From positions 51,533-69,778 of the forward strand of contig CAZAJQ010000003.1 of the NCBI GenBank assembly GCA_964485795.1: a stretch of 18,246 bases of DNA, written 5' to 3'. The translations under genes were made by a program, and so were the position numbers. Below the pieces are notes generated by a model. The model did not search any database and had not been told where the DNA came from. It worked only from the letters and a program-made list of their open reading frames with translations. Numbering within the stretch: the stretch's first letter is position 1; each line of letters starts with the position of its first letter. Of the stretch, positions 1 to 18,246 are shown piece by piece. The stretch is from an uncultured Gammaproteobacteria bacterium. Lineage in GTDB: Bacteria > Patescibacteriota > Patescibacteriia > VMEV01 > CAZAJQ01.

Positions 1-1512
1 TCCATTCGAGAGCTCGTGGAGCGGGTCAAAGTCGAAGTAACGGATCTTCACAAGGATGTTGTGGACGATATCACGTTTGCGTGTGAAGGCGGCAGTTGCA
101 AGGGAAGGATGAAGCGCATTCCTGAAGTGCTTGATTGCTGGTTTGAATCCGGAGCCATGCCCTACGCCCATCTGCATTATCCTTTTGAAAATAAAGATTT
201 TTTTGAAAAAAATTTTCCGGCCGAATTCATCGCCGAAGGACAAGATCAGACTCGCGGATGGTTTTATACCCTGCATGTATTGGCTGCGGCCTTGAGTTTC
301 GGCGATAAACCTTCAGTGCCCGTGAAGGAAAGCGTTCCGGCGTTTCGGAATGTCGTGGTTCACGGCATTGTTTTGGCGGAGGACGGGAAAAAAATGAGCA
401 AAAAGCTCAAAAATTATCCGGATCCCAATCTCATGCTGGAAAAATACGGAGCCGATGCCATACGTTATTATTTTGCGTCATCGCCGGTGATGCATGGAGA
501 AAATTTCAATTTTTCCGAAAAAGATCTTCGCGAAGTGTACAATAAGACCGTGAATACGCTGCAAAATGTTTTGGAATTTTTTATGGAGTTTCGGGATACC
601 GACGCGAATTTCGTTCAAATACCCAAGCCCAAAAACGTTCTCGATGTGTGGATACTTTCGCGGCTTTCCGGACTCATCGAAGAAGTCGGCGTGAAGCTCG
701 ACGAATATCGCATCGCCGAAGCGAGTCGTCCAATCGGAGAATTTTTGTCCGACCTTTCGACGTGGTACTTGCGTCGAAGTCGAGATCGATTCAAAAACGA
801 AGCGCATCGAAAAGAGGCAACGCAAGTTTTGGGCTTTACATTGCGTGAGCTTTCAGCGGTGATGGCGCCGCTCACTCCTTTTGTGGCCGAAGCGGTGTTT
901 CTGTCATTGCATCCCCAAAAAGATTCCGTGCACTTGGAAAGTTGGCCAAAGATTCATGAGTCCTTAAGAAACGAAGAGGTGAAGCGGCATATGGAGAACG
1001 TTCGCAAGCTCGTGGAATTGGGGCTTTCGCTTCGAGCCGAATACAAAATCAAGGTTCGTCAGCCGCTTTCCACGTTTTGGATCAAAGATCATAAGGAGCT
1101 TTTGGGCTATCGCGATATTCTCGCGGATGAACTCAATGTGAAGGAAGTGGTGTTTGTGGATACCTTTGAAGAGGGTTCAAAAGCTCCGTTCAAAGAAGAG
1201 AAAAATTTTTCCGTTGCGCTTGACATCGAGATTTCTGAAAGTTTGAGACAAGAAGGGGTGGTACGCGATATGGTACGACATATCAACAGCCTTCGGAAGA
1301 AAAAAGGGTTGCGACGAACGGATCGCACGACCGTCACGGTTCGCACGAAAAGCGAACGCATCGGAAAAATTGTTCAAGATTCGTTGTCGGAAATATTGAA
1401 AGAAACCGTGAGCGATGATGTGCTGATGCGTTCCGAATCGGGCGAGGGTGAAGATTCGCTTTGTGTGGAAGGCGAGTTTGTTTCCTTCGAATTGGCGATG
1501 AAACAAAGATGA
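1..1512 (+). CDS. ileS: Isoleucyl-tRNA synthetase, C-terminal ~500 aa; the 5' end lies outside the window
   Basis: Frame 1 is open from base 1, so the track's GTG at 16 is internal. Stop is TGA 1510-1512. The translation shows IleRS-type blocks VLDCWFESGAMPYA and FIAEGQDQTRGWFYTL, and the class-I KMSKS loop as K-M-S-K-K at 391-405, followed by a helical anticodon-binding-type region. Family recognition is from memory. Confidence 0.9.
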   Translation, partial: SIRELVERVKVEVTDLHKDVVDDITFACEGGSCKGRMKRIPEVLDCWFESGAMPYAHLHYPFENKDFFEKNFPAEFIAEGQDQTRGWFYTLHVLAAALSFGDKPSVPVKESVPAFRNVVVHGIVLAEDGKKMSKKLKNYPDPNLMLEKYGADAIRYYFASSPVMHGENFNFSEKDLREVYNKTVNTLQNVLEFFMEFRDTDANFVQIPKPKNVLDVWILSRLSGLIEEVGVKLDEYRIAEASRPIGEFLSDLSTWYLRRSRDRFKNEAHRKEATQVLGFTLRELSAVMAPLTPFVAEAVFLSLHPQKDSVHLESWPKIHESLRNEEVKRHMENVRKLVELGLSLRAEYKIKVRQPLSTFWIKDHKELLGYRDILADELNVKEVVFVDTFEEGSKAPFKEEKNFSVALDIEISESLRQEGVVRDMVRHINSLRKKKGLRRTDRTTVTVRTKSERIGKIVQDSLSEILKETVSDDVLMRSESGEGEDSLCVEGEFVSFELAMKQR

Positions 1513-2093
1513 GCTTTATGATCACCACACTTTCCGGAATCATTACCGAAAAATACGAGCATTTCGCCATTCTTGAAGTATCGGGTGTGGGGTACAAAGT
1601 TTTTTTCCCGTTCCGCGTTTTATCGAGTATTTCTCGAGACGATCAAGGGAAGTGGTACATCTATCATCATATTCGTGAAGATCGGCAAGAATTGTTTGGC
1701 TTTGCGAGTCAGGAAGATTTGCAAATGTTCGAATGGCTGCTTGACGTGAGCGGTATAGGTCCAAAATCAGCTTTGAATATCCTTGGTTCCGCGGATGCGC
1801 CGACGCTCTATGCATGCATCGTGCAAAAAGACGTGGATCGTTTATCAGCGATTCCCAAAATCGGAAAAAAAAATGCCGAGAAAATGATTCTTGAGTTGCA
1901 CAAAAAATTAAGCAAGACGAGTTTTTCTTCCGAAACGAACGAAAATCGAGACGAAACCTATCGCGAAACCGTGGAAGCACTCGTAGGACTCGGATATCGC
2001 CAATCGCAAGCCGAGCTCGCCGCTGCGAAGACTTCGAATGCGGAAATCGATATCAGTCAAAGGATCAAAGCCGCCCTCAAGCATCTGTCATGA
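1509..2093 (+). CDS. ruvA: Holliday junction branch-migration complex subunit RuvA (194 aa)
   Basis: ATG 1509 overlaps the ileS stop (ATGA). An in-frame ATG at 1518 gives MITTLSGIITEK, which matches the canonical RuvA N-terminus even better. Other RuvA marks: OB-domain block VSGVGYKVFFP, helix-hairpin-helix blocks LLDVSGIGPKSALNIL and IPKIGKKNAEKMILEL, and C-terminal domain III ALVGLGY. The track start at 1461 lies inside ileS and is rejected. Confidence 0.88.
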   Translation: MSFMITTLSGIITEKYEHFAILEVSGVGYKVFFPFRVLSSISRDDQGKWYIYHHIREDRQELFGFASQEDLQMFEWLLDVSGIGPKSALNILGSADAPTLYACIVQKDVDRLSAIPKIGKKNAEKMILELHKKLSKTSFSSETNENRDETYRETVEALVGLGYRQSQAELAAAKTSNAEIDISQRIKAALKHLS

Positions 2094-2154
2094 TTTTTGA
2101 CGATTCCTTCGAGAGGAGTCCCTTTATGAGGCATGATCAGAAGTTGTTATTGGG

Positions 2155-2184
2155 TTGACAATAGGAATTAGATTAGTTTACAAT
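2155..2184 (+). promoter_or_regulatory. Sigma70-type promoter: TTGACA (2155-2160), 18-nt spacer, TACAAT (2179-2184)
   Basis: A perfect -35 hexamer and a 5/6 -10 hexamer sit in the 101-nt ruvA-downstream gap. The -10 overlaps the track's ATG at 2183, so the real start must be ATG 2195, only ~11 nt after the -10. Confidence 0.6.
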
Positions 2185-2194
2185 GAGGTTATGT

Positions 2195-3250
2195 ATGACA
2201 AATAAGGAAAAAATTTTAAAATTTATAGAGCGCCAGGGGAAAGCCACATCGCGAGAAATCATTGAAACGATCGGAGTATCTCGCCAGTACGTCAATCTGG
2301 TTATTTCCGAACTTGTTGCAGAAGAGAAGGTTTTGAAAGTTGGGTCGACTCGATACGCTTTTTACGTTTCCAAAGCGTATGTGGCAGATCATCCTGAAGT
2401 CGTACCGAATGTTTTTAAAAAACAATACGTCAATAAATCGCTCGAGGAGCACCGCGTATTTCTCGAAATCGAGGACAAACTGCCGCAACTCAAAGCACTC
2501 CCTGAAAACGTACGGAGTATTTTCACGTTCGCTTTTTCAGAGATGTTAAATAACGCGATCGAGCATTCCGGATCGAAACTCATATCCGTAGAAGTGATCA
2601 TTCGGGATAAACTCCTTTCATTCATCGTGAACGATGCCGGTGTGGGAGTCTTCCGCAAGATTATGAAAAACAGAAATCTCAAATCGGAAATCGAAGCGAT
2701 TCAGGATTTGCTGAAAGGTAAGACAACGACCATGCCGAAATCTCATTCTGGCGAGGGGATTTTTTTTACCTCCAAAGCGGGGGATACATTCGCATTGGAT
2801 AGTTTTGGCTCTATGCTTTCCATCGATAATCTCTCGGGAGATATATCCGTGCGAGCGACTTCTGCCATCAAACGAGGTACGAGAGTTATTTTTAAGATGA
2901 GTGTGGATTCCGATCGTCACCTGAATGATGTTTTCAAAAAATACACCGACCTGAACAGTGACAGTGATTATGGCTTCGACAAGACCGAAATTCGGGTAAA
3001 ACTTTTTACATCGGGTGGTGTTCATATTTCCCGGTCCCAAGCTCGGAGGATATTGGAAGGACTCGATAAATTCAAAGTGATCATGTTTGATTACGAGAAT
3101 GTGCCGCTCGTCGGACAGGCGTTTGCGGATGAAATCTACCGCGTTTTCCAGGAACGCCATCCGGACATCCGTCTCGAAAACGAAAATATGAGCGAAGGAG
3201 TGCTATTTATGGTCGAGCGAGCCAAAAATGAAACCAGAAAGAAAAAATAA
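2195..3250 (+). CDS. wHTH + GHKL (anti-sigma-kinase-like) ATPase + STAS-like (DUF4325-type) fusion protein, 351 aa
   Basis: N-terminal winged-HTH pattern KILKFIERQGKATSREIIETIGVSRQYVNLVISELVAEEKV (about 2195-2368). GHKL N-box EMLNNAIEHSG, G1 box NDAGVGV and G2-like SGEGIFFTS lie at about 2510-2902. The C-terminal block SQARRILEGLDKFKVIMFDYENVPLVGQAFADEIYRVF (about 2984-3217) fits my memory of the STAS-like DUF4325 family. Stop is TAA 3248-3250. Confidence 0.65.
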   Translation: MTNKEKILKFIERQGKATSREIIETIGVSRQYVNLVISELVAEEKVLKVGSTRYAFYVSKAYVADHPEVVPNVFKKQYVNKSLEEHRVFLEIEDKLPQLKALPENVRSIFTFAFSEMLNNAIEHSGSKLISVEVIIRDKLLSFIVNDAGVGVFRKIMKNRNLKSEIEAIQDLLKGKTTTMPKSHSGEGIFFTSKAGDTFALDSFGSMLSIDNLSGDISVRATSAIKRGTRVIFKMSVDSDRHLNDVFKKYTDLNSDSDYGFDKTEIRVKLFTSGGVHISRSQARRILEGLDKFKVIMFDYENVPLVGQAFADEIYRVFQERHPDIRLENENMSEGVLFMVERAKNETRKKK

Positions 3251-3283
3251 CGTTCAAAAAAATTTTTGCAGGTTACTCATATC

Positions 3284-4435
3284 ATGAAATCGCATTTCCG
3301 TTATATTATTCCGATCGTTGCGGGGCTGATTCTTTTTTCGGCCGCTTTTTTTGTGAAAAAAAATCAGCTGCCGCCCATGACCATCGAAGTTTACGGCACC
3401 AGTACGGATCTCAATATGATGGCCGTCGAGGACGCCTTGTTTTCCGTCGAAGAAAAATTCGATGACAAAGTTCGCATTCGCATGCATTATCTTTCTCCGC
3501 TCGATGAAGCGGGGAATTTCACGAGTTTGCAATCCCAACGTCTCGATGGAAAAAACGTATCGGACGAGATGAAGAGTTTTGACATCATGGAAAATCAAAG
3601 ACGGTTGGTAATGCAAAAATTTTTCCCATCCCATTTTTGGCCGTATATTCGACTTCGCAACAGTACCGGCATTGAGGTGGATTGGCAGCCTCTCGCTCGA
3701 TACATAGGCCTTGATGCCGTTGGGTTTCAAAAAAAGTTTTCGGACTTTGGGATTGATATGTTGCAGATGGAATACTCGTCGTTTCAAGCTGAGCAGGCAC
3801 ATTTTGACTTTGTGCCGTCCGAGGAAGTGCTGCCGTTTGTGATCATGAATGGAAAACTGTATCGTGGGAAAACGGATCTCGCGAGCATGGCATCCGAGGT
3901 GGCAAAATATTTTTTGCGCAAAGGAAGATCCGAGCTTCCTTCCGATCATTTTTGGAAAGTGGGGAGTTTTTCCATTCCAAAGCCTTGGGAATACGCATAT
4001 CGGGGAGTTCATGAATGTTACTCCGATGATGCCTGTCAGGAGAAGCGCGGAAAAATCGGAGTCTGTGAAAATAAAAATCGTCTTTTCGCGTATTGCCGCT
4101 ATGACGAAGCGCCGGTTGTGAACATTGTGGTCATCAAAGACGATTTTGATCAAAATTCCGATCCGTATATCAAGCTTTTCAAAAAAGATTTTGAAAATAT
4201 TTCCGTGAATCATTTTTCATCCGACTCGGAAGAAGCCAAACGGTGGAAAAAAAATCCCCAGCTGGCGTTTGATCCGCTGTATATTTTCGACGCCGCAATA
4301 GAAAAGCAACCTCGGTTCCAAACCTATATGAAAAACAATCTCCTGATCCGCCTTCCCGACGGCCGTTATGCAATCGCCTCAACGCTTTTTCGGAAAGAAA
4401 CCGCTCCTTCTTCCGCTGATGCAGAAGTGAGATGA
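3284..4435 (+). CDS. N-terminally membrane-anchored, two-domain thioredoxin/DsbA-like protein with degenerate active sites (383 aa)
   Basis: ATG 3284 gives MKSHFRYIIPIVAGLILFSAAFFVKK, a signal anchor. TIEVYGTSTDLNMMAVEDAL sits where related exported thioredoxin-fold proteins carry ..EFY.MSQCPYG.QAE... LPFVIMNGKLYRG resembles the cis-Pro/..NG..y.G block. A four-Cys linker ECYSDDACQEKRGKIGVCENKNRLFAYC (4016-4096) precedes a second alpha/beta-like domain. The coding call is firm; the fold assignment is from memory and is tentative. Confidence 0.5.
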   Translation: MKSHFRYIIPIVAGLILFSAAFFVKKNQLPPMTIEVYGTSTDLNMMAVEDALFSVEEKFDDKVRIRMHYLSPLDEAGNFTSLQSQRLDGKNVSDEMKSFDIMENQRRLVMQKFFPSHFWPYIRLRNSTGIEVDWQPLARYIGLDAVGFQKKFSDFGIDMLQMEYSSFQAEQAHFDFVPSEEVLPFVIMNGKLYRGKTDLASMASEVAKYFLRKGRSELPSDHFWKVGSFSIPKPWEYAYRGVHECYSDDACQEKRGKIGVCENKNRLFAYCRYDEAPVVNIVVIKDDFDQNSDPYIKLFKKDFENISVNHFSSDSEEAKRWKKNPQLAFDPLYIFDAAIEKQPRFQTYMKNNLLIRLPDGRYAIASTLFRKETAPSSADAEVR

Positions 4436-4455
4436 ATGAAGAGCTGTGATATACT
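4427..4455 (+). promoter_or_regulatory. Candidate extended -10 promoter for the cassette: GTGAGA (4427-4432), 17 nt, TGaTATACT (4447-4455)
   Basis: TG at 4447-4448, one base, then TATACT at 4450-4455. The -35 is weak (4/6). It lies in the 125-nt gap before the first cassette gene. Pattern match only. Confidence 0.3.
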
Positions 4456-4560
4456 GAGAATCATGCTCAATGTTTCCGATGCGGTATAAAGCCCCAAACA
4501 CATCGTTTGAGTAACTTGTCGGTTATCTGCTTATTTTTTTCGATGTCCAACAAAACAAAC

Positions 4561-6324
4561 ATGAGTAAGAAGAAAATATTTCTGACGTTTGTCGCGACGG
4601 CAGGGGTTTTTTTGTTGCTTTCAAACATAAGCTTTGCCAAGCACAATAATATCGAAGGATTCGCATGGTCTAGTCTCTACGGATGGTTTTCGCATAATAA
4701 TAAAGACGTTTCATTACTTGATAAGGATTCTCATTATGGCGTGGAGCTTCTAGCAGACAATCGCTTGACGGGCTATGCGTGGAATCCCAACTTGGGGTGG
4801 ATTCAGTATGATCCCGTTGCACCCTACCCCGAGTCTCCGGATTTTTCCGCGACATTTGACCCGGCCACCCAAGATATCAACGGCTGGGCGAAGATCGTTT
4901 CTTTGGGAGACGACGGTTGGCTGAAGATGAATGATATCGGCTACGGCGTATCCATCGGTTGCAACGGGGATTTCAGCGGCTATGCATGGAACAATGCCAT
5001 AGGATGGATCGATTACAGCAAAAAGACTTTTACGTTTGGGCCAAAAAAAGAAAGCGATGGAAAACTCAAAGGCTATGCATGGACTTCCACGCATGGATTC
5101 ATTTCTCACAGCGATCAAGACACCGGCGGCGCGGCGGCGCCAAAAACGTATCAAGTGACTTTGAACGCCGGCAATAATTTTGAAGGATTCGCTTGGTCGC
5201 CTTATCTCGGATACATAGATTTCAATCCTACCGGCATTCATCCCGGCGCACCGTCAAACGGGGTTCGCTATGATTCGAGCACCAAAGAAGTTTCCGGATG
5301 GGCGAAGATTGTGGAATTCGGCGATGACGGATGGATTTCGTTTCGAGGCATATCGGGCGACGGAGATCCGTATGGAGTGACTTTGGATGACGAAGGATAT
5401 TTCAACGGCTATGCATGGAATCCGATCATCGGATGGCTGGACTATCGCAAAGGAAGGGGGGGCGTAAAGCGGGTGGGTCTTGAAACGCCGCTTTCCGCGC
5501 CGCAGCTGGAAAGTCCGGTGAATGAAGTGGATTTGGGCATGTCAAACCCTTCCACCTATTTTACGCCAACTCTTGATTTCACTTCGTTTCCGGTGATAGG
5601 TCCTGCTTGCGCCGGATCGGAAAAAGCGTATCAGGTTCAGGTTTCGCGGCTCAACGATTTTCCCGACCCGGGTTCTCCGGGGCAAGCGGTGCCAGACCCA
5701 CTCGATCCGCGCTGGTCAAGCATCATGGTCAATGACACGATTTACACGACCTCTTCATCGGCCTATACGATTTTGGCCGGTGTTTTTGATCTTTCGGATC
5801 CAAACGGCCTTGCGCCCGGAACGGATTATAATCAAACGTTTTATTGGCGCGTGAGGTATCAAAATTCCAGCGATGAGCTGACGGATTGGGGGACGATAGC
5901 GCGTATTTTTGCACCGGTGGTAACGCCAAACGCTTTTAAGATGCCCAAGCATGCGCCTCCTCTCGCGGATTTTACCTACGATCCTTTGGAGCCTCCGGCA
6001 TTCACAGAAACGAAATTCACGGATACTTCCATAAGCTATGGAGGCAGTACTTTGGTATACTGGAAATGGGATTTTGGCGATTCACATATCATTGAATGCG
6101 CGGATGCCGGCGGTATCACATGTACCTGCGAGAAAGCCGGAACTGCCGTCACTTGCCCGGCGTTTGAAAATCAGCATCCCGTCCATGTGTATACCGATGA
6201 CGGGCTCATGACGGTTTCGCTTTTGATCCGCGATTCCGACGGATACGAAGGCACCAAGGTATTGCCCGCTCCGCTCAACGTCACCTTACCTTTGCCGAAG
6301 TTTGAGCTTGGTGCGCCGAGATGA
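4561..6324 (+). CDS. Secreted multi-domain surface protein (587 aa): signal peptide, eight G-[YFW]-A-W repeats, Fn3-like domain, PKD domain
   Basis: ATG 4561 gives a textbook Sec signal peptide, MSKKKIFLTFVATAGVFLLLSNISFA|KHNN. ATG 4543 is a possible alternative; the track's TTG at 4507 is unlikely. The repeat region is 4651-5451. A Fn3-like block at about 5479-5916 runs from AYQVQVSRLNDF to FYWRVRYQNSSDELTDWG. The PKD block at 5962-6276 contains WKWDFGDS ... HVYTDDGLMTVSLLIRDSDG. Stop is TGA 6322-6324. Confidence 0.8.
   Translation: MSKKKIFLTFVATAGVFLLLSNISFAKHNNIEGFAWSSLYGWFSHNNKDVSLLDKDSHYGVELLADNRLTGYAWNPNLGWIQYDPVAPYPESPDFSATFDPATQDINGWAKIVSLGDDGWLKMNDIGYGVSIGCNGDFSGYAWNNAIGWIDYSKKTFTFGPKKESDGKLKGYAWTSTHGFISHSDQDTGGAAAPKTYQVTLNAGNNFEGFAWSPYLGYIDFNPTGIHPGAPSNGVRYDSSTKEVSGWAKIVEFGDDGWISFRGISGDGDPYGVTLDDEGYFNGYAWNPIIGWLDYRKGRGGVKRVGLETPLSAPQLESPVNEVDLGMSNPSTYFTPTLDFTSFPVIGPACAGSEKAYQVQVSRLNDFPDPGSPGQAVPDPLDPRWSSIMVNDTIYTTSSSAYTILAGVFDLSDPNGLAPGTDYNQTFYWRVRYQNSSDELTDWGTIARIFAPVVTPNAFKMPKHAPPLADFTYDPLEPPAFTETKFTDTSISYGGSTLVYWKWDFGDSHIIECADAGGITCTCEKAGTAVTCPAFENQHPVHVYTDDGLMTVSLLIRDSDGYEGTKVLPAPLNVTLPLPKFELGAPR
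4651..5451 (+). repeat. Protein-level tandem repeats: eight ~31-38-aa units built on G-[YFW]-A-W-x(3-4)-G-[WFY]-[ILF], arranged as two ~135-aa super-repeats
   Basis: Repeat cores are GFAWSSLYGWFSH (4657-4695), GYAWNPNLGWIQY (4771-4809), GWAKIVSLGDDGWLKM (4882-4929) and GYAWNNAIGWIDY (4978-5016). These are followed by GYAWTSTHGFISH (5071-5109), GFAWSPYLGYIDF (5185-5223), GWAKIVEFGDDGWISF (5296-5343) and GYAWNPIIGWLDY (5407-5445). Units 1-4 and 5-8 match one-to-one in order and subtype. Confidence 0.85.
5962..6276 (+). other. PKD-type Ig-like domain with a ~30-aa four-Cys insertion
   Basis: FTDTSISYGGSTLVYWKWDFGDS, then IIECADAGGITCTCEKAGTAVTCPAFENQ, then HPVHVYTDDGLMTVSLLIRDSDG. This is the canonical WDFGD ... 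HxY..G.Y.V.L.v.D pattern with an unusually long cysteine-bearing loop between the two halves. Confidence 0.7.
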
Positions 6325-6378
6325 GCGGAGACAACCCATCAGAGGGTGTTTCGCATCATTCTTTCACATTTATTCATT

Positions 6379-7104
6379 ATGAGGAGTAATTTTCAAAATT
6401 TTATTTTCATTTTTACCCTCGGGTTGATTTTCGGGTTGGCCGTTTTTTCATCCGGAGCTGAGCTTTTGGCGGCTTGGACTTCGCCGGGGCTCGGGTGCTC
6501 GGTGGGACAATGCTTGCCGACCGGCAAGGTGGATGCCGGAACCGCGTCGCAAACCGGAAACGATCGTTTGACGATCAACGGGAAATTGGAAATCGGCGGA
6601 GAAGCGTACGGGCAAAGCGATGTGGCGATCGTGGACGGCGACCTCGTGCTGTCCGATGATGGCGACGATCCCGGTGATGTCGTTTTCTACGATGAAGCGC
6701 GCAATCTTCTCGGGAAAATATACGCGTTTTCAAACGGGCTGCATCTGCAATCCTCGTCTGCACGTCCGGCGGATCTTTTCATCGCAAATGACGGCGGAAA
6801 TGTGGGCATCGGCACACAAACCCCGGAAAGCAATCTTCACGTCGTCGGAAATTTTCAACTCATCGACGGCCATCAAGCGCAAAACGCATTGATGGTTTCC
6901 GATGGCGTCGGCAATGCGCAATGGAAATCGTCTGCAACGGCGTATCAATGTCCAGCAATCGCCTCCACCGGAGGATGTGGGGCTTCCAATTGCGATGGCA
7001 ATCTTCATTTCGAAACGTCGACATGTCAATATCAGGTCTGGGTGTTCGGGTGCACACCGGTCACGGCCAATTGTTCGGCCGCAGGGTATTATTCGGCGCA
7101 ATAA
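6379..7104 (+). CDS. Exported fibre-like paralog P1 (241 aa), W-x-S-P-x-C family
   Basis: ATG 6379 gives MRSNFQNFIFIFTLGLIFGLAVFSSGAELLA|AWTSPGLGCSVGQC. The central stalk motif is GGNVGIGTQTPESNLHVVG (6796-6849), followed by LMVSDGVGNAQW. The C-terminal ~55 aa carry 7 Cys. Stop is TAA 7102-7104. The track's GTG at 6346 would add an odd hydrophobic extension and is rejected. Confidence 0.8.
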   Translation: MRSNFQNFIFIFTLGLIFGLAVFSSGAELLAAWTSPGLGCSVGQCLPTGKVDAGTASQTGNDRLTINGKLEIGGEAYGQSDVAIVDGDLVLSDDGDDPGDVVFYDEARNLLGKIYAFSNGLHLQSSSARPADLFIANDGGNVGIGTQTPESNLHVVGNFQLIDGHQAQNALMVSDGVGNAQWKSSATAYQCPAIASTGGCGASNCDGNLHFETSTCQYQVWVFGCTPVTANCSAAGYYSAQ

Positions 7105-7175
7105 AGGATTTTTTATTGTAATGGCATGGCGAGAAATTTTTTACGAGCTCTCAAAAATCGATTGAACCCTCGATT

Positions 7176-7919
7176 ATGAATATCACAAAAATCACCTCCG
7201 GAGCTATTTTCGCGGTTCTGGTATCGGCCACAGTTTTTGCGGTCCAAACCCATGTGTTTGCCCAATGGATCGAGCCGACATGCAGCGGTCCTTCGTGCGG
7301 CAAGGAAATATTGCGTTCCGATCTTGCGGAGCAGGAGAAAAGGGGCGATTTTCATCTGCTGGGCAATCTCGGAATTAAGACTGAAAATCCTGGCGATGCT
7401 TTTGAAATATTCGGAGGAGGCAATGTCAGCTTGGAAAGCATGAGCATTCCCGGAGCTTTGAAATTTTACAATTCCGTTTCCGATGAATTCGGAAAAATCG
7501 CAGTCACGGACAACGGTTTGTTTTTGGCCGCGGATACGCAAAGATCGGCGGATATTTTTTTGCAAAAAAACGGCTCGGTGGGCATCGGCTCAAATAAACC
7601 TCAAAGCACATTGCATGTGGCCGGATCCATGAAGGTGGTGGACGGAACGCAAGGAGCCAATAAAGTGTTTGTCTCCGACGCGGCCGGGAAGGGAGGGTGG
7701 AAAAATCTCCGTGCCGTCTACTATTGCGGTTATTATTCCGGCGGTCTTTGCGGCGGAGGTACGCAATGCAGCGGTCAATACGCGCTATGGCCCATTTCTT
7801 GCGCGTATCAGGAGTGCGCGGGAGCCGGAGGAGGAGATAAAAAGGGTCCGAGCTTTGGAACACCGGGAAACTGGCTGAACTATGATTGTCCGCAAATAGG
7901 AAATATTGTCGAGCCGTAG
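7176..7919 (+). CDS. Exported fibre-like paralog P2 (247 aa), W-x-E-P-x-C family
   Basis: N-terminus is MNITKITSGAIFAVLVSATVFAVQTHVFA|QWIEPTCSGPSCG. First stalk motif LGNLGIKTENPGDAFEIFG (7359-7415); central motif NGSVGIGSNKPQSTLHVAG (7569-7625); then VFVSDAAGKGGW. The C-terminal ~65 aa carry 7 Cys. Stop is TAG 7917-7919. Confidence 0.8.
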   Translation: MNITKITSGAIFAVLVSATVFAVQTHVFAQWIEPTCSGPSCGKEILRSDLAEQEKRGDFHLLGNLGIKTENPGDAFEIFGGGNVSLESMSIPGALKFYNSVSDEFGKIAVTDNGLFLAADTQRSADIFLQKNGSVGIGSNKPQSTLHVAGSMKVVDGTQGANKVFVSDAAGKGGWKNLRAVYYCGYYSGGLCGGGTQCSGQYALWPISCAYQECAGAGGGDKKGPSFGTPGNWLNYDCPQIGNIVEP

Positions 7920-7921
7920 CT

Positions 7922-8518
7922 ATGGACAGAAAAACGTTGCTCATGATGTTTGGTCTTGAAACGTCTTTGTTCGTCGCCTTTTTCAGCTATATCTGGATAT
8001 TCGCGCCCAAAAGCGGGGATATCACGAGTTTGACCCTCTATCAAAAGGGTTATGAAGATGGAAATTTGGCGGGAACGAAAATCTCGGGAGATGAAAACAG
8101 AAATTCAAATTTTCGCGCTGTCGGGACGGTTGTAAGCGCAGAAAATGGTGAAATGATTTTTGACATCGCACGGCAACCATCGAGCATTCAGGATTTCTCC
8201 GGCGAGCATGCACTTGTTTTGGATGCGAATGTGAAATTTTTTGATATTCTAGTAAAGACGCAAGCGCAGTATGAAAAAGAGACGCAGGCATACTATCAAG
8301 CAATGATTTTTGATAAAAAATTCAGGACGGCTCCGAACGCATTTGATATACTTTCGAGGGATTTGCTACCTGTTGTCGGAGATACCGTTTTGATCGTGTT
8401 TCGCAAAGAAGGCGGGGAAAATCGTATGCTGGAGGGGACGACTATCCCGCAAGCGTATGTTTCAAACGGAGATTTTTTGCAGCAAAGTTTTCAGATCATG
8501 AAAGAGAGTGATCGTTGA
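7922..8518 (+). CDS. N-terminally TM-anchored companion protein C1 (198 aa)
   Basis: ATG 7922 lies 2 nt after the P2 stop. MDRKTLLMMFGLETSLFVAFFSYIWIF is a single TM segment. The beta-rich ectodomain contains NRNSNFRAVGTVVSAENGEMIF ... VGDTVLIVF and aligns by eye with C2. The track start at 7886 overlaps P2 and is rejected. Confidence 0.7.
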   Translation: MDRKTLLMMFGLETSLFVAFFSYIWIFAPKSGDITSLTLYQKGYEDGNLAGTKISGDENRNSNFRAVGTVVSAENGEMIFDIARQPSSIQDFSGEHALVLDANVKFFDILVKTQAQYEKETQAYYQAMIFDKKFRTAPNAFDILSRDLLPVVGDTVLIVFRKEGGENRMLEGTTIPQAYVSNGDFLQQSFQIMKESDR

Positions 8519-8536
8519 TGATGGCCTTCGCCATCA
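8519..8536 (+). other. Perfect 7-bp stem / 4-nt loop hairpin directly after the C1 stop codon
   Basis: TGATGGC (8519-8525), loop CTTC, GCCATCA (8530-8536); all seven pairs are Watson-Crick. No U-tract follows (AAACGTTCC), so it is not a canonical intrinsic terminator. It sits at the boundary between the two three-gene modules. Confidence 0.45.
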
Positions 8537-8567
8537 AACGTTCCGCGTATCGGTTTATCGTAAACCA

Positions 8568-9233
8568 ATGAAAAAAATACTTTTTGATTTTGGAAAATAT
8601 ATCGGCATGTTCGCATTGGGAATCGGCATGGCCGGTATGGTGACTTTGTCGCAAAACGCTTTGGCCGATTGGCGATCGCCGTCTTGCAATCCGCCGGACT
8701 GCGGCGTGGATGCATCAAAGCTCATATCCGTGGAAGGCGGTGGAAACATCGTTGGTGATTTGAAAATACTTGGAAAACTCGGAGTCAAAACCAGTTCCCC
8801 GAAAGCGCGTCTTGATATCTCGCTCGGTGGAGATCTGATTCTGTCCGACGAAGCGCAAAATCCGGGAGACTTGCTTTTTGTCCAAGGAGGGCGTGAGCTG
8901 GCTCGCATTTACGGGGCGTCGGAGAGGATGGTTTTTTCCGCGTATGAAAATCCAAATCAGCTGGTGATTGATCATGCCACGGGAAGAGTCGGAGTGGGAG
9001 TGGCGGTTCCGCAGAGCACGTTGCACATTGCCGGAAGTCTGCGCATCAATAACGGCAGCGAGGGCGCCGGAAAGGTATTGGCCTCGGATGGAGAGGGAAA
9101 TGTTTTTTGGCGATCGACGGACATGCGCGTTTTGTTTTGCCCGACGTATAATCCTCCGTCGATCGTTTTCAGCTCGCTTGGGCTGATTTACTATACCGAA
9201 TGTTCTGAGCGTGGCCATTTGATTTCGCTTTAA
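8568..9233 (+). CDS. Exported fibre-like paralog P3 (221 aa), W-x-S-P-x-C family
   Basis: ATG 8568 gives MKKILFDFGKYIGMFALGIGMAGMVTLSQNALA|DWRSPSCNPPDCG. First stalk motif ILGKLGVKTSSPKARLDISLGG (8766-8831); GDLILSDEAQNPGDLLF aligns with P1 GDLVLSDDGDDPGDVVF; central motif TGRVGVGVAVPQSTLHIAG (8979-9035); then VLASDGEGNVFW. The tail is short, with 2 Cys. Stop is TAA 9231-9233. Confidence 0.8.
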   Translation: MKKILFDFGKYIGMFALGIGMAGMVTLSQNALADWRSPSCNPPDCGVDASKLISVEGGGNIVGDLKILGKLGVKTSSPKARLDISLGGDLILSDEAQNPGDLLFVQGGRELARIYGASERMVFSAYENPNQLVIDHATGRVGVGVAVPQSTLHIAGSLRINNGSEGAGKVLASDGEGNVFWRSTDMRVLFCPTYNPPSIVFSSLGLIYYTECSERGHLISL

Positions 9234-9292
9234 CGATTCGCTGCGGTATACTTGATAAAGAATTTTTTCAATCTCATTTTTCAAATTTGCGT

Positions 9293-10231
9293 ATGCATGT
9301 TTTTCAAAAAGTTTTTTTCGCATTATGGGGAGCGGTTATCAGCGTGGGCATTTTTTTTGTATCGCAAAATCTCATGGCGGCATGGAGTGAACCCGCATGC
9401 GATCCGGGACCAAACCCGGGCGCATGCAACGCTTCAGAGCCCATCAATGTAGGCACCGAAACGCAAAGCAAGGCTGGAAGTTTGGGTGTCATGGGAAATC
9501 TCGGCGTAGGCACCGGTACTCCGTCAGCCAAACTTTTCATCAGCGGAGACACGACCGCGGATTGGAAAAACGCTTCCATATGGATTCAAAATTCCGCGGC
9601 CGGTGGACGGATTTTCGCTATTGCCAGCAGACTGGACAATCCCGGCCAGCCCTATTTGGGCTTTACCGATGAAACCGCCGGGCAGGTGAGGATGTATCTG
9701 GATCAAAACGGCAACGTAGGCATCGGAGGTTATCCGACGAATAAGCTTTCGATCGAAGGAAGTCTTGATATGGCCGCGGGAACGACGATTTACAATCGGG
9801 GTCGCATGCATGTTTTCGGCGAAGAAATACTCTACCTTCTCAATCGAAGCGGAACCGTCGTGAGCAAAGCATGGGGAGGCAATGGAAATCTTTCGGTGGA
9901 AGGCGAAGAGTATGTGAGCGGAAAGTTTAATTTCAATCCTCATACGAATACGTGGGGGTCAAATTTTTATTTCCGCGGTTGGGCCGAGCCGGACAACTGC
10001 TGGCATGTGGGCGGTTATTATGAGGCTCCCTTTCAGTGTATCGGAAATTATATTGACCTCGGACAGCATAGTTTTTGCGCATTGGGGACGGTTTTCAGCG
10101 AACATCTGTACGATCAAGGCGGCGGATCCGCGATTTGCAATGTTTACTTTGACGGGCCCGCCAATACATGGCGTCTCTATGCCACCGAAGGATATGGAGG
10201 CGGAGTCGGTTGCGGGGTGAATTGTTTTTGA
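9293..10231 (+). CDS. Exported fibre-like paralog P4 (312 aa), W-x-E-P-x-C family, with an enlarged C-terminal domain
   Basis: ATG 9293 gives MHVFQKVFFALWGAVISVGIFFVSQNLMA|AWSEPACDPGPNPGAC. PINVGTETQSKAGSLGV follows, then first stalk motif MGNLGVGTGTPSAKLFISG (9491-9547) and central motif NGNVGIGGYPTNKLSIEG (9707-9763). A ~155-aa Gly/aromatic/Cys-rich domain replaces the SD..GN..W head. Stop is TGA 10229-10231. Confidence 0.8.
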   Translation: MHVFQKVFFALWGAVISVGIFFVSQNLMAAWSEPACDPGPNPGACNASEPINVGTETQSKAGSLGVMGNLGVGTGTPSAKLFISGDTTADWKNASIWIQNSAAGGRIFAIASRLDNPGQPYLGFTDETAGQVRMYLDQNGNVGIGGYPTNKLSIEGSLDMAAGTTIYNRGRMHVFGEEILYLLNRSGTVVSKAWGGNGNLSVEGEEYVSGKFNFNPHTNTWGSNFYFRGWAEPDNCWHVGGYYEAPFQCIGNYIDLGQHSFCALGTVFSEHLYDQGGGSAICNVYFDGPANTWRLYATEGYGGGVGCGVNCF

Positions 10232-10236
10232 AACCT

Positions 10237-10743
10237 ATGCCCAAATATTTCGAGCGATTTTTTTCTCATCTTGGAAATTTTTTTATCGGGATGGTGTTTG
10301 TTGTGCTGATATTTGTTTCGGGTATGGTCGTCAACCTTGTTTTGATCAATCCAAAACCCCAGCCGTATTCTTTTGAGATTCGAACCAATAGCGAGATCGT
10401 GAGCACCGCCGGGACGGTGCAGTCGGTGGGGGACAACTTTTTTATCCTTGGTTTCGAACCTCAGCTGCTTTTATCTCAACGTTTTCAGGAGAAAAAACTT
10501 CCGCAGAGTTTGAAGGTGTATTGGGATGAAAACACGGATTTTTTGGAAAATTTCTTATCGACTCAAATATCGATACCAAATCAAAATAACGGATCCGTTC
10601 TGGTGTCATCCCCGCAAAAATTGAGTCACAATGATTTGAAAGCGGGAATTCGTGTGATCGTGAATTTCGGAGAAAATATTTCTGAACAAACCGAAGCAAA
10701 AGCCAAGTCCATTTTTTTTGTAAATACCGGTTCAAAGCCTTGA
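10237..10743 (+). CDS. N-terminally TM-anchored companion protein C2 (168 aa)
   Basis: ATG 10237 lies 5 nt after the P4 stop. MPKYFERFFSHLGNFFIGMVFVVLIFVSGMVVNLVLI is the TM anchor. IRTNSEIVSTAGTVQSVGDNFFI ... AGIRVIVNF aligns by eye with C1. Stop is TGA 10741-10743. The track start at 10168 overlaps P4 and is rejected. Confidence 0.7.
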   Translation: MPKYFERFFSHLGNFFIGMVFVVLIFVSGMVVNLVLINPKPQPYSFEIRTNSEIVSTAGTVQSVGDNFFILGFEPQLLLSQRFQEKKLPQSLKVYWDENTDFLENFLSTQISIPNQNNGSVLVSSPQKLSHNDLKAGIRVIVNFGENISEQTEAKAKSIFFVNTGSKP

Positions 10744-10789
10744 AGAGGCCTTCTTGCCGAAAACGTGACAGCATTTTCCACAAACTCTG

Positions 10790-10818
10790 TTGACACCCTT
10801 TGTCAACGGTGGTATTAT
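10790..10818 (+). promoter_or_regulatory. Strong sigma70-type promoter for rpoBC: TTGACA (10790-10795), 17 nt, TGgTATTAT (10810-10818)
   Basis: A perfect -35, the optimal 17-nt spacer, an extended -10 TG at 10810-10811 and a 5/6 -10 hexamer at 10813-10818. It predicts a ~100-nt leader. A Shine-Dalgarno AAGGGAG at 10915-10921 lies 7 nt before ATG 10929. Confidence 0.65.
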
Positions 10819-10928
10819 GTGGAAAAATCCATGTCCGATTAATATTGGGCTAAGATGAGCCAAAATATCACATAAGTTGGTCCGTCATTAAATACTCGCT
10901 TCCAAAACAGTAAGAAGGGAGAATTTTT

Positions 10929-13900
10929 ATGTTTAAAAAAATTGAACGTAAATACTTTACTGCCCCTCGTGAAGTAGCCCCTTTGCCGGATCTCATCGAA
11001 ATACAGAAAAATTCCTTCCACTGGTTTCTCAAGGAAGGATTGAAAGAACTCTTTGAAGAAATATCTCCGATTACTGATTTTATCGGTCGCGATCTCGAGC
11101 TTTTTTTGGCGGATTATTACCTCGATGAAGCGAAGTTTGACGAAGTGACAAGCAAAAACAAGAATATCACCTATGAAGCGCCTTTGCGCGTGAAGGCCAA
11201 GCTCGTGAACAAACGCACGCATGAGGTGAAGGAGCAGGAAGTGTATTTGGGCGATTTCCCGCTGATGACGGATCGGGGAACGTTCATTGTCAACGGCATT
11301 GAACGCGTGGTGGTCTCGCAGCTCATTCGTTCACCAGGAATATTTTTCACCTCCGATCCAAGTCACGGTCGCAAGTATTACGGCGCCAAGGTGATACCAA
11401 ACCGCGGTGCATGGATCGAGATCGAAACCGATCAAAACGATGAAATTTACGCCAAGATCGATCGCAAACGCAAGGTACCCATTACCGCGCTTTTGCGTGC
11501 GTTCGGATATAGCGCGGACGATGAGATTCGAAGTTTGTTTGCCGATCTTTTTGATACGGAAAACGCTTTGAATTACATCGAAAACACTTTGAAAAAAGAC
11601 GCTTCCAAGAACGAAGAAGATGGCTTGAAGGAAGTGTATAAACGAGTTCGTCCCGGGGATTTGGCCACCACCGACAATGCCCGTTCTCTCATACACGGCA
11701 TGTTTTTCAATTTCAGTCGGTACGATTTCGGACGCGTGGGAAGGTACAAGATCAACGAACGATTCGAAGAAGATTTGCCGATTACAAAAGAAAACCGCGT
11801 TTTGCGCAAAGAAGATTTGATTCATGTGGTGCGCGAAATTATTCGTTTGAATAAAACCCAAGAAGACGCCGATGATATTGATCATCTCGGCAATCGTCGC
11901 GTGCGTGCCATCGGAGAGCTGGTGCAAAACAAATTTCGCATCGGTCTTGCTCGCATGGAGCGCATCGTGAAAGAGCGCATGAGCACCTATGATATTGAGA
12001 CATTGACGCCCAATAAGCTCATCAATGCCCGTCCGATCATCGGAGTCGTGAAGGAATTTTTCATGTCTTCGCAGCTTTCGCAATTCATGGATCAGACCAA
12101 TCCTTTGTCCGAGCTGGAGCATAAGAGACGACTTTCGGCCATGGGGCCGGGAGGATTGTCGCGCGAAAGAGCGGGTTTTGATGTTCGCGACGTGCATACT
12201 TCGCATTACGGACGCATTTGTCCCATTGCCACGCCCGAAGGTCCGAATATCGGACTGGTAGGGCATTTGGCGAGCTATGCGCGGGTCAATGATTATGGGT
12301 TTTTGGAGACGCCGTTTCGAAGAGTGAAGCATGATCCCCGCAATACACCCTCCGAGATTGTCGGCGAAATAGCCCGCGAAGATATTGATCGCGTCGTCAA
12401 AGCCGGCGAGATGATTACCGAAAAAATCGCTCAGAAATTGGCGAAATTGCATAGGGAGACCATTCCCGTGAAAGCGCGCGTCACCGATGAGGTCGCGTAT
12501 CTTACGGCCACGGTTGAAGAGCGCTCGGTCACCACTCCGGCTACAACGGCTCTGGATGAAAAAGGTTACTTTTTGTCTGAAAAGGTGGAAGGTCGCGTGC
12601 ACGGAAAGCCGGGTAAAATCGCTTCCCATCAAGTGGATCTCATGGACGTTTCATCCAAGCAAATTCTTTCGATCGCAACTTCTTTGATACCTTTTGTCGA
12701 GCATGACGATGCGAACCGCGCATTGATGGGCACGAATATGCAACGTCAGGCGGTTCCCTGCGTGGCGCCGAAAGCTCCTCTCGTGGGTACGGGGGTGGAA
12801 GCATTGGCGGCGCAAAATTCCGGACAATTGCTCATGTCCGCCTATGACGGTGAAATCACGGAAGCTGACGCCGCGCATATCGTGATTCGAAAGAAAGACA
12901 ATCATCTGGATACGTTCAAGCTCAAGAAATTTTTGCGATCAAACCATTCCACCTGCATCAATCAGCATGTTTTGGTGACCAAGGGCGACAAGGTGAAAAA
13001 AGGTGATATTTTGGCCGATGGTTCGGCAACCGAGCGTGGAGATTTGGCCTTGGGGCAAAATCTTTTGGGCGCTTTTCTTTCATGGGAGGGGGGGAATTTT
13101 GAAGACGCCATATTGATATCCGAAAGAGTGGTGTATAATGATTATTTTTCATCGGTGCATATTGAAGATTATACCATCGACGTGCGCGATACGAAGCTTG
13201 GCCCGGAGCTGATCACGAGTGATATTCCCAATATCAGCGAAGAACGTCTCAAGGATCTCGACGAAGAAGGTATCATACGTATCGGCGCCAAGGTTTCGTC
13301 CGGTGACATTCTCGTGGGAAAGATCACTCCAAAAGGTGAAACCGAGCTTTCTCCGGAAGAAAAGTTGCTTCGCGTGATTTTCGGAGAAAAGGCAAAAGAC
13401 GTGAGGGATTCATCGCTGTACCTCGAACATGGCGAGCATGGCAAGGTCGTGGACGTGAAAATCTTTTCGCGCGATGCAGGAGACAAACTTCCGACCGGCG
13501 TGATCAAGAGCGTACAGGTTTCCATCGCTCAGCTGCGCAAGATTCAGGTGGGCGACAAAATGGCCGGAAGGCATGGAAATAAAGGTGTGGTGTCGCGCGT
13601 TGTGGCTCTCGAGGATATGCCGTTCATGGAAGACGGACGTCCGCTCGACATTATTTTGAGCCCCTTGGGTGTGATTTCCCGTATGAATCTCGGGCAGATT
13701 TTTGAAATTCATCTGGGTATGGCCGCGCATCATCTCGATTATCACGCCGCCACACCGGTACTCAACGGCATCAGCGAGCAAACCATCAAAGACGAATTGG
13801 TGAAAGCCGGGTTTGGCACTTCCGGACAAATGAAGCTCATCGACGGCAGGTCGGGAGAGCATTTTGACAATCCTTCCACGGTGGGATTCGTGTACATGCT

Positions 13901-14282
13901 CAAGCTCAATCATCTTGTGGAAGACAAGATTCACCAGCGTTCCATCGGACCGTATTCACTCATCACCCAGCAACCCTTGGGAGGCAAGGCGCAATTCGGC
14001 GGACAGAGATTCGGAGAAATGGAAGTATGGGCGCTGGAAGCCTATGGCGCGGCGCATATTTTGCAGGAAATCTTGACCATCAAGTCCGATGATGTCATGG
14101 GACGCTCCAAGGCGTATGAGTCCATCATCAAGGGTGAATCCATTCAAAAGGTGAATATTCCGGAGTCATTCAATGTGCTTATTCGAGAGCTGAAAGGATT
14201 ATGTCTTGATGTGGAGATTTTCAACGAAAACAATGAAAAGGTCGAAGAAAGAAACGTGGATGCGACTTCACTTGTTTCCTGA
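10929..14282 (+). CDS. rpoB: DNA-directed RNA polymerase beta subunit (1117 aa)
   Basis: Full-length ORF with hallmark blocks: [49 protein letters not shown] (the rifampicin-cluster region), [15 protein letters not shown] and [24 protein letters not shown]. There is a good SD. Stop is TGA 14280-14282. Confidence 0.97.
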   Translation: [1117 protein letters not shown]

Positions 14283-14323
14283 TCATTGCTTCGGCTCTTA
14301 TTTCGCTGTCAAATTTTTCATAT

Positions 14324-17300
14324 ATGTATCAACCCATAAAAATAAGCGATTTCAATGCGATACGTCTCAAACTCGCTTCCCCAGAAGAGATCTTGAAATG
14401 GTCTCATGGGGAGGTGCTCAAACCCGAGACCATCAATTACCGCACCCAGCGCCCGGAAAAGGACGGACTTTTCTGCGAGAAAATATTCGGACCATCCAAA
14501 GACTGGGAATGTTATTGCGGCAAGTACAAAAAAATCCGTTACAAGGGCATCATTTGCGACAAATGCGGCGTGGAAGTGACGCGTTCCATCGTGCGAAGAG
14601 AGCGCATGGGACATATCAAGCTTTCAGCGCCGGTTTCCCATATTTGGTTTTTGCGGGGCGTTCCGAGCAAAATCGGTTTGATCTTGGACATTTCCGTTCA
14701 AAATCTTGAAAAGGTGATTTATTTCGCGAATTTCATCATTACCCATGTCAATGAAGATCTCCGCAAGCAAACTCTCGAGCAGCTCAAGGCCGAATATGTT
14801 AGCAAGAAAAAAGGCATTGAAGGCGATCATAAGTCCAAAATCGATGCGGCGAAAAAAGACAAGCAAGCGTCCGAAAAGACCGTGAATGACATGGAGGACA
14901 AAAAATTGGAAATGCTCAATGAACTTGAAGAAAAATTTTTGGCCGCGGAAAAGGAACTCAAAGATTTGAAACGACTCAAAATCATTTCCGAAAATGAGTA
15001 TCATGAATTGTCACTCAAATACGGCCATGTCTTTGACGCCAGCATCGGAGCCGAAGCCATTCACAAGATTCTCAAAGAAATCGATTTGGTGGTTTTTACG
15101 ATGCAATTGGAAAAAGAAGTTGCAAAAGTTTCGGGCGCAAAGCATGAAAAGCTCCTTCGAAGAATCAAGCTGCTCAAAAATCTCCAGAGAAATAATATTC
15201 GACCCGAATGGATGATCATGACGATGATTCCCGTCATCCCGCCGGATCTGCGTCCCATGGTTCCCCTCGACGGAGGACGTTTTGCGACCTCGGATCTCAA
15301 TGATCTCTATCGCCGCATCATCAACCGCAACAATCGGCTCAAACAGCTCATCGAGCTCAAGGCTCCGGAAGTCATCACGCGCAATGAAAAACGCATGCTG
15401 CAGGAAGCGTTTGACGCGTTGATTGACAATGGCGCTCGACATGGGAAGACCGTAACGGCTTCCACGGGTCAAAAGAGAATGCTCAAGTCGCTTGCCGACA
15501 TGCTGAAAGGCAAGCAAGGTCGATTTCGACAAAATTTGCTTGGAAAACGAACGGATTATTCGGGACGCTCGGTGATCGTCGTCGGACCTAAACTCAAAAT
15601 GTACGAATGCGGACTTCCAAAGAAAATGGCTTTGGAGCTTTTCAAACCCTTTGTCATGAGCCGTCTGATCAAGCAGGGGTATGTGCACAATGTCAGAAGC
15701 GCCGCACGTTTCATCGAAAGCGATCAAGCCATCGTTTGGGACATTCTCGAAGAATTGACTAAGGATGCGCATGTGCTTCTCAATCGAGCTCCGACTTTGC
15801 ATCGTCTCGGTATCCAGGCGTTCAAACCCATTTTGATCGAAGGCAAGGCCATACGCGTGCATCCGCTCGTATGCGCGGCGTTTAACGCCGATTTTGACGG
15901 AGACCAGATGGCGGTTCACCTTCCGCTCACCGCGGAAGCTCGCGAAGAGGCGGCGACTATCATGCTTTCATCCCGCAATCTCCTCAAGCCGGCCACTGGA
16001 GACCCCATCACCGGACCCACCATGGACATTGTTTGGGGATGTTATTATTTGACCTATATCGCTCCCGAGGATACGCCGGACGTGTATTTCAGCGATTTTG
16101 AAGAAGCGTTGCTGGCATACAGTTTACGTCGCATTTCTCTGCAGAAAAATATACATATTTTGCAAAAAGAAGGCGATCAAAAATATTTGGCCACGTCCGC
16201 CGGCCGCATTATTTTCAATCAGATTTTTCAGGGTAAAATGCCGTTTATCAACGGTGTCATGGACAAGAAAATGCTCAATAAGATCATCGGAGAGTATCTC
16301 GAAAAGTATGGGATCCAAACCACGTCGCAGCTGCTTGACGACATGAAAGAGATGGGATTTCGGTACATTACCAAATCCGGTCTTTCTTGGGGTATGGACG
16401 ACGTGCCGGATCTCAACGACAAAAAAGTTATTATCGAAGATGCCGAAAAGCTCGTGGATGAAACGACCGAACAATTTGAAATGGGTTTGCTTACCGATTC
16501 CGAACGATATACCAAGGTCGTGGACATTTGGACACAGGTGAAGGAGAAAATCGCAAAGATCAGCCAAAGTTCATTGCCGAAAAACGGACCCGTGGCAACC
16601 ATGCTTGATTCCGGCTCACGCGGAAACTGGAGCCAGCTCACGCAAATCGTGGGTATGAAGGGGCTGGTCACGAATCCGGTCGGTGAAATCATCGAGCTTC
16701 CCATCAAAAAGAGTTTTAAAGAAGGATTCGGAGTTTTGGAATACTTTATTTCCACGCACGGAGCCCGAAAAGGTTTGTCCGATACGGCTTTGCGTACGGC
16801 CAATGCCGGTTACTTGACGCGAAGACTGGTGGACGTATCGCAGGAAATCATTACCCGCATCGAGGATTGCGGCACTCATGAAGGCATTGTGATCCCCAAA
16901 GCCGCCGATTTGAAAGATCGCATCGAGGGTCGATTCGCGGCCGAAGATGTCGTGGATCCCAAGTCCAAGAAAGTTTTGGCAGCCAAGGATACATTGCTTG
17001 ACAAGTATATCGTCGCCGCGATCGAAAAAAGCGCGGTTCCATCCGTGAAAATCCGCTCGCTTTTGTCATGCGAATCGCCCAAGGGAGTATGCGTGAAATG
17101 CTATGGTTATGATCTCGGCACTCGAAACACCGCTTTGCTTGGAGCGGCCGTCGGAGTCATTGCCGCGCAAAGCATCGGAGAGCCCGGTACTCAGCTCACC
17201 ATGAGAACGTTTCATACCGGTGGTATCGCAGGTCACGACATCACCCAAGGTTTGCCTCGCGTCGAAGAAATTTTTGAGGCGCGCACACCGAAAAGAAAGG

Positions 17301-18217
17301 CGTTTTTGGCCGAAAACGGCGGTAAAGTGAAAATCGTGGAAGTGAATATCGCCCAGGACAGCGATGACAATGATGGGCTCACGAGCACGATCAAACAAAA
17401 GGCGATTCAGATTGCCTATATGTCCGAGGAAGTCAAAGAATACAAGTTTCAGGATTATGTGAAAAAAGCTTCAAAAAAATTCGATAAAAAAGCTTTTGAA
17501 GTCAAAGTGAAAGAAGGAAGCAAGGTGGGGGAAGGAACGGTGCTTTTTTATACCCCCGGAGGAGATGAAGTGCTTGCGGACATGGCCGGAAAAGTGAGCA
17601 TCACGGACATTGGACTGAGCATTGCCGGAAAACAGGAAAAGACCGATGAATACCTTGTTCCCTTGGGAATGAATATTCTCGTATCCGATGGAACACTCGT
17701 GGAAAAGGGCGAAAAATTGACCGAAGGCAATATTGATCTCAAGCAGCTGTATCGTCTCAAAGGCGTTCTCCCTACCCAAGAATATATCATTAAGGAGATC
17801 AAAGAAATTTACGCGTCCCAAGGACAAAAGCTCAATGACAAGCACGTGGAGATCATTTCACGTCAAATGTTTTCACGCGTCTCTATCAAGGATCCCGGAG
17901 ATACGGATTTGTTGCCCGGCGACATCATCGAACGATCCGAACTTTTGGAGCACAATGCGAAATTGCAAAAGGGTCAGAAAAAAGCGGTTGGCGAAAGACT
18001 GCTTTTGGGAGTGACAAAAGTCTCGCTTTCCACGCGCAGCTTTCTTGCGGCCGCTTCTTTTCAGGAAACCGCCAAAGTGCTTATCAACGCTGCAATAAAC
18101 GGCAAAGTGGATCGTCTCGAGGGTTTGAAAGAAAATGTCATCATCGGACGTTTGATTCCCGTGGGAGCCAGCTACAAACCCGACCAGCCAAAAAAATCTT
18201 CGGAAAGCATCGGATAA
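14324..18217 (+). CDS. rpoC: DNA-directed RNA polymerase beta' subunit (1297 aa)
   Basis: Starts 41 nt after rpoB. Zn-binding CYCGKYKKIRYKGIICDKCGVEV, catalytic NADFDGDQM at 15884-15910, RAPTLHRLGIQAF, and bridge-helix-region GARKGLSDTALRTANAGYLTRRLVDV. Stop is TAA 18215-18217. Confidence 0.97.
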   Translation: MYQPIKISDFNAIRLKLASPEEILKWSHGEVLKPETINYRTQRPEKDGLFCEKIFGPSKDWECYCGKYKKIRYKGIICDKCGVEVTRSIVRRERMGHIKLSAPVSHIWFLRGVPSKIGLILDISVQNLEKVIYFANFIITHVNEDLRKQTLEQLKAEYVSKKKGIEGDHKSKIDAAKKDKQASEKTVNDMEDKKLEMLNELEEKFLAAEKELKDLKRLKIISENEYHELSLKYGHVFDASIGAEAIHKILKEIDLVVFTMQLEKEVAKVSGAKHEKLLRRIKLLKNLQRNNIRPEWMIMTMIPVIPPDLRPMVPLDGGRFATSDLNDLYRRIINRNNRLKQLIELKAPEVITRNEKRMLQEAFDALIDNGARHGKTVTASTGQKRMLKSLADMLKGKQGRFRQNLLGKRTDYSGRSVIVVGPKLKMYECGLPKKMALELFKPFVMSRLIKQGYVHNVRSAARFIESDQAIVWDILEELTKDAHVLLNRAPTLHRLGIQAFKPILIEGKAIRVHPLVCAAFNADFDGDQMAVHLPLTAEAREEAATIMLSSRNLLKPATGDPITGPTMDIVWGCYYLTYIAPEDTPDVYFSDFEEALLAYSLRRISLQKNIHILQKEGDQKYLATSAGRIIFNQIFQGKMPFINGVMDKKMLNKIIGEYLEKYGIQTTSQLLDDMKEMGFRYITKSGLSWGMDDVPDLNDKKVIIEDAEKLVDETTEQFEMGLLTDSERYTKVVDIWTQVKEKIAKISQSSLPKNGPVATMLDSGSRGNWSQLTQIVGMKGLVTNPVGEIIELPIKKSFKEGFGVLEYFISTHGARKGLSDTALRTANAGYLTRRLVDVSQEIITRIEDCGTHEGIVIPKAADLKDRIEGRFAAEDVVDPKSKKVLAAKDTLLDKYIVAAIEKSAVPSVKIRSLLSCESPKGVCVKCYGYDLGTRNTALLGAAVGVIAAQSIGEPGTQLTMRTFHTGGIAGHDITQGLPRVEEIFEARTPKRKAFLAENGGKVKIVEVNIAQDSDDNDGLTSTIKQKAIQIAYMSEEVKEYKFQDYVKKASKKFDKKAFEVKVKEGSKVGEGTVLFYTPGGDEVLADMAGKVSITDIGLSIAGKQEKTDEYLVPLGMNILVSDGTLVEKGEKLTEGNIDLKQLYRLKGVLPTQEYIIKEIKEIYASQGQKLNDKHVEIISRQMFSRVSIKDPGDTDLLPGDIIERSELLEHNAKLQKGQKKAVGERLLLGVTKVSLSTRSFLAAASFQETAKVLINAAINGKVDRLEGLKENVIIGRLIPVGASYKPDQPKKSSESIG

Positions 18218-18246
18218 ATTTTGATCACTCCTCGTTTTGAGTTTTC

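What the first reader, a model, noticed from the sequence alone, without database searches (positions are those of the whole stretch)
4561..10743. Seven-gene cassette of exported proteins (candidate surface-fibre/adhesion apparatus) between housekeeping genes, directly upstream of rpoBC
Every ORF from 4561 to 10743 begins with a Sec-type signal peptide or a single N-terminal TM anchor, and none shows an enzymatic or nucleotide-binding motif. All are co-directional, with short spacers of 54, 71, 2, 49, 59 and 5 nt, which is consistent with one operon. The contents are one large repeat/PKD protein, four paralogous fibre-like proteins and two membrane-anchored companions. The flanks are core genes (ileS-ruvA on one side, rpoB-rpoC on the other). 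The place where most bacteria carry rplKAJL ahead of rpoB is occupied by this cassette instead. I cannot assign the paralog family or the companions to any characterised system. A plausible model is a membrane-anchored base (C1/C2), trimeric fibre subunits (P1-P4) and a distal or accessory adhesin (the repeat/PKD protein). Such an apparatus could serve attachment to a host cell or substrate.
Basis: partly seen in the sequence, partly recalled or inferred. Interest (0 to 1): 0.8.

Follow-up and report, generated by a model that had tools for sequence, protein, structure and literature searches.

The report
Surface-fibre gene cluster of a CPR bacterium
Seven neighbouring genes in an ultra-small (Patescibacteria/CPR) bacterium encode exported proteins, including four short tail-fibre-like fibres, and the same three protein families sit together in many other CPR genomes, often beside type IV pilus genes, so this is probably an undescribed cell-surface attachment kit.

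Summary
Window 4561-10743 carries seven co-directional ORFs with the stated spacers. Each has one N-terminal hydrophobic segment and none has an enzymatic domain.

P1-P4 are paralogues. Their central repeat is homologous to the beta-helix stalk of Bdellovibrio MAT trimeric fibres (PDB 8ond, E 6.7e-22). Positional orthologues in a relative carry collagen Gly-X-Y stalks instead.

G1 has a signal peptide, a duplicated Trp-rich beta-hairpin domain, an Ig-like domain and a PKD domain. C1 and C2 are remote paralogues, each a membrane anchor plus a beta-rich domain, with no known family.

The cassette order recurs at the same ruvA-rpoB position in relatives (L088; variants L089, L204, L205). Of 80 metagenomic loci with a G1 relative, 29 carry a P or C gene within 2.5 kb, always on the same strand. 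Twenty-four carry type IV pilus genes within 6 kb.

Best reading: this is a lineage-expanded copy of a CPR-wide, undescribed module of trimeric surface fibres with swappable tips, a membrane-tethered partner and a repeat/PKD protein, probably used for attachment. Function and assembly are inferred, not shown. The rplKAJL remark is uninformative, because relatives have a Mur ligase upstream of rpoB.

The parts
4427..4455 (+). Promoter-like site ahead of G1; candidate cassette promoter.
   Evidence: It matches 9 of 12 consensus positions and has a TG extension. The number of such sites in the region is no higher than in shuffled sequence, so this is weak evidence.
4561..6324 (+). G1. A signal peptide is followed by a duplicated ~140-aa Trp-rich beta-hairpin repeat domain (G[YF]AWxxxxG[WFY]I motifs), an Ig/FN3-like domain and a C-terminal PKD domain.
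   Evidence: The AF2 model has mean pLDDT 79.9. Foldseek matches the C-terminus to ColG PKD domains (TM 0.82-0.84); the top hit is an archaeal S-layer YVTN+PKD protein. Pfam gives only sub-threshold DUF7038 and PKD_4 hits. Full-length homologues at 31-39% identity occur in Parcubacteria.
6379..7104 (+). P1. A short fibre protein: N-terminal hydrophobic helix, W-x-x-P plus a Cys loop, a MAT-like stalk unit (GNVGIGTQTPESNLHVVG) and a Cys-rich tip (8 Cys).
   Evidence: Alignment A1. The A1 profile hits PDB 8ond at E 3.7e-14. PHROGs tail-fibre phrog_9942 scores E 7e-6.
7176..7919 (+). P2. A paralogous short fibre protein with a different Cys-rich tip.
   Evidence: 33% identity to P1, E 2e-23.
7922..8518 (+). 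C1. A bitopic membrane protein (N-terminal TM segment plus a ~150-aa beta-rich domain with a helical insert). Its start lies 2 nt after the P2 stop.
   Evidence: It has no homologue other than itself among 5.8 billion clustered proteins. Positional counterparts exist in L088 and L089, and family members lie next to G1-family genes. There are no Pfam or PDB matches.
8568..9233 (+). P3. A paralogous short fibre protein with a minimal tip (4 Cys).
9293..10231 (+). P4. The longest fibre paralogue. It carries the conserved neck motif GRMHVFGEEILYLLNRSGTVVSKAWGGNGNLSVEG and a ~100-aa Cys-rich tip.
   Evidence: The neck is shared with P0004 and with database proteins that end in Peptidase_S74 or H-type lectin tips. 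The A8 profile hits 8ond at E 6.7e-22. The monomer AF2 model is poor (pLDDT 55.8).
10237..10743 (+). C2. A second bitopic membrane protein and remote paralogue of C1. Its start lies 5 nt after the P4 stop.
   Evidence: It has no homologue other than itself among 1.84 billion representative proteins. hhalign of the C1-type profile against the C2-type profile gives probability 83.5%, E 8e-6.
10790..10818 (+). Strong promoter-like site (TTGACA-17-TATTAT with a TG extension) between C2 and rpoB. It marks the downstream boundary of the cassette.
   Evidence: It matches 11 of 12 consensus positions.
3266..4435 (+). Orphan 389-aa protein with an N-terminal TM segment, directly upstream of the cassette. 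Whether it belongs to the cassette is doubtful.
   Evidence: It has one hydrophobic N-terminal segment and 4 Cys. It has no counterpart in L088 or in any G1-family locus.

Best explanation
The cassette is a lineage-specific, expanded copy of a three-family cell-surface module that is widespread in Patescibacteria (CPR).

The likely mechanism has these steps:
1. All seven products are exported or inserted through the Sec pathway. This is inferred from the single N-terminal hydrophobic segment in each, and from the even Cys counts (4 or 8) in the P proteins.
2. P1-P4 assemble into short trimeric fibres. Homology of the stalk to trimeric fibres is shown; trimerisation itself is inferred. The stalk unit is homologous to the intertwined beta-helix of Bdellovibrio MAT fibres and S74-type phage tail fibres. 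In sister lineages the stalk unit is replaced by a collagen triple helix.
3. The fibres share a conserved N-terminal module placed directly after the hydrophobic helix. Across CPR it reads A|WTEP(S/T)xxPPxGNVxxP(I/L)N...QxKxGxL; in this window it reads W-x-(E/S)-P-x-C...C. This module holds them at the cell surface. Either the helix is kept as a membrane anchor, or the mature N-terminus docks onto the co-encoded partners, as a phage tail fibre docks onto a baseplate. This step is inferred.
4. The C proteins are tethered to the membrane and encoded 2-5 nt after a P gene here. G1 is a Trp-rich repeat domain followed by Ig-like and PKD domains. Together they are the candidate anchoring or assembly platform, or co-adhesins. 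This step is inferred from gene coupling.
5. The variable C-terminal tips bind ligands on a host cell or substrate. In this window the tips are small Cys-rich domains. In relatives they include Peptidase_S74, collagen/Lcl_C, EPTP and Fib_succ_major domains. Four paralogues would give a repertoire of specificities. This step is inferred.

In many other CPR the G1-family gene sits inside or next to type IV pilus operons, so the module may cooperate with pili in host contact.
For: - Gene anatomy, hydrophobic segments and spacers.
- No enzymatic families.
- P paralogy.
- MAT homology. The A1 profile hits 8ond (Bd2133) at E 3.7e-14 plus four other MAT chains. The A8 profile hits 8ond at 6.7e-22, 8oml at 3.7e-14 and 8ojn at 7.9e-11, over a ~130-residue unit. 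MAT proteins are experimentally trimeric, surface-displayed adhesive fibres (PMC10769870).
- PHROGs tail-fibre hits for all four P proteins.
- Database relatives of P carry Peptidase_S74, H-type lectin, Collar and C1q tips.
- Syntenic cassette in L088: ileS-ruvA-G1-P-P-C-P-C-rpoB, where two P proteins carry Pfam Collagen repeats.
- Variant cassettes occur in L089, L204 and L205 at the same ruvA-G1 position (rpoB is seen downstream in L089 and L204), and in L206 elsewhere. Their collagen-like proteins begin with APTQAPPNGNP.
- Of 80 metagenomic G1-family loci, 29 have P or C within 2.5 kb. All 34 P and 16 C hits are on G1's strand. Density near versus far is 0.118 versus 0.018 per kb for P and 0.061 versus 0.0035 per kb for C. 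C lies mostly 7-104 nt from G1.
- Conserved WTEP...PPxGN N-terminus: 25 of 35 P-family members near G1 carry the W-x-x-P core, and most of the rest carry an FxxP variant of the same module.
- Tip diversity among the P neighbours of G1.
- G1 model with a PKD end.
- Type IV pilus neighbours in 24 of 80 loci, confirmed by Pfam T2SSE, T2SSF, Peptidase_A24 and N_methyl.
Against: - There is no experimental or expression data, and surface location is inferred from sequence only.
- P1-P4 are 221-312 aa, against about 1,000 aa for MAT proteins. They contain only one or two stalk units.
- Trimerisation could not be modelled. The monomer AF2 model was poor.
- The fold and role of the C family are unknown.
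- The cassette is absent upstream of rpoB in all 12 nearest GTDB species representatives, so it is confined to a narrow lineage at this position.
- Only 10 of 80 loci show all three families together. Many of those contigs are short.
- This window contains no pilus genes, and its G1 belongs to a separate subcluster from the pilus-linked ones.
- None of the cassette genes has an obvious Shine-Dalgarno sequence, whereas rpoB does. Expression level is therefore uncertain.
Confidence: 0.6

Rival explanations
1. Type IV pilus accessory module. G1 would be the CPR counterpart of a PilY1-type, non-pilin, tip-associated adhesin, and the P and C proteins would work with the pilus rather than forming independent fibres. 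This is partly a refinement of the main explanation rather than an exclusive rival.
For: - G1-family genes lie directly upstream of four overlapping pilin-like genes (GFTLxE motif) in at least 10 loci.
- They lie downstream of PilC-pilin-pilin-PilD in two loci.
- They lie 3-5 kb upstream of HK-RR-PilB-PilC in eight or more loci.
- L163 combines pilins, two or more P genes, G1 and minor pilins in one cluster.
- Pilus-linked and P/C-linked G1 proteins fall in the same sequence cluster.
Against: - The window has no pilin-motif ORF on either strand, and no T2SSE or T2SSF gene.
- None of the seven proteins has a class III (prepilin) signal sequence.
- The window's G1 clade is a separate subcluster, found only in the ruvA-rpoB context or alone.
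- In arrangement (a), a housekeeping gene (rny) separates G1 from the pilus genes, so some of the linkage may be inherited synteny.
Confidence: 0.2
2. The proteins are structural cell-envelope components, such as S-layer-associated or cell-wall-spanning scaffold proteins. They would have no role in binding other cells.
For: - The best Foldseek hit of G1 is an archaeal S-layer protein fragment with a PKD domain (1l0q).
- The module sits among housekeeping genes in several lineages: ruvA-rpoB here, and ClpP-...-Rny elsewhere.
- The window sequence is 100% identical in four other runs, so there is no microdiversity.
Against: - Composition and tips vary strongly between close relatives. One P is lost in L088, stalks are collagen or beta-helix, and tips include S74, EPTP and Lcl_C. 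This is typical of receptor-binding proteins, not of core envelope parts.
- C1 and C2 are sequence orphans.
- The cassette is missing in the nearest species representatives.
Confidence: 0.12
3. The P proteins are secreted Cys-rich toxins or bacteriocins, each followed by a membrane immunity protein (C).
For: - P-C pairs are tightly coupled, with gaps of 2 and 5 nt here and 3-9 nt in L088, L111 and L134.
- The P tips are small, disulfide-rich and variable.
- The C proteins are small, fast-evolving membrane proteins.
Against: - Most of each P protein is a conserved fibre stalk with a conserved N-terminal module, homologous to adhesive fibres.
- No toxin domain was found.
- C has a single TM segment with a ~130-150-aa extracytoplasmic domain. 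It also pairs with G1 where no P gene is nearby.
Confidence: 0.05
4. The cassette is a remnant of a prophage or tailocin receptor-binding module.
For: - PHROGs tail-fibre hits for P1-P4.
- The stalk is shared with S74-type phage fibres (PMC10769870).
Against: - The 18-kb window has no capsid, tail, baseplate, integrase or lysis gene.
- The G1 repeat domain is not found in IMG/VR viral contigs; only its PKD part matches. No relative carrying the P N-terminal module was found there either, in a scan with one pattern.
- The locus is syntenic between housekeeping genes in several relatives.
Confidence: 0.03

Closest known systems
Mosaic adhesive trimer (MAT) fibres of Bdellovibrio bacteriovorus (Bd2133, Bd3182 and others; Caulton et al. 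2024, PMC10769870)
   Same: - Exported proteins whose stalk repeat (…GNVGIGxxxPxxxLxVxG…) aligns significantly with P1-P4 (8ond E 6.7e-22).
- An invariant N-terminal part with swappable C-terminal tips, present as several paralogues per genome.
- Used by a bacterium that must attach to other bacteria.
- The anchoring partner is unknown in that system too, and the authors suggested interplay with type IV pili.
   Different: - MAT proteins are about 1,000 aa, with a ~130-aa N-terminal beta-rich domain and long stalks. P1-P4 are 221-312 aa, with a ~30-45-aa N-terminal module and one or two stalk units.
- P1-P4 have no S74 domain.
- The CPR proteins are encoded together with two further conserved families (C and G1). 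The sections of the MAT paper that I read do not mention such partner families.
Phage tail fibres and tailspikes with a Peptidase_S74 intramolecular chaperone (K1F endosialidase, T5 pb1)
   Same: - The same stalk superfamily. Some P-family members next to G1 genes end in S74.
- The same modular logic: a conserved N-terminal attachment part and a variable receptor-binding tip.
   Different: - No phage context here.
- The N-terminal adaptor and the partner families were not found in viral contigs.
- The proteins carry Sec-type N-termini, which virion proteins lack.
Bacterial collagen-like surface filaments (Bacillus BclA, streptococcal Scl, Legionella Lcl)
   Same: Positional orthologues in L088, L089 and L204-L206 are small exported proteins with Gly-X-Y repeats and a globular C-terminal end. 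One P neighbour of a G1 gene has an Lcl_C domain.
   Different: - P1-P4 of this window have no Gly-X-Y run.
- The N-terminal module and the gene partners are different.
PilY1 with the minor-pilin tip complex of type IV pili
   Same: In many CPR loci the G1-family gene, which encodes a large non-pilin beta-rich exported protein, is encoded with four minor-pilin-like genes. This parallels pilY1 in the fimU-pilVWXY1E operon (established knowledge; PMC5979040 abstract).
   Different: - There is no detected sequence or fold relation to PilY1.
- The window's cassette has no pilin genes.
PKD-domain surface proteins (for example the archaeal S-layer protein fragment 1l0q and the ColG PKD domains)
   Same: The C-terminal domain of G1 has the PKD fold (TM 0.82-0.84).
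   Different: The N-terminal duplicated Trp-rich hairpin domain produced no convincing whole-chain PDB or BFVD match (the top hits have low TM scores and the good local matches are PKD domains). Its only Pfam hit is a sub-threshold DUF7038 match.

Membership tests
MAT (mosaic adhesive trimer) superfamily | Trimeric beta-helix stalk with the capping-loop repeat motif | tested here: met
   Profile matches to five MAT crystal-structure chains: 8ond 6.7e-22, 8oml 3.7e-14, 8ojn 7.9e-11, 8on4 8e-9 and 8ol4 2e-6. This is sequence homology only. The oligomeric state was not tested.
MAT (mosaic adhesive trimer) superfamily | Conserved beta-rich domain of about 130 aa immediately after the signal peptide (PMC10769870) | tested here: not met
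   Only about 30-45 residues separate the hydrophobic helix from the first stalk unit in P1-P4. These residues form a different conserved module (W-x-x-P..., or WTEPxxxPPxGN in relatives). No MAT N-domain sequence was available for a direct comparison.
MAT (mosaic adhesive trimer) superfamily | C-terminal Peptidase_S74 chaperone, or an alternative adhesive tip domain | tested here: inconclusive
   P1-P4 have no S74 domain; they end in small Cys-rich segments of unknown fold. Relatives of the family do end in S74, H-type lectin, Collar or C1q domains.
MAT (mosaic adhesive trimer) superfamily | N-terminal signal peptide and surface display | tested here: inconclusive
   Each protein has one N-terminal hydrophobic segment. 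Neither cleavage nor surface location can be tested here.
Phage tail fibre (virion component) | Encoded among phage structural genes (baseplate, tail, capsid) | tested here: not met
   The window has no phage structural, integrase or lysis genes. The partner families were not found in IMG/VR viral contigs.
Bacterial collagen-like proteins | Runs of Gly-X-Y triplets | tested here: not met
   P1-P4 have none (sequences; no Collagen hit among the Pfam results). Gly-X-Y runs are present in the positional orthologues L088 Pa and Pb and in small proteins of L089 and L204-L206.
Type IV pilins / pilus tip proteins | Class III signal sequence (G|FTLxE) or adjacency to pilin and PilB/PilC genes | tested here: not met
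   The window has no prepilin motif in any frame and no T2SSE or T2SSF gene. The adjacency is seen only for G1-family genes in other loci.
PKD-domain proteins | PKD beta-sandwich fold | tested here: met
   The G1 C-terminus matches ColG PKD domains at TM 0.82-0.84 in Foldseek, and the local pLDDT is mostly above 90. The Pfam PKD_4 hit is sub-threshold (21.7 bits against a cut-off of 27).
Pfam DUF7038 | Score above the gathering threshold | tested here: not met
   The score is 25.7 bits against a cut-off of 27, and it covers only one hairpin (residues 191-220). No literature mentions this family.

The most novel reading that the evidence does not exclude
The G1, C and P families together would form a previously undescribed, CPR-specific host-recognition apparatus. 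Short trimeric fibres with interchangeable tips would dock, through a conserved N-terminal peptide (WTEPxxxPPxGN or its Cys-loop variant), onto a membrane-tethered C protein and a Trp-repeat/PKD protein. The apparatus would act together with type IV pili to select and hold the host cell. Functionally it would be an episymbiont's equivalent of a phage receptor-binding apparatus, and it could explain host specificity in Parcubacteria.
Probability: 0.3. Interest if true: 0.8.

Novelty: new variant of a known kind. Interest (0 to 1): 0.6.

Why it matters
How CPR/Patescibacteria recognise and hold on to their hosts is a central open question. So far it has been tied experimentally mainly to type IV pili in Saccharibacteria (PMC9894109, PMC12206443, PMC11665869).

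A conserved, modular fibre system with swappable tips, encoded next to pilus genes in many Parcubacteria, would be a concrete candidate for host-specificity determinants. It gives testable targets: tip-ligand binding, trimer formation, and P-C-G1 contacts.

It also extends the MAT/tail-fibre stalk to a third lifestyle after phages and predatory bacteria. It points to candidate anchoring partners, which are still unknown for Bdellovibrio MAT fibres.

Tried and rejected
- Pfam, NCBIfam and PHROGs scans of all seven proteins. Nothing passed a cut-off except weak PHROGs tail-fibre hits for the P proteins.
- Homology searches for C1 (5.8 billion clustered proteins) and C2 (1.84 billion representatives). 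Each found only itself.
- Profile searches of the 19-member C family against Pfam and PDB. These gave only insignificant KOW/SH3-like hints. The idea that C is PilN/PilO-like was dropped, because there were no Pfam hits and no PilM neighbour.
- AF2 of the P4 monomer was poor (pLDDT 55.8), so I did not run a fold search on it.
- Fold searches of the G1 model identified only generic FN3/PKD matches. Nothing matched the repeat domain as a whole.
It gave the taxonomy, but no cassette in the 12 nearest species representatives.
- The 134-kb NCBI contig that holds the window could not be retrieved, and the cluster look-up gave no names.
- I tested whether C replaces the S74 chaperone. The idea is weakened, because L155 has C next to an S74-bearing P.
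- DNA repeats in the cassette only mirror the conserved coding motifs.
- There are no Rfam families or tRNAs in the window.
- There is no sequence variation among four other runs that carry the locus.
- Literature searches for DUF7038, the AWTEP motif, and CPR tail-fibre or collagen surface proteins found nothing relevant.

Full report
**1. The observation**

The window carries, on the + strand, the end of ileS (16-1512) and ruvA (1509-2093). These are followed by an HTH/HATPase/DUF4325 protein (2183-3250) and an orphan membrane-anchored 389-aa protein (3266-4435). Then come the seven ORFs of the finding, and then rpoB (10929-14282) and rpoC (14324-18217).

The seven gene models are G1 4561-6324, P1 6379-7104, P2 7176-7919, C1 7922-8518, P3 8568-9233, P4 9293-10231 and C2 10237-10743. 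Their spacers are 54, 71, 2, 49, 59 and 5 nt. Independent gene calls on identical Logan contigs agree with these models.

Each product has one N-terminal hydrophobic segment; P3's is weaker. The P proteins have 8, 8, 4 and 8 cysteines, and the C proteins have none. No Pfam or NCBIfam family passes its cut-off. G1 has only sub-threshold DUF7038 and PKD hits.

A 9/12 promoter-like site lies at 4427-4455. An 11/12 site (TTGACA-17-TATTAT) lies at 10790-10818, ahead of rpoB. Terminator-like sites are no more frequent than in shuffled sequence. This fits one transcription unit that is separate from rpoBC, but these are consensus matches only.

**2. The organism and the genomic position**

The rpoB N-terminus is 64-73% identical to Patescibacteria MAGs, including a Candidatus Buchananbacteria MAG. 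None of the 12 nearest GTDB species representatives has a relative of any cassette protein upstream of rpoB.

In the close relatives L005-L010 a Mur-ligase-like gene precedes rpoB; L011 and L012 have neither a Mur ligase nor rplJL there. ruvA lies 1.9-4.5 kb upstream in L006 and L007. In one Parcubacteria contig, secE-nusG-rplK-rplA is not followed by rpoB.

**3. The P proteins**

P1-P4 are paralogues (22-32% identity to P1 in the multiple alignment and 27-33% in the pairwise BLASTP alignments; BLASTP E down to 2e-23). They share the following parts:
- a hydrophobic helix;
- the motif W-x-(E/S)-P-x-C...C;
- a G-x-L-x-(V/I)-x-G-x-L-G segment;
- a unit G-(N/S/R)-V-G-(I/V)-G-x-x-x-P-x-x-x-L-x-(V/I)-x-G.

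Their C-terminal ends differ.

A profile of the four proteins hits Bdellovibrio MAT fibre crystal structures (8ond E 3.7e-14, 8ojn 1.8e-8, and three more). A broader profile gives 8ond 6.7e-22 over a ~130-residue unit. MAT proteins are experimentally trimeric and surface-displayed. They have intertwined beta-helix stalks related to S74-type phage fibres, an invariant N-terminal part and swappable adhesive tips (PMC10769870).

PHROGs gives tail-fibre hits for all four P proteins. Database relatives of P are 300-540-aa proteins that end in Peptidase_S74, H-type lectin, Collar, C1q or other domains. P4's neck motif (GRMHVFGEE.LYLLNRSG..VSKAWGGNGNL) recurs in front of such tips. The AF2 monomer model of P4 was poor, as expected for a chain that folds only as a trimer.

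**4. G1**

G1 has full-length homologues (31-39% identity) in Parcubacteria. The AF2 model (pLDDT 79.9) shows four parts:
- an N-terminal signal segment;
- two ~140-residue repeats, each built from G[YF]AWxxxxG[WFY]I and GWAKI..LGDDGWI beta-hairpins;
- a middle Ig/FN3-like domain;
- a C-terminal PKD domain (TM 0.82-0.84 to ColG PKD domains).

The repeat domain has no convincing structural match.

**5. C1 and C2**

Each C protein finds only itself in very large protein collections. Positional counterparts exist in related cassettes. Profiles of the C1-type and C2-type proteins match each other (hhalign probability 83.5%, E 8e-6).

After iteration, the family comprises bitopic proteins with a common pattern: a TM segment, a linker, G-x-V-x-S(I/V)...L...V-x-V-x-x-x-T-x-(I/F), an optional helical insert...L-x-x-G-D-x-(I/V)-x-V...A-x-x-I. 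The family has no Pfam or PDB relative.

**6. Conservation**

Following G1 homologues to their contigs gave the following loci.
- L088 (rpoB 76% identical): ileS-ruvA-G1-P-P-C-P-C-rpoB. This is the window's order minus one P. Two of its P proteins have a collagen Gly-X-Y stalk (Pfam Collagen E 1e-5 to 1e-7) in place of the MAT-like unit.
- L089, L204 and L205: ileS-pepA-ruvA followed by C-like genes, small collagen-like genes on the opposite strand and G1. In L089 and L204 this is followed by C, P and a Cys-rich protein and then rpoB; the L205 contig ends at G1.
- L206: the same set in another genomic context.

The collagen-like proteins begin with a signal segment plus APTQAPPNGNP(A/S)FP. This is the same module as the canonical P N-terminus.

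A metagenome scan with a G1 alignment returned 80 loci. Local HMMs for the P and C families gave these results:
- A P or C gene lies within 2.5 kb of G1 in 29 loci (25 with P, 14 with C, 10 with both).
- All 34 P hits and all 16 C hits are on G1's strand.
- Density near versus far from G1 is 0.118 versus 0.018 per kb for P.
- Density near versus far from G1 is 0.061 versus 0.0035 per kb for C.
- C is usually 7-104 nt from G1.
- Gene orders seen include P-C-G, C-P-G, G-C-P(-P-P), C-G and G-C.

Twenty-five of 35 P-family members near G1 carry the W-x-x-P core of the motif (Y/F)A-W-T-E-P-(S/T)-x-x-P-P-x-G-N-V-x-x-P-(I/L)-N...Q-x-K-x-G-x-L directly after the hydrophobic helix, and most of the others carry an FxxP variant followed by the same PPxGN segment. 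Their tips vary: 3 S74, 2 collagen, and single cases of EPTP, Fib_succ_major, Lcl_C and DUF6242. Most tips are unknown.

In IMG/VR viral contigs, the G1 scan matched only the PKD part and not the repeat domain, and the single-pattern scan with the P N-terminal module returned no relative.

**7. An unexpected link to type IV pili**

Clustering all neighbours of G1-family genes showed type IV pilus genes within 6 kb in 24 of 80 loci. There are three arrangements:
- (a) [ClpP]-P-(C)-G-Rny-HK-RR-PilB-PilC.
- (b) G followed, 54-66 nt downstream or overlapping, by four mutually overlapping pilin-like genes with GFTLxE motifs.
- (c) PilB...PilC-pilin-pilin-PilD-G.

Pfam confirms T2SSE, T2SSF, Peptidase_A24 and N_methyl in these neighbours. 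L163 unites pilins, P genes, G1 and minor pilins in one cluster.

Pilus-linked and P/C-linked G1 proteins are intermixed in one sequence cluster. The window's clade forms a separate cluster, and the window itself has no pilin-motif ORF. The pilus link is therefore shown for the family and only inferred for this cassette.

**8. Interpretation**

Shown:
- the gene anatomy;
- paralogy of the P proteins;
- stalk homology to proven trimeric adhesive fibres;
- substitution of the stalk by collagen in orthologues;
- the PKD end of G1;
- recurrent same-strand clustering of the three families;
- proximity of the G1 family to pilus genes.

Inferred:
- Sec-dependent export;
- trimerisation of P1-P4;
- anchoring through the retained helix, or docking of the conserved N-terminal module onto C and/or G1;
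- ligand binding by the variable tips;
- a role in attachment to a host cell.

The tight P-C coupling (2 and 5 nt here) suggests a 1:1 partner, either an anchor or an assembly factor. A simple "C replaces the S74 chaperone" idea is weakened by L155, where C sits next to an S74-bearing P.

Rivals are a pilus-accessory role (partly a refinement), purely structural envelope proteins, toxin-immunity pairs, and a phage remnant. The last two fit the data poorly.

**9. Comparison and novelty**

The stalks place the P proteins in the MAT/tail-fibre superfamily. They fail two MAT features: the ~130-aa N-terminal domain and the ~1,000-aa size. They also have their own N-terminal module and two dedicated partner families.

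I found no paper that describes the G1/C/P module, the WTEP...PPxGN motif or DUF7038. The library does not cover subscription journals, so absence is not proven.

I rate the finding as a new variant of a known kind (trimeric fibre adhesins), with moderate to high interest. It gives concrete candidates for host recognition in uncultivated Parcubacteria. All functional statements remain computational.

Noticed in passing
L092, L107, L109, L116, L121 (235-4593), L123 (9920-12818), L130, L151, L161, L163; L158, L162; L093, L103, L150, L164: G1-family genes are often embedded in or next to type IV pilus operons. In some loci they lie directly upstream of four overlapping minor-pilin-like genes. In others they lie after PilC-pilin-pilin-PilD, or 3-5 kb upstream of HK-RR-PilB-PilC. 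This suggests that a PilY1-like accessory protein family exists in CPR.
   Followed up: partly
window 2183-3250 (+): A 355-aa protein combines a winged-helix HTH, a histidine-kinase-like ATPase domain and a STAS-like DUF4325 domain, between ruvA and the exported-protein genes. It has no counterpart in related loci. It could be a local regulator.
   Followed up: no
window 3266-4435 (+): An orphan 389-aa protein with one N-terminal TM segment and 4 Cys lies directly upstream of the cassette. It has no family hit and no homologue in any fetched locus, so membership in the cassette is uncertain.
   Followed up: partly
window 4536-4560, 6354-6378, 7151-7175, 8543-8567, 9268-9292 versus 10904-10928: None of the cassette genes G1, P1, P2, P3 or P4 has a recognisable Shine-Dalgarno sequence in the 25 nt before its start. 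rpoB has AAGGGAG in the same position. The cause and the consequence for expression are unexplained.
   Followed up: no
L088 9485-10807; L089 9315-9935(-), 12157-13464(-); L204 6797-7222(-), 9394-9771(-); L205 7737-9249(-); L206 9354-9743(-): Small exported collagen-like proteins (Gly-X-Y runs) share the APTQAPPNGNP N-terminal module of the P family. Several are encoded on the strand opposite to G1.
   Followed up: partly
L005 7775-9097, L006 8361-9680, L007 8198-9526, L008 6290-7726, L009 911-2425, L010 8407-9849: In the nearest Patescibacteria relatives a Mur-ligase-like gene, not rplJL, lies immediately upstream of rpoB. The window lineage has lost this adjacency.
   Followed up: partly
L089 14893-15768, L204 12613-13455, L206 11595-12350: A conserved Cys-rich exported protein of 250-290 aa follows the C-P pair and precedes rpoB in the sister clade. 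It has no Pfam hit and is absent from the window.
   Followed up: no
L006 3046-4629: In a relative, a 527-aa exported protein with FN3-like and FG-GAP-like repeats (judged from its sequence by eye; no family scan was run) lies just upstream of ruvA. It is another surface protein in the same variable neighbourhood.
   Followed up: no
PDB 8pdz: The P-family profile gives a weak hit (E 0.0025) to a DUF3992 domain-containing protein chain. I did not pursue it.
   Followed up: no

What the first reader, a model, noticed from the sequence alone, without database searches (positions are those of the whole stretch)
6475..9427. The four paralogs share a near-invariant mature N-terminus: ...A|x-W-x-[SE]-P-x-C-x4(8)-C
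Directly after the hydrophobic signal segment, each paralog has the same short motif. P1 has LLA-AWTSPGLGCSVGQC (W at 6475, second Cys at 6511-6513). P2 has VFA-QWIEPTCSGPSCG (7266 to 7298). P3 has ALA-DWRSPSCNPPDCG (8670 to 8702). P4 has LMA-AWSEPACDPGPNPGAC (9383 to 9427). If signal peptidase I cuts after the Ala, Trp would be residue +2, Pro +5 and Cys +7 of every mature protein. The second Cys is 4 residues on in P1-P3 and 8 residues on in P4, which would allow a tiny N-terminal disulfide loop. Conservation this tight at the extreme mature N-terminus, while the rest of each protein diverges strongly, suggests a shared function. That function could be a processing, sorting, anchoring or subunit-docking signal, not just a generic signal-peptide cleavage region. 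I recall Cys-free 'AW.EP..PP' N-termini in other CPR hypothetical proteins, but I know of no function for them.
Basis: seen in the sequence. Interest (0 to 1): 0.8.

Follow-up and report, generated by a model that had tools for sequence, protein, structure and literature searches.

The report
Conserved N-terminal tag on CPR surface fibres
Four neighbouring secreted fibre-like proteins start with the same short Trp-Pro-Cys motif, which is a disulfide-bearing version of an apparently undescribed N-terminal module found on hundreds of secreted fibre/adhesin proteins of the ultrasmall CPR (Patescibacteria) bacteria and probably forms the cell-proximal foot of these fibres.

Summary
The motif is real at the stated coordinates. 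It is not a quirk of these four paralogs. P4 is a significant full-length match (E=1.9e-10) to a ~35-residue module, W-x-x-P-x3-P-P-x2-N-x3-P-[ILV]-N-x5-Q-x-K-x-G-x-L. P1-P3 keep only its first ~12 residues.

It gave 0 hits in 2.9 million viral contigs. In all 134 matches the Trp directly follows a Sec-type signal peptide (Ala at -1 in 66%). The module never occurs internally.

The Cys pair replaces positions 6 and 11, flanking the Pro-Pro. Cys there is present as a pair or absent. Fourteen more Cys-paired examples came from metagenomes, and a syntenic orthologous locus keeps the pair.

The protein bodies are homologous to the trimeric Bdellovibrio MAT fibres. Module-bearing relatives carry collagen, S74 chaperone and YadA parts, and no enzymes.

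My best reading is a cell-proximal foot or cap of secreted trimeric fibres, exposed by signal peptidase I, with a lineage-specific disulfide staple. The docking partner is unknown. No Pfam or NCBIfam model, PDB entry or paper describes the module.

The parts
4561..6324 (+). REP: a secreted protein with two tandem ~150-aa 'GW' domains (GYAWxxxxGWIxF ... YGV ... GWAK ... DGWI motifs) followed by an Ig/PKD tail. It lies directly upstream of the four paralogs.
   Evidence: The same family sits next to module genes, usually on the same strand, in 30 of ~120 loci. The AF2 model has pLDDT 85.8. Foldseek finds no PDB match for the GW domain.
6379..7104 (+). P1 (241 aa from ATG 6379; an alternative GTG start is at 6346). 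Fibre-like secreted protein with a Cys-rich C-terminal tip.
   Evidence: (P0002 is the identical protein).
6472..6513 (+). P1 motif A-W-T-S-P-G-L-G-C-S-V-G-Q-C. It is the most divergent copy: no Pro-Pro, and three residues between Pro and the first Cys.
   Evidence: No match to the module HMM. The cleavage site is ambiguous.
7176..7919 (+). P2 (247 aa). Fibre-like secreted protein.
7263..7298 (+). P2 motif Q-W-I-E-P-T-C-S-G-P-S-C, following the predicted cut VFA|Q.
   Evidence: The module HMM matches the first 12 positions only, E=0.97.
7922..8518 (+). C1: a 198-aa protein with an N-terminal transmembrane helix and no Cys. It follows the P1-P2 pair.
   Evidence: The same gene order (fibre, fibre, TM protein) occurs in syntenic locus L142.
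8568..9233 (+). P3 (221 aa from ATG 8568). Fibre-like secreted protein.
8667..8702 (+). P3 motif D-W-R-S-P-S-C-N-P-P-D-C, following the predicted cut ALA|D. This is the canonical first half of the module with Cys at positions 6 and 11.
   Evidence: Module HMM positions 2-17 match, E=0.068. The same C-x-P-P-x-C form is seen in P0108, L014, L030 and L125-L138.
9293..10231 (+). P4 (312 aa). Fibre-like secreted protein. Its ortholog is the 217-aa protein at 11371-12024 of locus L142.
   Evidence: (P0001).
9380..9493 (+). P4 full N-terminal module: A-W-S-E-P-A-C-DPGPNPGA-C-N-A-S-E-P-I-N-V-G-T-E-T-Q-S-K-A-G-S-L-G-V. It carries a 4-residue insertion inside the Cys loop.
   Evidence: The module HMM matches full length (positions 2-36), E=1.9e-10, 36.5 bits. 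AF2 predicts coil with pLDDT 55-71, directly after a helix at residues 2-29 that is the signal peptide.
10234..10743 (+). C2: a 169-aa protein with an N-terminal transmembrane helix and no Cys. It follows the P3-P4 pair.

Best explanation
P1-P4 are small secreted fibre proteins, probably trimeric, of a CPR/Patescibacteria bacterium. Their bodies are homologous to the Bdellovibrio MAT fibres and to phage tail fibres. The shared motif is the first half of a CPR-wide N-terminal module of about 35 residues.

Proposed mechanism, all inferred: signal peptidase I cuts at the A-x-A-like site and leaves Trp as residue +1 or +2. The exposed Pro-rich segment (W-x-E-P-x3-P-P) forms the cell-proximal foot of the fibre. 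It either docks the fibre non-covalently on a common surface element or caps and registers the trimer. The variable Cys-rich C-terminal tips point outward as binding heads. In this lineage the two small residues flanking the Pro-Pro have been replaced by a Cys pair, which forms a disulfide staple. That staple is either a small intrachain loop or an inter-chain knot in the trimer.

Shown: the motif and its coordinates; its strict position after a signal peptide; its CPR-wide distribution; the all-or-none Cys pair; and fibre homology of the body. Inferred: cleavage, trimer formation by P1-P4 themselves, the disulfide, and the docking or cap function.
For: - Position: the module always lies directly after a 22-35 aa signal peptide, with Ala at -1 in 66% and Ala/Val at -3 in 50%. 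It never occurs internally in 566,000 residues of giant fibre-repeat proteins.
- Distribution: at least 120 stretches in species-representative genomes, nearly all CPR, against about 0.07 expected by chance. There were 0 hits in viral contigs.
- Family link: P4 matches the module HMM at E=1.9e-10. P3 and P2 match the first half only.
- Body: P1-P4 match solved MAT fibre structures by sequence (8ond, E=4.7e-14) and by fold (the top 11 Foldseek hits are all MAT fibres). They also match a phage tail-fibre PHROG.
- Cargo: among 110 module proteins, Pfam finds only fibre/adhesin parts. These are Peptidase_S74 (7), Collagen (6), Gly_rich_2, Shufflon_N, Ig, YadA_head and T4 gp36, with no enzymes. The syntenic orthologs in L142 carry collagen GPQ/GPA repeats behind the same Cys-paired N-terminus.
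- Precedent: all 21 MAT fibres have a conserved N-terminal domain right after the signal peptide, thought to bind a cell-surface element (PMC10769870). A 19-residue N-terminal peptide of the trimeric BclA fibre suffices for very stable attachment to the BxpB trimer (PMC10470788).
- Disulfide: Cys occurs as a pair or not at all, total Cys counts are even, and C1/C2 have no Cys, so the pair must be satisfied within the fibre.
Against: - No partner has been identified and no multimer prediction could be run.
- The AF2 monomer of P4 has low confidence (mean pLDDT 58) and shows the module only as coil. That fits a docking peptide, but it equally fits a segment that folds only in the trimer.
- P1-P3 have lost the second half of the module, so they may not behave like canonical members.
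- Cleavage is inferred from the (-3,-1) rule only. P1 has a competing site five residues upstream.
- The GW-repeat protein, the most consistent neighbour, also occurs at the distal end of a pilin-like protein (P0327). That argues against it being a simple base.
Confidence: 0.5

Rival explanations
1. Purely structural trimer cap. The module is simply the first folded element of the fibre and nucleates or registers the three chains. It has no docking partner, and the Cys pair forms an inter-chain cystine knot.
For: All recognisable partner domains are obligate trimers (collagen, S74, YadA). The second half of the module has an alternating hydrophobic pattern typical of strands. C1 and C2 have no Cys to pair with. 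From my own knowledge, a C-x4-C motif at a trimer junction is the FACIT-collagen inter-chain knot; this was not tested here.
Against: P1-P3 keep the Pro-rich first half while the strand-like second half has decayed. That is odd for a pure folding nucleus. Strict conservation of a Trp at the very first mature residue suggests that a free N-terminus is recognised.
Confidence: 0.22
2. A true sorting or processing signal. The module would be an N-terminal address tag read by a dedicated enzyme or machine, in the way that LPXTG is read by sortase or the class III signal by prepilin peptidase. That machine would then attach or assemble the fibres.
For: A strictly positioned, clade-wide tag sits on many otherwise diverse secreted proteins. 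The genes are repeatedly close to type IV pilus genes: pilB in 12 loci, pilC in 5, pilD in 4. Signal peptidase S26 is among the immediate neighbours in 3 of 148.
Against: No enzyme family recurs next to the module genes; the neighbours are mostly housekeeping genes or small unknown membrane proteins. The pilin signature G|F-x-x-x-E is absent. The S26 count is barely above my rough estimate of chance. The cargo is restricted to fibres rather than a general secretome.
Confidence: 0.1
3. Uncleaved signal anchor. The hydrophobic segment stays in the membrane, Trp sits at the membrane-water interface, and the Pro-rich stretch is a rigid stalk.
For: The hydrophobic segments are long, at 17-20 residues. 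Trp is typical of membrane interfaces. AF2 draws residues 2-29 of P4 as one helix ending exactly before the motif.
Against: Small residues are conserved at -1 and -3 (Ala at -1 in 66%), which is the signature of a cleaved signal, not an anchor. Long h-regions are normal for single-membrane bacteria (my own knowledge).
Confidence: 0.1
4. Paralog-only similarity, a chance motif, or a lipoprotein lipobox at the first Cys.
For: The four genes are tandem paralogs with 22-32% identity.
Against: The module occurs in more than 130 proteins of many CPR lineages and in a syntenic ortholog. The DNA differs at synonymous sites. The residues before the Cys (E-P-T, S-P-S, E-P-A) do not fit L-[AS]-[GA]-C, and the Cys lies 8-10 residues beyond the hydrophobic core.
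Confidence: 0.02

Closest known systems
Bdellovibrio bacteriovorus MAT (mosaic adhesive trimer) fibres: Bd2133, Bd1334, Bd2439, Bd3182 (PMC10769870; PDB 8ond, 8oml, 8ol4/8onf, 8onc)
   Same: The architecture is the same: a signal peptide, then a conserved N-terminal element shared by many paralogs, then a fibre shaft with GNVGIGTxxPxxKL-type repeats, then a highly variable C-terminal tip. The P1-P4 shaft is homologous by sequence (E=4.7e-14) and gives the best fold matches. The MAT authors also infer that the N-terminal part binds a cell-surface element.
   Different: The MAT N-terminal element is a ~130-aa beta-rich domain in a two-membrane predator. Here it is a ~35-aa Pro-rich module (12 aa in P1-P3) in CPR bacteria. 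P1-P4 are far shorter (190-280 aa mature against roughly 800-1100) and lack S74. Homology between the two N-terminal elements could not be tested.
BclA N-terminal domain docking on BxpB in the Bacillus anthracis exosporium (PMC10470788)
   Same: A short N-terminal peptide (residues 20-38), exposed by proteolysis, of a trimeric collagen-like fibre with a variable globular tip is sufficient for extremely stable non-covalent attachment to a basal protein. This is the best functional analogue for a docking foot.
   Different: BclA carries no Sec signal and is assembled inside the mother cell. No sequence similarity was tested; a 'PTxPP'-like resemblance is only my recollection. The partner here is unknown.
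N-terminal connector (Ntc) of Ena endospore appendage subunits, and the N-terminus of L-BclA (PMC11362473)
   Same: A flexible N-terminal peptide of about 14 residues carries Cys that locks one subunit to the next by disulfide bonds. A collagen-like tip fibril with an N-terminal double-Cys motif is proposed to dock in the same way.
   Different: Ena subunits are jellyroll pilins that polymerise. In this window the candidate partners C1 and C2 have no Cys, and most family members have no Cys in the module. Disulfide docking to a partner is therefore unlikely to be the general mechanism.
Phage tail-fibre and adenovirus-fibre N-terminal attachment segments (own knowledge; PHROG 9942 hit)
   Same: A conserved N-terminus fixes the fibre to a common base, while the C-terminal receptor-binding part varies.
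   Different: The module is absent from 2.9 million viral contigs and follows a Sec signal peptide. These are cellular, exported fibres.
Type IV pilins (class III signal peptide)
   Same: A conserved N-terminus with a variable C-terminus across many paralogs. The genes are often near pilB/pilC/pilD.
   Different: There is no G|F-x-x-x-E cleavage/methylation motif. The conserved part lies after the hydrophobic segment rather than being that segment.

Membership tests
CPR N-terminal fibre module (defined here: W-x2-P-x3-P-P-x2-N-x3-P-[ILV]-N-x5-Q-x-K-x-G-x-L) | Lies directly after a Sec-type signal peptide, with Trp at +1 to +3 of the predicted mature protein | tested here: met
   P2 VFA|QW, P3 ALA|DW, P4 LMA|AW. 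P1 is either LLA|AW or SGA|ELLAAW.
CPR N-terminal fibre module (defined here: W-x2-P-x3-P-P-x2-N-x3-P-[ILV]-N-x5-Q-x-K-x-G-x-L) | Significant match to an HMM built from 123 canonical modules | tested here: inconclusive
   P4 is met (E=1.9e-10, full length). P3 gives E=0.068 and P2 E=0.97, both for the first half only. P1 gives no hit. P1-P3 are linked to the family through their paralogy with P4 and through the L142 orthologs.
CPR N-terminal fibre module (defined here: W-x2-P-x3-P-P-x2-N-x3-P-[ILV]-N-x5-Q-x-K-x-G-x-L) | Second half present: N-x3-P-[ILV]-N ... Q-x-K-x-G-x-L | tested here: not met
   Present in P4 only. P2 keeps Q-E-K-R-G-D-F, P1 keeps S-Q-T-G-N-D-R-L, and P3 has lost it.
MAT / tail-fibre-like trimeric fibres (Bdellovibrio MAT family) | Fibre shaft homologous to solved MAT structures (GNVGIGTxxPxxKL repeats) | tested here: met
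   PDB sequence search: 8ond E=4.7e-14, 8ojn E=1.7e-8. The top 11 Foldseek hits are MAT fibres. 1440 profile hits share the repeat.
MAT / tail-fibre-like trimeric fibres (Bdellovibrio MAT family) | Conserved ~130-aa beta-rich N-terminal domain after the signal peptide | tested here: not met
   Only about 35 residues (12 in P1-P3) precede the first fibre repeat.
MAT / tail-fibre-like trimeric fibres (Bdellovibrio MAT family) | Homotrimer | not testable with these tools
   Support is indirect only: collagen, S74 and YadA parts in module-bearing relatives and collagen repeats in the syntenic orthologs.
Type IV pilin / class III signal peptide | Short charged leader, G at -1, F/M at +1, E at +5, N_methyl motif | tested here: not met
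   No Pfam N_methyl hit for P1-P4, and the sequences lack G|F-x-x-x-E. True pilins in neighbouring loci do hit N_methyl.
Bacterial lipoprotein (SPase II) | Lipobox L-[ASTVI]-[GAS]-C at the end of the h-region | tested here: not met
   The residues before the first Cys are E-P-T, S-P-S, E-P-A and G-L-G, lying 8-12 residues after the hydrophobic core.
BclA-type exosporium targeting N-terminal domain | Conserved N-terminal targeting motif that binds BxpB/ExsFA; proteolytic removal of the first 19 residues | not tested
   Used as a functional analogy only. No BxpB-like gene was looked for.

The most novel reading that the evidence does not exclude
The module would be the address tag of a previously unrecognised, CPR-wide surface-display system. 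Signal peptidase I would expose an N-terminal Trp-Pro-rich 'knob'. That knob would plug many interchangeable fibre adhesins per genome into one common receptor on the cell envelope or pilus. Candidate receptors are the co-located GW-repeat protein, the small TM protein with ILxSLTAP repeats, and the C1/C2 TM proteins. This would be an N-terminal counterpart of LPXTG/sortase or PEP-CTERM/exosortase sorting, and it would define the host-attachment repertoire of episymbiotic ultrasmall bacteria.
Probability: 0.2. Interest if true: 0.8.

Novelty: new variant of a known kind. Interest (0 to 1): 0.55.

Why it matters
CPR/Patescibacteria make up a large share of bacterial diversity and live attached to other microbes. 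How they recognise and hold their hosts is largely unknown beyond type IV pili.

A strictly N-terminal, clade-wide module on secreted trimeric-fibre proteins with hypervariable tips gives a simple sequence handle. With it, the probable adhesin repertoire of any CPR genome can be listed. It also gives a defined peptide for fishing out the envelope component that holds these fibres.

The Cys-paired variant in this window adds a natural 'stapled' form that could be used to test the geometry of the foot. The conserved cassette of small TM protein, GW-repeat protein and fibre(s) suggests a multi-part surface structure that has not been described.

Tried and rejected
It returned 67,671 repeat proteins and says nothing specific about the module.
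2. A 42-aa module profile in the search for homologous proteins returned only four fragments, apparently because only proteins of similar length were scored.
3. Pfam, NCBIfam and PHROGs have no model for the module, the GW domain, C1/C2 or the small TM proteins.
4. A PDB profile search with the module gave nothing (best E=1.2, spurious).
5. The AF2 monomer of P4 was low confidence and gives no geometry for the Cys pair.
6. The AF2 model of REP was confident, but Foldseek matched only its Ig/PKD tail.
7. BLAST between C1 and C2 is not significant. A six-sequence alignment with the syntenic homologues shows only a shared architecture.
8. Four literature searches found no description of the motif.
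9. Rejected readings: lipobox, type IV pilin signal, gene conversion, phage origin, and a general secretome tag. The reasons are given in the rival explanations and membership tests.

Full report
LAYOUT. All genes in the window are on the + strand. In order they are:
- the ileS 3' end and ruvA;
- an HTH/HATPase/DUF4325 protein (2183-3250);
- a secreted hypothetical protein (3266-4435);
- REP, a 587-593-aa repeat protein (4543/4561-6324);
- P1 (6379-7104) and P2 (7176-7919);
- C1, a 198-aa membrane protein (7922-8518);
- P3 (8568-9233) and P4 (9293-10231);
- C2, a 169-aa membrane protein (10234-10743);
- rpoB and rpoC.

OBSERVATION. In the four-way alignment the invariant N-terminal columns are Ala(-2), Trp, Pro, Cys and Cys. 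The paralogs are otherwise 22-32% identical.

P1 deviates from the stated pattern, with three residues between Pro and the first Cys. The motif window (0.40 mean pairwise identity) is one of about four conserved islands. The fibre repeat VGIGTxxPxxxL is more conserved (0.53), and the whole-alignment mean is 0.17. The DNA of the four motifs differs at synonymous positions, so this is protein-level conservation and not gene conversion.

By the (-3,-1) rule the likely signal peptidase I sites are VFA|QW (P2), ALA|DW (P3) and LMA|AW (P4). P1 has two candidate sites, SGA|ELLAAW and LLA|AW.

WHAT THE PROTEINS ARE. Pfam and NCBIfam give nothing for P1-P4, C1 or C2. A profile of the four paralogs finds 1440 proteins. 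Most share only the GNVGIGTxxPxxKLxV repeat and carry Peptidase_S74, phage Collar, C1q, H_lectin or YadA domains. All four paralogs weakly hit a phage tail-fibre PHROG.

Against the PDB, the profile matches the Bdellovibrio 'mosaic adhesive trimer' fibres (8ond Bd2133, E=4.7e-14; also 8ojn, 8oml, 8on4, 8ol4). A low-confidence AF2 monomer of P4 (mean pLDDT 58) still retrieves only these fibres as its top 11 Foldseek hits, followed by T4 gp34. So P1-P4 are short, exported, MAT/tail-fibre-like proteins with Cys-rich variable C-terminal tips.

THE MOTIF IS PART OF A CLADE-WIDE MODULE. Among the first 120 homologues, eleven had the same kind of N-terminus after a signal peptide. Most lacked Cys (AWTEPTxxPPxGNVxAPINVGxxxQxKxGxL). 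Some had a Cys pair, for example P0108 with ADWQEPTCDPPDCNVTAPLN.

I wrote a degenerate DNA pattern for W-x2-P-x3-P-P-x2-N-x3-P-[ILVFM]-N-x5-Q-x-K. It has about 22 specified bases, so my arithmetic expects about 0.07 chance hits in 596 Gb. Nearly all were labelled Patescibacteria or CPR lineages: Parcubacteria groups, Moranbacteria, Kaiser-, Yonath-, Nealson- and Falkowbacteria and others. The same pattern gave 0 hits in 2.9 million viral contigs.

In all 134 matches the Trp follows a 22-35-aa signal peptide. Position -1 is Ala in 66%, and position -3 is Ala or Val in 50%. In most proteins Trp is therefore predicted to be the very first mature residue. Positions the pattern did not force are also conserved: Thr2, Glu3, Thr/Ser5, Gly28 (92%) and Leu30 (79%).

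The downstream proteins range from 44 to more than 2100 aa. In 566,000 residues of giant fibre-repeat proteins, neither half of the module occurs internally.

An HMM of 123 canonical modules matches P4 full length (E=1.9e-10). It matches P3 (E=0.068) and P2 (E=0.97) only over the first half, and does not match P1. The window's shared motif is thus the first about 12 residues of this module. P4 provides the link to the family.

THE CYS PAIR. In the canonical numbering (Trp = 1) the two Cys replace positions 6 and 11, which flank the Pro-Pro. Those positions are otherwise small residues (Ala/Gln/Ser and Gly/Asn/Asp).

In the unbiased genome sample, the first 22 residues contain 0 Cys in 130 modules, 2 Cys in 3 modules, and never 1. 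The whole mature proteins have an even Cys count in 123 of 134 cases. A pattern forcing Cys at 6 and 11 found 14 more metagenome examples, all after signal peptides.

P1-P4 have 8, 8, 4 and 8 Cys; C1 and C2 have none. A disulfide is therefore well supported. Whether it is an intrachain C-x4-C loop or an inter-chain knot in a trimer cannot be decided here.

RELATED LOCI. Using REP homologues I found two syntenic loci with the order ileS-ruvA-REP-...-rpoB.

In L142 the order after REP is:
- a fibre starting AAWAEPSC...CN, with collagen repeats;
- a fibre starting AAWSDPTCDPTSAGGPGACN, with collagen repeats;
- a TM protein;
- a fibre starting AQWTEPTCAPPGCN, the P4 ortholog;
- a second TM protein.

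So the Cys-paired N-terminus and the 'fibre(s) then TM protein' order are conserved between organisms. The collagen repeats argue that these cluster proteins are trimers. In L141 the single fibre has lost both the Trp and the Cys (FAAPSAPPPGS...).

CARGO AND NEIGHBOURS. Pfam on 110 module proteins finds only fibre or adhesin parts: Peptidase_S74 in 7, Collagen in 6, Gly_rich_2 in 3, Shufflon_N in 2, plus Ig, YadA_head and T4 gp36. It finds no enzymes.

Clustering all ORFs of the 120 loci shows that the most frequent neighbour is the REP family, present in 30 loci including the window. REP is usually adjacent and on the same strand. It is often accompanied by a 90-120-aa TM protein with ILxSLTAP-like repeats, and often lies next to nusA. 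pilB (12 loci), pilC (5), pilD (4) and pilins also recur.

Among 148 immediate neighbours no sortase-like or other candidate processing enzyme recurs. ClpP appears 6 times and signal peptidase S26 3 times.

REP folds confidently (pLDDT 85.8), but its GW domain has no PDB fold match. One REP relative, P0327, is a type IV pilin-like protein with the GW repeats at its distal end.

INTERPRETATION. The data fit the architecture described for the Bdellovibrio MAT family: a signal peptide, then an invariant N-terminal element presumed to bind a cell-surface component, then a trimeric shaft, then a swappable tip (PMC10769870). The CPR element is much shorter and unrelated in appearance.

A short N-terminal peptide can be enough. 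Residues 20-38 of the collagen-like BclA fibre alone form an extremely stable complex with the BxpB trimer (PMC10470788). N-terminal connector peptides with Cys lock Ena spore-appendage subunits together, and a double-Cys N-terminus is proposed to dock the L-BclA tip fibril (PMC11362473).

My best explanation (confidence 0.5) is that the motif is the cell-proximal foot or cap of exported trimeric fibres, exposed by signal peptidase I and stapled by a disulfide in this lineage. The rivals are:
- a pure trimer cap with no partner (0.22);
- a dedicated sorting signal (0.10);
- an uncleaved signal anchor (0.10);
- paralog-only similarity, chance or a lipobox (0.02; refuted).

NOVELTY. No Pfam, NCBIfam or PHROG model, PDB entry or paper in the held library describes the module. 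The general design is known, so I rate it a new variant of a known kind, with moderate-to-good interest (0.55).

Noticed in passing
window 4543-6324 (REP); loci L007, L015, L020, L023, L047, L061, L095, L127 and others: REP is a CPR-wide secreted protein family. Its conserved ~150-aa 'GW' domain (GWAWSxNIGWISFN ... YGV ... SGYAWSxNIGWIxF ... GWAR ... GWDGWIxL ... GYAWG..VGWIxF) is followed by Ig/PKD domains. The window protein has two tandem GW domains. The domain has no Pfam model apart from a weak DUF7038 hit. AF2 is confident (pLDDT 85.8), but Foldseek finds no PDB match for the GW part. REP is the most frequent neighbour of module-bearing fibre genes.
   Followed up: partly
P0327: A REP relative has a type IV pilin N-terminus (GFTLIELL, Pfam N_methyl), then Ig-like repeats, then C-terminal GW repeats. 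In some organisms the GW module is therefore displayed on a pilin-like protein.
   Followed up: no
L015:674-967, L020:4578-4910, L027:4179-4475, L071:3435-3716, L110:2902-3201, L127:4929-5276 and others: A 90-120-aa protein with one N-terminal TM helix and 2-3 short repeats of the type (E)xxILxSLTAP lies between or next to REP and the fibre genes in many CPR loci. No family model matches it. It is absent from this window, where C1 and C2 occupy comparable positions.
   Followed up: partly
window 7922-8518 (C1) and 10234-10743 (C2); L142:10817-11368 and 12028-12543; L141:13411-13998 and 14001-14594: These TM-anchored proteins of 170-200 aa have no Cys and no family hit. Each follows one or two fibre genes, and the order is conserved in the syntenic loci. 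Pairwise similarity is weak (only the two L141 copies are significant, E=2.6e-11), but an alignment shows a common architecture.
   Followed up: partly
L124, L089, L087, L110, L048: The REP-fibre cassette lies next to type IV pilus genes in several lineages (pilB, pilC, pilD and pilins; identities confirmed). In L124 all of them are on one strand. This could reflect a functional link or only conserved synteny. nusA, tig and clpP are similarly frequent neighbours.
   Followed up: partly
L142:9485-10156 and 10160-10807: The syntenic counterparts of the window's fibres carry collagen-like GPQ/GPA triplet runs between the N-terminal module and a Cys-rich C-terminus. The window paralogs have no collagen run.
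   Followed up: no
L141:14591-15274: A fibre in the syntenic locus has a degenerate module without the Trp and without Cys (..GFVFA|APSAPPPGSTIPLPLTRGSTAETKAGAL). The Trp is therefore not absolutely required in every lineage.
   Followed up: no
L011, L061, L054, L039, L012: Some ORFs consist of little more than the signal peptide and the module, with mature lengths of 44-72 aa. They may be fragments or pseudogenes, or genuine mini-proteins that compete for the same site.
   Followed up: no
window 2183-3250: This protein combines a winged-helix HTH, a histidine-kinase-like ATPase domain and a C-terminal DUF4325 (STAS-like) domain. The architecture recalls anti-sigma-factor or ATPase regulators. 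It lies two genes upstream of the fibre cluster.
   Followed up: no
L033 (labelled Thermoplasmata), L037 (Bdellovibrionales), L058 (Gammaproteobacteria): Three module hits lie on contigs labelled as non-CPR. Their signal peptides and modules closely resemble those of CPR hits (for example L033 against L099 and L119, and L037 against L066), so mis-binning is likely. This was not checked.
   Followed up: no

What the first reader, a model, noticed from the sequence alone, without database searches (positions are those of the whole stretch)
6379..10743. The cassette core looks like a tandem duplication of a three-gene module (fibre, fibre, TM companion) x 2
The gene order is P1-P2-C1 followed by P3-P4-C2. 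The first genes of each triplet, P1 and P3, align best with each other. Compare GDLVLSDDGDDPGDVVFYDEARNLLGKIYAFS with GDLILSDEAQNPGDLLFVQGGRELARIYGAS, followed by the stalk and SD..GN..W blocks. The third genes, C1 and C2, also align. Both have a TM anchor, then R.NS....GTV.S.....F.I, then L..G..V.IVF/VNF. In both triplets the second fibre gene is almost fused to its companion, with gaps of 2 nt and 5 nt. The other junctions are 49-71 nt. This suggests an ancient module duplication followed by divergence, with a fixed functional pairing of the second fibre gene and its companion.
Basis: seen in the sequence. Interest (0 to 1): 0.65.

Follow-up and report, generated by a model that had tools for sequence, protein, structure and literature searches.

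The report
Paralogous surface fibres with membrane companions
An uncultured ultra-small (Patescibacteria/CPR) bacterium carries, just upstream of rpoB, four diverged copies of a short secreted fibre protein related to the prey-recognition fibres of Bdellovibrio; two copies are each followed within 2-5 nt by a small membrane-anchored partner gene, but the evidence argues against a duplicated three-gene block and fits piecemeal duplication better.

Summary
The anatomy is as described. The genes run P1-P2-C1-P3-P4-C2 on the + strand with gaps of 71, 2, 49, 59 and 5 nt, and P1-P4 are true paralogs.

The duplication model does not hold:
- P1, P2 and P3 are about equidistant (31-33% identity) and form a clade (95% bootstrap) that excludes P4.
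- P4 is closer to fibres of other CPR bacteria than to its neighbours.
- Only P1 and P2 share a tip.
- C1 and C2 do not align above chance, and neither has a detectable homologue among 1.84 billion representative proteins.

The pairing idea survives. In independent CPR contigs, small N-terminally anchored ORFs directly follow fibre genes of this type (baseline 4%). A profile of four such companions finds C2 (hhalign E 6e-5) but not C1. C1 shares only a two-part motif.

The fibres hit solved Bdellovibrio MAT fibres (Bd2133, E 4e-14). Each has a signal peptide, a CPR-specific WxEP leader, one beta-helix unit between two capping loops, and a Cys-rich tip.

Likely function, inferred: surface adhesin fibres with dedicated membrane anchor or assembly partners.

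The parts
4507..6324 (+). U605: secreted protein with at least 6 'G[YF]AW..GW[IL]' repeats and a C-terminal PKD-like domain. It is the first gene of the probable operon. The likely true start is the ATG at 4561.
   Evidence: ORF and translation. Weak Pfam DUF7038 and PKD matches. Repeats. Homologous GWAW-repeat proteins sit beside leader-type fibre genes in L005, L006 and L095, and in none of 80 rpoB loci of relatives.
6379..7104 (+). P1: fibre paralog of 241 aa. It has a signal peptide, a W-T-S-P leader with a Cys pair (C40, C45), capping-loop motifs at 6586-6630 (degenerate) and 6802-6849, and a 6-Cys tip of the same type as P2.
7176..7919 (+). P2: fibre paralog of 247 aa. Capping-loop motifs at 7368-7412 and 7578-7625; 6-Cys tip. 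Its stop codon lies 2 nt before the C1 start.
   Evidence: found as the identical protein on 4 Logan contigs
7922..8518 (+). C1: companion of 198 aa. N-terminal TM helix (about 7928-7999) and a beta-rich ectodomain; motif A at 8123-8167 (GTVVSAENGEMIFDI) and motif B at 8366-8401 (LPVVGDTVLIVF). An ORFan by sequence.
   Evidence: Gene callers on other contigs chose starts that give 190 or 198 aa.
8568..9233 (+). P3: fibre paralog of 221 aa. Capping-loop motifs at 8778-8822 and 8988-9035; a short tip with 2 Cys that resembles none of the others.
9293..10231 (+). P4: fibre paralog of 312 aa and the most canonical member. Its leader keeps EPIN..TQSKAGSL. Capping-loop motifs at 9500-9547 and 9716-9760. 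It carries the widespread GRMH..LYLLN..SKAWGGNGNL.VEG module (9800-9901) and a large 6-Cys tip. Its stop codon lies 5 nt before the C2 start.
10237..10743 (+). C2: companion of 168 aa. N-terminal TM helix (about 10255-10359); motif A at 10411-10449 (GTVQSVGDNFFIL) and motif B at 10636-10668 (LKAGIRVIVNF). It is related to fibre companions of other CPR contigs.
4427..4455 (+). Weak sigma-70-like promoter match upstream of U605. It may be the start of a U605-to-C2 transcription unit.
   Evidence: This is a consensus match only, and the number of matches in the region is no higher than in shuffles.
10790..10818 (+). Strong promoter-like site (TTGACA-17-TATTAT with an extended TG) between C2 and rpoB. 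It marks the downstream boundary of the cassette.

Best explanation
The region is a cell-surface fibre locus of an ABY1-class Patescibacterium (CPR).

The fibres. P1-P4 are four paralogous proteins exported by the Sec pathway. Each has a signal peptide with an AxA-type cleavage site just before a conserved W-x-[ES]-P leader. Each then has a single trimeric beta-helix unit bounded by two capping-loop motifs (VGIG..P...L.V), of the kind seen in Bdellovibrio MAT fibres and in phage tail fibres or tailspikes. A small, mostly Cys-rich tip follows, and the tip differs between copies.

The companions. P2 and P4 are each followed at 2-5 nt by a single-pass, N-in/C-out membrane protein (C1, C2) with a beta-rich ectodomain. 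I infer that this partner anchors or assembles the fibre encoded just upstream, and that the tight spacing gives coupled, roughly equal expression.

The first gene. The upstream GWAW-repeat/PKD protein U605 is probably part of the same surface apparatus.

Origin. The locus did not arise by duplication of a three-gene module. The P4-C2 pair is the conserved, ancestral-looking fibre-companion unit. P1-P3 are a lineage-specific expansion with exchanged tips. C1 is either a very diverged copy of the companion or an independently recruited one.

Shown: gene structure, paralogy, tree topology, homology to the MAT beta-helix, recurrence of companions and of GWAW proteins.
Inferred: trimerisation, surface display, adhesin role, anchor or chaperone role of C1 and C2.
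For: Fibre identity:
- The profile of P1-P4 hits solved Bdellovibrio MAT fibres: 8OND Bd2133 at E 3.7e-14 in three stretches, and 8OJN, 8OML, 8ON4 and 8OL4.
- The MAT paper (PMC10769870) defines the capping-loop consensus V-G-G/N-pi-x-x-P-x-x-x-L and swappable tips. Each P protein has two such motifs about 72 aa apart.
- There are weak tail-fibre PHROG hits.

CPR-specific leader:
- The same signal peptide plus [AEQD]W..P..PPGGN..AP[IL]N.S..Q.K.G.L N-terminus occurs in P0007, P0112, P0113, P0077, P0045 and P0076, and in giant fibres of L064, L078 and L087-L091.
- One of these proteins ends in Peptidase_S74.

Evolutionary history:
- Tree and distances, region-wise identities and tips.
- P4 is closer to foreign fibres than to its neighbours.
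- All four P proteins share a Cys pair in the leader that foreign leaders lack.

Companions:
- A small ORF with a single N-terminal TM directly follows the fibre gene in the window (twice) and in L006, L091, L094 and L096. In L095 two such ORFs lie beside the fibre gene, and in L097 a TM-type ORF begins downstream before the contig ends.
- Such ORFs are 4.2% of genes in 80 related loci, so the crude binomial P is 6e-6.
- The hhalign profile of four non-window companions against C2 gives E 6.4e-5 over 95 columns and a score of 30.8, against 10.7 +/- 1.9 for shuffles.
- The bipartite motif matches only C1, C2, L094c, L096c and L095c2 among 970 small ORFs, and 4 of 19400 shuffles.

GWAW protein: it is adjacent to fibres in the window, L005, L006 and L095.

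Not phage, not defence: P4 has no relatives in viral contigs, there are no PADLOC hits, and the flanking genes are housekeeping.
Against: - No experiment or confident structure supports trimerisation, surface display or a fibre-companion contact. The AlphaFold models of C1 and C2 are unusable (pLDDT 36.5 and 49.3).
- C1 is not linked to C2 or to the companion profile by any statistical method. The bipartite motif was tuned after seeing the sequences.
- The sample of foreign fibre loci is small (about 8) and was not chosen at random.
- L005, L064 and L078 have fibre genes without a companion.
- P1 and P3 have no companion of their own.
- The NJ tree rests on 173 trimmed columns of very diverged, partly repetitive proteins. 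Mosaic similarity suggests recombination, which blurs any tree.
- The ~130-aa N-terminal domain that defines Bdellovibrio MAT proteins cannot fit in the roughly 35 aa between the signal peptide and the first capping loop.
Confidence: 0.55

Rival explanations
1. One reading: an ancestral three-gene module (fibre A, fibre B, companion) duplicated in tandem. P1/P3, P2/P4 and C1/C2 would then be the three pairs of duplicates.
For: - The gene order is periodic, and both companions are almost fused to the second fibre gene.
- P1 and P3 are the most similar pair in the helix-body block (15/40).
- C1 and C2 share a TM anchor and a collinear two-part motif with near-equal spacing, 66 and 62 aa.
Against: - The (P1,P2,P3) clade has 95% bootstrap, P2+P3 has 88%, and P4 groups with foreign P0112 at 100%.
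- P2-P4 is not a best pair in BLAST or over the mature alignment.
- Tips match only between P1 and P2.
- The P1/P3 block is the family consensus, also found in other organisms.
- C1-C2 similarity is at chance.
- There is no DNA repeat between the halves.
- The order alone has p about 0.07.
Confidence: 0.08
2. Duplication of a pair rather than a triplet. An ancestral fibre-companion pair duplicated once, giving proto-P2-C1 and P4-C2. The fibre of the upstream pair then duplicated twice more, and one copy (P3) ended up downstream of C1. C1 and C2 would be true but extremely diverged paralogs.
For: - It is compatible with the rooted topology (P4,(P1,(P2,P3))).
- It fits the Cys pair in the leader shared by all four fibres.
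- Fibre-companion pairs are the recurrent unit in L094, L096, L091 and L006.
- L094 carries two paralogous companions on one contig (E 4.6e-48).
- C1 and C2 share the bipartite motif.
Against: - C1 is not statistically linked to C2, to the companion profile or to the L094 pair.
- It needs an extra rearrangement, or loss of a companion, to place P3 after C1.
Confidence: 0.3
3. Prophage or tailocin remnant: the P genes are phage tail fibres, and C1 and C2 are tail-fibre assembly chaperones or holin-like genes.
For: - Weak PHROG tail-fibre hits (phrog_9942 E 7e-6).
- Phage fibre genes are often followed by a small chaperone gene (general knowledge).
- The MAT and S74 beta-helix is shared with phage T5 and K1F fibres (PMC10769870).
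Against: - All four P proteins and U605 have N-terminal signal peptides. Phage fibres lack these.
- No capsid, tail, baseplate, integrase or lysis gene lies in the 18 kb; the flanks are IleRS, RuvA, rpoB and rpoC.
- P4 has no relative in IMG/VR.
- The leader occurs in chromosomal contexts in many CPR genomes.
Confidence: 0.04
4. C1 and C2 are unrelated small membrane ORFans, and their position after fibre genes has no functional meaning. Such proteins are common in CPR genomes.
For: - Neither has any homologue at E<=0.001 among 1.84 billion representatives.
- C1 matches nothing by profile.
- The companions L091c and L006c share no motif with the rest.
Against: - The adjacency is enriched about 15-fold over the 4.2% baseline.
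- Gaps are 2-5 nt in the window and 13-19 nt in L091, L094 and L096.
- C2 matches the companion profile far above shuffles.
- The motif has zero false positives among 965 other small ORFs.
Confidence: 0.15

Closest known systems
Bdellovibrio bacteriovorus MAT (mosaic adhesive trimer) fibre proteins, e.g. Bd2133, Bd3182, Bd1334 (PDB 8OND, 8OJN, 8OML, 8ON4, 8OL4; Caulton et al. 2024, PMC10769870)
   Same: - Both have a signal peptide and a conserved N-terminal part.
- Both have a beta-helix stalk with capping loops. The sequence match is significant (E 3.7e-14) and the published capping motif is present twice per protein.
- The C-terminal tips are variable and exchangeable.
- Several paralogs occur per genome.
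- S74 and non-S74 subtypes also exist among CPR leader-type fibres.
- The bacterium lives on other bacteria. For CPR this is general knowledge about cultivated members, not something shown for this organism.
   Different: - These proteins are much shorter: about 190-280 mature residues against roughly 600-1150. They have one beta-helix unit instead of several plus long stalks.
- The N-terminal part is a leader of about 35 aa (W-x-E-P...), not a ~130-aa beta-rich domain.
- The tips are small and Cys-rich.
- The genes are clustered in tandem with dedicated TM companions and a GWAW-repeat protein. The passages of the MAT paper that were read (keyword extracts) mention no such partner genes and state that the surface element that would bind the N-terminal domain is unidentified.
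Phage tail fibres or tailspikes with an S74 intramolecular chaperone (T5 pb1, K1F endosialidase), and phage fibres that need a separately encoded assembly chaperone (Tfa, gp38 or gp57-type)
   Same: - The trimeric beta-helix and capping-loop architecture is homologous (via MAT; PHROG hits).
- The gene arrangement 'fibre followed immediately by a small helper gene' is analogous.
   Different: - P1-P4 have Sec signal peptides and sit in a chromosomal, non-phage context.
- P1-P4 have no S74 domain.
- C1 and C2 are membrane-anchored and show no similarity to any PHROG or Pfam chaperone family.
DUF5666 (PF18914) small beta-barrel domains of secreted or lipoprotein-type bacterial proteins
   Same: The companion ectodomains show the same kind of pattern: G-x-V-x-x-V...F-x-I, then ...V-x-V..T.., then L-x-x-G-D-x-V-x-V. 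One foreign companion (L095c2) gives a sub-threshold DUF5666 hit (E 0.0056, 17.4 bits).
   Different: C1, C2, L094c and L096c give no DUF5666 hit even at E<=10. The resemblance is a lead from pattern inspection, not a demonstrated relationship.

Membership tests
MAT fibre family (Bdellovibrio; PMC10769870) | N-terminal signal peptide | tested here: met
   A hydrophobic N-terminal segment is followed by small-x-small sites (VFA|QW, ALA|DW, LMA|AW, SGA|E) in P1-P4. This rests on inspection and Kyte-Doolittle windows only; no dedicated predictor was available. P3's segment is weaker (maximum 1.40).
MAT fibre family (Bdellovibrio; PMC10769870) | Conserved beta-rich domain of about 130 aa immediately after the signal peptide | tested here: not met
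   Only about 35-40 residues separate the predicted cleavage site from the first capping-loop motif. They form a different, CPR-wide W-x-E-P leader. Sequence comparison with the Bdellovibrio N-domain itself was not possible, because it is not in the PDB chains.
MAT fibre family (Bdellovibrio; PMC10769870) | Trimeric beta-helix stalk with capping-loop motif V-G-G/N-pi-x-x-P-x-x-x-L | tested here: met
   This is met at the sequence level: profile against Bd2133 gives E 3.7e-14, and against 8OJN 1.8e-8. There are two motifs per protein. Trimerisation itself is not testable with these tools.
MAT fibre family (Bdellovibrio; PMC10769870) | Variable C-terminal tip, either S74 chaperone/protease or a non-S74 adhesive domain | tested here: met
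   P1-P4 have no S74. There are at least three different tips: P1 resembles P2 (z 5.2), and P3 and P4 are unique. The fold and binding function of the tips are unknown.
MAT fibre family (Bdellovibrio; PMC10769870) | Display on the cell surface and a role in recognising another bacterium | not testable with these tools
   This needs localisation and genetics in an uncultured organism.
Phage tail fibre plus tail-fibre assembly chaperone | Location within a phage, prophage or tailocin structural module | tested here: not met
   There are no phage genes in the 18 kb; the flanks are IleRS, RuvA, rpoB and rpoC. IMG/VR holds no relative of P4.
Phage tail fibre plus tail-fibre assembly chaperone | The downstream small gene belongs to a known chaperone family (Tfa, gp38, DUF4376 and the like) | tested here: not met
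   C1 and C2 give no Pfam, NCBIfam, PHROG or PADLOC hit.
CPR fibre-companion family (defined here from L094c, L096c, L095c1, L095c2) | Single N-terminal TM helix, a 100-200 aa protein, encoded directly beside a leader-type fibre gene | tested here: met
   Both C1 and C2 meet this. The baseline for such ORFs is 4.2% of genes.
CPR fibre-companion family (defined here from L094c, L096c, L095c1, L095c2) | Profile-level sequence similarity of the ectodomain | tested here: inconclusive
   C2 meets it: hhalign E 6.4e-5 and score 30.8, against 10.7 +/- 1.9 for shuffles. C1 does not: E 0.25-0.66, within the range of shuffles. C1 matches only the bipartite motif, which was tuned post hoc.
DUF5666 (PF18914) | Pfam HMM match at or above the gathering score | tested here: not met
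   C1 and C2 give no hit at E<=10. L095c2 scores 17.4 bits against a cut-off of 27.

The most novel reading that the evidence does not exclude
Patescibacteria (CPR) episymbionts may carry a dedicated, modular host-recognition apparatus. Its parts would be miniature MAT-like trimeric fibres with a phylum-specific W-x-E-P docking leader and rapidly exchanged Cys-rich or S74 tips, each served by a fast-evolving membrane-anchored beta-barrel companion that anchors or assembles it, together with a GWAW-repeat surface protein. This would be a counterpart of the Bdellovibrio MAT prey-recognition system, but with identifiable partner genes. The four-fibre, two-companion cluster in this window would be one lineage's expanded repertoire.
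Probability: 0.3. Interest if true: 0.75.

Novelty: new variant of a known kind. Interest (0 to 1): 0.5.

Why it matters
Very little is known about how CPR/Patescibacteria recognise and attach to host cells beyond the type IV pili of Saccharibacteria. For Bdellovibrio MAT fibres, the cell-surface element that holds the conserved N-terminal domain is still unidentified (PMC10769870).

This locus, and the related contigs found here, suggest that CPR bacteria carry short homologues of those fibres. They come with a distinct conserved leader and with recurrent neighbouring genes: TM-anchored companions and GWAW-repeat proteins. Those neighbours are concrete candidates for the missing anchor or assembly partners, which makes the question testable by co-folding, pull-downs and heterologous expression.

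The tidy (P,P,C) x 2 pattern is not a duplicated module.

Tried and rejected
- Direct homologue searches for C1, P2 and a C1+C2 concatenate against 1.84e9 representatives returned only self hits, so no profiles of C1 or C2 orthologues could be built.
- AlphaFold2 single-sequence models of C1 and C2 were too poor (pLDDT 36.5 and 49.3) for any fold search. I did not run fold search on them.
- Synteny approach. The rpoB N-terminus retrieved 80 ABY1-class genomes at 65-76% identity. The ruvA-rpoB interval is syntenic in 22 of them, but it holds a FemX-like protein, a nucleotidyltransferase and a Mur ligase, not the cassette. C1, C2, U605, U389 and the HTH-kinase-like gene are absent from all 80. 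Modules per genome in close relatives therefore could not be counted.
- A metagenome scan with a leader alignment gave only 7 loci.
- jackhmmer on about 3800 local ORFs did not connect the companions.
- A profile of the two L094 companion paralogs did not reach C1 or C2.
- The companion profile has no PDB relative.
- I considered and rejected a prophage origin, a defence system, RNA elements and recent duplication at the DNA level.
- Shine-Dalgarno analysis was uninformative, because almost no gene in the window has such a site.
- The contexts of the non-CPR relatives P0023 and P0009 were uninformative.

Full report
**Anatomy**

The window comes from a Patescibacteria (CPR) genome. It holds IleRS (3' part), RuvA, an HTH/HATPase/DUF4325 protein, an unknown 389-aa membrane protein, the cassette, and then rpoB and rpoC, all on the + strand. 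The nearest genomes by the rpoB N-terminus (65-76% identity) are Komeili-, Kerfeld-, Falkow-, Kuenen- and Uhrbacteria; assigning these to class ABY1 is my own knowledge and was not looked up.

The cassette genes are:

| Gene | Coordinates | Length (aa) |
|---|---|---|
| U605 | 4507/4561-6324 | 605 |
| P1 | 6379-7104 | 241 |
| P2 | 7176-7919 | 247 |
| C1 | 7922-8518 | 198 |
| P3 | 8568-9233 | 221 |
| P4 | 9293-10231 | 312 |
| C2 | 10237-10743 | 168 |

The same genes were called on four short contigs from one sequencing project, with identical P2. A strong promoter-like site (TTGACA-17-TATTAT) lies between C2 and rpoB, and a weak one lies before U605. No terminator-like site stands out, and none lies in an intergenic gap of the cassette. 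The seven genes may therefore be one transcription unit, which is an inference.

**Are P1-P4 paralogs, and who is closest to whom?**

All four are clearly homologous. BLASTP gives 34-91 bits, and Smith-Waterman z-scores against shuffles are 9-34. The pattern is not the one a duplicated (P,P,C) module predicts:

- The best pair is P1-P2 (91 bits), then P2-P3 (85), then P1-P3 (79). P4 is the outlier (34-54).
- Over the mature proteins the identities are 32%, 33% and 31% among P1-P3, and 23-28% to P4.
- A neighbour-joining tree with four leader-type fibres from other organisms as outgroups gives (P1,(P2,P3)) with 95% and 88% bootstrap. It joins P4 to the foreign fibre P0112 at 100%.
- In a phmmer search of all fetched loci, P4 scores E 1e-23 against the foreign fibres P0007 and P0112, but only 4e-10 to 8e-5 against its own neighbours.
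- P4 alone carries the widespread module GRMH.x.G.E.LYLLN..G..VSKAWGGNGNL.VEG, which about 18 hits from diverse bacteria share.

Region by region the similarity is mosaic. P2-P3 and P3-P4 are best in the first capping loop. P1-P2 is best in the second capping loop, the collar and the tip.

The quoted block (GDLvLSD..PGD..F....G.I......AD.fI...GNVGIG) is the consensus beta-helix unit of the family. It occurs twice in P0009 (a contig labelled Thiothrix), and also in P0015 and P0023. Its sharing by P1 and P3 is therefore retention of an ancestral state, with P2 diverged. It is not evidence that P1 and P3 are sisters.

The C-terminal tips match only between the adjacent genes P1 and P2 (six Cys in register, z 5.2). 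All other tip pairs are at chance.

All four proteins share a Cys pair in the leader (W.[ES]P.C...C) where foreign leaders have PPGGN. This argues that all four descend from one gene within this lineage, or were homogenised there.

At the DNA level nothing repeats between the two halves except the 48-nt segment encoding the capping loop, at 60-71% identity.

**Are C1 and C2 homologous?**

Directly, this cannot be shown. No BLAST hit links them. Local and global alignments with two matrices and several gap costs give z-scores of 0.1-1.1, and single-sequence hhalign gives E 0.8.

Neither has any homologue. C1 was searched against 5.8e9 proteins. A C1+C2 concatenate was searched exhaustively against 1.84e9 representatives, and each part found only itself.

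Single-sequence AlphaFold models are of low confidence (pLDDT 36.5 and 49.3). They show only an N-terminal helix followed by a mainly beta ectodomain.

Context gave more. I looked up every hit of the P profile that carries the CPR leader. A small ORF with a single N-terminal TM segment sits directly after the fibre gene in:

- L006 (102 aa)
- L091 (186 aa, 13-nt gap)
- L094 (205 aa, 19-nt gap)
- L096 (149 aa, 14-nt gap)

In L095 two such ORFs lie beside the fibre gene, and in L097 a TM-type ORF begins just downstream before the contig ends.

Such ORFs are 4.2% of genes in the 80 related rpoB loci. Five of eight fibre-array ends being followed by one gives a crude binomial P of about 6e-6. The test is post hoc and the sample is small.

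A profile of four non-window companions aligns to C2 over 95 columns, from the first motif to the second. hhalign gives E 6.4e-5 and a score of 30.8, against 10.7 +/- 1.9 (maximum 15.8) for 100 shuffles. The same profile, with or without C2 added, does not detect C1. A profile of the two paralogous companions of L094 does not detect it either.

I wrote the signature as a pattern. Among 970 small ORFs from all fetched loci it matches only C1, C2, L094c, L096c and L095c2, and it matches 4 of 19400 shuffled ORFs. The pattern was tuned after seeing the sequences, and loosened once to admit C1, so it is suggestive only.

My estimate is that C2 is a member of a real, very fast-evolving family of fibre companions. 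C1 probably is too (about 55%), but that is unproven.

**What the fibres are**

Pfam and NCBIfam find nothing, and PHROGs gives weak tail-fibre hits. The P1-P4 profile retrieves 162 proteins. Most are 300-540 aa proteins of the tail-fibre or endosialidase-like kind that share the GNVGIGT..P..KL.V.G motif. Their heads vary: S74 chaperone, H-type lectin, collar, C1q, YadA-like.

Against solved structures the profile hits the Bdellovibrio bacteriovorus MAT fibres: 8OND (Bd2133) at E 3.7e-14 in three stretches, and 8OJN, 8OML, 8ON4 and 8OL4. The MAT paper describes the following (PMC10769870):

- a signal peptide;
- an invariant N-terminal domain of about 130 aa, presumed to bind an unidentified surface element;
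- intertwined trimeric beta-helices delimited by capping loops with the consensus V-G-G/N-pi-x-x-P-x-x-x-L;
- exchangeable tips, in S74 and non-S74 subfamilies;
- display on the predator's surface.

Each P protein has two capping-loop motifs about 72 aa apart, which means one beta-helix unit, followed by the collar SD..G...W and a small tip. They are therefore minimal relatives of the MAT stalk.

They fail one defining MAT feature. Instead of the ~130-aa N-domain they have a leader of about 35 aa: a signal peptide with cleavage predicted just before (x)W-x-[ES]-P. The canonical form of the leader, [AE]W[ST].P..PPGGN..AP[IL]N.S..Q.K.G.L, recurs in CPR fibres from 266 aa up to 1617 aa. One of these (L091) ends in Peptidase_S74 (E 2e-16), so both MAT-like subtypes exist behind this leader.

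In L064, L078 and L062, giant fibre genes sit directly upstream of rpoB, tandemly in L064 and L078. L087 and L088 show leader-type fibre genes directly after the Mur ligase gene, the gene that precedes rpoB in relatives. This is the same position as the cassette here, so the spot may be a long-standing fibre locus with very fluid content.

**The first gene of the cassette**

U605 has at least six G[YF]AW..GW[IL] repeats and a PKD-like end. Homologous GWAW-repeat proteins lie next to the fibre gene in L005, L006 and L095, where the gap is 3 nt. None lies in the 80 rpoB loci. This supports a functional link between the two kinds of protein.

**Mechanism (inferred)**

- The fibres are exported by Sec and cleaved before the W-x-E-P leader. 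They fold into short trimeric beta-helices whose tips, stabilised by disulfides, bind ligands on another cell or surface.
- The leader docks the fibre to a cell-envelope partner.
- The companions are type II membrane proteins with a small beta-rich ectodomain, and they are translated from a start 2-5 nt after the fibre's stop codon. They are the obvious candidates for that dock, or for an extracytoplasmic assembly factor. The phage arrangement of a fibre gene followed by a small chaperone gene is an analogy only.
- P1 and P3 lack a companion of their own. They may share C1 or C2, or may need none.

**Origin**

The data fit a conserved P4-C2-like pair plus a lineage-specific expansion (P1-P3) with tip exchange. 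Whether C1 arose by duplication of the pair (rival 2) or was recruited separately is open.

**Rejected alternatives**

- A prophage remnant is unlikely. The proteins have signal peptides, the context is housekeeping, and IMG/VR holds no relative of P4.
- No defence-system model matches.
- No RNA family or tRNA was found in the window.

**Verdict**

- The underlying object is a new variant of a known kind. These are MAT or tail-fibre-like adhesin fibres in a CPR bacterium, with a distinct leader and recurrent partner genes. I found no literature on this in the library searched.

Noticed in passing
window 2094-10928 (ruvA to rpoB interval): In 22 of 80 related ABY1-class genomes ruvA lies upstream of rpoB. 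The interval there holds a FemX-like gene, a nucleotidyltransferase and a Mur-ligase gene. In this window all three are missing from the interval. They are replaced by an HTH/HATPase/DUF4325 gene, a 389-aa ORFan, U605 and the fibre cassette.
   Followed up: partly
L078 271-9654; L064 about 1138-9670; L062 1-3210; L088 7920-12639; L089 1808-6514: Some relatives carry one or two giant (1065-1617 aa) fibre genes with the same W..P..PPGGN leader, in the equivalent position to the cassette. In L078, L064 and L062 they lie directly upstream of rpoB; in L088 the fibre genes follow the Mur ligase gene. No companion gene follows them in L078 or L064.
   Followed up: partly
window 2183-3250 (+): A 355-aa protein with a winged-helix HTH, a histidine-kinase-like ATPase and a STAS-like DUF4325 domain. 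It has no counterpart in the 80 related loci and only a negligible DrmA-like PADLOC hit (E 0.005).
   Followed up: partly
window 3266-4435 (+): A 389-aa protein with an N-terminal TM segment and several Cys. It matches no family and has no relative in the fetched loci. It sits between the regulator-like gene and U605, and could belong to the surface-protein cluster.
   Followed up: no
L094 2-517 and 2927-3544: Two paralogous companion-type proteins (E 4.6e-48) lie on one contig, one on each side of the fibre gene P0076. An AbiEii gene lies between the first one and the fibre. This hints that fibre-companion units are also multiplied in another CPR lineage.
   Followed up: partly
L095 652-8103: A whole cluster of envelope proteins surrounds a leader-type fibre: a 625-aa secreted protein, a divergent TM companion (weak DUF5666), the fibre, a GWAW-repeat/CARDB protein 3 nt downstream, a second TM companion, and a DUF7282-like protein with internal repeats.
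   Followed up: partly
window, all gene starts: Almost no gene in the window has a Shine-Dalgarno-like sequence upstream; only rpoB has GGAG at -7. C1 and C2 have clearly lower G+C (0.41-0.43) than the fibre genes (0.51-0.53).
   Followed up: partly
window 6496-6513, 7281-7298, 8685-8702, 9398-9427 (leader Cys pairs): All four fibres have two Cys, 4-8 residues apart, right after W-x-[ES]-P. Every foreign leader examined has PPGGN or a similar Cys-free stretch at that place. This is a lineage-specific change in the presumed docking segment.
   Followed up: partly
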